Origin: Candidatus Peribacteria bacterium
GTDB taxonomy: Bacteria; Patescibacteriota; Gracilibacteria; Peribacterales; Peribacteraceae
DNA: 64,000 nucleotides
Direction of reading: 5' to 3'
Assembly (NCBI GenBank): GCA_043776335.1
Contig: JAYVRL010000006.1
Span: 33,011 to 97,010, forward strand
Shown one piece after another: positions 1-64,000 of the stretch. A model generated the notes under the pieces. The model ran no database searches. It was not told the origin of the DNA and saw only the letters and a program-made list of their open reading frames with translations. How positions within the stretch are numbered: position 1 is the stretch's first letter; every line of letters begins with the position of its first letter. Both the position numbers and the translations under genes were made by a program.

Positions 1-1749
1 AATATCCACGGGATTGAAGTGTTCGCCGTCTTTCGTCATTTCAAGATGCAGATGCGCTCCGGTCGTCATCGGTCCCGCGCCGTGCGAACCCGGCGTGCCA
101 CCCGTCAGTCCGATCACCTGATCGTAACTGATGACGTCGCCCGCTTTCACGAACGACTTGGAGACGTGACCGTAGAGCGACGCGTACCCATCGCGGTGTC
201 CGATCAAAATATAGCTGTATCCCGTGGCGCCGCCGTCCTTCACTTTGAAGACGATGCCTTCGCTGACGGTGTGGATCGGCGTGCCGAACGGCACTCCGAT
301 GTCGATGGCGCGATGCGGGACTTTGAAGACTTTCACATAATCGGGGTCGAGATACGTCGCGGTGATCGGTCCGTGCACCGGCCATGAGAAAAGCGTCGGC
401 AAACCGTTCATGCCGTTGTCATTCTGCGCGGCCTCGATCTCCGTGCCCTTTTTGTTCATCGCGGACTGGAGCGCGCTGATCTGCGGAGAAAGATCGAGAA
501 TCTGAATGGCGATGTCCTTCCTCACCTGCGTCGCCTCATCGCTCTGACGTTTCTTGCGGACATAATCCGCCGCGGCGTCCTCCGGCACACCGTTCTTCAT
601 GAGCACCAACTGGGATTTCAAATCTTGAATCTGCATGAGTATTTTATCGGAATCCGCGGACGTCATGACGACGCCGGACGCCGAGCGCACGGTCTTGTCA
701 TAGTCGATCTGCAGATTCTGCAATTTCAATTCGTCATCCTGCACGCGTCGATAGAGCTTCATGTCGGAATTCCGGAGTTGCACCGTGACCTGAAAGGCCT
801 TCAGGGCCGCGTCTTCGAGCAGACTCATCGCTTCGTCTTTGCGCTCGTATCCCGTCTTCTGATCCTGCAGAGTCTTGATCTTCGTCTGAAGCTCTCCGAG
901 ATCAACGGTGAGCTTTTGAAGTTTGGCTTCCCGAAGCTCGGTGTTGATCTTGATAAGACTGGCCTGAATCGCACCCATCTGCGCGTTCGCCTCGTCCGTT
1001 TCTTGCGCCACGTCCTTGAGCTCCGCCTCATTGAGCTGTTTCTGACGCCAACTGCTGTCGATGAACGCCGCTTTTTGATCGACGGCCGCCGTCAGATCTT
1101 GTCCTTGCTGCTGGAGCGCTCCGAGCTGATCGCTCATCTGCGCCATGACGTCATGGAGTCTCGCTTCCGTTTTCTCCGCTTCGCTCACGAGCACGTCGAT
1201 CTGCGAAGAGAAACGTTCGCGAGTTTTGATGAGCGCGAGTTCGGCGAGCGAGCGATCGATGCTGTCTCCGAGGGACCCTCGAAGAAGGCGTTTGAGCGCG
1301 ACTCCTCCCGCGGAAGGTCCGGCATCGTGAAGGGCGATGTCTTTGCTCGCGAGATACCGCACGAACGATGCGATGTCGTCTTTCTGGCTCAAAGCCACGG
1401 CCTGATAGAAACCGCGAGATTCGCTGACCGCGTCCATTTGCTGCTGCAACACATCAATCAATTTCTTGCGATCGATGATCTTCTGCTGGATCGCTTTCTG
1501 ATCGTTGGCCGTCTTTTCCAAATCCTGCCTCGCAGTCGCCACTTTTTGATCGAACTGAGCGAGATTCTCTTCCAACGTCGCGCGACGTTTCGTGGTCTCG
1601 GCCGCGGAGTGCCAGAGCTGATCGAAAGCGTCCCTCGTTTGCGCCAAAACTTCGGGGCTCGCGACGGCCAGTGCGGAGAGCGGCACAAGTGCAACGAGCG
1701 CCGCAGAGACCCAAACCGTCTTTTTGTGTGTGTGAAAGCCGAAAGGCAT
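1..1749 (-). CDS. M23/LytM-family metallopeptidase with N-terminal signal/TM anchor and long coiled coil (C-terminus cut by window edge)
   Basis: Own minus-strand translation in frame with position 1. ATG at 1749 (MPFGFHTHKKTVWVSAALVALVPLSALA...), then a Q/L/K/E-rich coiled coil. Ends ...GLTGGTPGSHGAGPMTTGAHLHLEMTKDGEHFNPVDI (HxH of M23). No in-window stop, so it is absent from the ORF track. ORF 625..1833(+) is its antisense shadow. Confidence 0.85.
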   Translation of the reverse strand, partial: MPFGFHTHKKTVWVSAALVALVPLSALAVASPEVLAQTRDAFDQLWHSAAETTKRRATLEENLAQFDQKVATARQDLEKTANDQKAIQQKIIDRKKLIDVLQQQMDAVSESRGFYQAVALSQKDDIASFVRYLASKDIALHDAGPSAGGVALKRLLRGSLGDSIDRSLAELALIKTRERFSSQIDVLVSEAEKTEARLHDVMAQMSDQLGALQQQGQDLTAAVDQKAAFIDSSWRQKQLNEAELKDVAQETDEANAQMGAIQASLIKINTELREAKLQKLTVDLGELQTKIKTLQDQKTGYERKDEAMSLLEDAALKAFQVTVQLRNSDMKLYRRVQDDELKLQNLQIDYDKTVRSASGVVMTSADSDKILMQIQDLKSQLVLMKNGVPEDAAADYVRKKRQSDEATQVRKDIAIQILDLSPQISALQSAMNKKGTEIEAAQNDNGMNGLPTLFSWPVHGPITATYLDPDYVKVFKVPHRAIDIGVPFGTPIHTVSEGIVFKVKDGGATGYSYILIGHRDGYASLYGHVSKSFVKAGDVISYDQVIGLTGGTPGSHGAGPMTTGAHLHLEMTKDGEHFNPVDI

Positions 1750-1880
1750 CAGGACAGTATACCAGAAAAACGCCCTTGGATGAAGGCCGGAAACGCCCGA
1801 AAATCCAGTCGGAACAAACCCCGAAAAAAGTAAAGGCGGATGGGCAGCCAAGGCGCGGCGGCTTTGGTAGGATCTCGGCA

Positions 1881-2465
1881 ATGCTGTACGCACTCTCCGG
1901 CATCGTGCGAAAACTCATCGTTCCGCAAGTGACCGTCGACGTCTCGGGCGTTTCGTACTTGGTCTCCGTCCCCTATCCGGTGTGGGACTCTTTGATCGAA
2001 GGAACGCGCTCCACCGTCATCGTCTACACGTACGTTCGCGAGGATCGTCTGGAACTCTTCGGATTCAAAACGGCGGAAGAAAGATCACTCTTCGTCGAGC
2101 TGCTCGGCCTGTCCGGCATCGGACCGAAAACCGCGCTCGAGCTCTGCTCCATCCCGATGAACATGTTGATGCGCGCGGTGCAAATGGACGACGTTGTGTC
2201 GCTCACGAACATCAAAGGCATCGGCAAAAAAACCGCGGAAAAATTGCTCGTGGATTTGAAATCATTGCTCGAGAAACATCCCGAGTGGATGTCTCAGCAC
2301 CCGAAGGATCGCGCGGAAGGACCGGCATCGTTCGACGCGGATGCTATCGCCGCACTGACCTCGCTCGGGTACGATCAAATGACGGTGATCGATGCGCTGA
2401 AGCGCGTCCCGGCCAAACACAAGAAGACCGAGGAACGTGTCGCCGCAGCCCTGCGCTCACTCTGA
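1881..2465 (+). CDS. ruvA: Holliday junction branch migration protein RuvA
   Basis: Inner ATG of ORF 1671..2465 (MLYALSGIV...). Helix-hairpin-helix motifs LSGIGPKTALEL and IKGIGKKTAEKL. TAGGAT -10-like box at 1868-1873, 7 nt before the ATG. Confidence 0.9.
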   Translation: MLYALSGIVRKLIVPQVTVDVSGVSYLVSVPYPVWDSLIEGTRSTVIVYTYVREDRLELFGFKTAEERSLFVELLGLSGIGPKTALELCSIPMNMLMRAVQMDDVVSLTNIKGIGKKTAEKLLVDLKSLLEKHPEWMSQHPKDRAEGPASFDADAIAALTSLGYDQMTVIDALKRVPAKHKKTEERVAAALRSL

Positions 2466-2484
2466 TCCCTTTCCCTTCTCGCCC

Positions 2485-3768
2485 ATGCTGACCCTCGACA
2501 TCAAAGGCACGCTGGCCAAGGTGATCACCCCGAGTCACGGCATTCCCGATCAGGAATTCTCCGCCATCCGTTCGTCCATGCGACGCTACACGGAGGAGTG
2601 GCTTTCGGAACGTGAGAAAGAGAAACACGCGTGGTCCATGAACCCGTATGACAAAGACGCGGTGAAAGAAGTGCAGGATCTGGTCGCGAAAGTGAAAACC
2701 GAGAACATCAAGACCGTCGTGTGGATCGGCATCGGAGGATCGGGGCTCGGACCGAAAGTGCTCTCGGAAGTCTTCGAAACGTCCGAGACTCCCGCGTTCC
2801 TCGTCATCGACACCATCGACCCGACGACGCTCCAAACTCATCTGCAGCTCATCGATTGGAAAAACGCGCTCATCGTCGTCGTGAGCAAATCGGGCAGCAC
2901 GCTCGAAACGATGGCGGCGTTCTTCGCCTGTTTTGAGAAAATGAAAGAAGTCGTAAAGTCGCATCCGAGCAACCGCGTCATCGCCATCACGGATCCCGAA
3001 GGTGGCCCGCTGCGTGCCTTCGCCAAAGCCAACCACATCGCGTCGCTCTCGATCCCCCCGAACGTCGGCGGACGTTTCTGCATCTTCACGCCCGTGGGAC
3101 TCCTGGCACTCGGACTCTTGAACGGCGACATCGCGCAATTCGTGAGAGGAGCGAAGGAAATGGACACGCACTGTCAGGAAATGACGCTCTCGAGAAACCC
3201 CGCAGCCTCACTCGCCGCCGTGCAATATCTGCTCGACACGCGCCGCGGGTATCCGATCCGCGTGATCATGCCGTACGGCGACCGTCTGCAATCCATGGCG
3301 CGCTGGGAACAGCAACTGCTCGCCGAAAGTCTCGGCAAAAGCGACGGCTTCAATCCGATCCCCGTCGCCGCGATCGGCACGCAAGATCAGCACTCGCTGC
3401 TGCAGCAATGGATGGCGGGGCCGCGAAAATCATGGCACTTGTTCCTGCGCGAACTCGACAAAACCAGACTCGAAGTCCCGCGCACGGTGCCCGATGCCTT
3501 CGCGTACATCGGCGGCAAAACCTTCGGCCAGCTTCTCGATGCATGTTACGAAGGGACAAGTCAGGCGCTCACGTCCGCGAAACGTCCGCACGTCACGCTC
3601 TCGCTCCAGCGACTCGACGAATATCACATGGGACAATTGTTCTTCCTGTTGCTCACGGAAGTCGTGTACCTCGGCAAACTCTATCGCATCGATATCTACG
3701 GTCAACCCGCAGTGGAAATCGGAAAACAGATCACGAAAGGGATTCTCAGCAAAGGCATCGAACGATAA
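2485..3768 (+). CDS. pgi: glucose-6-phosphate isomerase (SIS-domain type)
   Basis: ORF 2437..3768 with start moved to ATG 2485 (MLTLDIKG...). SIS motifs WIGIGGSGLGPK and VVSKSGSTLET. Confidence 0.85.
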   Translation: MLTLDIKGTLAKVITPSHGIPDQEFSAIRSSMRRYTEEWLSEREKEKHAWSMNPYDKDAVKEVQDLVAKVKTENIKTVVWIGIGGSGLGPKVLSEVFETSETPAFLVIDTIDPTTLQTHLQLIDWKNALIVVVSKSGSTLETMAAFFACFEKMKEVVKSHPSNRVIAITDPEGGPLRAFAKANHIASLSIPPNVGGRFCIFTPVGLLALGLLNGDIAQFVRGAKEMDTHCQEMTLSRNPAASLAAVQYLLDTRRGYPIRVIMPYGDRLQSMARWEQQLLAESLGKSDGFNPIPVAAIGTQDQHSLLQQWMAGPRKSWHLFLRELDKTRLEVPRTVPDAFAYIGGKTFGQLLDACYEGTSQALTSAKRPHVTLSLQRLDEYHMGQLFFLLLTEVVYLGKLYRIDIYGQPAVEIGKQITKGILSKGIER

Positions 3769-3784
3769 AAAAGATTCGAGAATA

Positions 3785-3814
3785 TTGGAAACGCAATCGC
3801 GAATGGTTTATACT
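3785..3814 (+). promoter_or_regulatory. sigma70-like promoter for trxA (TTGGAA-18-TATACT)
   Basis: TTGGAA at 3785-3790, 18-nt spacer, TATACT at 3809-3814, 32 nt upstream of the trxA ATG. Confidence 0.45.
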
Positions 3815-3846
3815 GACGTCGTCATTTTCTTCTCTCCGCACGCCTC

Positions 3847-4167
3847 ATGGCCACCGCTCTCTCCGACGCCGAATTCCAAGACAAAGTGCTGAAATCGTCG
3901 GTACCCGTACTTGTGGACTTTTGGGCTCCGTGGTGCGGTCCGTGCAAGGCAATGCTCCCGATCGTGGACGAACTCGTGAAGAAATACGACGGCAAGGTGG
4001 CGTTCTATAAAATCAACGTGGATGAGAACAGCGAAGTGCCGGGTCAGTTCAACGTCATGAGCATTCCGACCTTCATTCTTTTCAAAAATGGTGAAGCGAA
4101 AGACACGTTCGTCGGAGTGAAATCAAAAGAAGACGTTTCGACTCGTTTGGACGCTCTGCTCAGCTAA
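3847..4167 (+). CDS. trxA: thioredoxin
   Basis: 106 aa with the WCGPC active site (DFWAPWCGPCK) and a typical thioredoxin length and layout. Confidence 0.92.
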   Translation: MATALSDAEFQDKVLKSSVPVLVDFWAPWCGPCKAMLPIVDELVKKYDGKVAFYKINVDENSEVPGQFNVMSIPTFILFKNGEAKDTFVGVKSKEDVSTRLDALLS

Positions 4168-4169
4168 CC

Positions 4170-4424
4170 ATGAAAACGTTTCTCAGCCTCGTCGGCATCG
4201 TGTTCGGTTGCCTCCTCGTGTACTACCGAGAACAGGTCGGCATGGCCTTCGGGGATCCGCCATGGGCTTCGAAAGTCGGCGGCGTCTATAACGTGGTGAT
4301 CATCATCGGCATCTTCTTCGTCTTCTGGAGCCTCGCCACGCTCACGAACACGACGGACGTCCTCTTCGCGCCGATCTTCATGTTCCTGCCGCACAAAATC
4401 CAAGACGCTTCGCAAAGTTTCTGA
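4170..4424 (+). CDS. small membrane protein, unknown function
   Basis: 84-aa ORF starting 3 nt after the trxA stop, with two hydrophobic segments (LSLVGIVFGCLLVY, VVIIIGIFFVFWSLATL). Confidence 0.5.
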   Translation: MKTFLSLVGIVFGCLLVYYREQVGMAFGDPPWASKVGGVYNVVIIIGIFFVFWSLATLTNTTDVLFAPIFMFLPHKIQDASQSF

Positions 4425-4430
4425 GGAACT

Positions 4431-5063
4431 CTACTTCGTGAGGAAGAGCTCTTCTTTGCAGAAACGCACTTTCTTGTAGGCGGCTGCCGCATCGTCCTCC
4501 GAGCGAAAACCGACGGGACAGAGCGCCACGACGGTCAAACCCTCTTCGGCGAGGCCGAGATCCGCATCGACATGCGCGGCATCGAAGCCCTCCATAGGAC
4601 AGGAATCGATGTGCATGTGCGCGGCGGCGGAAAGTAAGAATCCAAGCGCGATATAGGTCTGCTTCTTCGACCAATCAAGGAGCTCCTGAGAACTCTTGCC
4701 GTTGATCGTGCCCATCATCATGTCTTTGAAACCTTTGAGGTTCTCGACCGGCACTCCCCTCACCTTCGAAATCGCATCGATGTAATGATCGACGTACTTT
4801 TCATCCAATGTTTTCACGGCACAGAGCGCGATAAGATGAGAAGCATCCGTGATCTGCGTCTGACCCCACGCATGCTCGCGAACTTTGGCGCGAACAGCGG
4901 GATCTTCGACGAGGACGAATCTGTACGGCTGCAATCCGTACGACGAAGCCGTAAGGCGTAAAGCTTCAAGAAGCTCATCCAGTTGCGAAGAAGTCAGCTT
5001 CTTGGCGGCATCAAATTTCTTGACGGCGTAACGCCATTGAAGGTTCTCGAGAAAAGTCGGCAT
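4431..5063 (-). CDS. nitroreductase-family oxidoreductase
   Basis: ORF 4431..5087. The track start is TTG, so I prefer ATG 5063 (MPTFLENLQWRYAVKKFD...). RYAVKKF plus LTASSYGLQPYRF are typical of the NfsB/NfnB-like fold. Confidence 0.8.
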   Translation of the reverse strand: MPTFLENLQWRYAVKKFDAAKKLTSSQLDELLEALRLTASSYGLQPYRFVLVEDPAVRAKVREHAWGQTQITDASHLIALCAVKTLDEKYVDHYIDAISKVRGVPVENLKGFKDMMMGTINGKSSQELLDWSKKQTYIALGFLLSAAAHMHIDSCPMEGFDAAHVDADLGLAEEGLTVVALCPVGFRSEDDAAAAYKKVRFCKEELFLTK

Positions 5064-5186
5064 GCGGGGAAGTGGGAAAGTGATCAAAGTCTAACCCTCG
5101 GACATGGGGAAGGCAAGAATGTTTATATATAAACAAAAGCCCTCCTGCGAACAGGAAGGCTCTCGTGTCATGTCGAGCACCGACGA

Positions 5187-6158
5187 TCATTTCTGGTGGA
5201 GAGGTCCTCCTTTTTCAATGTACAAAGTCATCAGCAGCCTGGCTTTCTGATCATCTTTGTCGCCCTTCCACTCCTGGTCGATAAGCTGGAAGCAAATGTG
5301 GAGCCAAACATGCGTGCAACGCACGTCGTTCTCCCAACTTGATTCATGCTTGCCGAAGATCTTTTCGAGCTCTGGATAGAACTCCGCGCGCTGATCGAAC
5401 TCTTTGCCGAGAGTGCGACCGTCACTTTGGACGTTCTTCTTCATTTTGGCGACTTCGTCCTGTAAGAAGTCAGCATACGGTTTGTCCCCAAGAAAGGACG
5501 TTAAACGGTTCTGGAAGGTATGTGCCTCCAGCTCCATGTAACAAAAAATCTTGTGGTCGTTCCAGTCATAACCAAGGGTCATGAACCTGTAGGCATGCAG
5601 GCCTTCGTGCAAGGTGATCAGACCCTTCCACGGTACGCTCACCTTCTGAGATTTGATGATGAGAGCCCGTTTATCAGGCATGAAATTTGCGGCGGCCTTT
5701 TGCTCCCAGATGTCCTTCCACATCGGAGAAACTTTCGTATCTGCTTCGATCATCGGCAGAATGACGAACCAGTTGTCGCCCTTACCGGCCTCCAGAAAGC
5801 GAGCTCCCTGAACGTCGGGTGCGGCAATGGAACCGCGTTCCTGCATGAACTCGATGACCTCCTTGGCAAGAGGGTCGCCGGACGCATTGGTGATTTGACC
5901 CGCGGCGTGAAACCACGGATTCCAAACAGCGATGCGTTCCTCCGTTTGCCTCTCGAATTCTTCGGGAGCGAGAGGCTGAAACTTCAATTCAACTTGAGGC
6001 AATACCACGACTTCGTCCTTCACTTCTTGAGAACTTGGCGGCGGCGTAAGCGCCTGTTTCCCCGCCTTCACCGTGTTCTGAGGCCTCGTGCACGAAACAA
6101 TCGTAAGCACGACCACAACAACTCCTGCAGAAACCAAAACCGCACTCAATCGTTTCAT
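5187..6158 (-). CDS. lipoprotein with HExxH motif (possible metallopeptidase-like), unknown function
   Basis: Lipobox signal MKRLSAVLVSAGVVVVVLTIVSC. HEGLH motif (ITLHEGLHAYRF) with downstream ELEAH. GGAGGAG Shine-Dalgarno 5 nt before the ATG. Confidence 0.65.
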   Translation of the reverse strand: MKRLSAVLVSAGVVVVVLTIVSCTRPQNTVKAGKQALTPPPSSQEVKDEVVVLPQVELKFQPLAPEEFERQTEERIAVWNPWFHAAGQITNASGDPLAKEVIEFMQERGSIAAPDVQGARFLEAGKGDNWFVILPMIEADTKVSPMWKDIWEQKAAANFMPDKRALIIKSQKVSVPWKGLITLHEGLHAYRFMTLGYDWNDHKIFCYMELEAHTFQNRLTSFLGDKPYADFLQDEVAKMKKNVQSDGRTLGKEFDQRAEFYPELEKIFGKHESSWENDVRCTHVWLHICFQLIDQEWKGDKDDQKARLLMTLYIEKGGPLHQK

Positions 6159-6310
6159 CTGAACTCCTCCATAGAAATGTGCCGGGCTTTCCCCATGACG
6201 TCTTCTTTCAACACTGAAAGAAGGCGCAGAGAGAAACGCATGCCAAGGAACAAGATGACATATTTAAACATATTACTTAATTTACGTCAATATAGCCAGA
6301 ACTGCAAAAT

Positions 6311-6386
6311 TGGTGGAGCTGAGGAGATTCGAACTCCTGACCCTCTGGTTGCAAACCAGATGCTCTACCAACTGAGCTACAGCCCC
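6311..6386 (-). tRNA. tRNA-Ala (anticodon UGC), CCA encoded
   Basis: Minus strand reads GGGGCTGTAGCTCAGTTGGTAGAGCATCTGGTTTGCAACCAGAGGGTCAGGAGTTCGAATCTCCTCAGCTCCACCA. It folds as a cloverleaf with the G3:U70 Ala identity pair, anticodon loop TTTGCAA and T-loop TTCGAAT. Confidence 0.92.
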
Positions 6387-6463
6387 ATGAACGGGAATTT
6401 TGGTGATGTGATGGAAAAAGGATCGAGCAGTTCTTTTATCTGTGCCTCGCTCCGCGAGACTGG

Positions 6464-6482
6464 CAACTGAGCTACAGCCCCA
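6464..6482 (-). repeat. 19-nt direct duplicate of the tRNA-Ala 5' end
   Basis: CAACTGAGCTACAGCCCCA at 6464-6482 is identical to 6369-6387 (plus-strand reading). It is not followed by the rest of a tRNA. Confidence 0.8.
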
Positions 6483-6533
6483 CGAATGATGGTACGACGA
6501 TGGTGTGGGCGGCAGTCTACTGGATCAAAACAC

Positions 6534-7667
6534 TTACGTCACGATCTCCTGAAGCCTCTTCTGAGCGACCGCATTCTTGATCTCCAGACCGAGCCTCTCG
6601 CCGACACTCAAGCTAGAGCCGTACAGATAACCCGAATACGGCGTCGCAGCGATACCGGGGGAACCGGGAATGCGAAGCGACACGTCAAAGATTATGATGT
6701 CCTCTTTCCCCTCTTCGGCGACGACCGCGCCTTGGAGCGCGAACGGACCGACGATGCCTTTGCCGCTCGGGTCCAGATCCTTCGGGAGTTTCTTGCATGC
6801 CGCGACGAACTTCTCGCCGAGATCGAACGCCTTCTCAAGGATCGACTCCTTCACCGTGCACGCGATGTGTCCCGTCTCGATCATCTTGAGCGGAACGTGT
6901 TTCAGCGCGGTCATCTGCTGATCGGCCGTCATGCGCAAAAAACCGTCGAGATTCGTCTGGCGTCGCGTGTCCGTGCCGAGGAGCTCTACTTCGCCCGTGA
7001 GCGGAGAGTAGAAGAAGTTGAAGTTCACGGGAGCGCCGACGATGAACTCTTCGATCGTCGCTTCGCGCCAGTTCTTCGACACTTTCCCCTCTTTCTCGAG
7101 TTTGGAACCGATCGCTTCGTAACTCGCGGCGTCGGTTGCGATGAAGAATGCGCGCTCGTAACTGCGCGTCGCTTCGGCGGCTTTCACGAGCACGGGTCGA
7201 TCGATGTCTTTGGCATTCTTGAACATTTTTGGGATGCGAATGCCGGCTTTGTTCAGAAGATCGTACTGATTGAACGGCTGATCGCGCTCTTCCAATTTCA
7301 AAAGCGTCCTCGAACCGACGATCGGGACGGCGAAGTCGTTCTCGACCTTTGAAAAATCATCAAAATAGACCCAGAAATAACGATTATGCACAAAAATTGT
7401 ATTCATATTTTGCAGCTTCTGCTGGACGTCTTTAGAAAGAACATCCTGAAAATCCTTCACCTCGATCACGTCATCGACGCAACCTCGTCCGTCGCGCGTT
7501 TTGAAATGCTTCGCGTAGGTTTTCTCTCTTCCCTTTCTCGCGACGCAGACCGTTTTGAATCCGAAACGCTTCACGCCGTGACACACGTCGAGCGCACTGT
7601 GTCCGCCAAGCACGCCGACGGTGATGTTTTTCAAATCGTAGCCGTTGAGGATTGCGGAAAGATCCAT
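6534..7667 (-). CDS. purP: archaeal-type FAICAR synthetase PurP (ATP-grasp, formate-dependent AICAR formylation), paralogue 1
   Basis: 377 aa. Matches the PurP family as I remember it from Methanocaldococcus: GGHSALDV..., VNFNFFYSPLTGEVELLGTDTRRQTN, GPFALQG. Confidence 0.8.
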   Translation of the reverse strand: MDLSAILNGYDLKNITVGVLGGHSALDVCHGVKRFGFKTVCVARKGREKTYAKHFKTRDGRGCVDDVIEVKDFQDVLSKDVQQKLQNMNTIFVHNRYFWVYFDDFSKVENDFAVPIVGSRTLLKLEERDQPFNQYDLLNKAGIRIPKMFKNAKDIDRPVLVKAAEATRSYERAFFIATDAASYEAIGSKLEKEGKVSKNWREATIEEFIVGAPVNFNFFYSPLTGEVELLGTDTRRQTNLDGFLRMTADQQMTALKHVPLKMIETGHIACTVKESILEKAFDLGEKFVAACKKLPKDLDPSGKGIVGPFALQGAVVAEEGKEDIIIFDVSLRIPGSPGIAATPYSGYLYGSSLSVGERLGLEIKNAVAQKRLQEIVT

Positions 7668-7713
7668 GATCGAAGTATGAAGGAAAAAGGCGAAATGGTG
7701 AACGCTCTTTCTC

Positions 7714-8796
7714 TTACCCGAGGATTTCGCTCAGTCTGCCGCCCTCAATGGCCTGTTTGATGTCGCGCGCGATGCGACGACCCGTGCTCATCGGCACGTC
7801 ATACTTCAGCGCCGTGTACGGCGAGCCTTCGATGAACGGATTGGTGCCGGCGACGATGCGCGCGCTGATCTCGAAGACGAACGTCTGCAACTTGCGCGTC
7901 ACGATGGTTTCCAAGCAAAAAGGGCCGAAAAGGCCTTTCGTGAGCTTCTTCATGGTCTTCGTATTGTGCAGTTTGCGACTGGCTTTGAGCACTCGCTCGC
8001 CCATCTGAAAGAATTCGGGAAGCATCGACTCACGCACGACGAGCGGAATGTTGCCAACGATCGTGTAGCTGGTGTGAATCTTGGCGGCGAGCTGATCCTC
8101 GGCCTTGATGCGTCCGATGGAATCGGCATTCGACTCATAGCGTTTGTCAAAGCTCATGATCTCCAATTCACCCGTGATCGGGGAGTAGAAATAATGGATG
8201 TAGAGCGGGACGCCGATGATATATTCCTGAATCGTGAAATCGTTTTCGTCGGGATACTTGCGATTCTTCACTTCGTAAAATTGTTCGGCGTTGCGAACGA
8301 CGAAATACCCGAAGCCTCCTCCCGCGCCGTGAAATTTCACGATCACGGGACAATCGATGTCCTCCGGTTTCTCAAACACGCGAGGCATCAAAATTTTGGC
8401 GTCCAGAAGCCACTCTCTCTCCATCGTGCGATTGCTCTCCCATTCGAGGATTTCTTTCGTGCCGTAGTACATCGTCTTCATGGACTGCACTTTCTCATGA
8501 CCCATGTACGAGATGAACGATCCGTGCGGGATGATGATGGCCTTCGACTTCAGAAGCTCCGGCTCGATCTTCTTGTCCCACTCACTCCACTCGTCGACGA
8601 TCAAAATCGTGTCGGCCACGCCGAAACTTTTGTACACGCCCTCGGTGCCGCGCTTGCAGACGACGATGTTCGGTACGCCCTCGTCGCGCGCACCTTTCAA
8701 GATCTGCAATGCCGAATGACTGCCGATCGTGGCGATGCAATAATCCTTGGGATTACATGAAACGCCTGCCGTCGATTTCTTCTTGGCTGGAACCAT
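7714..8796 (-). CDS. purP: archaeal-type FAICAR synthetase PurP, paralogue 2
   Basis: 360 aa. Strong resemblance to M. jannaschii PurP: IATIGSHSALQILKGA, IIPHGSFISYMG, VIVKFHGAGGGFGYF, HYFYSPITGELEIMSFDKRYESN, GPFCLE, GRRIARDIK. Confidence 0.88.
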   Translation of the reverse strand: MVPAKKKSTAGVSCNPKDYCIATIGSHSALQILKGARDEGVPNIVVCKRGTEGVYKSFGVADTILIVDEWSEWDKKIEPELLKSKAIIIPHGSFISYMGHEKVQSMKTMYYGTKEILEWESNRTMEREWLLDAKILMPRVFEKPEDIDCPVIVKFHGAGGGFGYFVVRNAEQFYEVKNRKYPDENDFTIQEYIIGVPLYIHYFYSPITGELEIMSFDKRYESNADSIGRIKAEDQLAAKIHTSYTIVGNIPLVVRESMLPEFFQMGERVLKASRKLHNTKTMKKLTKGLFGPFCLETIVTRKLQTFVFEISARIVAGTNPFIEGSPYTALKYDVPMSTGRRIARDIKQAIEGGRLSEILG

Positions 8797-8857
8797 GGTA
8801 TTTCGAAAATCCTACTCCCGTCCGAATCGGGGAGCAAGAACCTTTCCACGAAAAAGA

Positions 8858-8932
8858 TGGAGGTGCCGGCGAGGATCGCACTCGCGCATGAGGGATTTGC
8901 AGTCCCTTGCCTTACTGCTTGGCTACGGCACC
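8858..8932 (-). tRNA. tRNA-Cys (anticodon GCA), CCA encoded, atypical D- and T-loops
   Basis: Minus strand reads GGTGCCGTAGCCAAGCAGTAAGGCAAGGGACTGCAAATCCCTCATGCGCGAGTGCGATCCTCGCCGGCACCTCCA. 7-bp acceptor stem, anticodon loop CTGCAAA. The T-loop is TGCGATC (G where U55 is expected). The D-stem is 3 bp and the D-loop lacks GG. Confidence 0.8.
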
Positions 8933-8972
8933 AGCTGAACGATTCTACTCAGATTGCGGCCGAAGGCAAAGA

Positions 8973-9686
8973 CTACGGCTGCAAATCGCATCGAGGTTTC
9001 ACTCCGTCCAAAATGACCGCACGAACTTCGCCGCCGCAATGACGACGCACCAATACCGACAATTCCTCTAGCGCCGTCTCAAGATCCGCGCGCGTCATCG
9101 GAGAAATGGCCTCAATCACAAGCACCGCGTCCTTCGTGTCGTTCGTCAGACAAGTGCGAGCGGCCTCTCGCCAATTGAAACGGCGACACAGAACACCTTC
9201 GTCGTCTCGATAGATGACTTCTCCCCTCAGGGGAGGGTCGCTCTCGGTTTCGCCAAGTGCAACGAACGACTCGGTACCGTCGGCGAGTGCCAACACGATG
9301 TCGCCGCAACAAGCGTCCAAATCTTCCCCGCCCGCAGGCGCGATATGCCGAAGCGAGATCGCGTTGTAGAGGTCGACAAGCGGATTGATTCCGGGCAATT
9401 CGCCACCCTTGGTCACGCGTTTCAACAGAGCATGAATCGATGATGGAAATTTGTTTGGATTGCTGCCGAAAGCGCGATGTGCATCTTGCCACGCGGCGAT
9501 GAAAGGATCCGTTTTAAGTTGTTCAGGATCGGAATATTTGGCTCTGATACTCGCTTCTTCGGCACGCAGAAGCGCGCTGATGTCGGGCGAAGAAACAATG
9601 TTGCTTGTGCCTCGCACGATCAGCAAACCGACGTGCAAAGAAGGGAATTTCTCGGTCACCGCCGATGAAAGGAGAAAGGCAGTCAT
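8973..9686 (-). CDS. B3/B4 tRNA-binding-domain protein (PheT B3/4-like, stand-alone)
   Basis: 237 aa. Layout and motifs (NPLVDLYNAISLRHIAPAGGEDLD, RRFNWREA) resemble stand-alone B3/B4 domain proteins. Confidence 0.6.
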   Translation of the reverse strand: MTAFLLSSAVTEKFPSLHVGLLIVRGTSNIVSSPDISALLRAEEASIRAKYSDPEQLKTDPFIAAWQDAHRAFGSNPNKFPSSIHALLKRVTKGGELPGINPLVDLYNAISLRHIAPAGGEDLDACCGDIVLALADGTESFVALGETESDPPLRGEVIYRDDEGVLCRRFNWREAARTCLTNDTKDAVLVIEAISPMTRADLETALEELSVLVRRHCGGEVRAVILDGVKPRCDLQP

Positions 9687-9747
9687 AAACGAACGTACTT
9701 CGCCATCGGTGATGATCGAATCAGCGAGAGAGGATCACAGCTTCACG

Positions 9748-10344
9748 TCACTTCGCCGTCGCGCTCTTCGCCGTCGGATCGACGAACGAAATGTTTTTCA
9801 AAATGAATTCAACTTGGCTCGCCTCGCTGTCTTGGATGCTGAGGGGGAACGAACCGGTGAAGGTGTAACCGGTGTTGTCATGCACCGCGGAGAGCTGATA
9901 GTAGCGACGAACGGGCTGCTCGGGCGCCGGTCGGGCGCTGAACACGTGCACCGCGGTTTCTTTGCCGTCGATGAAGCTCACGATCTTGTCGATCAGTTTG
10001 TAATCAGGAAGCGCCGACACCGCGAGTACGTTGGAATTGTTGTAATCGGTCGTCGACAAATCCTGCGTGAGCGGCTCGCGCGTGACCGTGACGGTATCAA
10101 GCTGACCGGCGTGCGGCGTATCGAATTGGAAAGCGGCGACGGTCTCCTCCGGCACACCGAGCTGCGTCAATGTGTCCCTCGACAATACTTTCCATCCCTT
10201 GGGCAAACATGCGGCAAAGGAGCTGTTCCAGAACTGTTGATCGCACACGACTTTGCCTGCGGTGGAACTGCTGGAACCGCACGCGGTAAAAAGCGTGAGG
10301 AACGACAGAAGAATCGCTGATCGAAAACGCATCATGGAATACAT
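9748..10344 (-). CDS. lipoprotein, unknown function
   Basis: ORF 9748..10407 trimmed to ATG 10344. Signal plus lipobox MYSMMRFRSAILLSFLTLFTAC. Confidence 0.6.
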   Translation of the reverse strand: MYSMMRFRSAILLSFLTLFTACGSSSSTAGKVVCDQQFWNSSFAACLPKGWKVLSRDTLTQLGVPEETVAAFQFDTPHAGQLDTVTVTREPLTQDLSTTDYNNSNVLAVSALPDYKLIDKIVSFIDGKETAVHVFSARPAPEQPVRRYYQLSAVHDNTGYTFTGSFPLSIQDSEASQVEFILKNISFVDPTAKSATAK

Positions 10345-10481
10345 CCTACCACGGACGATTCCCGGATGAAGTTTCACGCGATGCTCGATCGAAGTTGGCA
10401 TTGACACTCAAGGGGAAATAGGAGGAATAGATCTATGGAAGAATGGCTTCTAAATGCTATTTTTGCTATAATAAAAAGAAT

Positions 10482-12950
10482 ATGAAAAACGCGACGTTCT
10501 CGGCGCTCTCCCTGCTCGCACTCACCCTGCAGCTGGCGACTCCGACGGCGGGTGCCACGGGCGCTTGCTCCGTCAGTGCTCTCGATACGGTTGCCGGCCT
10601 CGGCACGCAGGTTTCAGTGAACATGTGCGATGCGGGACTCGCGACGATCATCGAGATGCGCGGACCGGAGAGTGCAATCTATATCCAACACATCACTCTG
10701 GATGCGGGAGGTTCCGCGACGACGTTGATCCCTTCCAAAAATACGATCGCCGCAGGACGTTACGAATTCACGGTCGCAGGCAAAAGCGGCAGTTTCAATG
10801 TGCTGGCCGATCGCGCGGACGACGCGCACTCCACGCTGACCGTGACTCCGCAGATCATCGCAGCCGACGGTCAATCCTCGGCGACGGTCACCGCCGTACT
10901 GAGAGACCGTTACGACAATGCCGTATCGGGGCGGCCGCTCGCGCTCATCGCCAGCCGCCTCACGGACGAAGTCGAGGCACAATCGAAGCAAACCGATGAC
11001 AACGGCCGTTTCCTCTGGACCGTGCGTTCGGCGGAACGGGGCACCACAAGTCTCGTGGTCTACGACATCGCTGGTGCGAGGCAGATGAAGCTCCGTGTGA
11101 ATCTGTCGTTCGGCTCCAAAAGCTCGACACTCGGAGCATCGCTCACCGGATTCGAACAAGGCGGCACCTCACCGCAAAAGGCAATCGCTCCCAGTGCGTG
11201 GACCGCGGCTACCACGGACATCACCACGACGGATACGATGATCGATCACTATGAAGTTGCGCTGCCGCAGAACGCCACCGACGTGAAAGCGAACGAACTC
11301 TTCAGTCTGACGATTCGCGCGATGCGCGGAACGGAATTGATCCGAGGATATATCGGCACGCTCGTCGTGAAGTGCTCGGATACGGACGCGGATTTGCCGA
11401 AGAAAGGCACCGATCCGAAAAACCCGAAACTCGGGCACGTGGACATGCGCGGCGTCGATCAGGGCGAACGCAACGTGCCGCTGGCTTTCGTCTTGCGCGC
11501 CACGGGAACGCAGACCATCGAGTTCGCGGATCAAATGGATGCGACGATCACGGGGAAAATCACACTCAATGTCACGGGCGGCGACAGCGGCGGCACGGGG
11601 AAAATCACGATTCTCGATCCTCGAGACCGTTCCACGATCCGCAGCGGTCCCATCACGCTCCAGGGTCACGCTCCGAGTCTCGTGAATCTGAAAGTGAAAG
11701 GCGGATCCGATGTCGTCATGGGCGAAACGGATTCAGAAGGCGTCTTCCGCATCAACGTCCCGATCAATCCTCAAGACAAAGAAGTGACGCTCTTCGTCAC
11801 GAGCGAAAACGGCACGTACGAATCCGACCCCGTGCATATCATCATCGACACCGATCCTCCAGTGATCTCAACGATCACGATCGATCCCGCCGAAACGAAA
11901 GCGACTGATCAAGCGCAGCTCACCGTGAAATCCGAGCCCGCTCTCGGCGCCGTGACGGCATCGATGAACGGTCAAAACTTCACGCTCATAGAAGACCCCG
12001 CAAGCCCTGGGCAATATCAAGTGGCGCTCACTGCGCCCGCTCAAGAAGGCACCTATGACATCACCGTCACCGCTGCCGATCCGGTCGGCAACACGACGAC
12101 GATGCTCACGAAGTGGACGGTGAAAGCCAAAAGCATGCCGATCGTCCAGAATGTCACGGCCGAAGCGCAGGCCGCGACGATCGCGGTAAAATGGACGGCG
12201 ATCACGGCGGTGCCGGTAATCAACTATAAAATCTACATCTCGACGGAAGACGATCCGACGAATTATCTCTACGGCATCTCGACCGGCAAACCGGTGACAT
12301 CCGCCGTGATCAAAGATCTGCCTCTCGGCAAAACGTATCTGTTCTCTCTCACGGCGATCGGCGGAGAAAACATGGAGAGTCCGGAGAAAAGCATCCCCGC
12401 CAAAGCGGCCCCTCTCGGACTGCAAATCACCGTCATCCCCGGCCAAGACAGCTTGATGCTGGAGTGGATGCCGATGCCGAACCTCCCGCTCGATCACTAC
12501 GTGCTGCAATACGGCACCGAAGCGGGCGTGTATCCCGAGCAACGGACGGTAAACGGAGAAGCGAAGGCCACGGTGTTGCATGATCTCCTGAACGGCGTGA
12601 CCTACGAAGTGAAGCTGACTCCCGTGACGGTCACCGGCAAACCGATGCCCGAACTCGCCGCCATCGGCCACGGAACGGTCGGCGGTACTGGTTTCACCGC
12701 AGGCCCCGTTGACCCGGTGCCGACGGATATCCTCGGTCATCCCGGCGCACCGCTGCACAATCCGAATCCCCTTCCGAATCCCAATCTCGTGGACGTGCCG
12801 ACGAATTCCGGCAGCGGCCTTTCATCCATGATGCTCGGCTTCGTCGGCATGATCGCTCTCGTCGGCGGTCTCCTGTGGCGCCGCATGAAAATGGAACAAC
12901 GAAAGACGCGTGATTTCATGCTCATGATGCAGCAACGCTATCACTTGTGA
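10482..12950 (+). CDS. large cell-surface protein with Ig-like/fibronectin-III-like repeats and C-terminal membrane anchor
   Basis: ORF 10443..12950 trimmed to ATG 10482 (MKNATFSALSLLALTLQLATPTAGA signal). Repeated beta-rich T/V/S modules. The C-terminus is ...VPTNSGSG, then hydrophobic LSSMMLGFVGMIALVGGLLW, then RRMK. Confidence 0.75.
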   Translation: MKNATFSALSLLALTLQLATPTAGATGACSVSALDTVAGLGTQVSVNMCDAGLATIIEMRGPESAIYIQHITLDAGGSATTLIPSKNTIAAGRYEFTVAGKSGSFNVLADRADDAHSTLTVTPQIIAADGQSSATVTAVLRDRYDNAVSGRPLALIASRLTDEVEAQSKQTDDNGRFLWTVRSAERGTTSLVVYDIAGARQMKLRVNLSFGSKSSTLGASLTGFEQGGTSPQKAIAPSAWTAATTDITTTDTMIDHYEVALPQNATDVKANELFSLTIRAMRGTELIRGYIGTLVVKCSDTDADLPKKGTDPKNPKLGHVDMRGVDQGERNVPLAFVLRATGTQTIEFADQMDATITGKITLNVTGGDSGGTGKITILDPRDRSTIRSGPITLQGHAPSLVNLKVKGGSDVVMGETDSEGVFRINVPINPQDKEVTLFVTSENGTYESDPVHIIIDTDPPVISTITIDPAETKATDQAQLTVKSEPALGAVTASMNGQNFTLIEDPASPGQYQVALTAPAQEGTYDITVTAADPVGNTTTMLTKWTVKAKSMPIVQNVTAEAQAATIAVKWTAITAVPVINYKIYISTEDDPTNYLYGISTGKPVTSAVIKDLPLGKTYLFSLTAIGGENMESPEKSIPAKAAPLGLQITVIPGQDSLMLEWMPMPNLPLDHYVLQYGTEAGVYPEQRTVNGEAKATVLHDLLNGVTYEVKLTPVTVTGKPMPELAAIGHGTVGGTGFTAGPVDPVPTDILGHPGAPLHNPNPLPNPNLVDVPTNSGSGLSSMMLGFVGMIALVGGLLWRRMKMEQRKTRDFMLMMQQRYHL

Positions 12951-12954
12951 CCTC

Positions 12955-13962
12955 ATGGACTCTTCAAACTCACACCCTCAACGCAAGCGCACGCTCTCCA
13001 TCGGAGGCGCAACGTATGATTTGTTTTTGACGATGTGCGACGGACTGAAAACGGAAGGAGGCACGATTCATTTGGACATCGGATCGAAGATCGAAGTGGA
13101 GCGCGTCATCGAAAGCTGCGGCGGTGGGGCATGCAACACCTCGGTCGGGCTCTCGCGTTTGGGCCTCGCTGCGTCGTTCTGCGGCGTGCTCGGTTCCGAT
13201 CAATGGGGTGTGAAATTGCTCGAAACTTTGAAGCACGAACATGTCGACGCTTCGTCCGCGACCATCGTCGAAGACGAAACGAGCAGCTTCTCCATCATCC
13301 TCACGCTGAAGAACGGCGAACGAACGATCCTCTACGCGGGCGGCGTGAACGAACATTTGCACGATACGACCTTCGACGTGGAAGCGATGAGTCGCGCGGA
13401 TGCGGTGTATCTGAATCATTTGTGCGAGACGTCATGCATGATCGAGGACGATATCGTAGACATGATCCTCGGCTATCCGAACATCCATCTGACGTGGAAC
13501 CCCGGCGGCTGTCAGATCGCGCAAGGCATGCGTGCGCCGGACAAAGTGAAGCTCCTGAAAGGCACCAACGTCTTGCTCCTCAATAAGGAGGAGGCTCTCG
13601 CCTTCAGCGGATCGACGGATGTTTCAGAGGCGCTCAAGAAACTGACGAACGCGGGCGTGAAGCACGTATGCATCACGGACGGCAAGAACGGTTCGCTCGC
13701 ATCCGACGGCACGCATGTCTATCGTTGCCCCATCTTGAAAGACGTGACGGTGGTCGATACGACGGGTGCCGGAGACGCCTTCGGAACGGCCGTCACCTGG
13801 GCGCTCGTGACCGGCCATTCGTTGCAAAACGCGCTCATCTGCGGTACACTGAATTCTGCAAGTGTCGTCGGTGTCATTGGCGCGCAAGCGGGGCTGCTCA
13901 CAGAAACTCAGATCACGGAACGCTTGAGTCAGCATCTTCTCAACGTCGAGACCATCTCTTGA
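12955..13962 (+). CDS. PfkB-family carbohydrate/nucleoside kinase (ribokinase-like)
   Basis: 335 aa with N-terminal GG motif (ESCGGGACN) and C-terminal DTTGAGDAFGTA ATP-binding motif. Confidence 0.8.
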   Translation: MDSSNSHPQRKRTLSIGGATYDLFLTMCDGLKTEGGTIHLDIGSKIEVERVIESCGGGACNTSVGLSRLGLAASFCGVLGSDQWGVKLLETLKHEHVDASSATIVEDETSSFSIILTLKNGERTILYAGGVNEHLHDTTFDVEAMSRADAVYLNHLCETSCMIEDDIVDMILGYPNIHLTWNPGGCQIAQGMRAPDKVKLLKGTNVLLLNKEEALAFSGSTDVSEALKKLTNAGVKHVCITDGKNGSLASDGTHVYRCPILKDVTVVDTTGAGDAFGTAVTWALVTGHSLQNALICGTLNSASVVGVIGAQAGLLTETQITERLSQHLLNVETIS

Positions 13963-13993
13963 TTCTCATCTACACACACTCCCCTCATCACCC

Positions 13994-14659
13994 ATGTCAG
14001 ACGACAACCTCCTCGCCATTCAAGAACTGATCGATTCCGCGATGAGCTCCCTGAAGACCGCCAACAGTCTCATCAAAGGGCTTACGGGCGTGTCGGATTC
14101 TTCTCGTGAACGTCTGACGACGCGCGCCAGCTCGATGGGCATGAGCGCGTACTCTTCGACAGCTACGAAAGTGGTGGAAGGGATCTTCGACGGCCAAAAC
14201 ATGGTCGATGCGCAGAACCAGACGTATCCGATCCCCGCAAACTACGCCTCAAAGAGCAAACTCGTCGAAGGCGACGGCATGAAACTCACGATCACCGACG
14301 AAGGAAAATTCATCTACAAACAAATCGCGCCGATCGATCGTCGCACCATGGTGGGCGTGCTCATCCAAGAAGACGGCCAATACAAAGTGCTCGCTGAAGG
14401 AAAAGCCTACAGACTCCTTCTTGCATCCGTGACGTTCTACCGCGCCGAAGTCGGCGATCAAGTGACGATCCTCGTACCGAAGACGGGCAACGCCAACTGG
14501 GGAGCTGTGGAGGCCATCATCCCGAAGCACCTCGCGGAAGCCGCCGCCAAAGCATCATTCGCGGAAGAGATCGGTGAAGAAGTTCCGAAAAAGAAAAGCC
14601 GTCTCACGAAGTCCAAGAAAACCGAAGACGGCGAGCTCAGTCCGAAGATGGAGGATTAA
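13994..14659 (+). CDS. hypothetical protein
   Basis: 221-aa ORF with protein-like composition, a lysine-rich acidic tail and no recognised motif. Confidence 0.5.
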   Translation: MSDDNLLAIQELIDSAMSSLKTANSLIKGLTGVSDSSRERLTTRASSMGMSAYSSTATKVVEGIFDGQNMVDAQNQTYPIPANYASKSKLVEGDGMKLTITDEGKFIYKQIAPIDRRTMVGVLIQEDGQYKVLAEGKAYRLLLASVTFYRAEVGDQVTILVPKTGNANWGAVEAIIPKHLAEAAAKASFAEEIGEEVPKKKSRLTKSKKTEDGELSPKMED

Positions 14660-14728
14660 TCACGAGCTGAACGCTTCGTTCCCTATCGCATTTTTCTCGT
14701 GCAAGAACATTGCTTGCGAAAGAGCGGA

Positions 14729-16138
14729 ATGGAAAAAATTGCATTGAACATCGCGCAGACAAAGAAAGAACAGCGTGATATTCTCTCCCTCCGTATGCAG
14801 GTGTCTCCGCGCGTGTACGCTCCGATCTTGATCGCGCTCGCTCTGAGCGCGGTGATCGGCGGTTTGTTCCTCTGGCAAATCCACTCTTCGGTGAAGACGA
14901 TCGAGTCGTCTTTCACGGTGCAGGGAAACAATGCGAACTTCTTGAAAAAACTCCTGCCCGGAAAAAACTCGACCACCCTCGACAGCGTCAGCCAATCGCA
15001 ATCGTTGATGGAGCTGCGACAAGGAGAAATCTTCGAATTGAAGGGAGAATGGAAACAGGCGCAAACGCACTATGAAAAAAGCGTCCAAACGGGCGGCGGT
15101 TCGCCGGCATTGAAAAAACTGGCAAGCATCCAGCTCCAACGTCGGGAATATGACGATGCCAAGCAAACGATCGACACACTGAAAGAGGAGAGCCGCGACA
15201 GCGACGACATCATGCTGCTGGAAGGCATCCTCGCGCTGCGCAAAGGTGACGGTGCGGCGGCCATCGCCATTTTCAGTCGCAGAGCGGACGCGCCGCAGTC
15301 GCACTACGGACTCGGCCTTGCGGCCATCAGTCGCGGCGATCATCCGTCGGCGCAGAAAGAATTCACCCTCGCCGCGCAAGGCAGCGACGCGACCATCCGC
15401 GATTATGCGAAGAAGATTCTTGCTTCATACGACGAATTTTCGCTCTTTCCGAACGGACAAGACATTCATCTCGCCACGCTGATCAGTCGTGCGCTCGCGG
15501 AAGTGAACGAATGTGAAACGGCGCTGCCACTTCTGAATGCAGTCGTCCTGAAACAGGGTCATTACCGCGATGCGTGGATCGTCAAAGGTTACTGCGAATT
15601 CACCTCCGAGAGACTGCCGGACGCGCTCACATCGCTCGAACAAGCCTACTCGCTGGATCCCGAGAAACCCGAGATTCAATACTTCCTCGCGCGCACGCAC
15701 GCGGCGCTCGGCGATCCGCAGAATGCCGTGACCTTCTTGCAATACGCTCTCGCCAACGGCTTCACTCCGCAAAAAGACGCCCGCGAATTGCTCGCGGAAT
15801 ATGCGACGGAGCTCGGCAACACCGATCTCGCCCTCGAGCAGTACAAACTGCTCGCGGAGGCGAAAGACAGCGACGTGCCGACGTATGCGAAATACATCAA
15901 TCTCGCGGTCGGATCGACGAATCACGCGCTCGACGCATTGAGTCTTGCCAAAGAAGCACTCGCTCGTTGGCCGGATGACGTGCCTGCGCTCACGTTGACC
16001 GCGAGAGCGGCTCTGGCAGCGGGACTGCCCGATGACGCCGAAAAGTACGTCGAAAGCGCACTCAAAATCGACCCGAAGTATCCGAAAGCACTCGAAGTGC
16101 GCGACGCGATCAAAAAGGCGGGAGTAACTGCGAAATGA
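14729..16138 (+). CDS. membrane-anchored tetratricopeptide-repeat (TPR) protein
   Basis: ORF 14699 (GTG)..16138 with preferred ATG at 14729. TM segment YAPILIALALSAVIGGLFLW followed by multiple A/L/Y-rich 34-aa-type repeats (...AEKYVESALKIDPKYPKALE). Confidence 0.75.
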   Translation: MEKIALNIAQTKKEQRDILSLRMQVSPRVYAPILIALALSAVIGGLFLWQIHSSVKTIESSFTVQGNNANFLKKLLPGKNSTTLDSVSQSQSLMELRQGEIFELKGEWKQAQTHYEKSVQTGGGSPALKKLASIQLQRREYDDAKQTIDTLKEESRDSDDIMLLEGILALRKGDGAAAIAIFSRRADAPQSHYGLGLAAISRGDHPSAQKEFTLAAQGSDATIRDYAKKILASYDEFSLFPNGQDIHLATLISRALAEVNECETALPLLNAVVLKQGHYRDAWIVKGYCEFTSERLPDALTSLEQAYSLDPEKPEIQYFLARTHAALGDPQNAVTFLQYALANGFTPQKDARELLAEYATELGNTDLALEQYKLLAEAKDSDVPTYAKYINLAVGSTNHALDALSLAKEALARWPDDVPALTLTARAALAAGLPDDAEKYVESALKIDPKYPKALEVRDAIKKAGVTAK

Positions 16139-16150
16139 TGATCACTTCGA

Positions 16151-16555
16151 TCAATGCTCTTCGACAGGCTGCAGCATTTTACCGAGCTTTCCCATCACCG
16201 GACGATCGACGTACCACTCCTCTCCGGTTTGGCTGAAGGAAATTTCGAGAGAACTGTCCTTGTGCTTGCCCTGCGTGCGGACGCCGCAACGATCGACCGG
16301 ACCGAGCAAGAAAGTCACGTCGCTTGTCGCCGTATTCTGAAAGAAAAAACAAACGTTCTCTTCGTTTTTTCCTTGAAATTCGAAACGAAGAAACGTGTGC
16401 GGGTTTGCGGGACTGAATGAATCCGTCCCCGTCTTCTTGAGAACCCCCTGATACGCAGTGCCGCCGATATACGGCAACGCCTTGCGGCTGATCTCCCCTT
16501 TATAATCGGGGTTGTTGGCGACTGGCTCGGCAGACTCACGAATGCGATTTGTCAT
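16151..16555 (-). CDS. hypothetical protein
   Basis: ORF 16151..16636 trimmed to ATG 16555 (MTNRIRESAEP...). The upstream in-frame part is K/R-rich and runs through a terminator hairpin. Confidence 0.5.
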   Translation of the reverse strand: MTNRIRESAEPVANNPDYKGEISRKALPYIGGTAYQGVLKKTGTDSFSPANPHTFLRFEFQGKNEENVCFFFQNTATSDVTFLLGPVDRCGVRTQGKHKDSSLEISFSQTGEEWYVDRPVMGKLGKMLQPVEEH

Positions 16556-16634
16556 GAGATGAATGGGATGGAATATGTGTGTCAGATTGAGTTTTTTTCG
16601 TCGTTTTTTTCGGAGGAATGCTCTCCTCATAAAC

Positions 16635-16659
16635 AAAAAGACCGGCGAGCGGTCTTTTT
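16635..16659. terminator. bidirectional intrinsic-terminator-like hairpin
   Basis: AAAAAGACCG-gcgag-CGGTCTTTTT: a 6-bp stem flanked by an A5 run on the left and a T5 run on the right. Confidence 0.6.
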
Positions 16660-16714
16660 GTATTTGTGTTCACCTCCTCGGCTATCAATGAATGAATGGT
16701 TGGAAACGTTCACT

Positions 16715-17018
16715 GAGCCTTCGTGCGGAGGGTGCACATGGGAGATGAGCCCCGAATCCCTGCCTTGCTGCGGTCTCTTGTTTCTCCTCGTGACCAGACG
16801 AAGTCCCCGTACCGGTTCACCGCGCGATGCCTAAGGCTTCGGGGGAACACTGGGGAGAAAGGGGATGCACCCCCCTGAGCTCATCTCTTCAGAAGGGCGA
16901 CGTTGCAGAGCAGAGAGGGTGGCGATCACGGGGCGAAGCCTCGGTGACGACTACCCTCTCAACTTCCGACTACCTGTGATGCGAAGGATCTTATGTGTGG
17001 TGGCTCCGGAGCCGTCAC
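16715..17018 (+). ncRNA. candidate structured RNA of unknown class (strand uncertain)
   Basis: No ORF of 60 aa or more spans this ~500-bp gap in an otherwise tightly packed segment (the track's 91-aa ORF 16559..16834(+) only reaches its left edge). Helices: 11-bp long-range 16740-16750/16879-16889; 9-bp 16781-16789/16852-16860; 6-bp 16804-16809/16840-16845; 48-nt hairpin 16913-16960; 9-bp hairpin 16997-17018. Several internal G-U pairs exist only on the plus strand. Confidence 0.4.
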
Positions 17019-17176
17019 GATGTGTGTTGGTGTGATCTCGATTTCTTTCTTTTGAAGAAATCATGCCATTGTATTCTCTAGAGGAAATTCAGCAAGCAGA
17101 TAGGATGGTAAAAACACGGAATTGTTGTATTTGAACAAATGAGTTGTTCAGCAAAACGCGTGCTATCATCGACCAG

Positions 17177-18628
17177 ATGGAAGAATCCCACCACCCGCAC
17201 CTCGTTCGATCGATGATCCTCGCAGTCTGCGGGCTGCTCCTCGCATTCCTCAGCGTCGTATTGGTCGTGGTCTACATCCGCACGGTCAGTCCCCGAACAC
17301 TGAGTTTGGCGTATCGCATCGACAATGAACGCGTGCTGTTCTTCGAACGCACGACGGATCCAGTGGCCTTCATTCGCGGCATCGCCGCCTACGCTCCGCT
17401 GATCGCCCCCGCTCCGCTTCCTTCGGTGAAAGCATTGCCTCAGGGAGTGTCATACGAATTCGCCTTGTTGTATCCGGTGCCCGGTCGCGCGCCGCAGTGG
17501 GCGATCTACGTACACACGAAAGAAAAGACGCACGTCACGATCGTCTCGGAGAACGATCCGCAGATCTTCCTGCCGATCAAAGAGATCAATCGATCCCTCG
17601 GACGTTCCTCCTTCTATAGAGGTCACAACGAAAGCTCTGCACCGAACGCCGTGTACGCGGATTTGAAAACGTTGCCGATCCAAGGAAGCGGCGCATTGGC
17701 GCTGGCGAAAGCCATCGTCACGCCGTATTCGCGCATCATGCTGACATGGAAAGGATCCGTCATGAATCTGATCGCCGAAAAAAAGACACCTGTCCTGTTC
17801 GCGGCGAACCGACCGTCGGTGTCTCTGCTGACGTTGCCAAACATGACGCTTCTGTCTCTCGCATCCAACGATCCGGCCGCGCTGCTCGCGTCACTGGACT
17901 CCGCTCTCGAACAACGAGACGCGAAGCTGGCCGACGGGCTGAAAGGCATCGTCCGGAACATGATCGACGAAGCCGCTCATCGCAGCGACCTCGCGGGCAT
18001 GACGACGGATCTCTTCTCCGAACCCGCCAAGGTTGCGATCGTCCGCGAAGGGAGCGCCATTCATACGCTCCTCATGGGACGCGCCCGCACTGCGAAAACA
18101 TTGAATACATGGCTTGAGGGCGTGCGTGCGATGACCACGCCGACGGAAATCCGCACCCAACACTTCTTCAAAGAAAACATCCGCACGGACGTGAAACCGG
18201 CCGAAACGGAAAAAATGAAAACAATACACGATTGGTCGACGGTGTCCGTCGGCGCATCGGGGAGCACCATGCACTTCTTCATCGCCGTGCATGGCGAACA
18301 ATTCGCCATCTCCGATGATCGCTCCCTGCTCGAAACCGGCATCGGACTCGTGCAGCAATCCGTGTCCCTCACCCCACCGCCCTCTCGGAGGACGTTCATC
18401 GGCAGCGTCGATCCCGCATGGGTGCTTTCCGTGGCGGACTCGATGGTGCCGTTTCTCGCAAACGACCTGCGATCACTCACCCACGCGCTCCTTGGAAAAA
18501 ACATCGCGCATCTGAGCTGGGTGGCGACGGACGGAGCTTCGGCGGCGACGTTCACGTGGTCTGCGTCTCCCCTGACGATGCCTTTGAGCACTTCCGATCT
18601 CCCGCCGAGAAAGACTGGAAAGCCGTGA
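17177..18628 (+). CDS. membrane-anchored hypothetical protein
   Basis: ORF 17144 (TTG)..18628 with preferred ATG at 17177. An extended -10 (TGcTATCAT, 17161-17169) ends 7 nt upstream. N-terminal TM MILAVCGLLLAFLSVVLVVVYI. Not SecD-like, as it has no C-terminal TM bundle. Confidence 0.6.
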   Translation: MEESHHPHLVRSMILAVCGLLLAFLSVVLVVVYIRTVSPRTLSLAYRIDNERVLFFERTTDPVAFIRGIAAYAPLIAPAPLPSVKALPQGVSYEFALLYPVPGRAPQWAIYVHTKEKTHVTIVSENDPQIFLPIKEINRSLGRSSFYRGHNESSAPNAVYADLKTLPIQGSGALALAKAIVTPYSRIMLTWKGSVMNLIAEKKTPVLFAANRPSVSLLTLPNMTLLSLASNDPAALLASLDSALEQRDAKLADGLKGIVRNMIDEAAHRSDLAGMTTDLFSEPAKVAIVREGSAIHTLLMGRARTAKTLNTWLEGVRAMTTPTEIRTQHFFKENIRTDVKPAETEKMKTIHDWSTVSVGASGSTMHFFIAVHGEQFAISDDRSLLETGIGLVQQSVSLTPPPSRRTFIGSVDPAWVLSVADSMVPFLANDLRSLTHALLGKNIAHLSWVATDGASAATFTWSASPLTMPLSTSDLPPRKTGKP

Positions 18629-18653
18629 AGAACACCGCTACCCTCGCTTCACC

Positions 18654-19553
18654 ATGGATTTTCTCAAACCAGCCAAGTACTTCTTTATCATCTCGACGAG
18701 CCTCACGGTCCTCTCAATCGGACTCGTGTTCTACCCCGGTCCGCGTCTCTCGATCGAGTTCACGGGCGGCACGCGCATGGAGCTCAAAGTGAGCGCTCCG
18801 AGCGTGACGACGGCATCCGTCTTGTCGGCGTTGCAGACCTTCAAAGAAGGAGAACTGAACCCGACGGTGAACAAAATGTCGAACGGCGACTTCCTCGTGC
18901 GCGTGAAAGACATCAGCGACGACACGCACAAAGCGTTGATCACGCATCTCACGGCGCAGCTCGGACAGATCGAGCAGGTGCAATACACCACCATCGGACC
19001 CACGGTCGGCGCAACGCTGAAAATCCGCGCCGCCTACGCCATCATCGCGGCATCGCTCGGCATCATTCTGTATCTCGCCTTCGCCTTCCGCAAAATCCCG
19101 CGCAAATACAGCCCATTCAAATTCGGCATCGTCGCGGTCGCCACATTGCTCCATGACGTGATGGTGACGGTCGGTGTCTTCGTCATCCTCAGCTACCACT
19201 CGACGTTTGAAGTCGACACGCTGTTCATCACGGCATTGCTCACGATCCTCGGCTACTCGGTGAACGACACGATCATCATCTTCGACCGTATCCGCGACAA
19301 TCTCTACGTGCAGGAACGCAAAGAAGAATTCGCCGTCATCGCGAATCGCTCGGTAAATCAAGCATGGAAGCGATCACTGTACACCAGCACCTCCACGCTC
19401 ATCATGCTCTGCTCGCTCTTCTTCCTCGGCAGCGACTCGCTCCATTGGTTCGTGCTCGCGCTGATCATCGGCATCATCCTCGGAACGTACTCGAGCATCT
19501 TCGTCGCCACTCCGCTCTTGGTCTACTGGAACGATCGAAAACCGCGTCACTAA
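18654..19553 (+). CDS. secF: protein translocase subunit SecF
   Basis: 299 aa. N-terminal FFIISTSLTVLSIGLVF...IEFTGGT signature followed by a 5-TM C-terminal bundle (LHDVMVTVGVFVIL, GYSVNDTIIIFDRIR). Confidence 0.85.
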   Translation: MDFLKPAKYFFIISTSLTVLSIGLVFYPGPRLSIEFTGGTRMELKVSAPSVTTASVLSALQTFKEGELNPTVNKMSNGDFLVRVKDISDDTHKALITHLTAQLGQIEQVQYTTIGPTVGATLKIRAAYAIIAASLGIILYLAFAFRKIPRKYSPFKFGIVAVATLLHDVMVTVGVFVILSYHSTFEVDTLFITALLTILGYSVNDTIIIFDRIRDNLYVQERKEEFAVIANRSVNQAWKRSLYTSTSTLIMLCSLFFLGSDSLHWFVLALIIGIILGTYSSIFVATPLLVYWNDRKPRH

Positions 19554-19619
19554 GACGTCACCACATGGGATGGGAACGACCTCCTTGCCCCGTCCGTCGT
19601 CTCTCTCCCCTTCTCCACC

Positions 19620-20927
19620 ATGGAAACCAAGATTGAGAAACTGAAAGAGTCACGCATCCGCACGACGACGATCGTCCATGCCGATGAACGAAAAGCCGCC
19701 GAGGAACAAGCTTTGAAATCATTGAGTCAACGCGTGAAGATCAAAGGATTCCGCGACGGCACGGCTCCGACGGATCTCGTCCGCCAACACGTGAAGCCCG
19801 AGCAAATCCAAGAAGAAATGGTACGCGCTGTTTTGCCGAGTGTGGTCGCCGATGCATTGAAAGTGAGCGGCGCGAAACCGATCATCCGACCGGCGGCGAG
19901 CATCGTCAGCATGGAGCCCCTGACGATCAGTTTGACCTTCGTGGAGCGACCCGAAGCCGAATTGAAGAAACCGGACGGCATCAAGATCGAAAAAAAGGCT
20001 GTGACCGACGCTTCGGCCAAAGAAGTGGAGACGTTCATTCACAAACTGCTCATCCAAGATCGCACCGAAACTCCCGTGGAACGCGCGGCGGCCAAAGGAG
20101 ATTTGGTGAAACTGCAGCTCTCGGCGAAAGACAAAGCCGGCAAGCAAGTGGATGAATTGACCGTGGGGCATTACGGCACCGAACTCGGCAACGACGATCT
20201 GTTGCCCGAACTCGAGTCGCATGTTCTCGGCATGAAAAAAGACGACAAGAAAACAGTGGAGATCGACTTTCCGAAAACGCATGACATTCCGGGGCTGCAA
20301 GGCAAGCGTCTTTCCATTGAGATCACGAACAAAGGGGTCGCAGAAACGAAGTTGCCGGAGCTGACTGCCGAGTACATCAAGTCACGTCTCGGTGCCGAGC
20401 GCACACCCGACGCCTTCCGTCAGGAAGTGAGCCAGATGCTGAAAAGTCAGAAGCTGAGCGCGGAAATGAAACGTCGCGAAGAAGAACTCTACGACAAGGT
20501 GCGCACCTCGACGAAAATCGACATCGCCGCCGAGCTCATCGACGCCGAAACGCAGGAAATTCTCGCGGATCTGCAACGCCGATTGAAGAGTCAGGAGATG
20601 ACGATCGAGCAATGGCTGGAATCCACGGGCAAGAAATGGGAACAGGTCGTCGACGAAATGAAGGGCATCGCAAAAGACAGGATCATCCTGCGCTTCGGCA
20701 TGCAGCTGCTCGCCGATCACAAGAAAGTCGAGCCCGATCCGGCGGAACTGACGCAAGCGGTCGACGGTGAAAGAGCCAATGCGAAAGAAAAGGGTCAGCC
20801 GCTCGTGGATGAAGATCTGAAAGAAGGCGGCAACGTCTACGAGCAAATTCGTTGGGAACTCAAGATGCAAAAACTTGTGCGCTCGATGATCGATGATGAG
20901 CCGGCGGCGGCGAAGAAAGCTGCCTAG
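19620..20927 (+). CDS. tig: trigger factor
   Basis: 435 aa. N-terminal ribosome-binding region with the GFRxGxxP motif (KIKGFRDGTAPTDL) and overall acidic, helical C-terminal arms. Confidence 0.8.
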   Translation: METKIEKLKESRIRTTTIVHADERKAAEEQALKSLSQRVKIKGFRDGTAPTDLVRQHVKPEQIQEEMVRAVLPSVVADALKVSGAKPIIRPAASIVSMEPLTISLTFVERPEAELKKPDGIKIEKKAVTDASAKEVETFIHKLLIQDRTETPVERAAAKGDLVKLQLSAKDKAGKQVDELTVGHYGTELGNDDLLPELESHVLGMKKDDKKTVEIDFPKTHDIPGLQGKRLSIEITNKGVAETKLPELTAEYIKSRLGAERTPDAFRQEVSQMLKSQKLSAEMKRREEELYDKVRTSTKIDIAAELIDAETQEILADLQRRLKSQEMTIEQWLESTGKKWEQVVDEMKGIAKDRIILRFGMQLLADHKKVEPDPAELTQAVDGERANAKEKGQPLVDEDLKEGGNVYEQIRWELKMQKLVRSMIDDEPAAAKKAA

Positions 20928-21231
20928 CCCCTTCTGTTCTTCATTCATGAATAATTGGTACTTTTGGTCGTGACAAAAAGTACCCAAAAAGCACGCGCGC
21001 TTCGGAACTCGCTCCGCTGCAGCGGAGCTCACACATGAAGCGCGACCTCTGATCCAAGAAGTGATCAGCATGTTCCATAAACGACGAAAACGATTCCCGA
21101 GTCGAAACTCGGTTACGTTAGGAGGGTAATGGGGTTTGGGGGAGGCAAGGGAACCGAACAAGGTTCCCTGGTCCCCCAAGAAGAAAACCATCAAGCAGCC
21201 AAAAAAGAAGATTTCTCAAACCGCAGAGCAA

Positions 21232-23202
21232 TCAGTTCGTCCATTTCATCGTCACCTTGCGTTCAGGATTCGCCGCTTTGGCCATGTGACAACCGTCTCG
21301 ATGCACGCTGATGATGCCGGTGCGCGTGATGATGCCGACGATCTTCTCGACTTTCGCGGTGCCGTCGTCTGGACTACAGCATTTGGCGAAACGATACGGC
21401 ATGCTGAGCGGCTGCCCGTCGAAAACAACCAAGCTCTTTTGCTTGCCAAGAGCGTGCGCTTTGGCGGTTTTCGAAGGTGATCGGTTCGAAGGCTTCGACG
21501 GAACATGATCGATCTGCAAATGGCGCAGAATCGACGACGTGCGGATGGATCCCATGCCGACTTTCACGAGCAAATCTTCGCGCTGCTTGATGTTCTGCTC
21601 TTTCCCGTCGAACGAATGCAACACCGAGAGTTCGTTGTCGAGTTGCGGCATGCCTCGCGTTTTCAATTCGGCATTCACGCTGTCTCGACCCTTGAGCAAA
21701 AATTGCGCGCGATTGTGCGAAAAAAAGTACGCCTTCAATTTGGATTTCGCGGACGGAGTCGCGAGTTCTTCCAGCCACTGCAGGGCGGGACGCGGATGCT
21801 TGTGCGTGATGATGTCGACCACGTCGCCGTTCTCCAATTTATGGCTGATCGGCACGATCGAACCGTTCACGCGAGCGGCCTTGAACTTCAACCCGAGATC
21901 CGTGTGCAACGAAAATGCGAAATCCAGCGGCGTTCCGCTGTCGGGGAGCTCGATGATGTCGCCCTTCGGCGTGAGCACGTAGATATGATCGACCAAACGG
22001 ATGTTCTGATCGCTCTCCTCTGATTTCTGACCGATCGTCTGCTGCTTCAAGAGAACGTCGCTGAGTTGGAGCTGAGTCGCGGATCGCAGCACTCCGTCTT
22101 CTCCCTTCCCCTGCTCTTTGTAGAGCCAGTGCGCGGCGACGCCGTATTCGGCTTCGCGATGCATCTCGGACGTGCGAATCTGCACTTCGATCATCACGTT
22201 TTTCGGCGCGTCGGGGAGACCCATGAGCGACGTGTGCAGACTCTGATAACCGTTGGGCTTCGGGAAGCTGATGTAATCCTTGAACCGATGCGAGATGGGG
22301 GTGCCGATGCGATGAAGAAGCCCGAGTGACTGATAACAATCGTTCATCGTCGGCACGACGACCCGAATGGCGAACAAGTCGTTGATCTTCGTGAGGCCGG
22401 TGACGCTCTTCGTCCGCATCTTCTGGAAGATGCTGTACGGCTGCTTTTCTCTGGCCATCACTTCGGCCTCGATCCCCTCTTTCACAAGAAAGCTCTTCAA
22501 TGCGATCACTGTCTTTTCGAGAAACAAGCCGTTCTCTTCGTGAATCTGCGACAATTGATCTTCGATGTGCGCCGCATCGGTCGCGTAGCATTCGGGAAAC
22601 GCGGACTTCTCAAGACGATACTTGATCGCGTAAATGCCGAGACGCGCGGCCACCGGCGCAAAGAGTTGCAACGATTGTCGACAGAGTCTGGTGCGATACT
22701 CGGACTTCACCCGATCAAGATGCTCCATGTAGTAACACTCGATCGTGAGCGCGATGAGCAAAATGCGAATGTCGTCCGAGATCGAGACGATCATGATCTT
22801 CATGTCATCGACGGACTTTCGCCAATCGCTGGTGTGCAAATGTGAGAGAAGATGGAGACGGCTGACCATGTCGCGAACGGAACGGCCGAACTCTTCGGAA
22901 ACGCGATCGAGCATGTGATCCGGAACCCTGAGTGTGTGTTGCAAGATGCACGCGATCACGGCGTCCTCGTCCGGGCAAAACTCCACGAGAAGCTCCGTCA
23001 CGGCCACCGCATGCTCGAAAAGAGTGACTCCCGTGAACAAATCGAAGGTTCGCTCTCCGTACGCCTCTTTCGCAAACTGCAACGCTTTGAGACAGCGCTG
23101 CTCCTTGAGAGCCGGAATCCCTTTCTTGATCCGTTCGACGGCGGAATCGATGGAGTGGAGAGTGGCCATGGAGAACGCACATGGTACCACATCCTTCTTC
23201 AT
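21232..23202 (-). CDS. relA: long RelA/SpoT homologue, RelA-like (intact synthetase motifs, degenerate HD hydrolase motif), with TGS and ACT regions
   Basis: Synthetase motifs DLFAIRVV, NGYQSLHTS, EVQIRTSEMHREAEYGVAAHWLYKE. TGS region (VLTPKGDIIELPDSGTPLDFAF). The hydrolase region reads ILQHTLRVP where LLHDVxEDT is expected. An alternative start is ATG 23169. Confidence 0.9.
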   Translation of the reverse strand: MKKDVVPCAFSMATLHSIDSAVERIKKGIPALKEQRCLKALQFAKEAYGERTFDLFTGVTLFEHAVAVTELLVEFCPDEDAVIACILQHTLRVPDHMLDRVSEEFGRSVRDMVSRLHLLSHLHTSDWRKSVDDMKIMIVSISDDIRILLIALTIECYYMEHLDRVKSEYRTRLCRQSLQLFAPVAARLGIYAIKYRLEKSAFPECYATDAAHIEDQLSQIHEENGLFLEKTVIALKSFLVKEGIEAEVMAREKQPYSIFQKMRTKSVTGLTKINDLFAIRVVVPTMNDCYQSLGLLHRIGTPISHRFKDYISFPKPNGYQSLHTSLMGLPDAPKNVMIEVQIRTSEMHREAEYGVAAHWLYKEQGKGEDGVLRSATQLQLSDVLLKQQTIGQKSEESDQNIRLVDHIYVLTPKGDIIELPDSGTPLDFAFSLHTDLGLKFKAARVNGSIVPISHKLENGDVVDIITHKHPRPALQWLEELATPSAKSKLKAYFFSHNRAQFLLKGRDSVNAELKTRGMPQLDNELSVLHSFDGKEQNIKQREDLLVKVGMGSIRTSSILRHLQIDHVPSKPSNRSPSKTAKAHALGKQKSLVVFDGQPLSMPYRFAKCCSPDDGTAKVEKIVGIITRTGIISVHRDGCHMAKAANPERKVTMKWTN

Positions 23203-23276
23203 GCGACGATTTTTGAAAACAAGCGTACTCGCAGATGGCTTCTGAGCGTCTGAAAATCATCTTTCCCGTGAATCAG

Positions 23277-23305
23277 TTGACAGACGGCCGCAGTCTGAGT
23301 AGTAT
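23277..23305 (+). promoter_or_regulatory. near-consensus sigma70 promoter of the rplJL operon (TTGACA-17-TAGTAT)
   Basis: TTGACA at 23277-23282, 17-nt spacer, TAGTAT at 23300-23305. Confidence 0.6.
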
Positions 23306-23469
23306 GCGGTCAAGTCCGAAGACCGGAGGTAGTAGGCCCCAGGCCTATGTTAAATCCTCCCGAGGAGTACAGCAGCGCTCACCCGGCTCCGGCTTGGTGG
23401 ATCGTGCCGTGTTCCTCGCTGGTCTCCCGGACGTTCAGGAGATCAGTTTTTTTGTGTCCCCCATCCCCT
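23306..23469 (+). promoter_or_regulatory. rplJ (L10) leader with terminator-like attenuator hairpin
   Basis: ~165-nt untranslated leader. Hairpin GGTCTCC-N10-GGAGATC (23421-23444) followed by T7 (23447-23453), 17 nt before the rplJ ATG. The position and architecture resemble L10-leader autoregulatory elements. Confidence 0.5.
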
Positions 23470-24081
23470 ATGGCTGTCACACGTCAGCAAAAAGAAGCGC
23501 AGGTCGCAGAACTCAAGGACAAAATGAGCAAAGCCTCCTCCGTGATCTTCACCCAATACATCGGTCTGACCGTAACCGATATCACGAAGCTCCGTTCTCA
23601 GCTGAGGAAGGAGAAGGCCGAGATGCAGGTCGCGAAGAAATCCCTGATCCAGATCGCAGCCAAACTCGCCAACGCTCCGGAAATCTCGGATGAGATGCTC
23701 CCCGGTCCCATCGCATGCATCTTCAGCATGGGTGAGCCGACCGTCGGCGCTTCCGTCGCCTACAAATTCGCCAAAGATCACGCGCAAGTGAAACTGATCG
23801 GCGGGATCTTCTCTGGCAAAATCCTCTCGAAGAACGAAGCCAATGAGATGGCAGTGATCCCGAGCCGTCTCGTGCTGCTCGCCACCTTCGCCTCGATGTG
23901 CCAAAGCCCCCTCGTGTCCTTCGCATCCGCTTGTTCCAGTCCGCTCACGGGCTTCGCTCGCCTGCTGGACGAGATCGCCAAGAAGAAAGCTTCTGAGATG
24001 CCCGCCGCCGCACCCGTTGCGGAAGCTGCCGCCGTCACAGAAGTCGCAGCCGCTCCGGCTGCGGAGATCCCAACCGTGTAA
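23470..24081 (+). CDS. rplJ: 50S ribosomal protein L10
   Basis: ORF 23347..24081 trimmed to ATG 23470 (MAVTRQQKEAQVAELKDKMSKASSVIFTQYIGLTV...). Alanine-rich C-terminal tail. Lies immediately upstream of rplL. Confidence 0.9.
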   Translation: MAVTRQQKEAQVAELKDKMSKASSVIFTQYIGLTVTDITKLRSQLRKEKAEMQVAKKSLIQIAAKLANAPEISDEMLPGPIACIFSMGEPTVGASVAYKFAKDHAQVKLIGGIFSGKILSKNEANEMAVIPSRLVLLATFASMCQSPLVSFASACSSPLTGFARLLDEIAKKKASEMPAAAPVAEAAAVTEVAAAPAAEIPTV

Positions 24082-24120
24082 ATACTTTTTTATTCTCATT
24101 CCTCTTTTTCCCCCTTTCTT

Positions 24121-24510
24121 ATGTCAGACGCACTCACCCTCACAAAAGAGGAGCAGGCAGTCATCGACGCACTCGAGAAGCTGAACGTCATTCAGCTCAA
24201 CAATGTCGTCAAATTCATGGAGAAGCAGTACGGCATCTCCGCAGCCGCTCCGGTAGCCGCAGCAGCAGCAGCCGCTCCGGTCGCAGCCGCTGAAGAGAAG
24301 TCCAGCTACGACGTCGAACTCACGGACGCCGGCGCTCAGAAAATCGCCATCATCAAAGTCGTTCGCGAGCTGACGCAGCTCGGTCTCGGCGAAGCCAAAG
24401 ACTTGGTCGACAAGGCTCCGCAGATGATCAAGAAGGGTGTGGCCAAGGCCGCAGCCGACGATATGAAAAAGAAAATCGAAGCAGCCGGCGGCAAAGTGAC
24501 TCTGAAATAA
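24121..24510 (+). CDS. rplL: 50S ribosomal protein L7/L12
   Basis: 129 aa with an alanine hinge (AAAPVAAAAAAAPVAAAEEK) and the conserved C-terminal domain (KIAIIKVVRELTQLGLGEAKDLVD...GGKVTLK). Confidence 0.95.
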   Translation: MSDALTLTKEEQAVIDALEKLNVIQLNNVVKFMEKQYGISAAAPVAAAAAAAPVAAAEEKSSYDVELTDAGAQKIAIIKVVRELTQLGLGEAKDLVDKAPQMIKKGVAKAAADDMKKKIEAAGGKVTLK

Positions 24511-24533
24511 TCGGTCTCCCCTCTCGCTTTCAA

Positions 24534-24562
24534 AACACGCATCACTCGGTGCGTGTTTTTTG
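24534..24562 (+). terminator. rho-independent terminator after rplL
   Basis: AACACGCA-tcactcgg-TGCGTGTT stem followed by a T-run. Confidence 0.8.
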
Positions 24563-24604
24563 TTGTCATTGCGCGTTCAGAGAAAAAGCTCGACAATCGG
24601 AACC

Positions 24605-25021
24605 ATGCACGCACTCTTCAGCGAATACCTGTTTCTGATACCGCTTGTCGTCGGACTCCTGAGCGAGATCCTGAAAGTGATCATCGAAGGCATCGAAAAG
24701 GACGCATGGCATGAAGGTCTGTTTCGTCCTGGCGGCATGCCGAGCAGCCACTCGTCGTTCGTCACATCACTTTTGATCGTCGTGGCACTGAAAACCGGAC
24801 CGCAGTCCGTGGAATTCGCCATCGCCTTCGTCTTCGCCTGTCTCGTCTGGTACGACGCGATGAGCTCGCGCCGCGCCATCGGAGAACAAGCGAAAATCCT
24901 GAATCAGCTGCAGACGTTGGAACATTTCTCGGAACGACTCGGCCACTCCTTCAAGGAGGTGATCGGCGGCATTCTCTTCGGCGCCGCGATCACGCTGATC
25001 GGCGTGTGGCTGACTCGTTAA
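24605..25021 (+). CDS. divergent PAP2 / DUF212-family membrane protein (acid phosphatase/haloperoxidase-related)
   Basis: ORF trimmed to ATG 24605. Hallmark GGMPSSHSSFV motif and a YDAMSSRRAIGEQA segment. Four hydrophobic helices. Confidence 0.75.
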   Translation: MHALFSEYLFLIPLVVGLLSEILKVIIEGIEKDAWHEGLFRPGGMPSSHSSFVTSLLIVVALKTGPQSVEFAIAFVFACLVWYDAMSSRRAIGEQAKILNQLQTLEHFSERLGHSFKEVIGGILFGAAITLIGVWLTR

Positions 25022-25027
25022 GTGATT

Positions 25028-25056
25028 TTGACTAAAATAGATAAATATTGTATAAT
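25028..25056 (+). promoter_or_regulatory. near-perfect sigma70 promoter (TTGACT-17-TATAAT)
   Basis: TTGACT at 25028-25033, 17-nt AT-rich spacer, TATAAT at 25051-25056, 23 nt upstream of ATG 25080. Confidence 0.6.
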
Positions 25057-25079
25057 AAACTAAATACACACCTCAAAAT

Positions 25080-26123
25080 ATGGAGAGCACTCCCGTGACG
25101 AACAGTATTTCATCTGCAATGAGTCGAAAAAAACGGTTCTTTGGCATGCTTGGCATTGCAATGATCTTGGTGATCGGAGCCGTCATGCTGAGCTCGCCTC
25201 AGAACATCGGACACTGGACGGGATCCGTCACGGAAAAGGAGAAGGAAAAGCAAAATGACAAACAAAATGAGAAGCCGAAACCGACGGCGGATCTCTCGAT
25301 CACGCGTGAAGTGCCGCCCACGGTCGCCGGAGCCGATCTGCAATTGTCCTACGTCGTCACGGTACGCAATGCGGGACCGAAAGCGATGAAACAACTGAAG
25401 CTTCTGCAAGGTCCCGTCAGCTTGGATCTCAAGAAATCGACCTCGGACGACGGTAAAGTGTCCTGTGATCAATCCAAGAACAACATCAAATGCGAGCTCA
25501 AGGGAAGCATTGATGCCGGTGCCACGCGCTCATTCACAATGAACTTCAAACTGCGCGGACAGAAGGAAAAACCGAATTGCTCGACTGTCTACGCGATCCC
25601 TGCGATGGTCATCGGCGACCTGCCGGAAAACACGATCGACCCGGACATGTCGAACAACGTGGCTTCCGACGCATCAGTGACAGTCGACTGCAGCGACATC
25701 ACGGCCGACCAGAGCACGAGCATCGACGCGCGTGATTTTTCCTATGTCACTCCCGGCACGGCCGAATACACGATGACGACCACGAACAACGGCCCGAGCG
25801 CCTCCAAACACACGCACGCGGATTTCACCTATCCGGCAGGCTTCACATTCAAACAAGCGTCCGTCGCGAATTGCACGGATGACAAGACAAATCATCGCGT
25901 TCGCTGCATACCGGGCAATGCCGCCGATCAAACGGAGGGCGTCTTGTCCGTGAATCAAAGCGACTCCGTGACGCTGACGTTTACACTCGATCCCGGCATC
26001 AAATGCACGAACGTCACGAGTGCCACGGAAGTGAACGTCGACCCCGCGCAGTCGGATTCGACCATCGACCCCATCATGAATAATAACGATGCTCTGCGAA
26101 GCAGCGACCTCCCTTGTCCGTAG
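25080..26123 (+). CDS. secreted/anchored protein with DUF11-like repeat domains
   Basis: N-terminal TM FFGMLGIAMILVIGAVML. Segments such as ADLSITREVPPTVAGADLQLSYVVTVRNAGPKA and TPGTAEYTMTTTNNGPSAS resemble 'conserved repeat domain' (DUF11) modules. Confidence 0.6.
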   Translation: MESTPVTNSISSAMSRKKRFFGMLGIAMILVIGAVMLSSPQNIGHWTGSVTEKEKEKQNDKQNEKPKPTADLSITREVPPTVAGADLQLSYVVTVRNAGPKAMKQLKLLQGPVSLDLKKSTSDDGKVSCDQSKNNIKCELKGSIDAGATRSFTMNFKLRGQKEKPNCSTVYAIPAMVIGDLPENTIDPDMSNNVASDASVTVDCSDITADQSTSIDARDFSYVTPGTAEYTMTTTNNGPSASKHTHADFTYPAGFTFKQASVANCTDDKTNHRVRCIPGNAADQTEGVLSVNQSDSVTLTFTLDPGIKCTNVTSATEVNVDPAQSDSTIDPIMNNNDALRSSDLPCP

Positions 26124-26283
26124 TCAGGAGGAGGCTGGAGGCGAGAGATGTCATTGACGAATTGGCAACTTCAGGTGTACAGTAATACTGCAAACGCCTT
26201 CCTTGAATAGTCTGATCGGAATAACCCGAAGAAGCTAGAAATGAAGGAACGAATGCAATTTATTTCCTTTTTTCTTTCTTTTT

Positions 26284-26571
26284 ATGGCTGATCAGACGAT
26301 CACCTGCCGCGATTGCGGCCAACCATTCACGTTCACCGAGGGTGAACAAGCTTTCTACGCAGAGCGCGGCCTCGCCGCTCCTCAGCGTTGCAAGGACTGC
26401 CGCGACAAGCGCAAGCAGGACCGCAACGCCACGCGTCAGATGTACCCCGCCACGTGCGCAAAGTGCGGCACCGCATGCGAGGTTCCGTTCAAGCCGCGCC
26501 CCGAATCCGAGGGCGGACGACCGGTTCTGTGTCTCAACTGCTTCAAAGCAGAGAAAGGCTCCGCTGCCTAA
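26284..26571 (+). CDS. CxxC-x17-CxxC zinc-ribbon protein
   Basis: 95 aa with two CxxC...CxxC units (CRDCG...CKDCR and CAKCG...CLNCF). Confidence 0.75.
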   Translation: MADQTITCRDCGQPFTFTEGEQAFYAERGLAAPQRCKDCRDKRKQDRNATRQMYPATCAKCGTACEVPFKPRPESEGGRPVLCLNCFKAEKGSAA

Positions 26572-26602
26572 GGGTTTCCCTTTCGCATCGCGAAACAGAG
26601 AA

Positions 26603-26629
26603 GGCCCCGCACACGCGGGGTCTTTTTTT
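26603..26629 (+). terminator. rho-independent terminator
   Basis: GGCCCCGC-acac-GCGGGGTC stem followed by T7. Confidence 0.8.
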
Positions 26630-26679
26630 ATCCCAACGAATGAAGAAAGCGTATACTCGAAACGTTTCCCCTCCGCAGC

Positions 26680-27216
26680 ATGCAATACGAAGAACTCATC
26701 GACCTTATGACGAAGCGCCGCAGCATCCGATACTACTCGGATGAACCGCTCGACAAAAAAACGCTGGAGAAAATTTTGATCGCCGGCAGACTGTCGCCGA
26801 GCGTCGAGAACATCCAACCGTGGCATTTCCACGTCATTGTGAACAAAGAATTGAAAGCGACGTTGATGGAGACCTCCTGCTACGGAAACTTCGTGATCGG
26901 CGCGGGCGCCTTCCTCGTCATCACGTGCGATCGATCGACGGGAGCGAAATCCCCATCGACGATCTGGAATCCTCGCGAAATGGAGTACTCCTGCGCGGGC
27001 GCCGTGCAATCGATGATGATGGCCGCCGCGAGCATGAACATCGGCAGCTGCTGGGTCTCTCTCCATCACGGCCCCGCACACGACGCATTGAAACTGAAGG
27101 ATCATCAAATGGTGATCGGCGGACTGATGCTCGGACACATGAAAAAAGGCGACGAAGAAGCCAGCCGCGAACATCAACGCTCTCCGATGGAACAGATGGT
27201 GACGATGTACGAATAG
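26680..27216 (+). CDS. nitroreductase-family protein
   Basis: 178 aa with RRSIRYYSDEPL and PSVENIQPWHFHVI motifs. Confidence 0.8.
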   Translation: MQYEELIDLMTKRRSIRYYSDEPLDKKTLEKILIAGRLSPSVENIQPWHFHVIVNKELKATLMETSCYGNFVIGAGAFLVITCDRSTGAKSPSTIWNPREMEYSCAGAVQSMMMAAASMNIGSCWVSLHHGPAHDALKLKDHQMVIGGLMLGHMKKGDEEASREHQRSPMEQMVTMYE

Positions 27217-27320
27217 GACGCAGAGTAAAAAATTGAAAAAATTCCGCTGTTCATCCTTTCAATCTTTTTTGTCTTTTGAGTCTTTTCAGTCATTTTCACT
27301 GTTTGTCTCGCTTTGTAGCC

Positions 27321-27349
27321 TCGACCGACGAGCGCGTTTTCAGTAGAAT
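27321..27349 (+). promoter_or_regulatory. promoter giving a leaderless LCP-gene mRNA (TCGACC-17-TAGAAT, 7 nt, ATG)
   Basis: TCGACC at 27321-27326, TAGAAT at 27344-27349, ATG at 27357. Confidence 0.45.
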
Positions 27350-27356
27350 CCCTTCG

Positions 27357-28940
27357 ATGTCATTCACTGTCAGACCTGTCCGTGAGGAGAGGAAGTCATC
27401 GAAGAGGATCCGCAAGTACGTGCTGATCGGCACAAGCTTGCTCGAAGCGGGCGTGCACCTGTATCGCAGCATGATGAAAGAGCATGAGGAAGAAGTGAAA
27501 CAGGAACATCGCGTGCGCTTCCTGAAGCGAACCGTAACGATTTTGCTGTCCGGCCTTTTGATCCTGATCCTGCTGATCGGCACGCTGAAGATCTTGGTGC
27601 GATTGAAGGCGATTTCCTTGGACAACATGGTCTCAGCCGTCAGCGCGACACTCCCGAAAGACGATCACGGATTCACGAACGTGCTCCTCCTCGGCGTCGG
27701 TGATGACGATCATGACGGCGTGGATCTCACGGACACCATCATGGTGCTGAGTCTGGATCCCGACAAAACGAAAGGCGCCGTGATGCTCTCGCTGCCGCGC
27801 GACATCGATCTCCTCGGAACCGAGAAAATGGGCAAAGGACGCATCAACAGTCTCTATCGCGATTACAAAACGTCGCTGATCCGACACGGCACCGAACGAA
27901 GGCAGGCATCGACGGAAGCGCTCAAACAATTCGCGGCGGAGATCGGCACGCTCATCGGCTTGGAGATCCACGGCGTGATCAAGCTCAACTTTTCGGGCTT
28001 CGAGAAAGCGATCGACGCTCTCGGCGGCATCGACGTCATCGTGCCGGAGGATATCGTGGACACGGAGTATCCGGGCCCGAACTACACCTATGAAACCTTC
28101 TCGATTGCAAAAGGCCCTCAACACCTCGACGGCGCGACTGCGTTGAAATACGCGCGCAGCCGACACTCCACGAGCGACTTCTCCCGTTCCGGCCGCCAGC
28201 AACAAATCATCACGGCGGCTTCTGAGAAAGCGAAAAAGATGGGCATCGTGACGAACGTGAGCAAAATCACCGAAATCATGAGCATCGTCGCCTCGAACAT
28301 GGAAACAACGTTCGGGACTCGCGAGCTGCTCGGCCTCGTGCAAATGGGCAAGAAGATCGATCAGAAAAAAATGGTGAACATGCAGCTGTCGGATCAAAGC
28401 GGCCTCTTCGACGGGTATGCCGGCCGCGGAGGATTCCTCTACTCGCCGCCGCGCGAACAGTTCGACGGTGCCGCGGTGCTGCTCCCCGTCTCCATTCCGG
28501 AGTTTCCGGTGACGTGGAAGCAGGTACAAACGCTCGGGAAACTCTTATTCTTGAACCGTGAAGCCTTCGTCCATCCGCCGACGGTCATGATCCTCAATGC
28601 GGGCTCCAAAGAAGGATCGGCGCGCAAGCTTGGCGGCGAACTGATCCGCTACGGATTTGATGTGATCAAAACGCGCAATTATTCGAAGAGCCCGAACCCG
28701 TCGTTTGACCATTCTTCAATCGCGGTCAATCCGTCACCCTCGGATGACGCCAAAGACGCCGTCGTCGTCGCCGGTCGATTGGAGAGGGCGCGCTACTCAC
28801 TCCTCCTGCTCTCGAAGATCCTCGGCGTGAAGCAGTCCGAAACGCCCGATCCGACGAGTTTCGGCGACGAACAACCTGATCTTGTCATCGTTCTCGGCAA
28901 GGACTTCCACTACACTCCACTTCAAGATCTCGTTCGTTAG
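27357..28940 (+). CDS. LytR-CpsA-Psr (LCP) family cell-envelope phosphotransferase
   Basis: ORF 27276 (TTG)..28940 trimmed to ATG 27357. TM, then LLLGVGDDDHDGVDLTDTIMVLSLDP and ALKYARSRHSTSDFSRSGRQQQI, both typical LCP motifs. Has an extra C-terminal LytR_C-like region. Confidence 0.8.
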   Translation: MSFTVRPVREERKSSKRIRKYVLIGTSLLEAGVHLYRSMMKEHEEEVKQEHRVRFLKRTVTILLSGLLILILLIGTLKILVRLKAISLDNMVSAVSATLPKDDHGFTNVLLLGVGDDDHDGVDLTDTIMVLSLDPDKTKGAVMLSLPRDIDLLGTEKMGKGRINSLYRDYKTSLIRHGTERRQASTEALKQFAAEIGTLIGLEIHGVIKLNFSGFEKAIDALGGIDVIVPEDIVDTEYPGPNYTYETFSIAKGPQHLDGATALKYARSRHSTSDFSRSGRQQQIITAASEKAKKMGIVTNVSKITEIMSIVASNMETTFGTRELLGLVQMGKKIDQKKMVNMQLSDQSGLFDGYAGRGGFLYSPPREQFDGAAVLLPVSIPEFPVTWKQVQTLGKLLFLNREAFVHPPTVMILNAGSKEGSARKLGGELIRYGFDVIKTRNYSKSPNPSFDHSSIAVNPSPSDDAKDAVVVAGRLERARYSLLLLSKILGVKQSETPDPTSFGDEQPDLVIVLGKDFHYTPLQDLVR

Positions 28941-28962
28941 GAACGGTTCTTTCCCCGCCACG

Positions 28963-29865
28963 ATGCTCACTCCGCGAGAGATCATCGCTCAAGCTTGGGC
29001 CGTCACGACGACCGAGCCCGCGCTGAAACGCTGGGGATTTTTCGGCGCGTTCTTCGAGATCCTCCTCGATGTGAAACTGCTCGTGTACCAGATCTACTTC
29101 ATCTACAGCTACTTCCGCGGCGAAGGCGGAGGTCTCTTCGACATTGAGATCATGCTCTACAACAGCATCCCCTTCTGGCTCTTCATCACGATCGTCGTCA
29201 CCTTCATCGTCCTCGTGATCATCGAGCTCTTCGTGCCGAGTCTGGCGGACGGCGCGATCATCGGACTCACGGCGAAAGCCCACAACAAAGAAAAGGTGAG
29301 CGGCGGATTCGTCCTCGCTCTCTACAATTTCTTCCCGATTCTCGCCGTTCACGAAGTCTTCATCTTCTCGAGCCTGTCGATTTTCGTCACGGCGATCTCC
29401 ATCATTCTTCGTTATGGAGAGGGGCTGCGCTATCTGCTGGTGGTCGTCGCCACGCTCATTTGGATCATCTCGAACATCATGAAGTTCTTCAGCAGCTTCA
29501 CGGAACCCGGCGTCGTCATCGAGAAGCTGAGCATGTTCGAATCCGGAGCCAAAAGCGTCAAACTCATCATGAGCTACATGCCGCACGTGATGTTCCTCGC
29601 CATCCTGCTGATCGTGATCTCCATCCGCATCATCATCAACACGCTCATCATCATCCTCGTGCCGCTGGCCATGGCCGGCAGTAGCGTGCTCCTCGCCTAC
29701 GTCTTCCAACCGCTGATGAGCTATGCCATCGCGGGCTTCATCGGGCTCATCCTCACGATGGTCTCGGCCTACTTCTTCGCCTACCTCCACGTCTTCAAAC
29801 AAGCCGTCTGGACGATCATGTACATGGAGCTGATCAAAGAGAAGGAATTGGATAAGATCGGCTGA
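28963..29865 (+). CDS. polytopic membrane protein, unknown function
   Basis: ORF trimmed to ATG 28963 (MLTPREIIAQAW...). About 6-7 hydrophobic helices. The antisense 305-aa ORF is a D/E/R-rich artefact. Confidence 0.6.
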   Translation: MLTPREIIAQAWAVTTTEPALKRWGFFGAFFEILLDVKLLVYQIYFIYSYFRGEGGGLFDIEIMLYNSIPFWLFITIVVTFIVLVIIELFVPSLADGAIIGLTAKAHNKEKVSGGFVLALYNFFPILAVHEVFIFSSLSIFVTAISIILRYGEGLRYLLVVVATLIWIISNIMKFFSSFTEPGVVIEKLSMFESGAKSVKLIMSYMPHVMFLAILLIVISIRIIINTLIIILVPLAMAGSSVLLAYVFQPLMSYAIAGFIGLILTMVSAYFFAYLHVFKQAVWTIMYMELIKEKELDKIG

Positions 29866-29897
29866 GATGCATCATGCCTTTTCTTTCCAATCTCTCC

Positions 29898-29930
29898 TTA
29901 CTTTCTTTCTCTGCCCGAGAAAGAAAGTAA
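29898..29930. repeat. perfect 14-bp inverted repeat (hairpin)
   Basis: TTACTTTCTTTCTC-tgccc-GAGAAAGAAAGTAA. Confidence 0.85.
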
Positions 29931-30049
29931 CAAAGAAAGCGCACCAAAAAACCAAACCGACCCACACACCCCCTCCTGTGGTTTTTGGTTCCCACCCTTC
30001 GATGCTTTTGTACTTCAATTGAAAAAGTAATTCAGCTCCAAGGGTAGGT

Positions 30050-30118
30050 GTGCGCCGCAGATGGGGGTGAGCGGGCAAGCGATGTCGCTTCACACGACAT
30101 CGCGGGGTATCGGCGCAC
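30050..30118. repeat. nested inverted repeats (69-nt double hairpin)
   Basis: Outer arms GTGCGCCG (30050-30057) and CGGCGCAC (30111-30118). Inner arms GCGATGTCG (30079-30087) and CGACATCGC (30095-30103), with loop CTTCACA. Confidence 0.8.
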
Positions 30119-30131
30119 GCGGTTTTCTTTC

Positions 30132-30162
30132 GCCCTTTCTTTTCCGCGCAAAAAGAAAGGGC
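30132..30162. repeat. perfect 12-bp inverted repeat (hairpin)
   Basis: GCCCTTTCTTTT-ccgcgca-AAAAGAAAGGGC. Shares the CTTTCTTT/AAAGAAAG core with the hairpin at 29898-29930. Confidence 0.85.
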
Positions 30163-30242
30163 AAGAAGGTTACTGAGACAAAAAAAGAACCATCCAGTCA
30201 GGCAAACAAAGAAAGCTCAAAATCTGCGACAAACAAAAATGC

Positions 30243-30287
30243 TTGACGGTGAACAACCGTCCACCTATCATGGTGTACGTTTGTTCC
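30243..30287 (+). promoter_or_regulatory. lexA promoter (TTGACG-17-TATCAT) overlapped by two GAAC-N4-GTTC-like SOS boxes
   Basis: -35 at 30243-30248 and -10 at 30266-30271. GAACAACCGTCC at 30251-30262 and GTACGTTTGTTC at 30276-30287 each differ by one base from the Cheo-box core GAAC-N4-GTTC. Confidence 0.45.
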
Positions 30288-30297
30288 CCACACTGTC

Positions 30298-30903
30298 ATG
30301 ACCCTGACACCCCACCAACGCACCGTGCTGAACTACATCACGGAATTTCAGAACAAACGGGGGTACTCGCCTTCTCTTGCCGATCTGGCCATAGCCTTCG
30401 GCGTACGGAGCAAGAACTCCATCGCGAAAGTGGTGAACACGCTCGTGCACGAGAAACAAATCGAGAAAGATCCGAAAGGTCGCATCAAGATCGTGTCGAT
30501 GCCCCAAGACGACGTGCCGCTGCCGATGTCATTGCCTCTCTTCGGCCCGATCGCGGCCGGTTTCGCCGCGCCCGTGGAAGAACATGCGGAAGAAAAAATT
30601 ACCCTTGAAAATTATCTCGTGAAAAATCGCGCCGCGACCTTCCTGCTCCGCGTGAAAGGCGACAGCATGATCGGCGCGGGCATTCGCGAAGGAGATCTGG
30701 TCGTCGTCGAACGCTCCCGACAACCGAAAATCGAAGACATCGTCGTCGGCGTGATGGACGGCGAGTTCACGCTGAAACGCTTGAAGAAAGACAAAGGCAA
30801 ATTCTATCTGCAAGCGGAGAATCCGGATTATCCAAACTTGTACGCGATGGAAGAACTGAAAGTGGCGGGAGTAGTCACAGGCACGATCAGGAAATACTAC
30901 TAA
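30298..30903 (+). CDS. lexA: LexA repressor (wHTH + S24 peptidase)
   Basis: 201 aa. N-terminal wHTH (GYSPSLADLAIAFGVRSKNSIAKVV), cleavage region PIAAGFAAP and S24 catalytic core VKGDSMIGAGI...FTLKRL. Confidence 0.9.
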   Translation: MTLTPHQRTVLNYITEFQNKRGYSPSLADLAIAFGVRSKNSIAKVVNTLVHEKQIEKDPKGRIKIVSMPQDDVPLPMSLPLFGPIAAGFAAPVEEHAEEKITLENYLVKNRAATFLLRVKGDSMIGAGIREGDLVVVERSRQPKIEDIVVGVMDGEFTLKRLKKDKGKFYLQAENPDYPNLYAMEELKVAGVVTGTIRKYY

Positions 30904-30904
30904 A

Positions 30905-32098
30905 ATGATCGCTCACATCGACGCGGATTCTTTCTTCGCTTCAGTGCTGGTGCGGACGCACCCTCACCTGCGCGGGAAGCCGCTTTTCGCCATCGGCATG
31001 GGCGGAGGTTGCATCATCGCCGCCACGTACGAAGCCAAAGCCAAAGGAGTGAAGACTGGCATGCGCCTCTCGGAGGCGCGAGCACTGTGTCCGGGAGCCG
31101 TCGAAATGGCGGCTGACTTCAGAGAAACGGGATTGGCGTCGGAACAAATTGAATCGGTGCTCAAAAATGTCTGCCCGCGCGTCGAACAAACGTCGATCGA
31201 CGAGTGGTATCTCGATCTGGCGTGCCTTGTCGGCGGCTTGCCCGTACACGCCGAAGCATGGGCGAAAGACATGCAAAAAAGCATTCTTGAAAACGCAGGT
31301 CTCTCCGTTTCCATCGGCGTGGCGCACACGAAACTCCTCGCAAAGATGGCAGGCGAATATCGAAAACCAGCAGGTGTCACTGTTGTTGAAAAGAAGAACC
31401 GAGAAGCCTTCCTTCGTGATCGCCCCGCGGCGGCGATCCCCGGCATCGGACCTCAACGCCGCGTGAAGACGGATGCGATGGGATGGAAAACGGCGTGGGA
31501 CATCGCGAGCGCCTCGGATGAAACTCTTACTCGGATCTGCGGAAAACCTGGCGTGGAGATGAAATGCGAGCTGCTTGGGCAACGTCTCTTCGAAGTGACG
31601 GAAGACACGCGTCCGCCGAAGTCGATCTCGCGCTGTCGGACATTCAAAGGAACGACGGACCTGAGCCTCGCCAAAGCGCATCTGCTGAAACATCTGGAAT
31701 ACTGCACGATGAAGATGCGGCGCCACGGACTGCAATGCACCGACGTTTCCGTTTGGCTCCGCACGGCCGACTTCGCCTACGCCGGCACGCATAAAAAACT
31801 GCCCGACGCTTCATCGACGGTCTCGACCATCCTGCCGACGGTGAGTGCGGCATTTTCCGCGCTCACGAAAATCCAACGACGCTGGAACCAAGTTGGGCTC
31901 GCGCTGCACGGCTTCAAATCAACGGAATCGAGGCAAGTCTCGCTCTTCGAAGATCCTCAGGTGGCGATTAACGAAGAGAATCTGCAGGCCGCGATGGACA
32001 GTCTCCACGCGCGCTTCGGACGGGACAGCCTCACTCGGGCTTCGGCGCTCTCGGTTTCCTCGGGGACGAAGCGGGAGGTCGAGCTGCCCTGCGTCTGA
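30905..32098 (+). CDS. dinB: Y-family translesion DNA polymerase (DinB/UmuC-like)
   Basis: 397 aa. MIAHIDADSFFASV N-terminus, EAKAKGVKTGM, SIDEWYLD catalytic motif. Starts 2 nt after the lexA stop. Confidence 0.85.
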   Translation: MIAHIDADSFFASVLVRTHPHLRGKPLFAIGMGGGCIIAATYEAKAKGVKTGMRLSEARALCPGAVEMAADFRETGLASEQIESVLKNVCPRVEQTSIDEWYLDLACLVGGLPVHAEAWAKDMQKSILENAGLSVSIGVAHTKLLAKMAGEYRKPAGVTVVEKKNREAFLRDRPAAAIPGIGPQRRVKTDAMGWKTAWDIASASDETLTRICGKPGVEMKCELLGQRLFEVTEDTRPPKSISRCRTFKGTTDLSLAKAHLLKHLEYCTMKMRRHGLQCTDVSVWLRTADFAYAGTHKKLPDASSTVSTILPTVSAAFSALTKIQRRWNQVGLALHGFKSTESRQVSLFEDPQVAINEENLQAAMDSLHARFGRDSLTRASALSVSSGTKREVELPCV

Positions 32099-32384
32099 CG
32101 ACCGTCTGTTCGGTCACATCAACGATTTCCGCATGCGTAACCGCCGTCTGATTCATGATCATGGGGTACGCGGCCCTTGCATCGTCGCCGGCGTCATCGA
32201 GATGCTGCACGACGATATTCCTGCCTCCGAGAGCTGCGGAAAGAAGACCATCCAAATCTTCACGCACGGTATCCGTGACCACAACCATCGTGCCGTCCTT
32301 CCTGCCGTGGCTGAACATCACGCGATGTTCCCGCACGAGAGCGTCGGACAGATCATTGGCGGTCGGCTTGCTGAAAGTCGTCAT
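32031..32384 (-). CDS. hypothetical acidic protein (leaderless candidate)
   Basis: 117-aa ORF. ATGGCA-17-TAGAAT (32391-32419, minus strand) ends 6 nt before the ATG. The last ~22 codons overlap the dinB 3' end and are R/P-rich, so the true end or reality of the gene is uncertain. Confidence 0.35.
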   Translation of the reverse strand: MTTFSKPTANDLSDALVREHRVMFSHGRKDGTMVVVTDTVREDLDGLLSAALGGRNIVVQHLDDAGDDARAAYPMIMNQTAVTHAEIVDVTEQTVVRRRAARPPASSPRKPRAPKPE

Positions 32385-32463
32385 GAAGAAATTCTACGGA
32401 ACGAACCGACGAATGCCATAAAATATCGACGGCATGCCTGAAAATGGCTTTGGAATGCGAAAA

Positions 32464-35196
32464 TTATGCCAGCTGCTTCAGACGCTCCTCGATCTTCTTG
32501 AGCTTCTCCCGCGCCTCGAAAAGCTTGGCTTTCTCGCCGTCCACGAGTTCTTTCGGGGCACGATCGACGAACGCTTTGTTCGAAAGCTTGCCCGAGAGCG
32601 TCGCTACGTACTTCGTGAGATCGGCCTGTTCTTTCGAGAGACTTTCTTTGAGCTTAGCGGGATCGAACAGACCTTCGAGTGACAAATGCACCTCGATGTC
32701 GGCGAGATACGCACTCGCCGCGTTCTGATGCTTCGTCGCCCTCTCATCAATCGTAATCGTCTCGATGTGTCCCATGCGCAGAATGTGCTCTTGCTGAGAC
32801 TTGAGAAGCTCGGCGTGCTTCTTGGAGTGCACGAACACCGTGATCTTCTTACCCGCTTCGACATTCTGCTCGGCGCGAAGGCGCCTGACTGTGGAAATCA
32901 CTTCAATCAGCACCTGGAGCTGATCGAATGCCTTTTGATTTTTGCGCTTTTGCTTCACTGTCGGCCAACACTCCGAGATCAACGGCTTCGCAGCTTTGCG
33001 TTTCACGTGCGCCCACAACTCTTCGGTGACGAACGGGCAATACGGATGCAAAAGTTTCAGGATTCTGCGTAAAACGTGCACCAAGACAGCGGGGTTGGAC
33101 GTGCCTTTGCTGAGCTCCAAATACCAATCGCAAAAGTAATCCCAGACGAAACTGTAGAGCTTGTCGCCCACCTCGCTCAAACTGTATTTCTCCAAACCTG
33201 CGGTCACTTCTTCGATCAGCACCTCCGATGCATGAAGTACCGCCTGGTCGGCGAGCGAGAGCGATGAGGCTTCGGGCAGCGTTTCGATGGTCATCGGATC
33301 AATCCCCGCCTGTTCGCACTGCAAGAGCACGAAGCGCGATGCGTTCCAGAGCTTGTTGATGAAGTTGCGATAGCCTGCGATTTTCTCTTCATAGAGGCGT
33401 GAATCGGCACCCGGACTCTGACCGACGATCATCGAGAGGCGGAGTGCGTCGGCGCCGTACTTCGGGATGATGTCGAGCGGATCGATCATCGTATCGGGAT
33501 CGGACTTGCTCATTTTGCGACCGTCGCGCGTGCGGATGAGACCGTGGAGATAGACTGTCTTGAACGGGATCTGCCCCGTGGCGTACGTCGTCATGAGGAT
33601 CATGCGCGCCACCCAGAAAAAGAGGATGTCATAGCCCGTCTCCATCACGGCAGTCGGATGAAATGCTTGGAAATCAGGACTGCGTTCGAGGATCTGTTCA
33701 AGCGAAAGACTCGTGTCTTCGGTCAGTGTCGGATCGACAAGCGTGCTCCACGTCCACATCGCGGAGCTGAACCACGTGTCGAGCGTATCGGTGTCTTGCT
33801 CCACGGGAGATCCGCAGAGATCATGCGTCGTGAAAGGCTTCGTACCGACGTAACCGAGCTCCAAAGGACTGCCGTCGCTGTTCTTGCATTTGGTGCAGTA
33901 GAAAACGGGTACTCGATGTCCCCACCAAATCTGGCGGCTGATGCACCAGTCGCGCAGGTTGTCGATCCAGTGGAAGTATGTCTTCTCGAAACGATCGGGG
34001 ATGATCTTGATATCCCCGTGATGAATCACGGAATGCATGATTTGTTTCAAGCTCATCTTCTCCGCCTTCTTGGCGCCCGCGCGCTTCCAATCAACGACTT
34101 CTTTATTGACGTCGATGAACCACTGCAACTTGATTTGCGGCTCCAACACTCCCCCGCCGCGCTGCGAGACGGCTTTGTTATGCACGTAATTCTCATCGGT
34201 CTTTACGACCAAACCTTTGGACTGCAATTTCTCGACGATCAAGGGCCGCGCTTCTTCGATCTTCATGCCGGCGAACTCACCCGCGATGTCGAGGAGGCGT
34301 CCGTCAAAACCGATCACTTGCTCCTTCTCAAGACCGTGACGCTCGGCGATGCCGAAATCGATGTGATCGTGCCACGGCGTGATCGTCATGACGCCCGTGC
34401 CGAACTCGGGGTCGACGGATGCGTCTTTGATCACCGTTGCGCGCACGAGTCCGTTGATCCACTCAGCCTCGAACGTGTCGCCGTGCTTGTATTTCTTGTA
34501 CCGCTTGTCCTCGGGGTGCATGACGACGTACTTGTCGCCGAATTTCGTCTCCGGACGCGACGTGCTGATCTCGAAGGGACCGTATTTGAACGTAAAAAAC
34601 GGCGCTTTCTCCTCTTTGTAGTCGACTTCATCATCCGACACAGTCGTCTGCAGCTTCGGATCCCAATTCACGATGCGATGACCGCGATAGATCAAGCCGT
34701 CATTCTTCATCTTGCAGAACACTTCGTTCACGCAGCGGTTCAGCGCAGGCTCGAACGTGTAGCGCTCGCGGCTCCAATCGCAAGAGCTGCCCATCTTGCG
34801 GACTTGCGAACGAATCGTGTTCTGGCTCTTGCCCACGAACTCCGCGATCTTCGCGACGAGCTTCTCGCGACCGAGTTCTTTGCGCGGATCTTTCATGCCT
34901 CCTTCTTTCAGCTGCTTGATGACAACGTTCTCCGTGGCGATGGCGGCGTGATCCGTACCCGGCACCCAGAGAGCACGCTTGCCTTGCATCCTCGCGAAAC
35001 GAATGAAGATGTCCTCGAGCGCGAGCATCACGGCATGGCCGAGGTGCAGCTGACCCGTGGCGTTCGGCGGCGGCATGCTGACCGTGAACGGCTCGCCGTC
35101 TTCAGGGCACGACTCCGGTTTGAACGCACCGCTGTCCTCCCACATTTTGTAGATGCGATCTTCGGTCACCTTCGGATCGTAGGCTTTCTCCAACAT
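32464..35196 (-). CDS. valS: valine--tRNA ligase
   Basis: 910 aa. HIGH-type motif PPPNATGQLHLGHA, KMSKS motif (GRKMSKSDP), an editing domain and a C-terminal coiled coil. Confidence 0.95.
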   Translation of the reverse strand: MLEKAYDPKVTEDRIYKMWEDSGAFKPESCPEDGEPFTVSMPPPNATGQLHLGHAVMLALEDIFIRFARMQGKRALWVPGTDHAAIATENVVIKQLKEGGMKDPRKELGREKLVAKIAEFVGKSQNTIRSQVRKMGSSCDWSRERYTFEPALNRCVNEVFCKMKNDGLIYRGHRIVNWDPKLQTTVSDDEVDYKEEKAPFFTFKYGPFEISTSRPETKFGDKYVVMHPEDKRYKKYKHGDTFEAEWINGLVRATVIKDASVDPEFGTGVMTITPWHDHIDFGIAERHGLEKEQVIGFDGRLLDIAGEFAGMKIEEARPLIVEKLQSKGLVVKTDENYVHNKAVSQRGGGVLEPQIKLQWFIDVNKEVVDWKRAGAKKAEKMSLKQIMHSVIHHGDIKIIPDRFEKTYFHWIDNLRDWCISRQIWWGHRVPVFYCTKCKNSDGSPLELGYVGTKPFTTHDLCGSPVEQDTDTLDTWFSSAMWTWSTLVDPTLTEDTSLSLEQILERSPDFQAFHPTAVMETGYDILFFWVARMILMTTYATGQIPFKTVYLHGLIRTRDGRKMSKSDPDTMIDPLDIIPKYGADALRLSMIVGQSPGADSRLYEEKIAGYRNFINKLWNASRFVLLQCEQAGIDPMTIETLPEASSLSLADQAVLHASEVLIEEVTAGLEKYSLSEVGDKLYSFVWDYFCDWYLELSKGTSNPAVLVHVLRRILKLLHPYCPFVTEELWAHVKRKAAKPLISECWPTVKQKRKNQKAFDQLQVLIEVISTVRRLRAEQNVEAGKKITVFVHSKKHAELLKSQQEHILRMGHIETITIDERATKHQNAASAYLADIEVHLSLEGLFDPAKLKESLSKEQADLTKYVATLSGKLSNKAFVDRAPKELVDGEKAKLFEAREKLKKIEERLKQLA

Positions 35197-35349
35197 GCGC
35201 GAAGTGTACCAGAATCCTCTCCCACGAAGCGGCAGAGACGCCGATCCCGAACGGACTGCCGTTTTCGACAGAGATAAGAGGCGAAAGCGAATAACCCGAA
35301 GTCAAAAAATCTTCGGTTTTTTCCTTCACAAGAAACGAAACATTGTATC

Positions 35350-35814
35350 ATGTACTCCATGAAGAAGGTGCCAAGATGGTCGGCAAAGGAATCGCGATTC
35401 CTCCACAGAGGAAACATCAGCCAATTCGGCCGTGATACCCGCGACTTTCACATTCGTGCGGACGGACCGCTGGAAACCATGGGAGCTCCCGTCATGACCG
35501 CGGCGGCGGCGATCGCCAAACTGCCGAACGCCATCGTCGGCTCCTTCAGTCCGGAAGAAGCCATCCCGCTCGGCGAAGGCGGATTGAAATACACCGCACT
35601 TGACATCAAATCGATCGGAGGCAACGCGGTCGGCGCCATGAAAAATCTTCTCACGTTGCATCCCGTCAAAGCGCTCGGCAATGTCGTCGCAGGCACGTTC
35701 GATGCGCTCGACGTCGTCACGGTCGACCCGCTGCTCGACGTCGGCTCGGGGGTCTTCGGGCATCAACAAAAAGTTCGCCGCGGGATGAACGCCGCTCTCA
35801 CCCAAGCCGCGTAA
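35350..35814 (+). CDS. hypothetical protein (A/G/V-rich)
   Basis: 154-aa ORF. The opposite-strand 177-aa ORF is R/D-rich and typical of antisense in GC-rich DNA. Confidence 0.45.
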   Translation: MYSMKKVPRWSAKESRFLHRGNISQFGRDTRDFHIRADGPLETMGAPVMTAAAAIAKLPNAIVGSFSPEEAIPLGEGGLKYTALDIKSIGGNAVGAMKNLLTLHPVKALGNVVAGTFDALDVVTVDPLLDVGSGVFGHQQKVRRGMNAALTQAA

Positions 35815-35963
35815 TGCTGGAAACCGCGGAATCACCGCTGATCGAAGGTGCGGAAACATTCATCCACAGCCCGCTTTTTGTGAATGCGGCGACAGTTGTC
35901 GTGGGCGCGGCGCTGATCATCGGGGGTTTTCGATATCTCTATCGCAAAGCGGTCGGCGGATGA
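35814..35963 (+). CDS. 49-aa single-TM protein (below ORF-track cutoff)
   Basis: Read manually. The ATG overlaps the upstream stop (TAATG). MLETAESPLIEGAETFIHSPLFVNAATVVVGAALIIGGFRYLYRKAVGG, stop TGA at 35961-35963. Confidence 0.4.
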   Translation: MLETAESPLIEGAETFIHSPLFVNAATVVVGAALIIGGFRYLYRKAVGG

Positions 35964-36017
35964 TTCTGGAAAAAAAGGCCGTTTTCTGCTAGAATAAGAG
36001 CGAATCAACACACATTC

Positions 36018-36224
36018 ATGGTCAACGTTCCTCCGATCACACCGCTCGAAGCTCCGGCTCTGCCGAACGCGCCGATGATGGCTCCGGCACAATTTGCCGC
36101 GAACAGCGTCGGCAAGATCGCAGGATTTCTCGGTGCGCTCGCGGGACCGGTATTGACCTTGGCTCTCGCGGGCATGGGGCTCAAAATGATCATCACGGGG
36201 GAGAAGCCGAAGTTTTTGAAGTAA
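36018..36224 (+). CDS. 68-aa small membrane protein
   Basis: Proline/alanine-rich N-terminus then TM IAGFLGALAGPVLTLALAGMGL. TAGAAT -10-like box at 35989-35994. Confidence 0.45.
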   Translation: MVNVPPITPLEAPALPNAPMMAPAQFAANSVGKIAGFLGALAGPVLTLALAGMGLKMIITGEKPKFLK

Positions 36225-36267
36225 AAACTTGGTTGCCACTCGGCGCGATGCGACTACAATTCGGCGT

Positions 36268-36525
36268 ATGCCGAATTACGAATTCCGTTGTCAGTCGTGC
36301 AACAAGCAATTCATGAAATCCTTGCCATTCGGTTCGAAGGAGCTGCCGCCGTGCCCCGTCTGCAACCGCGTGACGAAGCGTCTCATCACGCCGCCGATGG
36401 TGCACTTCAAAGGCAGCGGATTCTACAAAACCGACAACGCAAAACTGTCATCCGAATCGACAGGCACCCCGCCGCCTGAAGCAGCGAAAAAGCCGGACAC
36501 CGCACCGCCTCCGGCAGCCGTATGA
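36268..36525 (+). CDS. FmdB-family zinc-ribbon protein (CxxC_CxxC_SSSS)
   Basis: ORF trimmed to ATG 36268. MPNYEFRCQSCNKQF...CPVCN...FKGSGFY is the canonical FmdB-type signature. Confidence 0.75.
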   Translation: MPNYEFRCQSCNKQFMKSLPFGSKELPPCPVCNRVTKRLITPPMVHFKGSGFYKTDNAKLSSESTGTPPPEAAKKPDTAPPPAAV

Positions 36526-37352
36526 AAATGAGAAAAGCAGTCGCAGGCGTCATTCGCAGATTTGTGGCATTTCTGACTGATCTCTCCTACGTGGAATTGG
36601 GGGTGATCTACGGATGTTTCATCATCGGCTTCGGAGTGCTCTACTTCGGCCTGTTCATGTTAAGCCGCGCAAATGCGCCGAACCTCGGCGGAGGGACGAT
36701 GTTGATCCATCTGTTGAACGGCGTGTACTTCAGCATCATCACCGCGGCATCCGTCGGCTACGGAGACATCTCCCCGCACGGACTCTCCAAAATCGTCGCC
36801 AGCTTCGAAAGCCTCTCCTCTCTCTTCGTCTTCGCGATTCTCGTCTCCAAACCGATCTCGGAACGGCAGGAAAAGGCACTCTACCAAATGCACAAACTGA
36901 CGCTCGATGAAATCTTCACCAGCATCCGCGAAGGATTCTTCATCATGCGCAAAGATTTCGACGGTTTGATGGAAGAAGTGCGCACGACGGGCGCGCTCTC
37001 GGAGCACGCCAAAGAAAACTTCGAAACGGCTCTCCATCACGGCGAAGTGCTGCTTCAAGACATCCCCGCGTTCTATGACAACGAGCGTCAGCTCTACAAG
37101 ATCGACATCCGTCGCGAGAAACTCCTTGCGGAAGCGGTGGAACGAACCGTGGAACGTCTCGTGCGCACGCTCGGGTTGCTTGAGGCAGGACACATTACGC
37201 TGACGGTGCGCACGCACAACATTTTGAAGGAACTCGCGCAGGTCGGAGGAACGACGATGAAGCAGTGGAAGCATCACTCCTCGAAAGACATTCACGCGAT
37301 GCTTCAAGGAAGCATGGTGCTCTTCGGGGAGATTGAAGAAAAGCATCTGTAA
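36522..37352 (+). CDS. two-TM potassium channel with cytoplasmic C-terminal domain
   Basis: Selectivity filter TAASVGYGDISP between two TM helices. The start overlaps the upstream stop (ATGA). Confidence 0.8.
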   Translation: MKMRKAVAGVIRRFVAFLTDLSYVELGVIYGCFIIGFGVLYFGLFMLSRANAPNLGGGTMLIHLLNGVYFSIITAASVGYGDISPHGLSKIVASFESLSSLFVFAILVSKPISERQEKALYQMHKLTLDEIFTSIREGFFIMRKDFDGLMEEVRTTGALSEHAKENFETALHHGEVLLQDIPAFYDNERQLYKIDIRREKLLAEAVERTVERLVRTLGLLEAGHITLTVRTHNILKELAQVGGTTMKQWKHHSSKDIHAMLQGSMVLFGEIEEKHL

Positions 37353-37401
37353 TACTAAAAAACGCCCCTTGTGGAGCGTTTCTCAGTTTCAACGTGCGTG
37401 T

Positions 37402-39588
37402 TTAGCGTCTGCGCGGTCCTCCGAAACTCGGACGCGGCGGCGGTGCGATCCAACCTGCCGGCGGAGCGGTCATCTGCTTGAGCGAAAGGCGCGTCTTGCC
37501 TTCGGCGGCGTCGAATTCGACGCACTTCACCTTCAGCTCTTGTCCTACTTTGACGACATCTTCGACCTTCTCCGTGCGCATCCACTGAAGCTCGGAGATG
37601 TGGATCATGCCGTCTTTACCGCGACCGAACTCCGCGATGGCACCGACGCCGTCGATGATGCGGACGATCTTCGCGTCGTAGACTTTGCCGACCTCGGGCT
37701 TCTCGACGATGCCGAGAATCCACTCTTTGGCCTGCATCATCTTCTCGCCGCTGACCGCGGTGACGAAGACCAAGCCGCTGTCCTCGATGTCGATCTCGAC
37801 GCCGAGTTCCTTCGTGATCTTCTGGATCATTTCACCGCCCTTGCCGATGACGAGACGGATGTCCTCGGGGTTGATCTGAATCGTTTCGATGCGCGGAGCG
37901 AACGGACTCATTTCTTTGCGAGGCTCAGGGAGAGCCTGAAGCATCGTCTTGAGAATGAACGCGCGTCCTTCCTTGGAGCGCTCGATGGCTTCTTTGAAAA
38001 CGGAATCGGGAAGTCCTTTGATCTTGATATCCATCTGGATGGCCGTGACTCCCTTCTCAGTGCCGGCGAGTTTGAAGTCCATGTCGCCGCCGAAATCCTC
38101 TTCGTCCTGAAGATCGGAGAGAATGATGTATTTGTTCTTCGGCTCATCGGAAATCAAACCGAGAGCGATGCCGACGACGGGAGCCGTGATCGGCACACCG
38201 GCTGCCATCAGCGCAAGGGTCGATCCGCAGGTCGCGGCCATCGACGAAGATCCGTTGGACTCGAGGATCTCGGTGACGGTGCGCATCGTGTACGGGAATG
38301 ACTCCAAAGGCGGAAGTACGGGCTCCAGCGCGCGCTGCGCGAGGTTGCCGTGACCGATCTCGCGGTTGCCGACGAAGAGACGATTGCTCGTCTCGCCGAC
38401 GGAGAACGGAGGGAAATTGTAGTGATGCATGTATCTGAGTTCCTGTTCGCCTTCCATGCCTTCGACGAGCTGTCTGTCGCCCGGCGAACCGAACGTGCAA
38501 GTGGTGAGACCCTGCGTCTCTCCGCGCTGAAAGAGCGCTGAACCGTGAACGCGATTCGGGAGAATGTCGACCATGCAGCTGATGGGACGGATCTCCGTCA
38601 CCTTGCGGCTGCTCATGCGAAGACCTTCTTCGAGCACGAGGCGACGCATCTCGTTCTTGATGATCTTGTCGACGTAACCCTTGCCCTGCGCGTAGGCGTC
38701 GGCGAGCTCTTTGTTGTCACCGGCTGGACCGAATTTTTCTTCCATCTTCGCGGCAGCGGTGTCCATGAGATCGTTGAAGATCTTGCGGCGCACGAGCTTG
38801 GCGAGAGGATCTTTGATCGCTTTGTTGATCGTCGCGAGCGTCCATTCCGTGAGGAACTTCGACTGCGCGGCGGGCATTTCGTACGGAGCTTCGACGGTGA
38901 ATTTCGGCTTGCCGACTTGCTTCTGCACGTCCGCGAAAAACGCGGCGATCTTCTGCGCCCACTTCTTGCCGAACTCGATGGCCTTGAGGATCTCGGCCTC
39001 CGGCACTTGATTGGCACCCGCCTCGATCATCACGACGCGATCAAGCGAAGCGGTGACGAACATGTTCAGGTCGCTCTTCTTGCGTGCTTCTACGCTCGGG
39101 TTCAAGACGAGTTCTCCGGCGATCAAACCGACGCGGACGGTGCCGAGCGGCCCGTCACACGGACAGTCGGACAGCGCGACCGCGAGGTTGGCCGCGTTGG
39201 CTCCCGCGATGTCGTGCTCATTCTCGAAGTCGTAGCTGAGAACGGTGGAGAAGACCTGAATGTCCTGACGCATGTGTTTCGGGAACATCGGACGCAGTCC
39301 GCGATCGATGACGCGTGCAAGGAGCACGTAATCATCGGACGGCCTGCCTTCGCGTTTGCGGAAGCGAGAACCGCAGATCTTGCCGCCTGCGTAATATTTC
39401 TCTTGGTAGACGACCTGCAGCGGCAGGAAGTCGACGCCTGCGCGAGCCTTGGAACTGATCGTGCAGTTGCCGAGAACGACGGTGGCGCCCATCTGACAGA
39501 GAACGGAGGAATTGGCTTGGGTGGCCAGTTGTCCGGTTTTGACGATCATCGGTGCATCACCGAGCATCAATGTGAATTCTTTCTGCAT
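37402..39588 (-). CDS. pnp: polyribonucleotide nucleotidyltransferase (PNPase)
   Basis: ORF trimmed to ATG 39588 (MQKEFTLMLGD...). Two RNase PH domains, a KH domain (VIGKGGEMIQKI) and an S1 domain (VGKVYDAKIVRIIDGVGAIAEF). Confidence 0.95.
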   Translation of the reverse strand: MQKEFTLMLGDAPMIVKTGQLATQANSSVLCQMGATVVLGNCTISSKARAGVDFLPLQVVYQEKYYAGGKICGSRFRKREGRPSDDYVLLARVIDRGLRPMFPKHMRQDIQVFSTVLSYDFENEHDIAGANAANLAVALSDCPCDGPLGTVRVGLIAGELVLNPSVEARKKSDLNMFVTASLDRVVMIEAGANQVPEAEILKAIEFGKKWAQKIAAFFADVQKQVGKPKFTVEAPYEMPAAQSKFLTEWTLATINKAIKDPLAKLVRRKIFNDLMDTAAAKMEEKFGPAGDNKELADAYAQGKGYVDKIIKNEMRRLVLEEGLRMSSRKVTEIRPISCMVDILPNRVHGSALFQRGETQGLTTCTFGSPGDRQLVEGMEGEQELRYMHHYNFPPFSVGETSNRLFVGNREIGHGNLAQRALEPVLPPLESFPYTMRTVTEILESNGSSSMAATCGSTLALMAAGVPITAPVVGIALGLISDEPKNKYIILSDLQDEEDFGGDMDFKLAGTEKGVTAIQMDIKIKGLPDSVFKEAIERSKEGRAFILKTMLQALPEPRKEMSPFAPRIETIQINPEDIRLVIGKGGEMIQKITKELGVEIDIEDSGLVFVTAVSGEKMMQAKEWILGIVEKPEVGKVYDAKIVRIIDGVGAIAEFGRGKDGMIHISELQWMRTEKVEDVVKVGQELKVKCVEFDAAEGKTRLSLKQMTAPPAGWIAPPPRPSFGGPRRR

Positions 39589-39770
39589 AACTGAAAAAGG
39601 GAAGAAATAGGGTGCTCTCCCCTCCCGAACCAATGGATTCTTGTGTGGGTTGGATCTACACATCAGATCCCGCGCGCAGGAGCTGGTACGTAAATCCAGA
39701 CAAAAACCGAATGGTGTGAGGAAAGAGCTGCCCGTACTGTACCCTTTTTTCGTTCAGAACGCCAGATCGA

Positions 39771-40040
39771 CTATTTCTTGAGGCTGAGGCCCTCAATCGT
39801 CTTCTGGTAGTGCTCCGGCTTGTTCATCTTGAGGTACGTGAGGAGCTTGCGACGACGTGCAACTTTGGCGAGGAGACCGCGACGGGCGGAATTGTCCTTC
39901 TTGTGCTCTTTCAAATGCGAGGTAACTTCATCGATTTCCTTCGTGAGAATGCCGACCTGCACCTGCGGAGAACCTGTGTCTTTCTCGTGAGTGCGGAATT
40001 TGGTGATGATTTTCTTCTTGGTGGCGCGTTTGAGAGACAT
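39771..40040 (-). CDS. rpsO: 30S ribosomal protein S15
   Basis: ORF trimmed to ATG 40040, preceded by AAAAGGAGGA. KFRTHEKDTGSPQVQVGILT...HLKEHKKDNSARRGLL is typical S15. Lies upstream of pnp as in many bacteria. Confidence 0.95.
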   Translation of the reverse strand: MSLKRATKKKIITKFRTHEKDTGSPQVQVGILTKEIDEVTSHLKEHKKDNSARRGLLAKVARRRKLLTYLKMNKPEHYQKTIEGLSLKK

Positions 40041-40210
40041 AAAAGGAGGAGAGGGGGTGGAAGCCGTGTCCGTGGGACACAAGCCAAAGGATGTTCAGGC
40101 CTCCGAGTGGTCGAAACCAGCAACGAAGCGTGACAGCCGAGCCATCCTAAGTGTGCGTGAGAAAATTGTCAACTCTCCCCGCATGCGGAAGCCAAAAAGA
40201 TTGAATAAAG

Positions 40211-40238
40211 TGGACAGTCGTCCACCCTGTGATACGAT
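40211..40238 (+). promoter_or_regulatory. promoter giving a leaderless mRNA (TGGACA-16-TACGAT, 7 nt, ATG 40246)
   Basis: TGGACA at 40211-40216, TACGAT at 40233-40238. Confidence 0.45.
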
Positions 40239-40245
40239 AGCGCGC

Positions 40246-41421
40246 ATGACACCTTTTGAAATCATCCTTCTCGTCGTGATGGCTCTCGGTCTCGGCACCG
40301 TCGTGGTGTTGCAATTGAAGAAAGCACCGCAAGCGATGCAAACCGTGGACTTGAGCAAAGATCTGGCGAGAGTCGAACGCGAATTGGAAGCCGAGAAAAA
40401 AGAGAAACATGAGCTCTCCGGCAAGAACAAGCAGCTCTTCGCGGAGCGCGAACAGCTGAAAGCCGAATTGAATGCGACTGCTAAGGAAAGAGACAATCTA
40501 CGGACGACGGTGACGAAATTCGAAGCGAAGCGCGAACAACAGGAGAAAGACGCCGACGATCGCATTCGGGATTTGAAGGCCTCACAAGAATCTTTGGATA
40601 AGGAGAGAGAGCGCGTGATCCATGAAGACGAAGAACGAACGAAAGAAATGGAAGAAGAGCGCGATCGCGTGTGGAACGATCACGAGAACGCCGTCGTCGC
40701 GCAACTGTCGGACCTTTGCAAGCAACCGCAATTTCAATTCAAGACGTATTCAAACACTCGCTTGCCCGATGACTTCGACGGCAGCCTGAAGCCGGACTTC
40801 CTGCTCGAGTTCCTCGACCAGTACGTCATCTTCGATGCCAAGGCGAGCAAAGCTCAGAGCCTGCAGACCTACATCGACGAGGCCGTGAAGAAGACCGCAG
40901 AGAAGATCCGCAAGAATGCGAAGATTTATCCTCACGTGTTCCTCGTCGTGCCAACGGAAGCGATCGCGGAACTGAAAAAACTTGTGTACGCGAAAGACGA
41001 GTACTACTTCTACATCGTCTCACGCGAAGCGCTCGCACCGATCCTCGCGTCGCTCAAGCGCATCTCGACGTACGAACTCGCGGAATCCCTCGATCCGCAA
41101 AAGCGCGAGAACATCATCAACATGCTCTCGGAGCTCGCGACGCACATCAGCTACCGCAACGCCTACGAACTGCTGCTCACGAAGCACGGCGCCGACACGC
41201 TGGAACGCGTCGCGCGCATCGACGCCGATATTGCGCTCGAAGTGGAACAAAAAAATGCCGAGAAGAAGTTCGTCGCACCCGCTCCGTCCGACGTGAAGCG
41301 CATCGCGAGCGCACTCACCGAACAGAACGCCGAGATCTCCTCGCTCGCCTCTCCAAAAGCCGCCGTGAAGAAGAAACATCTCGACGCCGCAGTCTCCGTG
41401 ATCGCGCAAAAACTTCTGTAA
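40246..41421 (+). CDS. RmuC-like DNA recombination protein (TM, coiled coil, PD-(D/E)xK-like core)
   Basis: In-frame ATG 40246 within ORF 39991..41421. TM IILLVVMALGLGTVVVL, E/K/R-rich coiled coil, then KPDFLLEFLDQYVIFDAKASK...VFLVVPTEA, which resembles the RmuC core. Confidence 0.55.
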   Translation: MTPFEIILLVVMALGLGTVVVLQLKKAPQAMQTVDLSKDLARVERELEAEKKEKHELSGKNKQLFAEREQLKAELNATAKERDNLRTTVTKFEAKREQQEKDADDRIRDLKASQESLDKERERVIHEDEERTKEMEEERDRVWNDHENAVVAQLSDLCKQPQFQFKTYSNTRLPDDFDGSLKPDFLLEFLDQYVIFDAKASKAQSLQTYIDEAVKKTAEKIRKNAKIYPHVFLVVPTEAIAELKKLVYAKDEYYFYIVSREALAPILASLKRISTYELAESLDPQKRENIINMLSELATHISYRNAYELLLTKHGADTLERVARIDADIALEVEQKNAEKKFVAPAPSDVKRIASALTEQNAEISSLASPKAAVKKKHLDAAVSVIAQKLL

Positions 41422-41479
41422 ACAGTTTACCGAAAAAGAAAGCGGAATCGCGAAGTCTCCGTGATACTCTCCTCGCCTC

Positions 41480-43756
41480 ATGAGCACAGACGCAATTTTC
41501 GCGGGCCTCAACGAAGAGCAGTGTGCGGCCGTGAACACGCTAAAGGGTCCTTTGCTGATCCTCGCCGGCGCGGGCTCTGGCAAGACGCGCACGATCACGC
41601 ATCGCATCGCGAACCTCATGGCGCAGGGCGTGCCCGCGTGGCAGATCCTCGCCGTCACGTTCACGAACAAAGCCGCGAACGAGCTGAAAGAAAGAATCAA
41701 ACGAATCCTGCAGCTCACGGACGGGCAGGGCATGGAACCGCAACAACTGCCACTCGCGGGCACATTCCACTCGGTCTGCGTGCGCATTCTGCGTCGCGAC
41801 ATCGAAGCGATCGGCCGCAACAAAACGTTCGTGATCTACGACTCCGATGATCAAGAGAAAGTGATGCAATCGGTGCTGAAAGACATGAACATCGCGCCCG
41901 AAGAATTGAAGCCGCGAACCGCGTTATCGCATGTCAGCAGTTTCAAGAGCGAATCGATCGGCGTCGATGGCGCGCGTCGAGATGCGGCCACGCACACCGC
42001 ACATCGCATGGCCGAGATCTACGCCGGCTACCAGAAAAAAATGCGTGAATCGAACGCGCTCGACTTCGACGATCTGCTCCTCGAAACCGTGCGCCTCTTC
42101 ACGGAGTGCCCGCACGTGCTGGAAAGATATCAAAACACGTGGCGTTTCATTCACGTCGACGAGTATCAGGACACGAACAACGTGCAGTACCAATTCATCA
42201 GCCTGCTCTCGAGACGCGACCGGAACCTCTGCGTCATCGGTGATCCCGATCAGTCGATCTACGCGTTCCGCGGCGCGGATATCCGCAACATCCTCGAATT
42301 TCAAAGCGAGTACAAAGACGCCGTCAGCATCAAACTGGAGCGCAACTACCGCTCGACGCAACAAGTGCTGGACGCCGCCGACGGCGTGATCTCGGCCAAT
42401 CCAGACCGTCCGCAGAAAAAGATGTGGACCGACCGCAAAGACGGCGCGAAGATCAAACTGGAAGAAGTCATGGACGAACGTCGCGAAGCGGAAGAAGCGA
42501 TCCGCGGCGTCTTGAACAGAAAAAAAGAAGGCATGCAGTTGAAAGATCAGGTGATCCTCTATCGCACGAACGCGCAATCACGACAGTTTGAAGAGGCGTG
42601 TCTGCGCGCAGGCATCCCCTACCGCATCCTGGGCGGCATGAAATTTTACGCGCGCAAAGAAGTAAAGGACGTGCTCGCGTATCTCCACGTGATCCAAAAT
42701 CCGAACGACACGATCTCTCTCCTCAGAGTCGTGAACGTCCCGTCACGCAAAATCGGTGACACCACACTCGGCAGGCTGCAAAACTTCTGCAACGAAAGAA
42801 ACATCAGCCTATGGCAGGCGATGCAACACATCGAGATGGTCGACGATCTGAATGACGGCGTGAAGAACCGCATTTCGGGCTTCACCGCGATCATCCGCAG
42901 TTTGCAACAACTGGCGGAGTCGAATGCCGTCAGCGTGATCTCCGAGAGAATCATCGCGGACACGGGGCTCGAGAAATTCGTCCGTGACGGCACCGATGAA
43001 GGTGAGACTCGTTGGGAAAACATCCTCGAACTCGTCTCCGTCACGCGCAAGTACGATCATCTGCCGCCGCAAGAATCTCTCATGAGCTTCCTCGAAGAAG
43101 TCGCGCTGATCTCGGAGGTCGACAAATTGAACGATGCGACGACGGACTCGCTGACACTCATGACACTGCACCTTTGCAAAGGACTCGAATTCAAATCCGT
43201 CACGATCGTCGGCTGCGAAGAAGGCATCCTCCCGCACAGCGCCTCGCAGCTCGACCGAAGCCAACTGGAAGAAGAACGTCGCCTCCTCTACGTCGGCATG
43301 ACGCGCGCCAAAGACCAGCTGACGTTGATGCACGCCCAGAGCCGCATGCTCTGGGGATCGACGCAGAGCAATGCGCCAAGTCGTTTCCTCGAAGACATCC
43401 CGGCAAACGTCATCGAAGTGAAAAGCAGTGACATCGAAAGTCGTTTCGGATGGCTGCAAGCCAGCACGCCCGCTCGACCGAGTCAGGGATACGCAAGAGG
43501 CGGCACAGTGAAACCCTTCATTCAGAAGAATGACTTCAATCAGGACACGAGCTCGGATGACGGCGGCGACTGGCTGGAACATGTGGAAGAGGAAATCACC
43601 GAAGGCATGCGCATCGCTCACAAATCTCTGGGCAACGGCATCGTGATGAGTCGCAGCGGCGACATCCTCGAAGTCCGATTCGACAGCGGCGCGACGAAAC
43701 GATTGGCACTCGGCATCGCGCCGATCAGAATCCTGTCGCAAGCGATGAGTGAGTAA
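41480..43756 (+). CDS. pcrA: ATP-dependent DNA helicase PcrA/UvrD (SF1)
   Basis: 758 aa. LNEEQCAAV...LAGAGSGKT (motif I), HVDEYQDTN (motif II), YRSTQQVLD, LTLMTLHLCKGLEF, LLYVGMTRAK. Confidence 0.9.
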   Translation: MSTDAIFAGLNEEQCAAVNTLKGPLLILAGAGSGKTRTITHRIANLMAQGVPAWQILAVTFTNKAANELKERIKRILQLTDGQGMEPQQLPLAGTFHSVCVRILRRDIEAIGRNKTFVIYDSDDQEKVMQSVLKDMNIAPEELKPRTALSHVSSFKSESIGVDGARRDAATHTAHRMAEIYAGYQKKMRESNALDFDDLLLETVRLFTECPHVLERYQNTWRFIHVDEYQDTNNVQYQFISLLSRRDRNLCVIGDPDQSIYAFRGADIRNILEFQSEYKDAVSIKLERNYRSTQQVLDAADGVISANPDRPQKKMWTDRKDGAKIKLEEVMDERREAEEAIRGVLNRKKEGMQLKDQVILYRTNAQSRQFEEACLRAGIPYRILGGMKFYARKEVKDVLAYLHVIQNPNDTISLLRVVNVPSRKIGDTTLGRLQNFCNERNISLWQAMQHIEMVDDLNDGVKNRISGFTAIIRSLQQLAESNAVSVISERIIADTGLEKFVRDGTDEGETRWENILELVSVTRKYDHLPPQESLMSFLEEVALISEVDKLNDATTDSLTLMTLHLCKGLEFKSVTIVGCEEGILPHSASQLDRSQLEEERRLLYVGMTRAKDQLTLMHAQSRMLWGSTQSNAPSRFLEDIPANVIEVKSSDIESRFGWLQASTPARPSQGYARGGTVKPFIQKNDFNQDTSSDDGGDWLEHVEEEITEGMRIAHKSLGNGIVMSRSGDILEVRFDSGATKRLALGIAPIRILSQAMSE

Positions 43757-43805
43757 AAAATAGCGGTGAGCTCTATTCGCTCCCCGCTGCCTGCTCGCAC
43801 ATCCG

Positions 43806-45023
43806 CTAATATTTGTAGTATGTGCCGCCTGCGACCGGGCCGCCGGAATTCGGCAACGAAATCCAATGAAACGTGTTCGTTCCGTCGCTCCACGAGACGG
43901 CGCCTGCGGAGACGGACGTGCCCTGCTGATTGAGCGTGAGCTGAAAACCCGCATGCAGGGGATCGACGGCCGTGACATCACCGTAGACGGTGAGCGTACG
44001 CGGATCATCAGTCAGCGAACCGTACAGATCGGGAATGAGCGTGCATGTGACCTGGGAGGCGTTCACCGTGCACTGAAATCTGTCCGTCATGCCGTTCGAT
44101 CCGAGAGAAGCGTTCGTGATCCCGACGCCGCCGTTCTGACTGATATCGAAGATCAAATCAATCAAATCAATGTGAGCGCTGCTGTCCGTTTTGCGACCGC
44201 CGAACGTGAACGAACCGAGCGTTCGGTTGGCACCGAGAACGAGCGGAGCGTTCGCGGAGCCCGCATTTTTCACAGATGTGACGGTCGATCTCGCAGTCGT
44301 GAAAAGAGGGTACGAAATCGCATCGGTCGTCTGCTGTACGTATTGATGATTGCTCCATACACCGTTGCCTTTCACCACGATGCTCGAGATCTGGACGTTT
44401 TCATTGCCAAGACCGCCGGCATCTCTGGACTCGAGATCCGCTCGAACGTAGATCGTGCGTTCCTGCGCTTTCTCAAGGGTGAAAACATTCGAAGCAAGCT
44501 GCAATGCGTAAGAACGATTGGTGGAAGCCGAAGGATCGAGGGGAGCGCGACCGAGCAGATGTCTTTGATCGTCATACACGAGCAGTGACCTCACGGCGGG
44601 AACTTCCGTCGTGATGTTGATGATGATGCTCGTGAGCGCAAGCGGCTCCTCATACAGGAAAATCTTGCCTGCGCCGAGGATCGGACTCGTCTCTCCCAGA
44701 AGAAGAAACTGCGATCGGATCGTCGTGTCGGCATTCACATCGAGCGGCAAGGAAGCGGAAGAAGACACGGAAGAAGTAACCGATGAAACCGAAGAACTGA
44801 CGCTGCTTGAGGAGCCGACGGAAGCCTTCGGCTGACAAAGAGGCGTGCGATGCGCCTTCAGAAGTCTGAGCGCCCTGCGCTCCGCGCCGCGCGTGACGCA
44901 GAAACGAACCGAGCTCGCGCTCGAAGAAAATGCGACCGTTCCGGAGAGCGGAAGATCGCCGTGTGCGAGGACTGTTTGGGACGTAAGGACGGCTCCGATC
45001 AGGATGAAAGGCAGAGTTCTCAT
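43806..45023 (-). CDS. secreted hypothetical protein
   Basis: ORF trimmed to ATG 45023 (MRTLPFILIGAVLTSQTVLAHG signal). Serine-rich linker, then a beta-rich body. Confidence 0.6.
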   Translation of the reverse strand: MRTLPFILIGAVLTSQTVLAHGDLPLSGTVAFSSSASSVRFCVTRGAERRALRLLKAHRTPLCQPKASVGSSSSVSSSVSSVTSSVSSSASLPLDVNADTTIRSQFLLLGETSPILGAGKIFLYEEPLALTSIIINITTEVPAVRSLLVYDDQRHLLGRAPLDPSASTNRSYALQLASNVFTLEKAQERTIYVRADLESRDAGGLGNENVQISSIVVKGNGVWSNHQYVQQTTDAISYPLFTTARSTVTSVKNAGSANAPLVLGANRTLGSFTFGGRKTDSSAHIDLIDLIFDISQNGGVGITNASLGSNGMTDRFQCTVNASQVTCTLIPDLYGSLTDDPRTLTVYGDVTAVDPLHAGFQLTLNQQGTSVSAGAVSWSDGTNTFHWISLPNSGGPVAGGTYYKY

Positions 45024-45038
45024 AGGAGAGTGGAAGGA

Positions 45039-45872
45039 ATGGGGCATACTGTCGACATGTTAGACGAAGAAGTCCGCACATTGTTACGCCAATCCGGCAT
45101 GCGGCTGGACACCGACGCGGGGCAGCATTTTTTGATCGACGAAGAAACGCTCGAGGACATCGTCGCCGTCTCCGATCTGAAATCGAGCGATCATATCATC
45201 GAGGTCGGGCCCGGCATCGGCATCCTGACGCGCGAGCTCACGAAACGCGTAAGGAAAGTGACGGCCATCGAGATCGATGAACGTTTCGTCGGCATCTTGA
45301 AATTGTTCGCGGTCGGTCATGGAGAACTGGAAGTGATTCTGGGGAATGCGCTTCACACCCCGATGCCGACGGAGCCGTACAAAGTCGTCGCCAATATCCC
45401 CTACCACATCACTTCTCCGCTGCTCACGCATTTGTTGCTCGAGTCTCCGCGTCGTCCGACGTCGATGACGCTGCTGATCCAACGGGAGGTCGCCGAAAAC
45501 ATCTGTTCGAAAGAAAGCGTGAGCATGCTGACGATCCTGACGCGCCTCTTCGGCATGCCGTCACTTATCCGACTGGTCGCGAAAGAAGCCTTCCTGCCAC
45601 CGCCGCAAGTGGACTCGGCGGTGCTGCACATCGAATGCTTCCCCGAACCGAAAACGGATCTGCCCGCAATCGAACGAATCTTGAAGCTCGCCAAACTCTG
45701 CTTCACGCAAAAACGAAAAATGTTGAGCAACACGATGGGGCAGATGCCGGGCGGCACCGAAGCGATGACAACGACGACGATCGACCCGAAACGACGACCG
45801 CAGACGCTCACGATCGACGAATGGATCGCGCTCGACAAAGCCCTCGAAGCAATCCGCATGAAATCCCGATGA
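45039..45872 (+). CDS. rsmA: 16S rRNA (adenine1518/1519-N6)-dimethyltransferase RsmA/KsgA
   Basis: In-frame ATG 45039 with AGGAGAG 9 nt upstream. GQHFLIDEE, IIEVGPGIGILT (SAM motif), VVANIPYHITSPLL. Confidence 0.85.
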   Translation: MGHTVDMLDEEVRTLLRQSGMRLDTDAGQHFLIDEETLEDIVAVSDLKSSDHIIEVGPGIGILTRELTKRVRKVTAIEIDERFVGILKLFAVGHGELEVILGNALHTPMPTEPYKVVANIPYHITSPLLTHLLLESPRRPTSMTLLIQREVAENICSKESVSMLTILTRLFGMPSLIRLVAKEAFLPPPQVDSAVLHIECFPEPKTDLPAIERILKLAKLCFTQKRKMLSNTMGQMPGGTEAMTTTTIDPKRRPQTLTIDEWIALDKALEAIRMKSR

Positions 45873-47272
45873 AGATGTCGCATGTGAGTTATGGCTTTCT
45901 GCTGAGCTTTCTTGCGAGTCTCGCCGCGGTCCACTGGGCGCCCTTTCCCGCGGCGCTCGGCATCTTCTTTGTCACGCTCGCACTCGGTCTTCTCTTGGTG
46001 AAAAAAACTTCCATCGGCACCGTGACGGCCTGCATCGTCGGGATCGGAGTGGCAATGATCGTCGTGTGGATGTCGACGCATGTGACGACCGTGCAAGACG
46101 TCGAAGCGTATGCGAACGGTGAAACGGTGACGATCCACGGCCGTATCAGCGATGCCCCCGACGTCCGTCCGACCGTCACGAAGCTGACGATTGAAACTGA
46201 TCGTATGACTGACGGAAGCGGAAAAACAATGGTCGTGACGGGGAAAGTGCTCGTCAATGACTACGGCGGATGGCCCGCGCACATCTACGGAGAACGAATC
46301 ACGGTGAAAGGAAAATTGAAACGCCCCGAACCGATCGACACCTTCGCGTACGACGATTATCTGAGCGTGCGCGATGTCTATGCGGTGATCACCCGCGGAT
46401 CAGTGCAAACGGCGAACGACGAATCAATGCGCACCCCCACGGTCGCCGGTCGTCTGCTCGGAAGCCTCTTCTCCATTCGCACGCGCTTCGAAGAAGAGAT
46501 CAATCAAATCCTGCCCGAACCACACGCGTCGCTCCTCGCGGGGCTGCTCACCGGCACGCGTCGCGGCATCCCGAAACACCTGACCGACGATTTTCGCTTC
46601 GCCGGCATCACGCACATCATCGCGATTTCGGGCTACAACGTGACGATCATCCTCGCGCTGCTCTCCGGACTCCTCTTTTGGATCCCGCTCAAGAAACGAT
46701 TTCCAATCCTCGTGATCGGCATCGTCGCGTTCGCGTTCTTTGTCGGATCATCGCCGTCCGTCGTCCGCGCGACGGTCATGGGCATCCTCGGTCTTTTGGC
46801 TCTGCAAAGCGGTCGCCAGACCACCGTGCGCCTCACAATCCTCTGGGCCGCGTTCTTCATGCTGTGCTGGAATCCGAAATATCTGTGGTTCGACGCCAGT
46901 TTCCAGCTCAGCTTCCTCGCGGTCATCGGCCTGAGCGAGCTCAGTGAACCGCTCAAGAAGATTTTAAAGCGAGTGCCGGAAACGCTGGCGCTGAAAGAAT
47001 CACTCATCGCCACGATCGCCGCGCAGATCGCGACGTTGCCGCTGACGATAGTGCTGTTTCGGCAAATTTCTCTCGTCGCTCCGATCACGAACGTGCTGGT
47101 CGCACCGCTGATCCCGCTCGCGATGCTCGTCGGATTCATCGCGACGACCCTGAGCTTCGTCTGGATGCCGCTGGGCCTGCTCATCGGATACGTCACATGG
47201 GCGCTCCTGCAAGTCATCATCTGGATCGCGGAAATCTGCGCGCACATGCCGCTTGCGGTCATCACTTGGTAA
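45869..47272 (+). CDS. comEC: ComEC/Rec2-family competence channel protein (no beta-lactamase domain)
   Basis: The ATG overlaps the rsmA stop (ATGA). N-terminal TMs plus an OB-like DUF4131 region, then the competence domain (FRFAGITHIIAISGYNVTI..., PSVVRATVMG). Confidence 0.8.
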   Translation: MKMSHVSYGFLLSFLASLAAVHWAPFPAALGIFFVTLALGLLLVKKTSIGTVTACIVGIGVAMIVVWMSTHVTTVQDVEAYANGETVTIHGRISDAPDVRPTVTKLTIETDRMTDGSGKTMVVTGKVLVNDYGGWPAHIYGERITVKGKLKRPEPIDTFAYDDYLSVRDVYAVITRGSVQTANDESMRTPTVAGRLLGSLFSIRTRFEEEINQILPEPHASLLAGLLTGTRRGIPKHLTDDFRFAGITHIIAISGYNVTIILALLSGLLFWIPLKKRFPILVIGIVAFAFFVGSSPSVVRATVMGILGLLALQSGRQTTVRLTILWAAFFMLCWNPKYLWFDASFQLSFLAVIGLSELSEPLKKILKRVPETLALKESLIATIAAQIATLPLTIVLFRQISLVAPITNVLVAPLIPLAMLVGFIATTLSFVWMPLGLLIGYVTWALLQVIIWIAEICAHMPLAVITW

Positions 47273-47828
47273 TCTTCCTCCAGATGTAACGATAGATTTT
47301 GCTTTTCCCGAAAGGCATCTCAACCAATTCCTCCTGATCAAAGGACATGTCCGGCACGCGGAACGCATGCGTGATGACGCGAGCGCCGTCTTTGAGCTCA
47401 GCATCGAATTTCGGCTTCAGCATCTTCATGGATGCGATCGACAAATAGGTGAAGATCACGTCCGCCTTCGAAAAATCAGCCTTCATGAAATTCTCGCGAA
47501 GCATCTTCACCTTGCTGTGACGCAAACACAGAAGTGCCTGCGCGAGCAACCACACGCCGAGCGCGCCTTCATATCCGATGCCTTTAATCTTCGGCTCGCG
47601 TTTCTCCGCACGCATCAACACTCGTCCGTCGCCGGCTCCGAGATCCAGCACGATCTGACCGGGCTTCAGTTCGGCAAGATCGATCATACCTTCGATGACG
47701 GAACGGGGTGTCGGAACGAACGGAACCATGCACCACGCGTGAAAAGCGACGCTGACAACGATGAGCACGAGAAAAACGAGCAGCGAAATGAGTACCACCC
47801 ACGCGGCTGCGAGTGTCAGGATCTCCAT
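47262..47828 (-). CDS. membrane-anchored class I SAM-dependent methyltransferase
   Basis: N-terminal TM, then the VLDLGAGDGRVLM glycine-rich SAM motif. The start overlaps the upstream stop (TAATG). Confidence 0.75.
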   Translation of the reverse strand: MEILTLAAAWVVLISLLVFLVLIVVSVAFHAWCMVPFVPTPRSVIEGMIDLAELKPGQIVLDLGAGDGRVLMRAEKREPKIKGIGYEGALGVWLLAQALLCLRHSKVKMLRENFMKADFSKADVIFTYLSIASMKMLKPKFDAELKDGARVITHAFRVPDMSFDQEELVEMPFGKSKIYRYIWRKITK

Positions 47829-48229
47829 TACGCCGGCATGAGAATGCCGAGATACGTGAAGAGCGCTCCTCCGAGCACCATCAAGAAACCGACGAACATC
47901 TGGATCGCGGGGGTGTCGAAAAAGTATTCCTCATACCGCTCGCGCATCTTCGAATACTTGGCGGGCCACCATGCCATGAACAAGCTCTTGGCGAGGACAA
48001 ACCACGCCACCGCGACGATCAAACCTTCCCCGTCGCCCGAGATCACCCATTGACGTCGGAGCGTGATGGCGGCGAGCATCGTAAACGCCATGCCGATGAT
48101 GCGCATCATGTTCTCGTCCTTCATGAACTTCTTGCGCCACGTGAGATGTTTCTCATCGCAAAAGACGAGCGGGAAGCCGAAGACGTAACAGAAGACGCCG
48201 ACGACGAGGGAAAAACCGGAGAGTGACAT
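47828..48229 (-). CDS. small polytopic membrane protein, unknown function
   Basis: ORF 47828..48262 starts at TTG in the track. ATG 48229 (MSLSGFSLVVGVF...) is preferred. Four hydrophobic helices. Confidence 0.5.
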   Translation of the reverse strand: MSLSGFSLVVGVFCYVFGFPLVFCDEKHLTWRKKFMKDENMMRIIGMAFTMLAAITLRRQWVISGDGEGLIVAVAWFVLAKSLFMAWWPAKYSKMRERYEEYFFDTPAIQMFVGFLMVLGGALFTYLGILMPA

Positions 48230-48415
48230 ACAGGGTTTCGGAAGAGCGTAAATTGTCGTCAATTGTCATCCACAAGAGAGAAATTGACAATTGACAATGA
48301 ACGATCGACAATTCGCCACGCTCATTCGCAGCAAACACTCTTCGGAGCATTTCGAAGCAATCCGCGCATGGAGCAAGGAAAACAGCTACACTATTTGCTC
48401 GGTCTTTCCATCTTC

Positions 48416-48490
48416 GGCCCCATCGTCTAATGGTTAGGACAGCGGGTTTTCAATCCGTTAACGGGAGTTCAATTCTCCCTGGGGCTGCCA
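48416..48490 (+). tRNA. tRNA-Glu (anticodon UUC), CCA encoded
   Basis: GGCCCCATCGTCTAATGGTTAGGACAGCGGGTTTTCAATCCGTTAACGGGAGTTCAATTCTCCCTGGGGCTGCCA. Folds as a cloverleaf with anticodon loop TTTTCAA. Confidence 0.9.
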
Positions 48491-49424
48491 CATTTACTTC
48501 CATAAAACTTTGTGTTGATCGATAATAATGTTCGGAAATGCGTTGTTTTTCTTTTTTACAAAAAAGAAGGAGGATATAAGTTAGCTGGAACGGGATTTTT
48601 CTATGGGACTCCCTTCACTGATGGTAGCGATCGAAACTTTGTAAATGTTGTTACTGCTAAACACGTCATTCAAGGAATTCAGAGTAAATCGGAGGATCAA
48701 AAAGTTTATTTTCGAATTAATGACAGTGATGGATTGAAGTGGTCTGCAATGGAAACGAGTAAGTGGCTGTTTCATCCTTCCGATGAATCGGTAGACGTTG
48801 CAGTTACTCTTTTTGAATATTGGACACCACAAATAGACCATTTAATGCTAAATGACTCTTCAGTCGTGACTCCTGAATTAGTTAAGAATGAAAGTATTGG
48901 ATTAGGCGATGAAATATATATTGCTGGTTTATTTCGTAACCACTACGGCTCGCTAAAAAATATCCCGATCATACGAATAGGAAATATTGCAGCAATGCGA
49001 GAAGAAAAGGTCAATTTTCGAGGGCAAGCTGTTGATGCTTATTTAATAGAAAGTAGATCAATCGGCGGATTAAGCGGCTCCTTAGTGTTTGTGAATATGG
49101 GTTTACATCGCCGAATAGATGGCACAATTAAACAATCTACGGGAGAGATATTACGTTGGTTGGGGCTTATATCGGGCCATTGGGATATCGATGAGGAATC
49201 TATTGATTCAACTACTGAAGATGAAGGTACGAAAAATATAAACATGGGTATAGCTGTTGTTGTACCGGTAGATCGTATTTTGGAAGTAATAAATCAGCCC
49301 TCGCTAGTTGCTGCCAGAGCTCTCGCCATGACTTAGTATTTTTGATTTTAATACTCTTAAAAACCTTGTAACAATGAACCATTGCCTCAAAAACACCTGT
49401 TTGAAAAAGCCGTGGGGCTGCCAC
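48480..49424 (+). mobile_element. AT-rich integrative-element remnant at the tRNA-Glu 3' end, bounded by a 12-nt direct repeat
   Basis: TGGGGCTGCCAC at 48480-48491 (tRNA 3' end) is repeated exactly at 49413-49424. The intervening DNA is clearly AT-rich relative to the flanks. No integrase is present. Confidence 0.5.
48512..49336 (+). CDS. cytoplasmic trypsin/chymotrypsin-fold serine peptidase (Trypsin_2-like)
   Basis: 274 aa with a GTG start. His-Asp-Ser order: VVTAKHVIQG, ESVDVAVTLF, SIGGLSGSLVF. No signal peptide. AT-rich codon usage unlike its neighbours. Confidence 0.6.
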   Translation: MLIDNNVRKCVVFLFYKKEGGYKLAGTGFFYGTPFTDGSDRNFVNVVTAKHVIQGIQSKSEDQKVYFRINDSDGLKWSAMETSKWLFHPSDESVDVAVTLFEYWTPQIDHLMLNDSSVVTPELVKNESIGLGDEIYIAGLFRNHYGSLKNIPIIRIGNIAAMREEKVNFRGQAVDAYLIESRSIGGLSGSLVFVNMGLHRRIDGTIKQSTGEILRWLGLISGHWDIDEESIDSTTEDEGTKNINMGIAVVVPVDRILEVINQPSLVAARALAMT

Positions 49425-49629
49425 TCTTAAATCTAAAAAAATATCGATCCGATGTGATTCCGTGTATCTCTCCATCAGAGCGAAATCTACGTCACATGAA
49501 ATAAGTCGCTACTCTTTGGGCAGAGGCTCATCGTCGAAAGGCTCTTCATCCGTCCACGTATCGCCGTACGCTTCGAGGTAATAATCGACCTTCACTTCTT
49601 CGAGCGGCGCATACGCCTTCGCCTGCGGA

Positions 49630-50826
49630 TCATATCGGAAGAGTCTCTCGCTGAGACGCAACGTGTACGGGACGCCTTTCGCCTGCAAGGCGCACTCGAC
49701 CCGTGTACGCCACGGGCATCACGACGTCGTGGGTGTGATCATGCTTGTGCAGGAACATCGCTGCGGGAAGATCGGGCGTGCGAACGGTGACGACTCTCTG
49801 TCCGACGCCGTCGTTTTTATCGAGCTCCGCGACGAACCCCGACGACCTTGCGAGCGCGAGCATGTGCTCTTGCAAGTACTCCGTCGTGCCTTCATTGCGA
49901 TTGTTGTCCATTTGCATGTCCATCTTTCCCGACGTCATGCGCGGATAAAACGTCGTGCCTTTGCGCGCATCAGCCATGACGAACGTGTGAAGCGCGGCAT
50001 TGCTGCGGTCGGGAAAATCGCAATAGCCGATCTCCTCGAGGAATGCCTGCGCATCGGGCATCGATTCCACGAACACTTCAAATGACGGCTCATCGGGGCG
50101 TTCTTTCAACCACTGACTGTACAAATCGTAGAGCTGCAACGTGGCGGGAACGGGGAACTCTTTGCCGGGACGACGTTTGGATTCAAGCACCGCCAGCGGA
50201 GTAGGACTTCCTTTCCGCGCGTACAAGGCGTCGGCAAGGAACGGACGAACGTCATCGGGGATCGGAAAATCCGAAAATCGCGCGACGGTTTCGGTAAGCC
50301 CATGGTCGCGTGAGGAATCCTGAAGGAACGATTGGTTGATCACATCCTGAAGGTATGCGGCGCATTGCGGCAGCGCCGAGACGTGCGTCACGGGGCGATG
50401 AGCCAAGAACCGCTCGATCAGCAGCGGAGTGCCGAGGCCATAGTGAAGAACAATCTCACGTTCTTCGGGCGTGACCGGAGGCACGGCCTCATCCAGCCAT
50501 GCGTTCGTTTCATTCAACGTCAGGTTCCTGAGTACGACGGTCTGAGGATGTAGATCGATCTTCTTAGCGATGAGCTCCGGATTTGAACCCGGAAGCGCGA
50601 GAAGAATCTTTTTCGATGCCGCTGCGACGGCTTGTTGAATTTTTTCCACATTGAAAAACAATGTGCCGATTTCGAACGCCGCGCCTTCAGACTCATTCGC
50701 AAGCACTCGATCGGCCACAAGGCTTTTACCCGAACCGCTGAGCCCTTGAAGGATCACCGCACCACAATCTTCTGCCAGAAGTTGCGTCAACAATTGTTCC
50801 GCCTCGCGTTGTGAAGAAGAAAGCAT
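49630..50826 (-). CDS. P-loop NTPase of unknown function (3' end apparently frameshifted; coding signal continues to 49510)
   Basis: ORF 49630..50943 trimmed to ATG 50826. TTGCAA-18-TAGAAT ends 7 nt upstream. Walker A motif ILQGLSGSGKS. See the frameshift finding. Confidence 0.6.
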   Translation of the reverse strand: MLSSSQREAEQLLTQLLAEDCGAVILQGLSGSGKSLVADRVLANESEGAAFEIGTLFFNVEKIQQAVAAASKKILLALPGSNPELIAKKIDLHPQTVVLRNLTLNETNAWLDEAVPPVTPEEREIVLHYGLGTPLLIERFLAHRPVTHVSALPQCAAYLQDVINQSFLQDSSRDHGLTETVARFSDFPIPDDVRPFLADALYARKGSPTPLAVLESKRRPGKEFPVPATLQLYDLYSQWLKERPDEPSFEVFVESMPDAQAFLEEIGYCDFPDRSNAALHTFVMADARKGTTFYPRMTSGKMDMQMDNNRNEGTTEYLQEHMLALARSSGFVAELDKNDGVGQRVVTVRTPDLPAAMFLHKHDHTHDVVMPVAYTGRVRLAGERRPVHVASQRETLPI

Positions 50827-50833
50827 GGAAGAT

Positions 50834-50863
50834 ATTCTATACGTCTTTTCATGATTTTTGCAA
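50834..50863 (-). promoter_or_regulatory. promoter of the P-loop NTPase gene (TTGCAA-18-TAGAAT), leaderless geometry
   Basis: Minus-strand TAGAAT is plus 50834-50839. The palindromic TTGCAA at 50858-50863 can also serve as -35 for the divergent plus-strand gene (TATACT at 50883-50888). Confidence 0.45.
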
Positions 50864-50896
50864 AGGATGAACGGAACTTTGTTATACTGCAAGTTC

Positions 50897-51640
50897 ATGC
50901 GCCTTTCATCCGTCACCGCCATCGGCCTTCTCTTCTGCAGCACACTTCTCGGCGGCTGCGGAACGAAAAAACCGTCGTTTCAGCCGCCTGTCGTCGTGTT
51001 CGATTCGCCGTCGGCGCAGAGTTCGACCGCGTCCGTCACGACGTCTTCGATGCGATCGTCCGAAGCGAAGGCTCCACCCGCGAGTGTCCTGATCAAAGTG
51101 CCATTCTCGCCGCAAGCGCCGAACGCCAACTGGGACGCGCTGCACGAAGAAGCCTGCGAAGAAATGTCCCTCATCATGGTGCGACACTACCTCGATGGCG
51201 TGCCGCTGAGTTCGGCGGACGCCGAAAAAGAAGTGCAGGCGATGATCGCATGGGAACACGCGAACGGCTACGGCGACGACGTGACGATCGCGAAGCTCGG
51301 TGACATCGCGAAAGCACTGTATGGATCGCACGTCCGCGTCCTCGAGAATGTCACGGCGGACGATCTGCGCCGCGAACTGGCACAAGGGCATCCCGTCATC
51401 ATCCCCGCCGCGGGACGCCTGCTCGGGAATCCGTACTTCAGCGGGGAAGGCCCGTGGTACCACATGCTCGTCGTGACCGGATACATCGAAAACGGATTCA
51501 TCACGAATGATCCCGGCACCAAGCGCGGCGAAAAATATCTGTACACGAAGGACGTCCTGCTTGCCGCCATTCACGATTGGACGGGCGTGAAAGAAGAAAT
51601 CACACAAGGCCAGAAGAAGGCGTTGGTGATCGAAAAATAA
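50897..51640 (+). CDS. lipoprotein with peptidase C39-like (C39_2/BtrH-like) domain
   Basis: ORF trimmed to ATG 50897. Lipobox LLFCSTLLGGC. VPFSPQAPNANWDALHEEACEEMSLIMV and HMLVVTGY...ITNDPG fit the Cys/His papain-like C39_2 pattern. Confidence 0.6.
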   Translation: MRLSSVTAIGLLFCSTLLGGCGTKKPSFQPPVVVFDSPSAQSSTASVTTSSMRSSEAKAPPASVLIKVPFSPQAPNANWDALHEEACEEMSLIMVRHYLDGVPLSSADAEKEVQAMIAWEHANGYGDDVTIAKLGDIAKALYGSHVRVLENVTADDLRRELAQGHPVIIPAAGRLLGNPYFSGEGPWYHMLVVTGYIENGFITNDPGTKRGEKYLYTKDVLLAAIHDWTGVKEEITQGQKKALVIEK

Positions 51641-51714
51641 TTCCATCGTTGCCAAGCCAAGCCGACATCCGTCACGAACTGGCGATTCGCGCGTCACAGT
51701 TTTATAGTCTCCTC

Positions 51715-52533
51715 ATGTCCGCGATGCACGCAAACTCCGGCTCGATGATCACGGTGAGCAATCTCGTGAAGAAATTCGGCGAGCTTACGGCGGTGAACGG
51801 CATTTCGTTCGAGGTGCGAACGGGCGAAATCTTCGCGTTTCTCGGACCCAACGGCGCAGGCAAAACGACGACGATCAAAATGCTGACGACACTCCTGACC
51901 CCGACGAGCGGGGAAATTTTGCTCAACGGTCACAGCCCGATCGACGATCAGGCGGCGGTGCGCACATCCTTCGGCATCGTGTTTCAAGATCCGAGTCTGG
52001 ACGACGAACTGACCGCATGGGAAAATCTCGAATTGCACGGTGTGCTCTACGGCGTGCCGAAAGCACTGCGACGATCGCGCATGAAAGAGCTTATGGACAT
52101 CGTCGGCCTCAGCGACCGCACGCATGATCTCGTGAAACATTTCTCGGGCGGGATGAAGCGTCGGCTGGAGATCGCCCGCGGCCTGCTCCATCATCCGAAA
52201 ATTCTGTTCCTCGACGAACCGACGATCGGCCTCGACCCGCAAACCAGAAATCATCTCTGGCAATACGTGACGGATCTGAACGAGAAAGAAAACATCACGG
52301 TGTTTCTCACGACGCATTACATGGAAGAAGCCGAGAAAGTCGCACATCGCATCGCGGTGATGGATCACGGCGTCATCGTGGCCATCGGCTCATCGGAGGA
52401 ACTGAAAGCGAAAACCGAAACGTCGAGTCTGGAAGACGCGTTCCTGAAGCTCACGGGCGGCTCCATCCGCGATGAAGACGCCAGTCCGATCGACAGTCTC
52501 CGCTCCCACGCCCGCATGTGGCGACGCCGCTGA
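51715..52533 (+). CDS. ABC transporter ATP-binding protein (ABC-2/DrrA-like)
   Basis: ORF trimmed to ATG 51715. Walker A GPNGAGKTT, signature FSGGMKRRLEIA, Walker B ILFLDEPT. Confidence 0.9.
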   Translation: MSAMHANSGSMITVSNLVKKFGELTAVNGISFEVRTGEIFAFLGPNGAGKTTTIKMLTTLLTPTSGEILLNGHSPIDDQAAVRTSFGIVFQDPSLDDELTAWENLELHGVLYGVPKALRRSRMKELMDIVGLSDRTHDLVKHFSGGMKRRLEIARGLLHHPKILFLDEPTIGLDPQTRNHLWQYVTDLNEKENITVFLTTHYMEEAEKVAHRIAVMDHGVIVAIGSSEELKAKTETSSLEDAFLKLTGGSIRDEDASPIDSLRSHARMWRRR

Positions 52534-52544
52534 TCCCTCTTTCC

Positions 52545-53291
52545 ATGTCCGTCATCTACATCCTCTGGCTCAGGCAAATCAAACGCTACCTTCGGTCGCG
52601 CGCCCGCATCGTGGGATCGCTCGGCCAACCGCTGCTCTTCCTCTTCGCGCTCGGCTACGGCCTCGGTCCGATCTACGAGAAAGCCGGTGGCGGGAACTAC
52701 ATCGAATTTCTGGCGCCCGGCGTCATCGCGATGAGCATTTTGTTCACGGCGGTCTTCTCGGGCATCGAGATCATCTGGGATCGCCAATTCGGATTCCTGA
52801 AGGAAACGCTCGTCGCTCCGGTCCCGCGCATCACCATCATGATCGGCCGCACCCTCGGCGGAGCGACCGTGGCGTTGATGCAAGGCGTGATCGTCTTCCT
52901 CATCACGCTTGTCGGAGGATTCCGTCCCGACAGTCTCGCGCTGGTGCCCGTCGCTCTCTGCATCATGTTCTTGATCGCGCTCCTCTTCACCGCCCTCGGC
53001 ACCGCCATCGCCTCGGTGCTGGAAGACTTCCAAGGATTCCAACTCATCATGAACTTCCTCGTGATGCCCCTCTTTTTCCTCTCCGGCGCGCTCTTCCCGC
53101 TCGACAATCTGCCGCGGTTCATCGCCGTGATCACGCGAATCGATCCGCTGACGTACGGCGTCGACGCGCTGCGCGCGAGCCTCATCGGCGCATCGCACTT
53201 CGGCCTCGGCCTCGATGTCGCGATACTCGTCGGCGTGACGACGTTTTTCATGTTCCTCGGCAGTTACCTGTTCTCGAAGATTCAGGCCTGA
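52545..53291 (+). CDS. ABC-2 type transporter permease
   Basis: Immediately downstream of the ATPase. Six hydrophobic helices. N-terminus RQIKRYLRSRARIVGSLGQPLLFL is typical of ABC-2 permeases. GTG 52518 is an alternative start. Confidence 0.8.
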   Translation: MSVIYILWLRQIKRYLRSRARIVGSLGQPLLFLFALGYGLGPIYEKAGGGNYIEFLAPGVIAMSILFTAVFSGIEIIWDRQFGFLKETLVAPVPRITIMIGRTLGGATVALMQGVIVFLITLVGGFRPDSLALVPVALCIMFLIALLFTALGTAIASVLEDFQGFQLIMNFLVMPLFFLSGALFPLDNLPRFIAVITRIDPLTYGVDALRASLIGASHFGLGLDVAILVGVTTFFMFLGSYLFSKIQA

Positions 53292-53298
53292 TCCGCGA

Positions 53299-54483
53299 CT
53301 ACTCGACGTACAGCAACAAACTCTTCAGATAATCGATTTCTGGGTGATAAATGTTCACCGGATGATCGTACGCATGATGATGCCGTTGCAAGATGCGCAC
53401 GGATCGGTTGGCTTGTCTCGCCGCATGGAACACGATGGTCTGAAAGATCTCGGGCGTGATCTGATACGAACACGAACACGTCAGGAGCAGACCTCCGGGC
53501 GGAAGGATCTCCATCGCCATGCGGTTCAGATCCGTGTACGCGTGCTTGGCGAGATCGAGCTCCGTTTCGCGTTTTGCAAACGCCGGCGGATCGAGAATGA
53601 TGAAGTCATACGCGCGCGGCTGCGGCCTGCGACGGAGAAAATCGAACGCGTCTTCGCAGTACGTGCCCATCTGACTTTCATCGAACCCGTTGAGCTCGCG
53701 CTGCTTTTTTGCGATCTCGATCGCCTCGGCATCGTAATCCACCGCATCCGCCGCAACGGCTCCTCCGCTCAAAGCCGCGAGAGAAAATCCGCCGACGTAA
53801 CTGCAGACATCCAGAACCGTCTGACCCGCTGCGAACTCCCGCACGAGCGAACGCATCTCCCGCTGATCGAGAAAGAGTCCGGTCTTCTGGCTCTCGGTAA
53901 GCGAAATCATGAATTTGAGTCCGCGCTCCGTGGCCATGAGTGTGCTGTCGCCTTTACCACGAATCCAACCCTCGCGCTCACCGAGACCTTCTTTTCGACG
54001 CGCGGGGCCCGTGGATTTCTCGTAGATCGCGCTCGGCTTCGCGAGCTCCATGAGTCGGTCCGCGATCCACGCGCTCAGCTGATCCATGCCGACGGTCGTG
54101 AACTGCACGACCAGCGTCGTGCCGTACCGATCGACGATCAGTCCCGGAATGGCGTCGCCTTCGGCGTTGATGAGACGAACCGCGTCGCTGTCGCGAAGAG
54201 ACGGCAATTTGTCACGGAGTTCCACTGCTCTCTTGATGAGCCTGCGAAGCTGCGCCATCGGCTCGGATTTTTCGAAGGCAAAGGTGCGCGCGCACAGATA
54301 CGAACGATTGTTCACCGTGGCATAACACAAAAATTCGCCGACACTGCTCTGCACTTCCACGATCGCGCCGTTCTGCGTCACGGGATACGTCGCGACCGAC
54401 GTGCGATAGATCGCATGATGACGATTTTGCACGTGCACCTCGCTGCCGAGCTTGAGAGTGAGGATCGGAAAAGTCTGCGTCAT
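53299..54483 (-). CDS. PUA-domain class I SAM-dependent rRNA (cytosine-C5) methyltransferase, RlmI-like
   Basis: 394 aa. N-terminal PUA-like region, SAM motif VLDVCSYVGGFSLAA, DPPAFAK catalytic motif. Confidence 0.8.
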   Translation of the reverse strand: MTQTFPILTLKLGSEVHVQNRHHAIYRTSVATYPVTQNGAIVEVQSSVGEFLCYATVNNRSYLCARTFAFEKSEPMAQLRRLIKRAVELRDKLPSLRDSDAVRLINAEGDAIPGLIVDRYGTTLVVQFTTVGMDQLSAWIADRLMELAKPSAIYEKSTGPARRKEGLGEREGWIRGKGDSTLMATERGLKFMISLTESQKTGLFLDQREMRSLVREFAAGQTVLDVCSYVGGFSLAALSGGAVAADAVDYDAEAIEIAKKQRELNGFDESQMGTYCEDAFDFLRRRPQPRAYDFIILDPPAFAKRETELDLAKHAYTDLNRMAMEILPPGGLLLTCSCSYQITPEIFQTIVFHAARQANRSVRILQRHHHAYDHPVNIYHPEIDYLKSLLLYVE

Positions 54484-54526
54484 GAGGAGCTCAGACGGTA
54501 CCAGAAAAAAGCCGACGAAGCGACCA

Positions 54527-57500
54527 CTAGAGCCCTTTCCGCTGACACCGGCTGTTCAAATATTCCGCGATCACGGAAGCGCTGATGATCAGAAGGCCGC
54601 TCACGATCAAGAGCAGCGTGGGTTGTACGGAATGAATCACGAGCGTTTCCACGATGAAAGTGATGAACACCGACAAATTGAACATGAGATGAGCCAAATA
54701 CCCGTCGATGCGCTTGAATGCGGCGTAATTGCACATTTGTCCGACACCTTCGAAAAGACCGATGCCGATGCCGAGCAGCACGGCTTTGATCGTCATGCCT
54801 CCGAAAATGGGCCAATGAAAAAGGGCCGCCAAGAGAATGAGCGGCGATACGAAAACCAAGAGATAGAAAAAGATGTGCAGATTGAGCGTCGCGGGATCGG
54901 ACTTCGGAAAGCCTTTGATGTATTGGATTTGCGACACGACAAGCAATACGTCGAACAGAGTCGCGATGAACGCGAGAATGTCTCCCAGAAGACTGGAAGT
55001 GCCTTCGGTGATGCTGCTGTAAACAAGAATAGAGCTCCCGATGCCGGCAATGATGGCGAGCAGGAAAATCCAAAACATCGTTCGGGGTCGCTTCAAATAG
55101 GGAATGTCGCGACGCCAGAACGCGGCGGCGACCAGCAGGCCGAGCAGCGGTGCGAAGTTGTTGAAGAGAAGAAGATTCGTGCCGGTGGTATGCACGAGGC
55201 TCGCGTTTTTCAGATACATGTACCCGATCTGAGCGATCACCAAAAAGAGAAAAAATTTATCGTGAGGAATCGTGAGAAAACTCCGCAGCGGCTTCCGTTC
55301 GCTCTTGAATACGAGCTGCCGGAAGAACAGCACCAAAGATGAAACCGCGAGCACGCCGAACGCGAGCAAAAAAGTCCTGACGAACGGAGAAAGCAAATTG
55401 GCGGAGGTGTAGCGGATGTAGATCGGCTCCAAGCCCCAAATGACGACTGCTCCGAGGCGGATGAGGTAACCGACGATTTTGCGGCGACGAAGCGCGGACC
55501 ATTGCTTGTCGCTGATCGGCTTGATGCGTCGTTCGTCGAAAGGCTGAAAAAGTTCTTCATTCTGGAAAAATTTGATGCCCATGTAGAAGAGGGACACCGT
55601 GAAAATCGCGATGAGAGGCAACAAACTGCTCGTGATCCTGTGCAAGATGACGATGCGCAGCGTCAACGTAAGAAGACCGATCACATTCAGAAGCAAACCG
55701 ACTCCAAGGAACCACCGATCGGAGCGCATGCGGGCGACATACTGTCGCAGCAGACGCAGAAGGTAATAGTTGGCGGCAAGGATCGGAATAAGCGGAATCG
55801 CCTGAATGAGAAATTGCGGTACCAACGAGAGACTCTCGAGTGCGCGCTCGTAGGCCGGAAAGAGGACGATATCGAGGACGACAACGGCAAACGCCAATGT
55901 GAAGGCGGCGACCAGCAGAAATTTCTGTTTTTTTGAAATGAGCGTCTGCACGCGCGCGACCCAATCTTGACGCTCGAGGAGATCGACGAAGTCCGCAAAC
56001 TGCAAACGATCGTCGCATGACCCTGTGAGGAGCAAATCGAAATGCCCGTTTGTCGCATTGAAATGGAGACTCGTGCGGTCGACGCTCACGTCGCTCAGGC
56101 GAATGACGCCGTTGAGCTGGGACAGAATATCGTTTTTGCGAAGCTGCGTTCCGTTCACATTGAGACGAAAGGAGTAGCGACTGTGCGCGACGGGCAACAA
56201 TCTCTGATGATCCGGGAAAAGGTAAAAAACGACGTCTCGGGCTCGTACGACGCCCTCACCGACCATCGCAAGCACGTCATCAAATTGTTCGCGACGAAAA
56301 TGTTGAGCCGCATGAACACATTGAATGCGAGAGAGATCCTGCAACAGTCCTTTGTTGTAATGATCAAGCTCTTTCTGCAGCAGCGCGGCGCCGAAAGCGG
56401 TCTTCTCGGAGCGATCCGTGCGCTTCAACACATCGATGATCAGAAGCCTCGCATGTTGCGTCGACACCATCTGCAACCAATCGAATGTGACCTGCTCGGT
56501 CGGATCGGTCGTGATGTGGACATCGTCATCTTCTTTCAACGTCTCGCCGAGCGGCACCGTGCGACCGTTCACCGTGACGCTCTTCACAGAGCCTGCTTTC
56601 GCGTCGTACAGCGCGTAGGCCGCATCCAGAGCGGTCGAACCGTTCGGAAGCGACAGACGCTTTCGATCCACCGTGACCGAGCTCGACTCGCGCAGCACGT
56701 CGGACTCGAGTGCCTCCCAAAATGCGCTGCTGGAATCCCGTGTTTTCAAATCGAGCGATGCCGAACGTTTCAACCACGCGAAATTCGGAGCGACGTGCTC
56801 CGAGCCGAACATCGAAAGCGTGATGCCTTTCTTCGCCTGCTCAAACATGTGCGGAGTGCGGATGCGACATTCGATCACCGTGCCGCGCGGCAGTGTCACG
56901 TACGTATGAAGACTTTGATAACCCGCATCGCTCGGCGCTGCGATGAAATCGCGGAAATGACCGCTGACAGGCCTGTAGAGCGTATGGAGCGACTTGAGAA
57001 GACGATAACAATCCTCCTCGGTGCGAACGATGATCACGATGGAAAACGCGTCTTGGATGAGCGATGTGCCGCCGTGCTGCACGATGCGATCATGAAAAAT
57101 AAGCAGATTGCGCGGCAAAAGCGAGACGGACACGATGCCATGCGTCCCGTGCGACGTGCGCAGATCACGTTCAACCATCATGCGCAGCGGCTCACCTTCC
57201 ACGCACAAACGATCCCGCTCCGCTCTCTGATCCGCACCCTCGGGGAAAGCGTGCGGCACGCAATATTCCGCGAAGACGCGACGCACATCGCGCATGCCGA
57301 GGTGAAAAGCGATCTTGTAATAAATGGAAAGAGTTTCGAGAGCGAAGCGCTTTCGTCGCTCTTCCGTGGGCAATGCGTCGATCGTCTGCACGTTGTGCAC
57401 GCGATCGGCAAGCTTGATGAGGATGCTGCGCATATCGAGCCGCATGACGTCGAAGAGCTTTCGAAGCGTCTCGATCTTGCGATCCAAAGGCAAATCGGGG

Positions 57501-57826
57501 CTCAGGTCAGCCTGCGTGAACTTCGTGATGCCTTCGACGAGTAACGCCACTCGGCGCCCGAATTGGCGCACCAGTTCTTCTTTCTCGGTCGGAGTGTCCT
57601 CCAAGACGTCGTGAAGCAGCGCCGCGATGATCGTGTCGCGGTCGGCACCCCACTCGGCGACGGTCTTCGCCACTTCGATCACATGCAAGACATACGGAGT
57701 CCCGTCTTCACGCTGCTGCGGAGCATGCGCCCTCACCGCAAACTCAAATCCTCTTCTCACGTCCGCTTTGTCCCCGCTCAGGAGATGCTGCAGGCTCGGC
57801 TCGAGAAGAGAAAAATCAATCTGCAT
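54527..57826 (-). CDS. long RelA/SpoT homologue (intact HD hydrolase motif, TGS, ACT-like) fused to a ~470-aa polytopic membrane module with EamA/DMT-like C-terminal half
   Basis: ORF trimmed to ATG 57826 (MQIDFSLLEP...). HD motifs HVIEVAKTV...AALLHDVLEDT. Synthetase-like region GYQSLHTYV, ECRIRT. TGS region VNGRTVPLGETLKEDDDVHI. From ~55939 leftward there are ~14 hydrophobic helices. Confidence 0.8.
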   Translation of the reverse strand: MQIDFSLLEPSLQHLLSGDKADVRRGFEFAVRAHAPQQREDGTPYVLHVIEVAKTVAEWGADRDTIIAALLHDVLEDTPTEKEELVRQFGRRVALLVEGITKFTQADLSPDLPLDRKIETLRKLFDVMRLDMRSILIKLADRVHNVQTIDALPTEERRKRFALETLSIYYKIAFHLGMRDVRRVFAEYCVPHAFPEGADQRAERDRLCVEGEPLRMMVERDLRTSHGTHGIVSVSLLPRNLLIFHDRIVQHGGTSLIQDAFSIVIIVRTEEDCYRLLKSLHTLYRPVSGHFRDFIAAPSDAGYQSLHTYVTLPRGTVIECRIRTPHMFEQAKKGITLSMFGSEHVAPNFAWLKRSASLDLKTRDSSSAFWEALESDVLRESSSVTVDRKRLSLPNGSTALDAAYALYDAKAGSVKSVTVNGRTVPLGETLKEDDDVHITTDPTEQVTFDWLQMVSTQHARLLIIDVLKRTDRSEKTAFGAALLQKELDHYNKGLLQDLSRIQCVHAAQHFRREQFDDVLAMVGEGVVRARDVVFYLFPDHQRLLPVAHSRYSFRLNVNGTQLRKNDILSQLNGVIRLSDVSVDRTSLHFNATNGHFDLLLTGSCDDRLQFADFVDLLERQDWVARVQTLISKKQKFLLVAAFTLAFAVVVLDIVLFPAYERALESLSLVPQFLIQAIPLIPILAANYYLLRLLRQYVARMRSDRWFLGVGLLLNVIGLLTLTLRIVILHRITSSLLPLIAIFTVSLFYMGIKFFQNEELFQPFDERRIKPISDKQWSALRRRKIVGYLIRLGAVVIWGLEPIYIRYTSANLLSPFVRTFLLAFGVLAVSSLVLFFRQLVFKSERKPLRSFLTIPHDKFFLFLVIAQIGYMYLKNASLVHTTGTNLLLFNNFAPLLGLLVAAAFWRRDIPYLKRPRTMFWIFLLAIIAGIGSSILVYSSITEGTSSLLGDILAFIATLFDVLLVVSQIQYIKGFPKSDPATLNLHIFFYLLVFVSPLILLAALFHWPIFGGMTIKAVLLGIGIGLFEGVGQMCNYAAFKRIDGYLAHLMFNLSVFITFIVETLVIHSVQPTLLLIVSGLLIISASVIAEYLNSRCQRKGL

Positions 57827-57870
57827 CGGTGAGCAGTGTAGCGCAGACAGCTTCGGACGGCATTCAAACA

Positions 57871-57896
57871 ATAAAAAAGACCCTCCGGAGAGGGCC
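57871..57896 (-). terminator. intrinsic terminator 45 nt upstream of the RSH-membrane fusion gene
   Basis: Minus strand reads GGCCCTC-tccg-GAGGGTC followed by TTTTTTATT. Confidence 0.7.
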
Positions 57897-57910
57897 TTCT
57901 TGGCGCGGCA

Positions 57911-57943
57911 TTACTTGCCGCAGCTGCATCCACCGCCGAACAT
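57911..57943 (-). CDS. 10-codon ORF MFGGGCSCGK (candidate leader peptide or small-RNA-encoded peptide)
   Basis: ATGTTCGGCGGTGGATGCAGCTGCGGCAAGTAA lies between a near-consensus promoter and a terminator. No Shine-Dalgarno sequence. Confidence 0.3.
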   Translation of the reverse strand: MFGGGCSCGK

Positions 57944-57973
57944 AGAAGAGGGGGGAAAGAATTGAACAACCGC

Positions 57974-58003
57974 AGTATAGTTTAGTACTAAACCAATTGT
58001 CAA
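57974..58003 (-). promoter_or_regulatory. near-consensus sigma70 promoter (TTGACA-18-TATACT) on the minus strand
   Basis: Plus-strand TGTCAA at 57998-58003 and AGTATA at 57974-57979. Confidence 0.55.
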
Positions 58004-58151
58004 CCGTAACTGTGACTTTTTGCCGCAAGAAAACGAGACAAAATCTTGTGAATTTGATTGTGTTGGCGGGAAAGGTGGGGTACATTTTGGATAGATGGTG
58101 GTGCTTTTTAGGCTACTGCTTTCTACTTCTACTTATTTTCCACCATTTCTA

Positions 58152-58349
58152 ATGGCTACAGGCACGATCAAGACCAAGACCGAGAAAGGTTTCGGATTTA
58201 TCTCCACCACGGACGGTTCTCCGGACGTGTTCTTCCATCTGAGCGCTTGCAACGGTCAATTTGACATGTTGCAGGTCGGCCAGACCGTTTCGTTCGACAT
58301 GGGTCAGGGACCGAAAGGCCCCAAGGCCGAGAACGTGATGGCTGCCTAA
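58152..58349 (+). CDS. cspA: cold-shock protein (CspA family)
   Basis: In-frame ATG 58152. MATGTIKTKTEKGFGFISTTDGSPDVFFHLSA contains RNP1 (KGFGFI) and RNP2-like (DVFFH) motifs. Long 5' UTR. Confidence 0.9.
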   Translation: MATGTIKTKTEKGFGFISTTDGSPDVFFHLSACNGQFDMLQVGQTVSFDMGQGPKGPKAENVMAA

Positions 58350-58367
58350 GGTTCGCCTTTTGCAATC

Positions 58368-58394
58368 AAAAACCCGCCGAAAGGCGGGTTTTTT
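58368..58394. terminator. bidirectional intrinsic terminator
   Basis: AAAAACCCGCC-gaaa-GGCGGGTTTTTT: a 7-bp stem with a GNRA loop, between the convergent cspA and pyrK genes. Confidence 0.85.
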
Positions 58395-58423
58395 AGTTCG
58401 TGAAAGAAAAGTCGCGATCGTGC

Positions 58424-59260
58424 TCAGAACGAATGCTTCTTTCCGAGCGCGTCCCGATGATACTTCCCGAATTCGGCGATCTTCAGACAGAGCTCATTCT
58501 TGATCACGGGACCGTCAACGCACAGACGGATGCCGAGCGGATCGACCACGCAATTGCCGCAAAGTCCGTAGCCGCACTTCATGTACCTCTCGAGCGACAA
58601 CTGACTCGCGATCTTCCATTCTGACGCAAGCTTCGAGACCGACGCGAGCATGCGCTCCGGCCCGCAAGCGAAGACCTGATCCACGAACGACTTCTTCGTC
58701 GTGTGTTTCTTTTTTGTCAGCACATACTCGAGATTCTGCACGTTGAATCCCTTGAATCCGAGCGAGCCGTCATCGGTCGCGACATGCAACGTGGTCTTCG
58801 GGAGTTTTCGAAATTCATCCAAATATAGCAAGTGTTCTTCGCTCCTCGCTCCGACGAACACTTCGAGTCTGCACTGATCTTTGATCGCCTCTTTGGCCGC
58901 AAAATACATCGGTGCGGCGCCATAACCGCCCGCGATGAGCGCCAGATGCTGCTTCGGCTTCCAGTCGTAGAACGTCCCGAACGGCCCTCGAAGACCGACC
59001 AAATCCCCCACCTTGCTACCAGCGAGCGCCTTCGTGGCGTCACCGACGGCGAAAAACGTGACCTGCAATTGTTTGCCGTCATCGTACGCGACGCTCATCG
59101 GGATCTCGTCGACTCCCGGAATCCAGACCATGACGAACTGCCCCGGTTTGGCGCCGAGCGATACCGGGAACGTGAACGTGCGCACCATTTCGGTCTCGCG
59201 GCGAATCTTCGCTATGCGATACGTTCTCGGGAGCCGTGACTGGAGAGGAATGGTGACCAT
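58424..59260 (-). CDS. pyrK: dihydroorotate dehydrogenase (class 1B) electron-transfer subunit PyrK
   Basis: ORF trimmed to ATG 59260. FAD/NAD-binding fold (GQFVMVWIPGVDEIPMS, LIAGGYGAAP) and C-terminal 2Fe-2S cysteines CGYGLCGNC...C. Confidence 0.85.
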   Translation of the reverse strand: MVTIPLQSRLPRTYRIAKIRRETEMVRTFTFPVSLGAKPGQFVMVWIPGVDEIPMSVAYDDGKQLQVTFFAVGDATKALAGSKVGDLVGLRGPFGTFYDWKPKQHLALIAGGYGAAPMYFAAKEAIKDQCRLEVFVGARSEEHLLYLDEFRKLPKTTLHVATDDGSLGFKGFNVQNLEYVLTKKKHTTKKSFVDQVFACGPERMLASVSKLASEWKIASQLSLERYMKCGYGLCGNCVVDPLGIRLCVDGPVIKNELCLKIAEFGKYHRDALGKKHSF

Positions 59261-59264
59261 GAAA

Positions 59265-60215
59265 TTAGGAGCGAACGACGCGCGTCTTGAGCTCGGCATG
59301 CATGCCGCCGATAAGCTCGCTCAGATCCTTCACGCCGTTTTGCTTGCCCCACGCGATCATCTCCTCGCAGACCAAACGAAAGACATTCTCGCCCCTATAC
59401 TCGAGCGCGGTGCCGATGCCGATAAGGCTGGCGCCCGCAAGGAGGAACTCGATCGCATCTTCGCCGATTTCGACGCCTCCGGTGCCGATGATCGGCAGTT
59501 TGCCTTCCGTCGCTTTGTACACATCCGCAATGCAGCGAACAGCCAATGGTTTGATGGCGCGTCCCGAAATGCCGCCGACTTTGTTGGCCAGGATCGGCAT
59601 ACGGCTCGCGAGATCGATGGCCATGCCGGGACCCGCGGTATTGATGACCGTGAAACCGTCCGCGCCCGCTGCAGCACAACTGAGAGCGATCGCCGCGATA
59701 CTGTCCACGTTCGGCGAGAGCTTGATGAACACCGGCGTCTTGCCACTCACGGCTTTCACTGCCTTCGTGACGGCGGCGCTGTCGCCAACCGAACACGCGA
59801 ACGGCCTGCCAAATTCATCCTCAATGTTCGGGCAACTGATGTTCACCTCGAGAAAGTCAGGCTTGAGCTTCAGAATCAGCTCGGCCGTCTTCGCGTAATC
59901 CTCGACCGAAGACGCGATGATGTTGCCGATCAGCGGCACGGGTTTGTCGGCATTGAAGCTGCCGATCTCCTCGCGCGCCTTCTCGACGCCCGCATCGGGC
60001 ACACCGACGGCGTTCAATGTCCAATGCTCCGTCGAAATAATGGTGGGATTCGGGTGTCCTTTGTGCTCCTTCAGCCAAAGAGACTTCGTCGTGACCGCGC
60101 CCGCGCCGCCTTTCGCCGCTCTCCTCCAGCCAGAAGCTGTCAGTCCCCAAATACCCGACGCAAGTACCGTGGGGTTCTGAAATCGTACCCCGAGGAGTGT
60201 CTGCGCGAGCTTCAT
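59265..60215 (-). CDS. pyrD: dihydroorotate dehydrogenase (class 1B) catalytic subunit PyrD
   Basis: ORF trimmed to ATG 60215 (MKLAQTLLGVRFQNPTVLASG...). EVNISCPN, GGISGRAIKP, IIGTGGV motifs. Confidence 0.9.
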   Translation of the reverse strand: MKLAQTLLGVRFQNPTVLASGIWGLTASGWRRAAKGGAGAVTTKSLWLKEHKGHPNPTIISTEHWTLNAVGVPDAGVEKAREEIGSFNADKPVPLIGNIIASSVEDYAKTAELILKLKPDFLEVNISCPNIEDEFGRPFACSVGDSAAVTKAVKAVSGKTPVFIKLSPNVDSIAAIALSCAAAGADGFTVINTAGPGMAIDLASRMPILANKVGGISGRAIKPLAVRCIADVYKATEGKLPIIGTGGVEIGEDAIEFLLAGASLIGIGTALEYRGENVFRLVCEEMIAWGKQNGVKDLSELIGGMHAELKTRVVRS

Positions 60216-60231
60216 TACTGCTGACTGTAAC

Positions 60232-60311
60232 AAAAAAAACAGAGAGCGGGTAGAAGGTAGCGAATAGAAAAAGAAACTACCCGCTACTCGCTGCTCGCTA
60301 TCCGCTCTCTG
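60232..60311 (-). promoter_or_regulatory. pyrG-pyrD intergenic terminator/attenuator with two competing 5' arms
   Basis: Minus strand reads CAGAGAGCGG...AGCGGGTAG...CTACCCGCTCTCTG followed by T8. The 3' arm can pair with either upstream arm (10 bp or 9 bp), but not both. Confidence 0.5.
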
Positions 60312-60317
60312 AATTGA

Positions 60318-61958
60318 TCATGAATGCTTCACCGCAGCCTTCATGAATGCGTTGAACAACGGATGCGGACGATGCGGACGACTCTTGAACTCGGGATGGA
60401 ACTGACTGCCGAGCATGAACGGATGTTCTTTGATCTCAACGATCTCCATGAGCCCCGACTCCGTCCACTCGCCGGAGAAAATCAATCCTTTTTCCTCGAG
60501 ACGGGTGCGGAACGCGTTGTTAAATTCGTAACGATGACGATGACGCTCGCTGATCTCATCCGTTTTGTACGCCTCATGCGCTTTCGTTCCTTTCTTCAAG
60601 CGACACTTGAACGCGCCGAGACGCAGCGTGCCGCCTTTGCTGCGGCCTTTGTGCTGATCGGGCAAGAAGTGCACGACGTACTTGTCGGCGCCGAGCTTCT
60701 CTTTTTCGTCGAATTCCTGACTCGTGAGCTCGGAGTCCTTCAACATCGCGCGTGCGAACTCGATCGCAAGCAGCTGCGATCCGAGACAGAGTCCGAGGTA
60801 CGGCACTTTGTGCGTGCGAGCGTACTGCGCGGCGAGAATTTTACCCTCGATGCCGCGCGTGCCGAACCCTCCCGGCACGATGATGCCCGCGCAACCCTTC
60901 AACATTTTCCACATGTCGGCATCTTTCTTTTCCAGCTTCTCGCTGTCCACCCACACCACCTCGGCTTTGCGGCCGTGGAACACGGCAGCGGATTTGATCG
61001 ACTCGATGACGCTCAAATACGCGTCGTCCAAATCCGTGTACTTGCCCACAAGCGCGATCTTGATCGGATCAACGGCGTCTTCGTAGCGCTTTTTGCCTTC
61101 TTCCCACTCCTTCATATTCGGCTTCAGCTTGCCGAGTCCGAGCTTGTCTCCGATGACACGCGCGATGTCATACTGCTGAAAATTCAACGGCACGTCGTAG
61201 ATCGACTTCACCGTCTGCGCGGGGATCACGGCATCGCGCGACACGTCGCAAAAGCGGCTGATCTTGTCCAACAATTCCGTCGGAATCTTGTGATCCGCTC
61301 TCGCCAAAATCAAATCCGGCTGCAGTCCGATGCGACGGAGCTCACGAACGGAGAGCTGCGTCGGTTTGGTCTTCAGCTCTTTCGATCCCGCGAGATAAGG
61401 CAGAAGCGTCAGATGCACGTGAAAGATCTGCGCCGAACCCATCTCGGAGCGCATCTGGCGGATCGCCTCCAAAAACGGCTCCCCCTCGATGTCGCCGACG
61501 GTGCCGCCGACTTCGATCATCATGATCTCGGCTCCGCTTTCCTTCGCGGCTTTCTTCATCCAATCCTTGATCGCATTCGTAATATGCGGAACGACTTGAA
61601 TCGTGCCTCCAAGAAAATCGCCTTTTCGTTCTTTCGCGAGAACCTCGGTGTAGATCCTCCCCGTCGTCACCGTGCTCAGTCGACTCATCGGTTCATCGAT
61701 GAAACGCTCGTAATGACCGAGATCGAGATCCGTCTCCGCGCCGTCATCCGTCACGAACACTTCGCCGTGCTGAAACGGACTCATCGTGCCGGGATCGACG
61801 TTCAGGTACGGGTCGAGCTTCTGCACGAACACTTTGAACCCGCACGCCTTCAAAATCGCGCCGATGGATGCCGTGGCGATCCCCTTTCCGAGTGAACTGC
61901 AGATCCCGCCCGTGACAATGATGAACTTGGGTTTCTTCAGTGCGGATTTCTTGGGCAT
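60318..61958 (-). CDS. pyrG: CTP synthase
   Basis: 546 aa. N-terminus KFIIVTGGICSSLGKGI, the synthetase domain, and C-terminal GATase with GLCLGSQ (catalytic Cys) and HPEF. Confidence 0.95.
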   Translation of the reverse strand: MPKKSALKKPKFIIVTGGICSSLGKGIATASIGAILKACGFKVFVQKLDPYLNVDPGTMSPFQHGEVFVTDDGAETDLDLGHYERFIDEPMSRLSTVTTGRIYTEVLAKERKGDFLGGTIQVVPHITNAIKDWMKKAAKESGAEIMMIEVGGTVGDIEGEPFLEAIRQMRSEMGSAQIFHVHLTLLPYLAGSKELKTKPTQLSVRELRRIGLQPDLILARADHKIPTELLDKISRFCDVSRDAVIPAQTVKSIYDVPLNFQQYDIARVIGDKLGLGKLKPNMKEWEEGKKRYEDAVDPIKIALVGKYTDLDDAYLSVIESIKSAAVFHGRKAEVVWVDSEKLEKKDADMWKMLKGCAGIIVPGGFGTRGIEGKILAAQYARTHKVPYLGLCLGSQLLAIEFARAMLKDSELTSQEFDEKEKLGADKYVVHFLPDQHKGRSKGGTLRLGAFKCRLKKGTKAHEAYKTDEISERHRHRYEFNNAFRTRLEEKGLIFSGEWTESGLMEIVEIKEHPFMLGSQFHPEFKSRPHRPHPLFNAFMKAAVKHS

Positions 61959-62016
61959 GAGTGAAAGAGGGGAATTCCTAAGGGGAACCCGCCGAAATGT
62001 TCACGGCCCGCTGCGT

Positions 62017-62044
62017 ATTCTACTCACGACGAGCGCATTTGCAA
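62017..62044 (-). promoter_or_regulatory. pyrG promoter (TTGCAA-16-TAGAAT)
   Basis: Plus-strand ATTCTA at 62017-62022 and TTGCAA at 62039-62044, ~58 nt upstream of the pyrG ATG. Confidence 0.45.
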
Positions 62045-62092
62045 GAAAGGGCGCATGTTTTTTGAAAACTACGATGAATCCGAAAGGCAGGT

Positions 62093-62443
62093 TTAGCGCT
62101 TCTTCTTGCGAAGAGACGGCTTCGAAACGGCTTTGGTCTTCGTTCCGACCTCCTTCACCTTGGTCGTGATGAACTTCTGCACCTCATCCTTCGCGGTCTT
62201 GTAGTATTTCTGGACGTATTTCTTGCCCTCCGCGACATGCTTGTCCATGTGATGTTGCTCCGCAAGCTGCTGAACTTCCTTGGCGACCGTCTGACCGTCC
62301 GCGGAGAGATGCCTGCCGAGGATCTTCGCTGCGGCCGACGTATCCTTGGCTTTCATGAGCTCAGTACGAAGCTTCGTGTTGCTGAAGACGTACCCGGCCA
62401 TGACGCCGCCGAGTGAACCCAAGAGAAAGGAAAGCTTTTTCAT
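62093..62443 (-). CDS. YtxH-like small membrane-anchored, lysine-rich protein
   Basis: ORF trimmed to ATG 62443 (MKKLSFLLGSLGGVMAGYVF...) followed by a charged helical region. Confidence 0.55.
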   Translation of the reverse strand: MKKLSFLLGSLGGVMAGYVFSNTKLRTELMKAKDTSAAAKILGRHLSADGQTVAKEVQQLAEQHHMDKHVAEGKKYVQKYYKTAKDEVQKFITTKVKEVGTKTKAVSKPSLRKKKR

Positions 62444-62478
62444 AAGAACGGTGTGGAAAGGAGATCCGAAGTGTATCA

Positions 62479-64000
62479 CTACACGCGTGGAAATTTCAAT
62501 CGCAATGCCTTCAATTGAGCATCATTCAGGATCGTCGCCAATTCTTGATCGGAAGCTCCGATGACCGCGTCCGCTGAACGAAATTTCTTCAGAAGCTCGG
62601 CTTTCGTCCCGTCTCCGATGCCTGCGACTTCATCGAGCTTGGATGCCGTCATCACCGCAGCCAGACGCCGTTCTCTGCGATCATTGGCGAAACGGTGCGC
62701 CTCATCACGGAGTCGCTGCAATAAAAATCTCGGCTCCGATCCCTCTTTCACAAGAAGAGAAACGGGGCGGTCCGGCACGAAGATCTCCTCCTCTCTCTTT
62801 GCGAGCCCCGCGATCGGGATCGCGAGATTCAACTCTTTCAACACTTCGACTGCGGCCGAAAGCTGTCCCTTGCCGCCGTCGATGAGAATCAAATCGGGCG
62901 TCGACGTGAACGACTCGTCGGGTTTGTGATCCTTAGGCGCGAACACCATGATGATGTCGTCTGCGAAAGCTGGCACGTCATGATGTATTTCCGCGATAAG
63001 CTCAACGGACGGATTGAGCACGTGCCGAAAGCCGATCTCCGCGTAATAGTCTTCAAGCGAAGAATTCGCCCCCAGATAGACTTTGTTTTTCTTCACGCGC
63101 TTCAGAAGCATTTGAGTGATGATATGGCCTATTTTCCTCCCGCGCACAGAATCATCGGCCCACAGAGCGAACAATTCGAGATGTCCGCTGGGATGACGAT
63201 GCACGTACCCGCAGGCGATAACCTCCCTTTCTCTCCGCGCCACGATGCACTCTGCGCAGTCAATCTCAACGTTCGAACACGAGACTTCATGAATCTTGGC
63301 TAGAACTTTTTCACGATCTTCTTTCCTCGCTTTTCCGAAAGTAATCCCTTCATTTTTCCATTTTTTTTCATTGGCCTTCAGATCCTGTGTCAAATATTTT
63401 AGTCGACGACGCAACGTCTCGGCGATGGATTTGTAATCGTCGATCATGCCCTCTTTCACCGACTGCATGTTGAAGCTGCGATAATGCTCACGCTTCGGTT
63501 TGCCGTTTACCATCACGACCATGCTGCCGACCGTCGCGGTACCGCCAAGGTGGGATATGTCGTAGCCTTCGATGCGTTTCGGAGGCTGAGACAAGCCGAG
63601 AAGTTCCTGCAGTCCGAGTAACGCACCTTCCACTTTTTGTGCCTCCGCTTCCCACGCGGCGAATTGCTGATCCACTTTTTCCTGCGCATTGCGTTCGGCC
63701 ATCATCAACAACTTCGACTTCTTGCCGCGCTCGGGCACGACGATGCGCACGACCTTGCCTCTCTTTTCTTTGAGCCACGCCTCGAATGTCGCAATATCCG
63801 CGATCTCCTGTCCGACGATGATCGTCTCTGGGATATCTTGGGTATCGGCGTAATAGAGTGGAAGGAATTGTTCCAGCGCCTCAGTCGCCGACTCAGCCTC
63901 GCCCTTGAGCGGGAAGCCGACTTGTTCGATCAACTTGCCGTCGCGTTGGCGCAAGAGCATGACTTGAATCCTGCTGCCTCGCATGGCGATGCCGAAAATG
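62479..64000 (-). CDS. uvrC: excinuclease ABC subunit C (N-terminus beyond window) carrying a GNAT-like insertion
   Basis: The reading frame stays open upstream of the track's ATG to the window edge (...IFGIAMRGS...). UvrC motifs EGYDISHLGG, PDLILIDGGKGQL, RDEAHRFA and a C-terminal (HhH)2 (VAGIGDGTKAELL). Confidence 0.9.
   Translation of the reverse strand, partial: IFGIAMRGSRIQVMLLRQRDGKLIEQVGFPLKGEAESATEALEQFLPLYYADTQDIPETIIVGQEIADIATFEAWLKEKRGKVVRIVVPERGKKSKLLMMAERNAQEKVDQQFAAWEAEAQKVEGALLGLQELLGLSQPPKRIEGYDISHLGGTATVGSMVVMVNGKPKREHYRSFNMQSVKEGMIDDYKSIAETLRRRLKYLTQDLKANEKKWKNEGITFGKARKEDREKVLAKIHEVSCSNVEIDCAECIVARREREVIACGYVHRHPSGHLELFALWADDSVRGRKIGHIITQMLLKRVKKNKVYLGANSSLEDYYAEIGFRHVLNPSVELIAEIHHDVPAFADDIIMVFAPKDHKPDESFTSTPDLILIDGGKGQLSAAVEVLKELNLAIPIAGLAKREEEIFVPDRPVSLLVKEGSEPRFLLQRLRDEAHRFANDRRERRLAAVMTASKLDEVAGIGDGTKAELLKKFRSADAVIGASDQELATILNDAQLKALRLKFPRV

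What the first reader, a model, noticed from the sequence alone, without database searches (positions are those of the whole stretch)
16637..17163. ~500-bp ORF-free, helix-rich region: candidate large structured RNA of no class I can name
In a segment where genes are usually separated by fewer than 100 bp, this gap holds no credible ORF. The track's only entry here, 16559..16834(+), merely enters its left edge. The gap is packed with mutually compatible helices.

Helices seen:
- GGGAGATGAGC (16740-16750) pairs with GCTCATCTCTT (16879-16889).
- ATCCCT (16756-16761) pairs with GGGGAT (16861-16866).
- TTTCTCCTC (16781-16789) pairs with GGGGAGAAA (16852-16860).
- TCCCCG (16804-16809) pairs with CGGGGG (16840-16845).
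- A 48-nt hairpin runs GAGAGGGT...ACCCTCTC (16913-16960) with an inner 9-bp stem.
- A 9-bp hairpin lies at 16997-17018.

Strand evidence conflicts. Four internal pairs are G-U on the plus strand and would be A-C on the minus strand, which favours a plus-strand RNA. On the other hand, a TTGCTG-16-TACAAT promoter (17068-17095, minus strand) and the bidirectional terminator at 16635-16659 would frame a ~430-nt minus-strand transcript. That transcript could be a long leader for the 134-aa gene at 16555.

I could not find the signature motifs of RNase P RNA, tmRNA, SRP RNA, 6S RNA, T-box or cobalamin riboswitches.
Basis: seen in the sequence. Interest (0 to 1): 0.6.

Follow-up and report, generated by a model that had tools for sequence, protein, structure and literature searches.

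The report
New large structured RNA of Peribacteraceae
The "empty" gap holds a free-standing gene for a roughly 430-base, intricately folded non-coding RNA, read from the minus strand, that almost every member of one family of tiny-genome groundwater bacteria (Peribacteraceae) keeps, usually in two copies; it matches no described RNA family and its job is unknown.

Summary
Its DNA is 72-85% identical across about 37 genera of Candidatus Peribacteraceae. A covariance model of the 106-nt core hits 63 of 65 sampled genomes of that family, mostly twice, and none of about 725 other Patescibacteria. No Rfam 15 family matches, even at E<=10.

Predicted folding energy is no better than chance. The support is comparative: 95% of cells pair in 78 distinct sequences, with 216 compensatory cells against 54 expected.

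The RNA is on the minus strand, about 17063 to 16633:
- G-U pairs number 73 on minus against 7 on plus.
- A TTGCnn-N16/17-TACAAT promoter is conserved, with a palindromic site ending 34-36 nt upstream of the -35 box.
- It ends in an intrinsic terminator.

The fold contains a 5' hairpin, a variable domain, a kissing-loop pair, an invariant H-type pseudoknot and a 3' junction.

It is not a leader. The 134-aa gene downstream occurs only in this genome, and elsewhere the next gene is convergent. It is not SRP RNA, because the lineage lacks Ffh and FtsY. Function is unknown; a trans-acting protein-bound or self-assembling scaffold is my best guess. No transcript data could be obtained.

The parts
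17132..17150 (-). 19-bp palindrome TGAACAA-N5-TTGTTCA, a candidate binding site for a dimeric transcription factor. It lies 36 nt upstream of the -35 box.
   Evidence: A related palindrome (consensus TGWAYAC-N5-GTATTCA) ends 34-36 nt upstream of the -35 box in 20 of the 24 loci where a simple pattern found a site, in both paralogues. The protein that binds it is unknown.
17090..17095 (-). -35 box, TTGCTG
   Evidence: A TTGnnn box (mostly TTGC) sits at the same place in most of the 52 homologues. The simple consensus scan does not call it, because this promoter matches only 8 of 12 positions.
17068..17073 (-). -10 box, TACAAT, with a 16-nt spacer. The predicted transcription start is about 17061-17064.
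   Evidence: TAC(A/G)AT is conserved 16-18 nt after the -35 box and 5-6 nt before the 5' hairpin. The start site is inferred, not measured.
17040..17062 (-). P0, the 5'-terminal hairpin GAUUUCUU-loop-AAGAAAUC
   Evidence: The stem covaries between homologues: GAUUUGC/GCAAAUC, GAACCC/GGGUUC, GAUCAC/GUGAUC.
17019..17039 (-). CA-rich linker GAGAUCACACCAACACACAUC
   Evidence: A CACC(C/A)ACACAC-type stretch is conserved in the alignments. No pairing partner was found.
16997..17018 (-). Hairpin with a CCGG loop (GUGACGGCU-CCGG-AGCCACCAC)
   Evidence: A CCGG-loop hairpin with different stems (GGCU/AGCC, GUGC/GCAC, GCAC/GUGC, GGGU/ACCC) occurs in 25 of 52 homologues, against 12.5% of shuffles and 1-14 for other palindromic tetramers.
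16976..16990 (-). Conserved block GAUCCUUCGCAUCAC
   Evidence: Consensus GAUCMUUMACAYCRC in the alignments. Its pairing is not resolved.
16913..16960 (-). Variable domain closed by GAGAGGGU/ACCCUCUC (48 nt here, up to about 150 nt elsewhere)
   Evidence: The closing stem GAGAGG/CCUCUC is conserved and its inner pairs covary (GGGU/ACCC, GGAC/GUCC, GGAU/AUCC).
16905..16912 (-). P1, 5' strand UGCUCUGC. It pairs with 16761-16768.
   Evidence: RNAalifold pairs, with rare compensatory changes (G-C to A-U, U-A to C-G).
16868..16898 (-). Hairpin B. The stem is GCCCUUCUGA/UCAGGGGGGU. The loop AGAGAUGAGC (16879-16888) kisses hairpin A.
   Evidence: The stem covaries heavily, for example columns 25/60: C-G 18, G-C 13, A-U 7, U-A 6. 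Loop-loop complementarity is specific to cognate pairs.
16852..16856 (-). Pa, 5' strand UCCCC. It pairs with GGGGA at 16804-16808.
   Evidence: Columns 11/63 show C-G 27, U-A 4, U-G 1 in A1; the matching columns in A2 show C-G 72, U-A 6.
16816..16847 (-). Pb/Pc hairpin UUCCCCC...GGUGAA
   Evidence: All 11 of its pairs show compensatory change.
16811..16816 (-). Unpaired palindromic ACCGGU in the internal loop between Pa and Pb
   Evidence: CCGG is kept in 76 of 78 distinct sequences and ACCGGU in 59 of 78. A role in tertiary or intermolecular pairing is inference.
16772..16803 (-). H-type pseudoknot. S1 is CUUCGU (16798-16803) with ACGAGG (16786-16791). S2 is GGUC (16792-16795) with GACC (16772-16775). 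Loop 3 is AGAAACAAGA (16776-16785).
   Evidence: In S1 one pair is U-G 59 / C-G 19 and another is U-A 52 / G-C 9. In S2 one pair is C-G 54 / U-A 15 and another is G-C 29 / A-U 3. CGAGGAGAAACAAG is identical in 77 of 78 sequences.
16761..16768 (-). P1, 3' strand GCAAGGCA
   Evidence: See the P1 5' strand.
16740..16753 (-). Hairpin A, GGGG-CUCAUCU-CCC. Its loop pairs with the loop of hairpin B.
   Evidence: Stem columns 188/202 show G-C 22, A-U 20. Kissing pairs covary: CUCAUUC/GAAUGAG, ACCUC/GAGGU, UCCUC/GAGGA, CUCCUU/AAGGAG.
16666..16737 (-). 3' domain. H1 is GUGCACCCUCC (16727-16737) with GGAGGUGAACAC (16666-16677). It encloses H2, GGCUCA...UGAUAGCC (16680-16719).
   Evidence: H1 cognate duplexes average -12.0 kcal/mol against -9.2 when permuted, with 0 of 3000 permutations as good. 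The H2 inner stem shows A-U 16, G-C 16, C-G 10.
16634..16659 (-). Intrinsic terminator with A- and U-tracts on both sides (bidirectional). The RNA 3' end is at about 16633-16636.
   Evidence: The scan finds the hairpin. It is conserved with covarying stems in nearly all homologues. In other genomes the TPR gene converges on it.

Best explanation
Window 16633-17063, minus strand, is a free-standing gene for a roughly 430-nt highly structured non-coding RNA. It belongs to a family not described before and restricted to Candidatus Peribacteraceae. A second, diverged paralogue lies on another contig, G000:C8 at about 22.0-22.6 kb.

**Shown**
- A conserved sigma-70-type promoter with an upstream palindrome.
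- A hairpin at the very 5' end and an intrinsic terminator at the 3' end.
- Covarying helices P1, Pa, Pb/Pc, hairpins A and B, H1 and H2.
- Covarying kissing loops between hairpins A and B.
- An almost invariant H-type pseudoknot core.
- No dependence on the downstream gene.

**Inferred (about 35% for this part)**
- The RNA acts in trans.
- The peripheral clamps (the kissing loops, P1 and H1) hold the invariant pseudoknot, the A-rich loop and the unpaired ACCGGU in a fixed three-dimensional shape. That shape serves as a docking platform for a protein partner or for another copy of the RNA, making it a protein-bound or self-assembling scaffold like other large ornate bacterial RNAs.
- Expression is tuned by a dimeric transcription factor at the palindrome centred near -80.
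For: **Conservation**
- DNA identity is 72-85% in 19 of 41 relatives, with a second copy in most of the genomes that match.
- The covariance model R1 hits 63 of 65 family genomes and 0 of 336 others in the class. In a phylum sample it hits 12 of 12 family genomes and 0 of 389 others.
- The pattern scan returns Peribacteria, Peribacteraceae and Peregrinibacteria MAGs. The 10 hits in other phyla fail the model.

**Structure**
- A1: 93.4% of cells pair and 16 pairs show compensatory change, with 0 of 500 shuffles as good.
- A2: 95.0% of cells pair, with 216 compensatory cells against 53.7 expected.
- Alifold on 50 sequences predicts 49 pairs, 30 with compensatory change.
- The kissing loops and H1 are specific to cognate sequences.

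**Strand**
- 73 G-U cells on minus against 7 on plus.
- The promoter is conserved.

**Stand-alone and non-coding**
- The downstream neighbour is a convergent TPR gene in 78 loci, and the 134-aa gene is unique to this genome.
- Indels are never multiples of three, and no frame is conserved.
- No Rfam family matches.
Against: - There is no transcript evidence.
- The MFE is not better than shuffles.
- This copy's promoter matches only 8 of 12 consensus positions, and the simple scan does not call it.
- The 5' third is only partly resolved.
- Nothing bears directly on function. No partner protein, ligand or target was identified, and the scaffold or self-assembly idea rests on analogy plus the conserved palindromic CCGG.
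- Alignments fitted to a model lean towards that model's structure.
Confidence: 0.8

Rival explanations
1. It is a protein-sequestering (sponge-type) regulatory RNA. Two paralogous RNAs are made from factor-controlled promoters and titrate an RNA-binding protein through their conserved single-stranded CA-rich stretches, as RsmY/RsmZ, CsrB/CsrC or CrcZ do.
For: - There are two paralogues per genome.
- A conserved palindrome lies upstream of the promoter, like the upstream activating sequence of rsmY/Z (the resemblance is from my own knowledge).
- CA-rich stretches are conserved at 17019-17039 and around 16990.
Against: - Known sponges are built from repeated short hairpin motifs with little other conservation. 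This RNA has an invariant pseudoknot core, kissing loops and long-range helices.
- One CA-rich stretch, GAACAC, turns out to be paired in H1.
- No candidate protein was identified.
Confidence: 0.12
2. It is a cis-acting leader or riboswitch. A long minus-strand 5' UTR would control the 134-aa gene at 16555 through the terminator at 16634-16659.
For: - The order promoter, 430 nt, terminator, 80 nt, ORF is on one strand in this window.
Against: - The 134-aa gene has no homologue at any other locus and no Pfam domain.
- In 78 loci the next gene is a TPR gene on the opposite strand, converging on the terminator.
- The paralogue sits in a different context.
- I saw no alternative pairing between H1 and the terminator.
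Confidence: 0.03
3. The RNA is transcribed from the plus strand, as the first reader's G-U argument suggested.
For: - One invariant G-U that exists only on the plus strand (G16809 with U16851) would extend helix Pa.
- The terminator hairpin also reads as a terminator on the plus strand.
Against: - In supported pairs, G-U cells number 73 on minus against 7 on plus. Pairing is 93.4% on minus and 86.0% on plus.
- On the plus strand the terminator would sit at the 5' end, no conserved promoter lies to the left, and no terminator lies to the right.
Confidence: 0.04
4. It is a very divergent member of a known RNA family, such as SRP RNA, 6S, RNase P, tmRNA, OLE, ROOL, GOLLD, raiA or HEARO.
For: - Neither SRP RNA model finds anything in this genome, so that slot looked open.
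- GCAGCAAGGCAG resembles the SRP helix-8 string AGCAGCCAAGGCAG (recalled from memory).
Against: - No Rfam 15 family matches at E<=10 on either strand.
- RNase P RNA and tmRNA are found elsewhere in the genome.
- SRP RNA is missing in 25 of 25 genomes of the class, and so is the Ffh/FtsY GTPase domain, while the control genomes score positive. My own motif search of the genome also found none. With no Ffh there is no SRP protein for such an RNA to bind.
- The SRP-like string is the 3' strand of P1, not an apical helix.
Confidence: 0.03
5. It is not an RNA gene. It could be a conserved DNA-level element (a regulatory region or mobile-element remnant) or a decayed or small protein gene.
For: - There are two copies per genome.
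- Stop-free stretches of 68-205 codons occur by chance in this GC-rich DNA.
Against: - Substitutions preserve base pairing, not codons.
- Zero of 37 indel runs are multiples of three, and no frame is conserved.
- Synteny is fixed between the 494-aa gene/secF operon and the TPR gene across genera, with no repeats or transposase.
- Copy number is stable at one or two.
Confidence: 0.02

Closest known systems
OLE RNA (Rfam RF01071), about 610 nt, in extremophilic Firmicutes
   Same: It is a large, ornate, strongly conserved bacterial non-coding RNA with many helices and a restricted lineage. Its function stayed unknown for a long time, and it works as a ribonucleoprotein (from my own knowledge).
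   Different: There is no covariance-model match. OLE lies inside an operon next to its partner gene oapA. This RNA is a separate transcription unit with its own promoter and terminator, occurs in two paralogues, and is found in a candidate-phyla lineage with 1.0-1.6 Mb genomes.
ROOL (RF03087) and GOLLD (RF01998) RNAs
   Same: They are 0.5-0.8 kb structured RNAs of unknown function. Recent cryo-EM work shows they self-assemble through loop-loop contacts (from my own knowledge). This RNA has kissing loops and a conserved palindromic CCGG that could do the same.
   Different: There is no covariance-model match. ROOL and GOLLD are often in prophages or near tRNAs and are patchily distributed. This RNA is chromosomal, syntenic and nearly universal in one family. 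Self-assembly was not tested here.
raiA motif RNA (RF03072)
   Same: It is a stand-alone structured non-coding RNA with pseudoknots, conserved synteny and unknown biochemical function.
   Different: raiA is about 200 nt and found in Firmicutes and Actinobacteria. There is no covariance-model match, and the neighbouring genes differ.
RsmY/RsmZ and CsrB/CsrC regulatory RNA pairs
   Same: They are paralogous free-standing RNAs with rho-independent terminators and a palindromic upstream activating site in front of the promoter.
   Different: Those RNAs are arrays of GGA hairpins with little tertiary structure. This RNA has an invariant pseudoknot core and long-range helices.
Bacterial SRP RNA (RF00169, RF01854)
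   Same: It would have been the one universal RNA not found in this genome, and a short sequence string looks alike.
   Different: There is no model match. The lineage lacks Ffh and FtsY altogether. Loss of SRP subunits in many CPR bacteria is on record (PMC8080830).

Membership tests
Any Rfam 15 family (4227 models, including OLE, ROOL, GOLLD, raiA, HEARO, 6S, riboswitches and ribozymes) | The covariance model scores at or near the family's gathering threshold. | tested here: not met
   No hit at the gathering threshold in the window apart from three tRNAs. At E<=10 there are only three chance-level hits of 11-17 bits to unrelated families.
SRP RNA | A helix-8 (domain IV) match to RF00169 or RF01854. 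| tested here: not met
   No match in the region or anywhere in the genome.
SRP RNA | The partner protein Ffh (SRP54 GTPase plus M domain) is encoded in the genome. | tested here: not met
   PF00448 is absent from 25 of 25 genomes of the family and class, while 14 of 14 control genomes score positive. No ORF carries both the DTAGR and GKTT motifs.
RNase P RNA / tmRNA | This locus is the genome's copy of that RNA. | tested here: not met
   RNase P RNA is on C19 at 159 bits and tmRNA on C39 at 75 bits.
cis-regulatory leader / riboswitch | A conserved downstream gene or gene class on the same strand. | tested here: not met
   The downstream gene is convergent in 78 loci, and the same-strand 134-aa gene is unique to this genome.
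cis-regulatory leader / riboswitch | The expression platform competes with the aptamer helix. | tested here: inconclusive
   By eye I saw no complementarity between H1 and the terminator stem. This was not searched exhaustively.
H-type pseudoknot (a structural motif, not a family) | The hairpin loop pairs with downstream sequence, and both stems are supported by covariation. | tested here: met
   S1 shows U-G 59 / C-G 19 at one pair and U-A 52 / G-C 9 at another. S2 shows C-G 54 / U-A 15 and G-C 29 / A-U 3.
Protein-sponge sRNAs (Csr/Rsm, CrcZ type) | Multiple repeated short protein-binding motifs in loops or single strands. | tested here: inconclusive
   CA-rich stretches are conserved, but one of them is paired in H1. 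No repeated hairpin motif was seen.
Self-assembling ornate RNAs (ROOL/GOLLD/OLE type) | Homo-oligomer formation through intermolecular loop contacts. | not testable with these tools
   There is only a lead. Unpaired palindromic CCGG is kept in 76 of 78 sequences, and a CCGG-loop hairpin occurs in 25 of 52.

The most novel reading that the evidence does not exclude
The two paralogous RNAs are the RNA subunits of a new ribonucleoprotein or RNA-only assembly, or a new ribozyme, specific to Peribacteraceae. Its invariant pseudoknot core would be an active or binding site, and its palindromic CCGG elements would join copies A and B into dimers or larger particles. A still bolder version links it to protein export. 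Copy A is always divergently paired with the 494-aa gene/secF operon in a lineage that has lost SRP, so the RNA might take part in a substitute co-translational targeting or export function.
Probability: 0.12. Interest if true: 0.9.

Novelty: categorically new. Interest (0 to 1): 0.7.

Why it matters
- **Large, intricately folded bacterial RNAs are rare.** When solved, they have usually revealed new biochemistry: ribozymes, ribonucleoprotein machines, RNA cages.
- **This one comes from the Candidate Phyla Radiation**, where almost nothing is known about non-coding RNA.
- **Genomes of only 1.0-1.6 Mb spend about 1 kb on two copies.** About 97% of sampled family members keep at least one, which argues for an important function.
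- **The family is well suited to experiment.** It has a sharply defined, invariant 106-nt core, many natural variants for covariation, and a size (430-600 nt) within reach of cryo-EM. It can be tested without culturing the organism.
- **It corrects annotation.** The ORF called at 16559-16834 (+) is spurious.

Tried and rejected
- **Rfam** at the gathering threshold and at E<=10 found nothing relevant.
- **Thermodynamic folding** of either strand is not significant, so MFE structures were not used.
- **SRP RNA.** I pursued this because both SRP models were missing from the genome and one sequence string looked similar. I rejected it when the Ffh/FtsY domain proved absent across the class. The literature also records SRP loss in CPR bacteria.
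- **RNase P RNA and tmRNA** are both found elsewhere in the genome.
- **Leader for the 134-aa gene** is rejected by synteny.
- **Protein coding** is rejected.
- **Regulon of the palindrome.** A weight-matrix scan found 24 matches above threshold, about a dozen of them strong. The best one in the window (7385-7407) lies inside a PurP-like gene, and several flanking 'ORFs' were wrong-strand artefacts, so no regulon could be named.
- **Literature searches** for a Peribacteria, Peregrinibacteria or Patescibacteria non-coding RNA of this kind returned nothing.
- **K-turn reading of GGCUCA...UGAUAGCC.** I considered it by eye and could not fit it to the consensus.
- **Synteny of copy B** was not resolved.
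Full report
**What is there**

Between the 134-aa ORF (16151-16555, minus) and the 494-aa ORF (17144 or 17177 to 18628, plus), no reading frame longer than about 65 codons is open. Rfam 15 finds only three tRNAs elsewhere in the window at the gathering threshold. With permissive filters on 16500-17300 it returns three chance-level hits of 11-17 bits, at E 3.6-8.3, to unrelated families. Single-sequence folding is not better than dinucleotide shuffles: z is -0.24 on the plus strand and -1.16 on the minus strand. By thermodynamics alone, then, the 'helix-rich' impression is no more than chance.

**Conservation**

- The 521-bp stretch matches 19 of 41 related genomes at 72-85% identity, across many genera of one family. 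Most of the genomes that match hold a second, shorter match to the central 160 nt. The window's own genome does too, at G000:C8:22332-22488.
- A scan of species-representative genomes with an 18-base core pattern returns Candidatus Peribacteria, Peribacteraceae and Peregrinibacteria MAGs. It also returns 10 hits in other phyla, about the number expected by chance, and all of them fail the covariance model.
- A covariance model of the 106-nt core (R1) hits 63 of 65 sampled genomes of the family, in 37 genera, and mostly twice. It hits none of 336 genomes from other families of the class.
- In a phylum-wide sample it hits 12 of 12 family genomes and 0 of 389 others.
- In many genera the two copies lie 20-35 kb apart and point towards each other (coordinates). 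In this genus they are on different contigs.

**Not coding and not a leader**

- Among close orthologues, all 37 indel runs in the conserved 290 nt are not multiples of three. The longest stop-free stretch changes strand, frame and position from genome to genome.
- Copy A has fixed synteny. Upstream, and divergently transcribed, lie the 494-aa gene (no Pfam domain) and secF. Downstream, in 78 loci, lies a TPR gene on the opposite strand that converges on the same terminator.
- The 134-aa gene that follows the RNA in this window has no homologue at any other locus and no Pfam domain. The 'long leader' idea therefore fails.

**Strand and ends**

Both paralogues share the same frame.
- At the right end, on the minus strand, there is a TTGnnn (mostly TTGC) -35 box, a 16-18 nt spacer and TAC(A/G)AT. 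Here these are 17090-17095 and 17068-17073, with a 16-nt spacer. A simple pattern finds this promoter in most of the 52 homologues examined.
- This copy matches only 8 of 12 consensus positions, and the simple scan does not call it.
- Five or six nucleotides after the -10 box a hairpin begins whose stem covaries (GAUUUCUU/AAGAAAUC, GAUUUGC/GCAAAUC, GAACCC/GGGUUC, GAUCAC/GUGAUC).
- At the left end is an intrinsic terminator with A- and U-tracts on both sides (16634-16659).
- A 19-bp palindrome (consensus TGWAYAC-N5-GTATTCA; here TGAACAA-N5-TTGTTCA at 17132-17150) ends 34-36 nt upstream of the -35 box in 20 of the 24 loci where a simple pattern found a site, in both paralogues. Its centre is therefore near -80.
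- Within the covariation-supported pairs, 73 cells are G-U on the minus strand and only 7 would be G-U on the plus strand. Pairing is 93.4% on minus against 86.0% on plus.

The RNA is therefore read from the minus strand, from about 17063 to 16633, roughly 430 nt. Homologues run to about 600 nt.

**Fold, in the RNA's 5' to 3' direction** (coordinates checked)

1. P0, the 5' hairpin (17062-17040).
2. A CA-rich linker (17039-17019).
3. A hairpin with a CCGG loop (17018-16997). This hairpin recurs with different stems in 25 of 52 homologues, against 12.5% of shuffles.
4. A conserved block, GAUCCUUCGCAUCAC (16990-16976).
5. A variable domain closed by GAGAGGGU/ACCCUCUC (16960-16913).
6. P1, UGCUCUGC (16912-16905) with GCAAGGCA (16768-16761).
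7. Hairpin B (16898-16868), whose stem covaries heavily.
8. Pa, UCCCC (16856-16852) with GGGGA (16808-16804).
9. The Pb/Pc hairpin (16847-16816), in which all 11 pairs show compensatory change.
10. An unpaired palindromic ACCGGU (16816-16811). CCGG is kept in 76 of 78 distinct sequences.
11. An H-type pseudoknot. S1 is CUUCGU/ACGAGG and S2 is GGUC/GACC. The A-rich loop AGAAACAAGA is invariant apart from its last base: CGAGGAGAAACAAG is identical in 77 of 78 sequences.
12. Hairpin A (16753-16740).
13. A 3' domain in which H1 (16737-16727 with 16677-16666) encloses H2 (16719-16680).
14. The terminator.

**Support for the fold**

| Test | Result |
|---|---|
| Core alignment A1 (32 sequences) | 93.4% of cells paired; 16 pairs with compensatory change; 0 of 500 shuffles as good; slid partners 39-51% paired |
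| Model-based alignment A2 (78 distinct sequences) | 95.0% paired; 216 compensatory cells against 53.7 expected |
| RNAalifold on 50 sequences, P1 to terminator | 49 pairs, 30 with compensatory change |
| Kissing contact, loop A with loop B | cognate -5.4 kcal/mol against -3.7 non-cognate; 0 of 5000 permutations as good |
| H1 | cognate -12.0 kcal/mol against -9.2 permuted; 0 of 3000 permutations as good |

Matched kissing pairs include CUCAUUC/GAAUGAG, ACCUC/GAGGU, UCCUC/GAGGA and CUCCUU/AAGGAG. In the copy-B paralogues of this genus, hairpin A instead carries a GUAA tetraloop and hairpin B is shortened.

- Helix 1 is the kissing contact.
- Helices 5 and 6 stand.
- Helix 2 is not conserved.
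- Helix 3 is contradicted, because GAGAAA varies without compensation.
- Helix 4 had the wrong partner.

**What it is not**

- RNase P RNA and tmRNA are found elsewhere in the genome.
- SRP RNA looked like an open slot, because neither SRP model hits the genome. But no genome of the family or class has it (0 of 25). None has the Ffh/FtsY GTPase domain either (0 of 25, with 14 of 14 control genomes positive). My own motif search of the genome found no such gene. Loss of SRP subunits in many CPR bacteria is already on record (PMC8080830).
- Literature searches found no description of this RNA.
- Earlier notes of this scan describe what appears to be the same family in other Peribacteria genomes. 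I treated those as leads only.

**How it probably works**

Shown: a regulated, free-standing transcription unit that makes a compact, multiply clamped fold around an invariant pseudoknot.

Inferred: it acts in trans. The extreme sequence invariance of the pseudoknot, the A-rich loop and the unpaired CCGG contrasts with freely covarying peripheral helices. That pattern is typical of a surface or pocket that contacts something else, such as a protein, a ligand or another RNA. The palindromic CCGG, together with a frequent CCGG-loop hairpin, suggests either an intramolecular loop-loop contact or dimerisation of copy A with A or with B.

I put about 35% on a protein-bound or self-assembling scaffold, about 12% on a protein sponge, and a few per cent on a ribozyme or ligand sensor. 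None of these could be tested here.

**Verdict**

This is a real, strand-assigned, newly recognised class of large structured RNA confined to Peribacteraceae. Its function is unknown.

Noticed in passing
whole genome G000 and 24 relatives: No SRP RNA (RF00169, RF01854) and no Ffh/FtsY GTPase domain (PF00448) was found in any of 25 genomes of this family and class, several of them 99-100% complete, while the control genomes score positive. This fits a published remark that SRP subunits are absent from many CPR bacteria (PMC8080830).
   Followed up: partly
G000:C8 about 22000-22600 (outside the window; locus L016): This is the second, diverged paralogue of the RNA in the same genome. It has the same promoter, palindrome and core. 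Its 3' domain is different and about 100 nt longer, and a GUAA-tetraloop hairpin replaces the kissing hairpin A.
   Followed up: partly
other Peribacteraceae genomes (coordinates): In many genera the two RNA paralogues lie 20-35 kb apart on opposite strands and point towards each other. In this genus they are on different contigs. I did not examine what the enclosed block encodes.
   Followed up: no
window 16151-16555 (-): The 134-aa ORF between the RNA's terminator and the TPR gene has no Pfam domain and no homologue at the same place in any other locus. It is either a recent insertion or not a gene.
   Followed up: partly
window 17144-18628 (+) and 18654-19553 (+): The 494-aa protein ahead of secF has no Pfam match but keeps its place next to secF, divergent from RNA copy A, across genera.
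   Followed up: partly
window 7385-7407 (+), plus G000 contigs C16, C51, C48, C12, C39, C27, C24: A weight-matrix scan found 24 further matches above threshold to the palindrome found upstream of the RNA promoters, about a dozen of them strong. The one in the window lies inside a PurP-like gene. One on C51 lies between a 195-aa helix-turn-helix-like gene and a 591-aa membrane protein. No regulon could be named.
   Followed up: partly
window 16559-16834 (+): The ORF listed by the track runs across the terminator and the 3' domain of the RNA on the wrong strand. It is almost certainly spurious.
   Followed up: yes

Follow-up and report, generated by a model that had tools for sequence, protein, structure and literature searches.

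The islet at positions 48491-49424 of the analysed DNA is probably a recombinase-less, likely immobile derivative of a family of large serine recombinase (LSR) elements that occupy the 3′ end of tRNA-Glu in Peribacteria and Peregrinibacteria. The host is a Candidatus Peribacteria bacterium, belonging to the CPR, and the whole 64-kb stretch of its DNA that was analysed is called the window below. We favour this reading because the last 60 nt of the islet are 92% identical to the right end of one such element, the left flank is not homologous to the recombinase-side arm, and the window has no LSR. The islet would have retained one cargo gene, the far-end P arm (a fossil of the LSR tail), and both copies of the core; the missing parts would be the LSR, the P′ arm, and the primase backbone. 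The likeliest cause of the loss would be a deletion with its left end at the core, perhaps made by the LSR in an aberrant reaction on a pseudo-site.

A duplicated tRNA-Glu 3′ end bounds an AT-rich islet

The features of the locus are collected in Table 1. The intact 75-nt tRNA-Glu(UUC) has 100% identical copies at five other metagenome or genome loci, and Rfam detected nothing besides this tRNA on 48100-49700. Its last 11 nt plus one base, TGGGGCTGCCAC, recur exactly at the other end of the islet, and no third copy exists in the 64-kb window even when one mismatch is tolerated. The repeat is not expected by chance: the shuffle expectation was 0.11, and at least two matches occurred in 0 of 100 shuffles. 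When the repeat is lengthened to CC[C/G]TGGGGCTGCCAC, 14 of 15 nt agree. As a control, the 3′ ends of the tRNA-Ala and tRNA-Cys of the window were considered, and neither has such a repeat within 15 kb.

Furthermore, the GC content in 400-nt sliding windows falls to 0.365-0.41 between 48500 and 49300, against a mean of 0.555 (sd 0.037) over the 64 kb, making this approximately the sole stretch of the window below the mean minus 2.5 sd. Coherently, the GC3 of the protease open reading frame (ORF) is 0.30, compared to 0.63-0.78 for the neighbouring genes. The first-pass annotation, made from the letters alone, had described a non-chance 12-nt duplication of the tRNA-Glu 3′ end and an abrupt drop to AT-rich composition that continues past the right repeat; the computed values bear out each of these points, with a large compositional shift and a tract that runs to about 49508, the stop codon of the convergent gene. 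Its interpretation as an attL/attR-type integration footprint also holds, given the repeat and an empty site in a relative (L012, see below): the repeat is a real footprint of this type. Between the right core and the convergent stop codon, the DNA presumably represents either the downstream flank of the original site (B′) or debris of an older event; the matching spacer in the empty-site relative is only about 12 nt long.

Table 1. Features of the tRNA-Glu locus (window coordinates)
Feature	Position	Strand	Remarks
Promoter-like site TTGACA-17-GACAAT	48284..48312	+	Upstream of tRNA-Glu
tRNA-Glu (anticodon UUC), intact, attachment target	48416..48490	+	ARAGORN and Rfam
attL core, left copy of the direct repeat	48480..48491	+	Final 11 nt of the tRNA and the next base
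20-nt spacer, core to start codon	48492..48511	+	No homology to the P′ arm of LSR-bearing elements
Serine protease (cargo) of 274 aa, chymotrypsin fold, PA clan	48512..49336	+	GTG start codon, 21 nt past the tRNA
Former attP P arm, fossil of the LSR C-terminal tail	49365..49412	-	Core included, 91.7% identical to the L023 element's right end over 60 nt
attR core, right copy of the direct repeat	49413..49424	+	Exact copy of the left core
AT-rich spacer, 84 nt, attR to convergent stop codon	49425..49508	.	
Native neighbour, P-loop NTPase, outside the islet	49509..50943	-	AAA_16 / STAND-like, weak
Junctions that an excised 0.93-kb unit would give			tRNA...TGGGGCTGCCAC followed by TCTTAAATC; circle form ...GAAAAAGCCGTGGGGCTGCCACATTTACTTCC
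Empty-site and circle junctions, if excised			Empty site …CTCCCTGGGGCTGCCAC followed by TCTTAAATCT…; circle …GAAAAAGCCGTGGGGCTGCCAC followed by ATTTACTTCC…

LSR elements occupy the same site in related genomes

An LSR gene (Resolvase, Recombinase, and zinc ribbon domains) ends in or against tRNA-Glu at the related loci L015/L016, L023, L024, L025, L026, and L028. Complete elements measure 6.2 kb (L023), 7.7 kb, and 11.1 kb, with the same core (GGGCTGCCA) repeated at both ends. Indeed, the islets or elements of the window, L010, L011, L023, and L024 are all delimited by this core, and that of L028 by a 9-nt version of it. A 54-aa ORF upstream of the LSR is a candidate directionality factor. The cargo of the LSR elements includes type I restriction-modification, CBASS (SMODS and patatin), and a type IIG-like methylase, and in L024 an LSR-less unit of 3.2 kb lies in tandem with an LSR element. 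In place of conjugation genes, of which none were seen, these parent elements have a replication module of the primase type. Neither the LSR nor the P-arm/core pattern turned up in scans of viral contigs, and the dyad-symmetry scores of the reconstructed attP and attB sites were not above those of shuffles, intact LSR elements included.

In the proposed mechanism, the attP core (GGGCTGCCA, corresponding to the tRNA 3′ end) lies inside the LSR gene of intact elements. Once integrated, the LSR gene adjoins the tRNA on the opposite strand, and its last 22-33 codons are left beside the second core copy at the far end of the element, where the accessory cargo, often a defence system, is also found. 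Since attP falls within the LSR ORF, integration swaps the C-terminal tail of the enzyme.

The right arm is a fossil and the left arm is missing

The last 60 nt of the islet (49365-49424) are 91.7% identical to the corresponding end of the L023 element (blastn E = 2e-18). At the protein level, the antisense of 49365..49412 encodes (V)AAPRLFQTGVFEAMVHCYK, the LSR tail of L023 being AAPRLSQTGVFEAMVHWYK, with 17 of 19 amino acids matching. The L010 islet has the same kind of LSR-tail fossil; that of L011 is degenerate and contains a stop codon. On the other side, the P′ arms of four LSR elements align mutually, whereas the left flanks of the window, L010, and L011 show no alignment to them. Thus, the attR side of the islet is conserved, and its attL side consists of the core only.

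These observations bear on whether the islet reflects site-specific integration by an LSR at all. A chance repeat, or an island or prophage remnant left by a tyrosine integrase around an AT-rich native gene, might be proposed, as the repeat is only 12 nt long and tRNA 3′ ends are usually targeted by tyrosine integrases (PMC5704250). We consider this very improbable: the shuffle statistics exclude chance, the core recurs at the related loci, an empty site exists, and the homology of the 60-nt right end to an LSR element extends to the protein level, while no tyrosine integrase was found at any of these tRNA-Glu sites.

The protease is the only ORF of the islet, which has no integration or transfer genes, and no LSR was found in it or elsewhere in the 64-kb window. 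This agrees with the earlier observation that integrase and other mobility genes are missing. One weak LSR match (tblastn, 17348-17758) was rejected: it lies antisense within a 494-aa ORF, with an E-value of 0.096 and 24% identity, and its strand has no ORF of at least 120 aa. An LSR may still lie elsewhere in the genome, because the window covers 64 kb of it.

The first-pass annotation had left the choice between a decayed island and a minimal cassette without integrase. This frame was correct, and it can be narrowed: the right end is recognisable as an element fossil and the left arm is not, therefore decay is favoured over continued mobility. The competing possibility is a still-active non-autonomous cassette, CIME-like or integron-like (one ORF plus a recombination site of ~60 bp) and expressed from the tRNA promoter. 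Its capture and excision at the tRNA-Glu core would be the work of an LSR supplied by an incoming element or by another part of the genome. Indeed, in three genomes tRNA-Glu is followed directly by a single ORF, different in each, that shares the strand of the tRNA and is closed off by a core copy; two of these islets (window and L010) have kept the P arm, the non-homology starts exactly at the core in all three, the LSR-less unit of L024 sits in tandem with an LSR element, and the protease has no predicted promoter of its own. Nevertheless, we judge an active cassette unlikely, as LSRs need two half-sites and no islet has kept the P′ side. The P arm is more simply explained as a fossil LSR 3′ end conserved at the protein level, each locus holds one cassette with no arrays, the window has no LSR, and the L011 fossil is degenerate, with its internal stop codon.

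As regards the shared boundary, non-homology that begins at the core in three independent islets is unexpected under random deletion, and it counts against our main reading.

A wider version of the cassette model would make the Peribacteria tRNA-Glu 3′ end an integron-like capture platform, in which promoterless single-gene cassettes (ORF, ~60-bp arm, and core) are delivered by LSR elements, or shed by them at an internal pseudo-site, remain at the tRNA, are transcribed from its promoter, and can be exchanged in trans. We hold this to be quite unlikely; if true, CPR bacteria, with their reduced genomes, would have a compact site at which defence genes could be swapped.

Under our preferred reading of a decayed LSR element, expression of the protease may also come by read-through from the tRNA promoter. 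No promoter was predicted for the protease gene itself, and TTGACA-17-GACAAT, which could drive such read-through, is the only sequence resembling a sigma-70 promoter that precedes the protease ORF on the + strand. A perfect 11-bp inverted repeat (48258-48268 / 48285-48295) overlaps this promoter-like site.

An empty site in a relative marks the NTPase as a native neighbour

Seven relatives, which amount to six distinct contexts as L015 and L016 are copies, keep the upstream gene order ComEC-methyltransferase-membrane protein-tRNA-Glu, and the downstream side is variable. Among the related loci, L012 provides the empty site that the insertion hypothesis predicted: an identical tRNA-Glu is followed, ~12 nt later, by the stop codon of an NTPase homologue. 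L012 belongs to a distant relative, its NTPase being 48% identical at the amino acid level, which counts against our main reading.

In the first-pass annotation, the convergent neighbour was described as a P-loop NTPase of native GC composition that might act together with the protease. The host-like GC stands, but the gene is not a single frame: it is split over two (49630-50943 and 49509-49688) by a +1 frameshift about 60 codons ahead of the gene end. The NTPase homologue of L012 is also frameshifted, at another position. The position of this homologue directly at tRNA-Glu indicates that the NTPase is a native neighbour and not a partner of the protease.

Joint action was thus rejected, because the NTPase has a disrupted reading frame and its gene is present at the empty site where the protease is not. 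A two-gene system of ATPase and protease in the style of IetAS would fit the adjacent, convergent arrangement of the genes and the weak matches of the NTPase to AAA_16 / nSTAND3. It is nonetheless extremely doubtful: the GC of the NTPase is host-like and that of the protease foreign, and the two are not inherited together, as seen in L012 and at all other protease loci, where the homologues have no such neighbour. Moreover, IetS is a subtilase and not a trypsin-fold enzyme.

The cargo is a conserved chymotrypsin-fold protease

The ORF carries the motifs TAKHV, DVAV, and GGLSGS and has no signal peptide. A total of 1369 homologues were found across bacteria and archaea, and His51, Asp95, and Ser188 are invariant among 29 diverse homologues. 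The AlphaFold2 model has a pLDDT of 84.9 and a pTM of 0.86, and the best PDB matches by Foldseek were DegQ, DegS, MamO, thrombin, and HAV 3C, all with probability 1.00. By this confident model and the aligned triad, the protein is a chymotrypsin-fold (PA clan) serine protease. The structure prediction thus confirmed the fold that had been proposed from the order of His, Asp, and Ser in the sole 274-aa gene of the islet. Conversely, the Pfam Trypsin_2 assignment suggested at the same time failed, scoring 15.1 bits against a gathering cut-off of 27.6; NCBIfam gave no match, and no relative came up among PDB sequences in a profile search.

Compared to its closest homologue, the protease shows a pN of 0.22 and a pS of 0.81. 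As judged from these sequence comparisons, the gene is intact and selectively maintained, under purifying selection, after the decay of the element.

In six other genomes, the protease homologues are solitary genes with a GC content below that of their flanks, and one homologue adjoins AbiTii, TIR, and IS genes. No direct repeats of at least 12 nt flank the homologues in these six genomes, so the tRNA-Glu/LSR route appears specific to the lineage rather than to the gene family. Likewise, none of the LSR elements among the retrieved loci carries a homologue; the assignment of the protease as LSR-element cargo is for this reason purely positional. A tblastn search returned nothing in 50,697 phage records and one weak plasmid match. 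The protease does match phrog_7688, a phage family without assigned function, and, as no homologue was found in the phage records, this match reflects distant relatives only.

Homology and context point to a probable defence function

A PADLOC check of the locus, also proposed in the first-pass annotation, returned the candidate model PDC-S45 (E = 1.3e-15, profile positions 19-281 of 293). This model is matched by 29/29 members of the family, with a best E of 1.9e-25; the match of the window protease is modest, which places it in a related family rather than among the core PDC-S45 members. The LmuA profile is matched by 24 of the 29 members, and the RT-Protease_XI model, which describes the protease effector of class XI retron-type systems, also matches the family. 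In the window protease, the LmuA match covers the N-terminal 107 residues only (E = 9.6e-5). The protease does not belong to a Lamassu system, its neighbours being a tRNA and a STAND-like NTPase, with no SMC protein.

Homology and genomic context suggest that the protease, a cytoplasmic enzyme, is most likely a stand-alone anti-phage or abortive-infection effector, which would cleave host or phage proteins after a trigger. With the structural history of the islet unchanged, the protease could instead serve another role than defence: it might be a selfish toxin or an addiction module, might have cleaved a regulator on behalf of the parent element, or might help the host adapt in ways unconnected to phages. 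We regard this as possible but the less probable reading. In its favour, PDC-S45 is without experimental evidence in the searched literature: we found no anti-phage test of PDC-S45 or of the protease family, its sole mention was a PADLOC annotation in Sinorhizobium prophages, and it is undiscussed in the paper introducing the embedded-gene candidates. In addition, many homologues stand alone among housekeeping genes, archaea-like contexts included, the protease has no sensor or partner domain, and it matches phrog_7688. Weighing for defence are the three PADLOC models that match the family, the homologue among AbiTii, TIR, and IS genes, the restriction-modification and CBASS systems that the parent elements carry at the same position, and the purifying selection on the protease after the decay of the element.

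Comparison with known systems

Cis-mobilizable elements (CIMEs) and decayed remnants of ICEs and IMEs at tRNA genes have been defined for streptococcal ICESt3-type elements (PMC5704250). The islet resembles them in the attL/attR-type repeats that bound it at a tRNA 3′ end and, as regards CIMEs, in having no genes for integration or transfer; the tandem arrangement with an intact element in L024 is a further, suggestive likeness. It differs in that its parents use a large serine recombinase and not a tyrosine integrase, in the lack of conjugation genes seen in those parents and their primase-type replication module, and in its own make-up: a single gene in 0.93 kb, a recognisable arm on the attR side only, and a CPR host.

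Serine-recombinase elements usually insert within protein genes, which they disrupt, and the repeats that flank them are very short, with only 2 bp for Tn4451 (PMC5704250). The parent elements share with LSR elements and phages such as phiC31, Bxb1, Tn4451, and SCCmec-type elements the domain architecture of the recombinase, the site specificity, and the short direct repeats. Conversely, they target the tRNA-Glu 3′ end and restore the tRNA, have a core of 9-14 nt, and carry attP inside the LSR ORF; the window itself has no LSR.

Integration-dependent gene switching, with attP in a coding gene, is known from temperate mycobacteriophages. In the parent LSR elements too, integration alters a protein C-terminus through an attP in an ORF, but the affected gene is the recombinase and the replacement tail comes from the antisense of the tRNA.

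As regards the protease, the likeness to PDC-S45 lies in the full-length profile match and in a solitary, horizontally mobile gene with a GC content below that of its hosts. Unlike LmuA (Lamassu) and the RT-Protease of class XI, it has no LmuB/SMC or reverse-transcriptase partner at the islet. With HtrA, DegS, and DegQ of the PA clan it shares the fold (TM about 0.5-0.59), the His-Asp-Ser order, and the motif contexts; it is only 11-16% identical to them and lacks a PDZ domain as well as a signal peptide.

Significance

Mobile elements and the traffic of defence genes are poorly charted in the CPR (Patescibacteria), and no paper that connects Peregrinibacteria to serine recombinases came up in a full-text literature search. 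The locus revealed a coherent family of small LSR elements that, unlike what is typical of serine recombinases, target a tRNA 3′ end and leave the tRNA functional in sequence. These elements carry their attachment site within their own recombinase gene, so that integration rewrites the C-terminus of the enzyme. LSRs with a defined, conserved tRNA target of ~60 bp may interest builders of genome-integration tools, and the protease family, with more than 1300 homologues and no solved structure, is a tractable candidate for single-gene defence. The LSR family ferries restriction-modification, CBASS, and probably protease-type defence cargo, and the islet would be an example of how a very small genome can retain one gene of such cargo as a fixture.

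An AT-rich islet bounded by the 3′ end of tRNA-Glu

The 12-mer TGGGGCTGCCAC, which consists of the last 11 nt of tRNA-Glu plus one base, occurs at 48480–48491 and 49413–49424; the window has no third copy, even at one mismatch. Its shuffle expectation was 0.11, two matches were obtained in 0/100 shuffles, and the extended repeat is identical at 14 of 15 nt. No comparable repeat of the 3′ ends of the window’s two other tRNAs was found within 15 kb. Thus, the duplicated tRNA end noticed in the first-pass annotation is real, and the abrupt AT-rich shift described with it was equally evident: GC content between the repeats was 0.365–0.41, against 0.555 ± 0.037 in the window, and the islet is essentially the only stretch of the window below the mean minus 2.5 sd. 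As also claimed, it holds one convincing gene, since the protease ORF is the sole substantial one (GC3 0.30 versus 0.63–0.78 in adjoining genes).

The only plus-strand sigma-70-like site ahead of this ORF (48284–48312) lies upstream of the tRNA, and no terminator-like site was found between tRNA-Glu and the ORF; the protease could plausibly be expressed by transcription reading through from the tRNA promoter. Between the gene of a 144-aa membrane protein and tRNA-Glu, the region 48258–48295 contains a perfect 11-bp inverted repeat (GTCAATTGTCA at 48258–48268, TGACAATTGAC at 48285–48295), which overlaps promoter-like hexamers and looks like an operator.

The tRNA-Glu as a variable spot

Relatives were retrieved through the upstream ComEC (two Candidatus Peribacteria genomes, loci L010 and L011) and by a scan with the 3′ half of tRNA-Glu (seven further metagenome loci). 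The upstream order ComEC, methyltransferase, 144-aa membrane protein, and tRNA-Glu is kept in L010, L011, and L014–L018. The downstream side is different in nearly every locus, which indicates that tRNA-Glu marks a variable spot. No second copy of the core (the short repeat equal to the tRNA 3′ end) was found in the seven metagenome loci within 8 kb, or within the contig’s shorter downstream sequence, so the second copy is not a conserved feature of this tRNA locus. In L010 and L011, the same tRNA end is followed by other islets, and each of the three carries a different single-ORF cargo: a lipoprotein-like 239-aa ORF in L010 (islet GC 0.43 versus 0.52) and an ORF of ~110 aa with a hydrophobic segment in L011, neither having a Pfam match.

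The empty site that the first-pass annotation had proposed to look for is present in L012. There, a gene homologous to that of the convergent P-loop NTPase (48% identity) has its stop codon ~12 nt downstream of an identical tRNA. The NTPase is therefore a native neighbor. Its reading frame in the window is either decaying or mis-assembled, and the genes of the window and L012 are either both pseudogenes or both assembly errors. On the basis of their alignment, the NTPase of the window probably begins at Met39 (MLSSSQ…); with this start, its gene would not in fact overlap the divergently oriented C39-like peptidase gene at 50858. The NTPase was rejected as a partner of the protease, being native at the empty site and frameshifted in both loci.

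Fold and candidate role of the protease

A total of 1,369 homologues were found at E ≤ 1e-3, the closest being 67% identical and the remainder at most 51%. An alignment of 29 diverse members shows no variation at His51 (TAKHV), Asp95 (VDVAV), or Ser188 (GLSGS). The AlphaFold2 model (pLDDT 84.9, pTM 0.86) matches DegQ, DegS, MamO, thrombin, and picornaviral 3C with probability 1.00 and TM 0.5–0.59; no PDB relative was found by sequence. The invariant triad, the confident model, and the fold matches bear out the chymotrypsin-fold His/Asp/Ser protease first read from the sequence. The suggested Trypsin_2 affiliation stood as to fold and triad and failed at the Pfam threshold, the score being sub-threshold. 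Coherently with the earlier reading, neither the model nor the sequence shows a signal peptide; the N-terminus is part of the first beta-strands. The comparison with the closest homologue (pN 0.22, pS 0.81) indicates purifying selection.

The PADLOC model PDC-S45, a single-gene defence candidate, matches the protease over its full length (E = 1.3e-15) and all 29 family members, with LmuA matching 24/29 and RT-Protease_XI a few. Six other genomes, some bacterial and some archaeal-looking, carry homologues as solitary genes with GC lower than their flanks, and one homologue adjoins an IS1595 transposase. On a 1.8-Mb contig (L019:5952–11418), a homologue (45% identity) lies between AbiTii-domain and TIR_2-domain genes, with several IS transposases around, in what looks like a defence island. 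The closest homologue (L001:1–1061) is AT-rich (GC 0.41 versus 0.60 in the surroundings) and directly follows the C-terminus of a putative elongation factor P, with no tRNA; thus, such a family member also inserts elsewhere. Homology to the candidate PDC-S45 and genomic context make a defence or abortive-infection role our best guess.

Large serine recombinase elements at tRNA-Glu

In the comparison loci L015 and L016, a 521-aa large serine recombinase (LSR) ORF with Resolvase, Recombinase, and zinc-ribbon domains directly follows tRNA-Glu on the opposite strand, and its last 12 codons are tRNA antisense. Among its 61 homologues at E ≤ 1e-30, those of L023, L024, L025, L026, and L028 adjoin tRNA-Glu (UUC or CUC) in the same position, and three complete elements (L023, L024, and L028) are bounded by the tRNA-end repeat. 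The backbone order is LSR, 54-aa ORF, RepB_primase/PriCT_1/AAA_25 protein, and DUF4236, with cargo of defence type at the LSR-distal end. In L024, an identical 88 nt follows both core copies, forming with the core a 99-nt direct repeat, and it is evident from the tandem arrangement that units lacking an LSR occur alongside intact elements. Another LSR homologue (53% identity; L027:6471–10018) has no adjoining tRNA and lies beside an RVT_1 reverse transcriptase and a bAvd-like gene, a region that may be a diversity-generating retroelement.

Features of the tRNA-Glu islets and of the LSR elements (bare coordinates in the first five rows not prefixed by a locus refer to the window)
Feature	Location	Strand	Details
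tRNA-Glu(UUC)	48416-48490	+	Intact; ARAGORN and Rfam agree
Protease ORF, 274 aa	48512-49336	+	GTG start 21 nt past tRNA
P-loop NTPase	49509-50943	-	Frameshift ~60 codons before its end
NTPase homologue	L012:118-1540		Frameshift just after Walker A motif
L010 islet, 972 nt	L010:3539-4511		After tRNA-Glu; closing repeat TGGGGCTGCCA
L011 islet, 456 nt	L011:12858-13314		Closing repeat TTGGGCTGCCACATTC
L023 element, 6.2 kb			Bounding repeat CGTGGGGCTGCCA
L024 element, 7.7 kb			Followed by LSR-less unit
L024 LSR-less unit, 3.2 kb	L024:697-3948	Reverse orientation	TrmB-like gene and two ORFs; in tandem with 7.7-kb LSR element
L028 element, 11.1 kb			Bounding repeat GGGCTGCCA
L025 cargo	L025:1-5400		Type I restriction-modification (HsdR/M/S)
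L026 cargo	L026:1-5400		CBASS pair (SMODS + patatin), Dam-type methylase, SNase
L028 cargo	L028:2274-4684		Eco57I/TaqI_C-type methylase, LexA-like repressor
LSR ORF with tail, L023	L023:5370-5440 and 10001-11639		…LAAPRLSQTGVFEAMVHWYKILKN…
LSR tail, L028			…FQTSVFEAMTHWYKVLKN…
LSR tail, L024			…SPLLETMMDWYKVLKD…

Origin of the islet

The right end of the islet (49365–49424) aligns with that of the L023 element at 91.7% identity over 60 nt (blastn E = 2e-18), although the tRNAs of the two hosts share only 79% identity. Right ends that align with it are also present in L028, both L024 units, and the L010 islet. In the reconstructed circular forms, the LSR ORF continues through the core into this arm, read antisense, and gains a conserved tail of 22–33 extra aa (…VFEAM.HWYK.LK…). 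The antisense of the window arm reads VAAPRLFQTGVFEAMVHCYK, with 17/19 residues matching the L023 tail, and that of L010 reads LAAPDPISTNTLLMEMLRWYEVMKGMKVAV*. This homology identifies the right arm of the islet as a fossilized LSR gene 3′ end.

An LSR element with the protease at its cargo end would have integrated at tRNA-Glu and afterwards lost its recombinase and replication backbone, leaving core, cargo, P arm (the right-end arm), and core. No LSR was found anywhere in the window, in line with the first-pass report of an islet lacking an integrase, and the P′ arm, the LSR-side arm common to four LSR elements, has no homology to the left flanks of the window, L010, and L011 islets. The main structural alternative is a still-mobile cassette, CIME- or integron-like, as the LSR-less L024 unit in tandem with an intact element would suggest; however, the missing P′ half-site makes ordinary attL × attR excision unlikely, which is why we favor a fixed remnant. 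In all three islets, non-homology begins exactly at the core. Random deletion does not account for this; the fixed remnant could instead have arisen if the LSR aberrantly recombined attL with a pseudo-site inside the element, which would yield such a core-exact boundary.

The islet itself belongs to a known category, fitting the CIME-like decayed, integrase-less remnants at tRNA genes (PMC5704250), and the unusual part of the finding is the parent LSR family. As a rule, elements that use serine recombinases integrate within protein genes, and their flanking repeats are very short (PMC5704250), whereas the target of this family is a tRNA 3′ end, which is restored, with a 9–14-nt core and attP within the recombinase ORF. 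A full-text literature search found no publications linking Peregrinibacteria with serine recombinases. Since the LSR ORF runs through the core into the arm, attP lies inside it in this tRNA-Glu element family, and integration thereby swaps the conserved tail for a short tRNA-antisense one (AAPRGIEPRLQE*, AAPGRIELPLTD*). Through this exchange, the activity or stability of the recombinase could be switched upon integration.

Follow-up and report, generated by a model that had tools for sequence, protein, structure and literature searches.

A putative hydrolase-only RSH protein joined to a transporter-fold membrane domain in Peribacteria

The window, a 64,000-nucleotide stretch of DNA from the genome of a groundwater Peribacteria (CPR), carries on its minus strand a gene whose single unbroken open reading frame encodes HD, SYNTH-like, Core, TGS, helical and ACT/RRM-like regions, in that order, followed by four transmembrane (TM) helices, then a basic linker and finally a DMT/EamA domain with ten TM helices. 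A second long RSH gene lies in the same window. The features are as follows:

54527..57826, minus strand: whole gene, a long RSH fused to a 14-TM module (ORF, 1099 aa plus stop codon)
57293..57748, minus strand: HD (p)ppGpp hydrolase domain, aa 27-178 (Pfam HD_4, E 3.8e-34; catalytic residues intact)
56792..57136, minus strand: putative pseudo-synthetase (SYNTH-fold) domain, aa 231-345 (Pfam RelA_SpoT, 60 bits, partial profile)
56663..56791, minus strand: Core-like linker region, aa 346-388 (FAWLKRS..LDLKTRDSS.AFWEALESD; two predicted helices)
56507..56662, minus strand: TGS domain, aa 389-440 (Pfam TGS; beta-rich in the AF2 model)
56201..56485, minus strand: helical (AH) domain, aa 448-542 (RelA_AH_RIS; all-helical in the AF2 model)
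55940..56176, minus strand: ACT/RRM-like domain, aa 551-629 (AF2 fold; joined straight to TM1)
55568..55930, minus strand: 4-TM adaptor module, aa 633-753 (hydropathy and AF2 helices)
55478..55567, minus strand: cytoplasmic basic linker, aa 754-783 (8 Lys/Arg; low conservation, 0.20)
54530..55477, minus strand: 10-TM DMT/EamA-type domain, aa 784-1099 (EamA profile, stand-alone homologues, Foldseek)
21232..23202, minus strand: RelA-like long RSH partner, 656 aa (tblastn, ORF, Pfam), ending after a zinc-finger-like motif

The longest version of the fusion ORF (54527..57871, minus strand) comprises 1114 codons counted from the first TTG. Judged from the sequence, translation almost certainly begins with the ATG at 57826, because the upstream TTG falls in the T-run of a terminator-like hairpin (57901..57874) and orthologues begin at a Met aligned with this ATG. 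The original prediction of an RSH that continues uninterrupted into a membrane module was borne out: one frame spans 54527..57826, and two GTDB MAGs carry intact ORFs of 1111 and 1101 aa. Its proposed layout of about four helices, a charged linker and about ten helices agrees with the hydropathy profile, which places 4 TM helices at residues 633-753, the linker at 754-783 and 10 TM helices at 784-1089. Lys and Arg number 30 in the odd-numbered loops and 2 in the even-numbered loops of this 14-helix part, which agrees with an N-in, C-in topology with the enzyme in the cytoplasm. The full-length AF2 model has a pLDDT of 88.9 and a pTM of 0.68, at which the placement of the cytosolic relative to the membrane parts is uncertain.

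Pfam matches to HD_4, RelA_SpoT and TGS identify the N-terminal part as a long RSH, as had been proposed. The HD motifs described earlier as intact are present; HD_4 scores 118 bits against a cut-off of 27.2, and all ten hydrolase residues are kept (R39, H48, H72, D73, E76, D77, D141, R142, N145 and T148). The same ten residues are complete in 83 of the 88 members of the fusion family, a set made up of the window protein and 87 others from NCBI, ENA, JGI and Logan assemblies. The RelA_SpoT match, which follows the HD domain, lies at residues 255-336 and scores 60.4 bits (cut-off 27) over profile positions 21-103 of 113. The SYNTH signature of the fusion, LRRDVRYHERRSMGS, agrees with the canonical RKKDRKYHEQRHWYK at 5/15 positions; the range is 1-7/15 across the family and 14-15/15 in canonical Rel references. 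Alignment with B. subtilis Rel (6yxa) confirmed the suspected divergence of this domain, with GRPKH replaced by LLPRN, DLLAVR by DAFSIV and AAHWAYKE by TLSMFGSE. Because the hydrolase residues are complete in nearly all members while the SYNTH signature has decayed, we infer both hydrolase activity and a lack of synthetase activity, and predict a long RSH of the hydrolase-only kind, for which (p)ppGpp degradation is probably the sole activity.

Alternatively, catalysis could persist in the diverged SYNTH domain, perhaps with other substrates ((p)ppApp or pGpp, for instance), and the membrane module could toggle the enzyme from synthesis to hydrolysis and back, much as the ribosome toggles Rel. 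The window protein retains the acidic residues D259 and E319 (D264 and E323 in RelSeq), so a residual or non-canonical synthetase activity is conceivable in it; a YQSLHT motif and an RxKD-like Asp are also kept, and the AF2 model predicts the SYNTH fold with confidence. Across the family, however, D259 occurs in 60/88 members and E319 in 41/88, and position 264 is Arg in at most 6/88 (Val, Ser, Ile and Glu are commonest, and the window protein has Val). The HWxYK helix is lost as well, so the domain appears to be under relaxed constraint. Given also that a dedicated synthetase paralogue with an intact signature is encoded in the same genome, we regard a bifunctional enzyme as very unlikely.

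This RelA-like paralogue scores 128 bits for RelA_SpoT, 75 bits for TGS and 79 bits for HD_4. Where the fusion reads LLHDVLED, the partner reads ILQHTLRV. Its signatures, SYNTH 15/15 and HD 1/10, mirror those of the fusion and therefore point to a division of labour of the RelA/SpoT type. Loss at the C-terminus is complementary too, in that the fusion keeps the RRM domain and lacks the zinc finger, whereas the partner keeps the zinc finger and has no ACT/RRM domain. In five other assemblies the two genes occur on contigs of equal size (1385808, 337120, 85812, 123361 and 49348 nt). The RelA/SpoT-type split in Peribacteria probably arose independently, outside Proteobacteria.

The region between the SYNTH and membrane parts resembles that of known long RSH enzymes. 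In conservation the Core-like segment ranks second within the family (mean pairwise identity 0.41), and it occupies the place that the Core domain has in A. baumannii SpoT (PMC9974481). TGS, expected from the original prediction, was recovered by Pfam at 28.7 bits against a cut-off of 22.2, and RelA_AH_RIS matches residues 453-542 at 23.4 bits, slightly below its cut-off of 23.8. An ACT-like region had also been anticipated; the Pfam scan gave no ACT match, and the claim stands on the AF2 topology of residues 551-629, which is beta-alpha-beta-beta-alpha-beta (strands 551-560, 581-590, 595-604 and 623-629; helices 567-578 and 607-618). A search for a zinc-finger domain in the fusion found no CC..H..C motif, and 83 residues separate the AH domain from TM1.

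In Foldseek, A. baumannii SpoT (7qpr, E 3e-24), a hydrolase-only enzyme, gives the top full-length match. Like this Moraxellaceae SpoT[Hs] (PMC9974481), the fusion combines an intact HD site with a retained pseudo-SYNTH domain that is predicted to be catalytically degenerate, has Core, TGS, helical and RRM-type domains, and shares its genome with a monofunctional RelA-type synthetase. It differs in coming from a CPR lineage, in lacking the zinc-finger domain and in bearing the C-terminal 14-TM module. The best sequence matches are bifunctional Rel proteins (6yxa, E 4.6e-63; RelSeq 1vj7; T. thermophilus 6s2t) at 28-33% identity, and these share the N-terminal fold (Foldseek TMt 0.82-0.89 for the HD region against Rel N-terminal structures) and the HD-SYNTH-TGS-AH order. 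Unlike the fusion, they are soluble and ribosome-regulated, keep the 15 SYNTH signature residues and possess both zinc-finger and RRM domains. The NCBIfam model spoT_relA scores 338 bits on the fusion, under its cut-off of 499. By NCBIfam the fusion does not rank as a proteobacterial SpoT orthologue (PRK11092, 249 bits against a cut-off of 947), and the host is a CPR bacterium.

A search for the same architecture and its taxonomic spread returned the 87 further full-length members (1060-1160 aa, 21-91% identity), which derive from independent assemblies; all named carriers are Peribacteraceae or Peregrinibacteria. Database matches fell into ~55 clusters of 1071-1106 aa, and a profile search gave ~45 representatives of 1080-1145 aa. 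Database entries for these proteins already exist, under generic names ('HD domain-containing protein', for example). Could adjacent genes for an RSH and a DMT transporter have been falsely joined by assembly or annotation? In one related contig (L003) a 1-nt frameshift breaks the frame in the TM1/TM2 loop, but it occurs once and is probably an error, and each of the other 87 sequences, from all four sources, crosses the RSH/membrane junction (~55900-56000) in one frame. The junction also lies inside a conserved stretch that is folded with confidence in the model, where the RRM strand appears to continue directly into the TM1 helix, and by profile search the 4-TM module was found in fusion proteins only and never free-standing. 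An artefact is therefore extremely improbable.

A pyrG-pyrD-(pyrK) synteny around the fusion gene is kept within Peribacteraceae only and is missing in distant members, and inspection of the gene neighbourhood across members gave no hint to the substrate of the DMT domain. An RSH-transporter fusion is mentioned neither in two surveys of RSH proteins (PMC3153485, PMC7229694) nor in the paper on the Peribacteria genome (PMC4736985), consistent with the original prediction that none had been described. Since the fusion arrangement, as judged from these sequences, is conserved across its lineage, the Peribacteria lineage may control alarmone breakdown from the membrane.

The last ten helices had been predicted to form a duplicated EamA domain. 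On the window protein itself, EamA scores 22.1-22.7 bits against a Pfam cut-off of 28.2, in two stretches within residues 786-929. With a five-sequence alignment (A2), EamA matches 5/5 members at E <= 0.1 (best 2.2e-9), and many family members carry a precomputed PF00892 match. Stand-alone homologues of the 10-TM part (300-335 aa) score 36-93 bits, above the cut-off, with stretches in both halves. A profile comparison of the N-terminal and C-terminal halves of the domain gave a weak match (E 0.004, 23 columns). A model of the membrane part alone (pLDDT 89, pTM 0.88) returned DMT structures for all of its top 39 Foldseek matches, the best for the 10-TM part being YddG (5i20, TMt 0.79 over ~312 aligned columns, E 1.4e-6), followed by TPT, SLC35B1, CST, Vrg4 and LicB. 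These ten helices form a true DMT domain. Support for a duplicated EamA comes from the homologues and the fold, because the window score is below cut-off and the comparison of halves is weak; the DMT/EamA homology thus stood, and the duplication could not be drawn from the window sequence alone.

DMT/EamA transporters (YddG 5i20, TPT 5y78, SLC35B1 9i20, LicB 7paf) share with the fusion the 10-TM fold and an N-in, C-in topology. Known members are free-standing, whereas in the fusion a cytosolic enzyme of ~630 aa and a family-specific 4-TM bundle come before the DMT domain. At one locus (L009) two tandem stand-alone EamA paralogues follow the fusion gene. In the 4-TM adaptor the AF2 helices span residues 632-664, 668-695, 705-727 and 732-763, R701 occurs in 87/88 members and N714 is invariant. 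Pfam and Foldseek give no match for this module, and it has no similarity to the DMT halves.

In the simplest case the 14-TM module would neither transport nor sense, and would merely place the hydrolase at the membrane, at a distance from the ribosome-bound synthetase or near another membrane-bound regulator. The sub-threshold EamA score of the window protein and the missing zinc finger fit such an arrangement. TGS, helical and zinc-finger parts are ribosome-binding in characterised RelA, and spatial separation of the two enzymes is plausible because the partner keeps TGS, helical and zinc-finger-like parts. Yet 14 helices and 470 aa go much beyond what anchoring needs, and the DMT halves (0.36-0.38) match the SYNTH, TGS and AH domains in conservation. 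Among members down to 21% identity the in-helix residues E1060 (100%), D959 (92%) and N714 (100%) are maintained, and conserved in-helix residues also occur in free-standing transporters; the buried polar residues common to the fusion and free-standing paralogues are D949, D959, Y969, R1039, D1041, N1050, E1060 and E1088. A plain anchor is, in our judgement, quite unlikely. DMT conservation, the shared buried polar residues, the DMT fold and an EamA-histidine-kinase fusion (P0220) all speak for a role of the membrane module beyond anchoring.

The conserved polar residues are equally compatible with a working transporter or a sensor. If the DMT domain were a fully working importer or exporter, the fusion might only co-localise it with the hydrolase or couple the two stoichiometrically; with a cargo from nucleotide or alarmone metabolism, for example, hydrolysis and transport would form one vectorial pathway. 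The buried residues common to free-standing paralogues and the tandem EamA genes of L009 are in keeping with this, as are structural neighbours that include nucleotide-handling DMTs (SLC35B1 for ATP/ADP, and the CMP-sialic acid and GDP-mannose transporters). However, a substrate is not readable from the fold, the best match YddG is an amino-acid/metabolite exporter, literature searches found no precedent of DMT proteins moving alarmone, and a salvage rationale is weak because Peribacteria have full nucleotide synthesis (PMC4736985). We consider a merely tethered transporter unlikely.

We favour, with confidence slightly above even, a membrane-anchored enzyme of the SpoT[Hs] type that serves as the cell's main (p)ppGpp hydrolase, with synthesis left to the RelA-like paralogue and the HD site controlled by a DMT transceptor. 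In A. baumannii hydrolase-only SpoT, C-terminal domains including the RRM pack on the Core and allosterically activate the HD site (PMC9974481). By analogy, (p)ppGpp made by the paralogue at 21232..23202 would be degraded by the fusion, whose RRM-like domain is fixed, nearly without a linker, to TM1 of the 4-TM adaptor, and the adaptor would pack on the DMT domain. That domain would act as a transceptor for some small metabolite, and its ligand or transport state, relayed through the adaptor to the RRM and Core, would stabilise or break the hydrolase-active conformation, so that alarmone decay would follow what is available at the membrane. Transporter-like sensors ('transceptors') are a generally known parallel. 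They and EamA-histidine kinase fusions such as P0220, in which EamA is joined to a different signalling output, resemble the fusion in linking a transporter-fold membrane domain to cytoplasmic signalling; the output is a kinase there and an alarmone hydrolase here. That hydrolysis is coupled to transport or to ligand state is our inference. That the transport cycle or ligand occupancy of the DMT domain gates hydrolysis directly through the adaptor and RRM/Core, or more boldly that its cargo is a guanine nucleotide or alarmone and the protein a combined transport-hydrolysis machine, is a tentative extension that we think somewhat unlikely.

Of the two halves of the stringent response, the on/off control of (p)ppGpp hydrolysis is the one less well understood, and the recognised inputs to SpoT/Rel hydrolysis come from soluble partner proteins or small ligands. 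In the fusion family a transporter-fold membrane domain is tied covalently, throughout the lineage, to an RSH predicted to be hydrolase-only, which turns the signal controlling alarmone decay into a tractable question, that of the ligand of the DMT domain. The reciprocal decay of the two enzymes is clean (HD 10/10 and SYNTH 5/15 against HD 1/10 and SYNTH 15/15), amounting to a RelA/SpoT-type subfunctionalisation, and the complementary loss of RRM and zinc finger lets one ask, as in a natural experiment, which regulatory domains belong to synthesis and which to hydrolysis. A predicted two-enzyme alarmone system is thus retained in genome-reduced CPR bacteria. If the transceptor reading is true, the fusion would be the first case of a membrane nutrient sensor wired directly into an alarmone hydrolase, and in these amino-acid-auxotrophic CPR bacteria the DMT domain would replace ACP, YtfK, EIIA-Ntr and DarB, which regulate hydrolysis elsewhere.

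The fusion gene, which joins a long RSH to a membrane module, lies in a single minus-strand ORF of the window (54527..57871). The first in-frame TTG of this ORF falls inside the T-tract of a terminator-like hairpin (57901..57874), and the Met that aligns with the start of the fusion orthologues is encoded by the ATG at 57826. The protein is therefore taken to be 1099 aa long, and the coordinates of the original prediction, 54527-57826, are matched exactly. In this protein Pfam finds HD_4, RelA_SpoT and TGS, a borderline AH region, and EamA below the cut-off:

Residues 27-178: HD_4 (3.8e-34)
Residues 255-336: RelA_SpoT (60 bits only, over positions 21-103 of the 113-position profile)
Residues 389-440: TGS
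Residues 453-542: RelA_AH_RIS (borderline)
Residues 786-929: EamA (22 bits, cut-off of 28.2 not reached)

NCBIfam describes the fusion as a RelA/SpoT family protein (338 bits, under every curated cut-off).

The source organism belongs to the CPR (Peribacteria/Peregrinibacteria), and similar proteins are already deposited in public databases, under generic names only. With the RSH part as query, ~55 clusters sharing the architecture were recovered (1071-1106 aa, identities from 91% down to 30%); where these matches are named at all, the name takes the form 'HD domain-containing protein [Candidatus Peribacteraceae / Peregrinibacteria]'. The membrane module, used as query in an exhaustive profile search, added ~45 further representatives (1080-1145 aa). 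The architecture thus occurs in dozens of clusters, the named ones being from Peribacteraceae and Peregrinibacteria; an impression of extreme rarity, based on five matches to the membrane module alone, reflected a word-index limit. The family alignment used here comprises the window protein and 87 further full-length sequences of 1060-1160 aa (n=88; overall identity 21-91%).

An assembly or annotation artefact, including the joining of split genes, is extremely improbable. In independent assemblies the junction (55900-56000 in the window) is spanned in one frame, which supports a continuous ORF here; uninterrupted orthologues of 1111 aa and 1101 aa occur in two GTDB MAGs, and many further homologues are intact. 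On the other side, the fusion gene of L003, an ENA metagenome contig, is broken by a 1-nt frameshift (~925..990) within the TM1/TM2 loop. This appears to be an error, L003 being the single case among the related contigs. The RlmI-like methyltransferase gene downstream in L003 is syntenic with window 53299..54483.

The enzyme part aligns with the Bacillus subtilis Rel structure 6yxa (E 4.6e-63), which, together with nine canonical Rel sequences, served as the reference for catalytic positions. All ten HD (hydrolase domain) catalytic positions (R39, H48, H72, D73, E76, D77, D141, R142, N145 and T148) are present in the window protein, and all ten are kept in 83 of the 88 family members. At fifteen signature positions of the synthetase domain (SYNTH), canonical Rel proteins read RKKDRKYHEQRHWYK and keep 14-15, whereas the window protein reads LRRDVRYHERRSMGS and keeps 5. 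Across the family the signature is reduced to 1-7 of the fifteen positions, and the replacing residues differ from member to member. Strict conservation of the HD site combined with drift of the SYNTH site suggests a hydrolase-only enzyme in which a pseudo-SYNTH domain would serve as a scaffold. A bifunctional enzyme with a non-canonical synthetase is very unlikely, given how little of the signature is left and how variably it has been replaced.

The full-length AF2 model of the fusion is confident (pLDDT 88.9, pTM 0.68). Among PDB entries, its closest counterpart over the full length is A. baumannii SpoT (7qpr), a hydrolase-only enzyme. The N-terminal half of the model superimposes on Rel catalytic fragments with TMt values of 0.82-0.89. 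Residues 346-388 are the positional counterpart of the SpoT 'Core', and their mean pairwise identity in the 88-member family (0.41) is second only to that of HD (0.51), with SYNTH at 0.34. Residues 551-629 form a beta-alpha-beta-beta-alpha-beta fold of ACT/RRM topology, directly followed by the TM1 helix from residue 632. Neither the alignment nor the model provides a Cys motif or space for a zinc-finger domain.

When the SYNTH segment was run as a tblastn query against the window, it located a second long RSH, referred to here as the partner:

21232..23202, minus strand: partner RSH, ORF of 656 aa

The partner shows the reciprocal pattern. It scores 128 bits for RelA_SpoT (full profile), 75 bits for TGS and 79 bits for HD_4, and it has 15/15 of the SYNTH positions and only 1/10 of the HD positions, LLHDVLED and LADRVHN being replaced by ILQHTLRV and LTIECYY. 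A zinc-finger-like motif (CCSP...HRDGC) lies ~40 residues before its C-terminal end, and the protein ends after it, with no ACT/RRM domain. C-terminal domain loss is thus complementary, the fusion lacking the zinc finger and the partner the ACT/RRM domain. A protein identical to the partner (P0239) is encoded by a 107,533-nt contig at NCBI, and ~640-aa relatives are common in Peribacteria and Peregrinibacteria. Partner relatives and fusion genes are found on contigs of equal size in five other assemblies (1385808, 337120, 85812, 123361 and 49348 nt). From the reciprocal SYNTH and HD patterns we infer a RelA[hS]/SpoT[Hs]-type division of labour in this lineage, with predicted catalytic activities. 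The split is probably independent of the proteobacterial one, since fusion and partner are only 24% identical in pairwise alignment and neither reaches a proteobacterial equivalog score in NCBIfam. L006, a contig of a distant member of the Peregrinibacteria, encodes two further proteins at 13718..14867, ~2.4 kb downstream of its fusion gene: one of 213 aa with HD_4 as its only domain, resembling a small alarmone hydrolase, and a NUDIX protein. Extra hydrolases of alarmones or nucleotides may therefore be present in some family members.

By hydropathy, the C-terminal part of the fusion consists of four TM helices, a basic linker of 30 residues and ten TM helices. Odd-numbered loops contain 30 Lys and Arg residues against 2 in even-numbered loops, a distribution that fits an N-in, C-in topology in which the enzyme lies on the cytoplasmic side. 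The ten-helix segment is a true DMT/EamA domain. Every member of a five-sequence alignment has an EamA match at E <= 0.1 (best 2.2e-9), and the membrane-module profile search recovered free-standing proteins of 300-335 aa that match the 10-TM part alone and score 36-93 bits for EamA, above the cut-off, with stretches in either half. The membrane-only AF2 model (pLDDT 89, pTM 0.88) matches DMT structures only, led by YddG (5i20, TMt 0.79) and followed by TPT, SLC35B1, CST, Vrg4, LicB and PfCRT. The EamA-like half postulated from the sequence is therefore borne out by homologues and fold, whereas the proposed internal duplication yields only weak similarity between the N- and C-halves in direct profile-profile comparison. 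The 4-TM module showed no similarity to either DMT half in profile-profile comparison and no match in Pfam or the PDB, and in the exhaustive profile search it was confined to fusion proteins. It carries R701 in 87/88 members, an invariant N714 and a conserved basic cytoplasmic loop (NYYLLRLLRxYxxRMR).

A membrane part that serves as a plain anchor is quite unlikely. The DMT halves are conserved at the level of the cytosolic regulatory domains (0.36-0.38), and buried polar or charged residues are kept family-wide: D949, D959, Y969, R1039, D1041, N1050, E1060 (100%) and E1088. Except for D949 (8/14), each of these is found in 11-14 of the 14 close free-standing paralogues, and they are partly present in distant EamA proteins too. 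The metagenomic contig L009 (1612..7008) has a fusion gene of 1113 aa and, behind it on the same strand, a tandem pair of free-standing EamA genes encoding 326 aa and 335 aa (the latter is P0143), both close paralogues of the fused DMT domain. A weak match in the membrane-module profile search, P0220 (798 aa), begins with an EamA domain and continues with HisKA and HATPase_c, and is by its domain assignments an EamA-histidine kinase fusion, in which a DMT fold is joined to another signalling output.

Upstream of the fusion gene, the window contains the following features:

58095..58349, plus strand: cold-shock gene, inserted between pyrK and the fusion gene
58003..57974, minus strand: near-consensus sigma70-type promoter TTGACA-18-TATACT, directly upstream of the fusion gene
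57943..57911, minus strand: Cys/Gly-rich mini-ORF of 10 codons (MFGGGCSCGK), after the promoter
57901..57874, minus strand: terminator hairpin, after the mini-ORF

Within the promoter spacer lies a perfect palindrome of 14 bp, GTTTAGTACTAAAC, which occurs nowhere else in the window. Promoter and mini-ORF are nearly identical at the DNA level in the related contigs L001, L002 and L011, although identity between the neighbouring proteins is only 57-66%; the sequence of the terminator stem varies between relatives, with the hairpin retained. The part read in L012 comprises just the mini-ORF end and the terminator, and both are kept. A role of the hairpin as riboswitch or attenuator for the fusion gene was considered and rejected: Rfam returned nothing significant for the hairpin region, its fold z-score is only -1.4, and 150-290 nt separate the mini-ORF and terminator from the fusion gene downstream in L011 and L012, with a second promoter-like site (L011) or an opposite-strand gene (L012) in between. 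As the site in L011 suggests, the unit is probably an independent, repressor-controlled tiny gene or sRNA.

The neighbours of the fusion gene in the window are housekeeping genes (RlmI-like methyltransferase, ABC-2 transporter, CspA-like gene, pyrK, pyrD, pyrG and uvrC). The order uvrC, pyrG (CTP synthase), pyrD, (pyrK), fusion gene (window 58424..63984; also L001, L002, L011 and L012) is kept in Peribacteraceae down to ~53% protein identity, and the pyrG-pyrD-(pyrK)-fusion order is absent in the more distant Peregrinibacteria contigs L005, L006 and L009. Given such neighbours and the absence of this order in distant members, we read no DMT substrate or function from the operon context. Elsewhere in the window, a stretch of low GC (48001..50943; 0.465 against a mean of ~0.56) adjoins a tRNA gene (48416..48487) and contains ORFs at 48512..49336 (plus strand) and 49630..50943 (minus strand) with no Pfam match; this stretch may be a small integrated element.

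No mention of a long RSH joined to a membrane or transporter domain, or of a RelA/SpoT split in CPR bacteria, occurs in two RSH surveys (PMC3153485, PMC7229694), the Peribacteria genome paper (PMC4736985) or the wider literature searched. We place the fusion among the SpoT[Hs]-like long RSH proteins and regard its covalently attached membrane module, whose input role is inferred, as novel. In characterised RelA, the TGS, helical and zinc-finger parts are the ribosome-binding parts; the RelA-like partner, which has such parts, would act as the opposing synthetase. In hydrolase-only SpoT, which is not sensitive to ribosomes, allosteric activation of the HD site comes from the C-terminal domains by way of the Core, and a stabilised contact between RRM and pseudo-SYNTH leads to more hydrolysis (Tamman et al., PMC9974481). 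With its RRM joined to TM1, the fusion has this domain well placed as a relay through which conformational changes of the membrane module could be passed to the HD site. An autonomous transporter that simply carries a tethered enzyme is a lesser, rather unlikely possibility. We consider it somewhat probable that the fusion acts as a (p)ppGpp hydrolase embedded in the membrane, that its DMT domain gates this activity according to ligand or transport state, and that the RelA-like synthetase opposes it. A dependence on external amino acids has been reported for Peribacteria (PMC4736985), which makes a nutrient plausible as the input to this domain.
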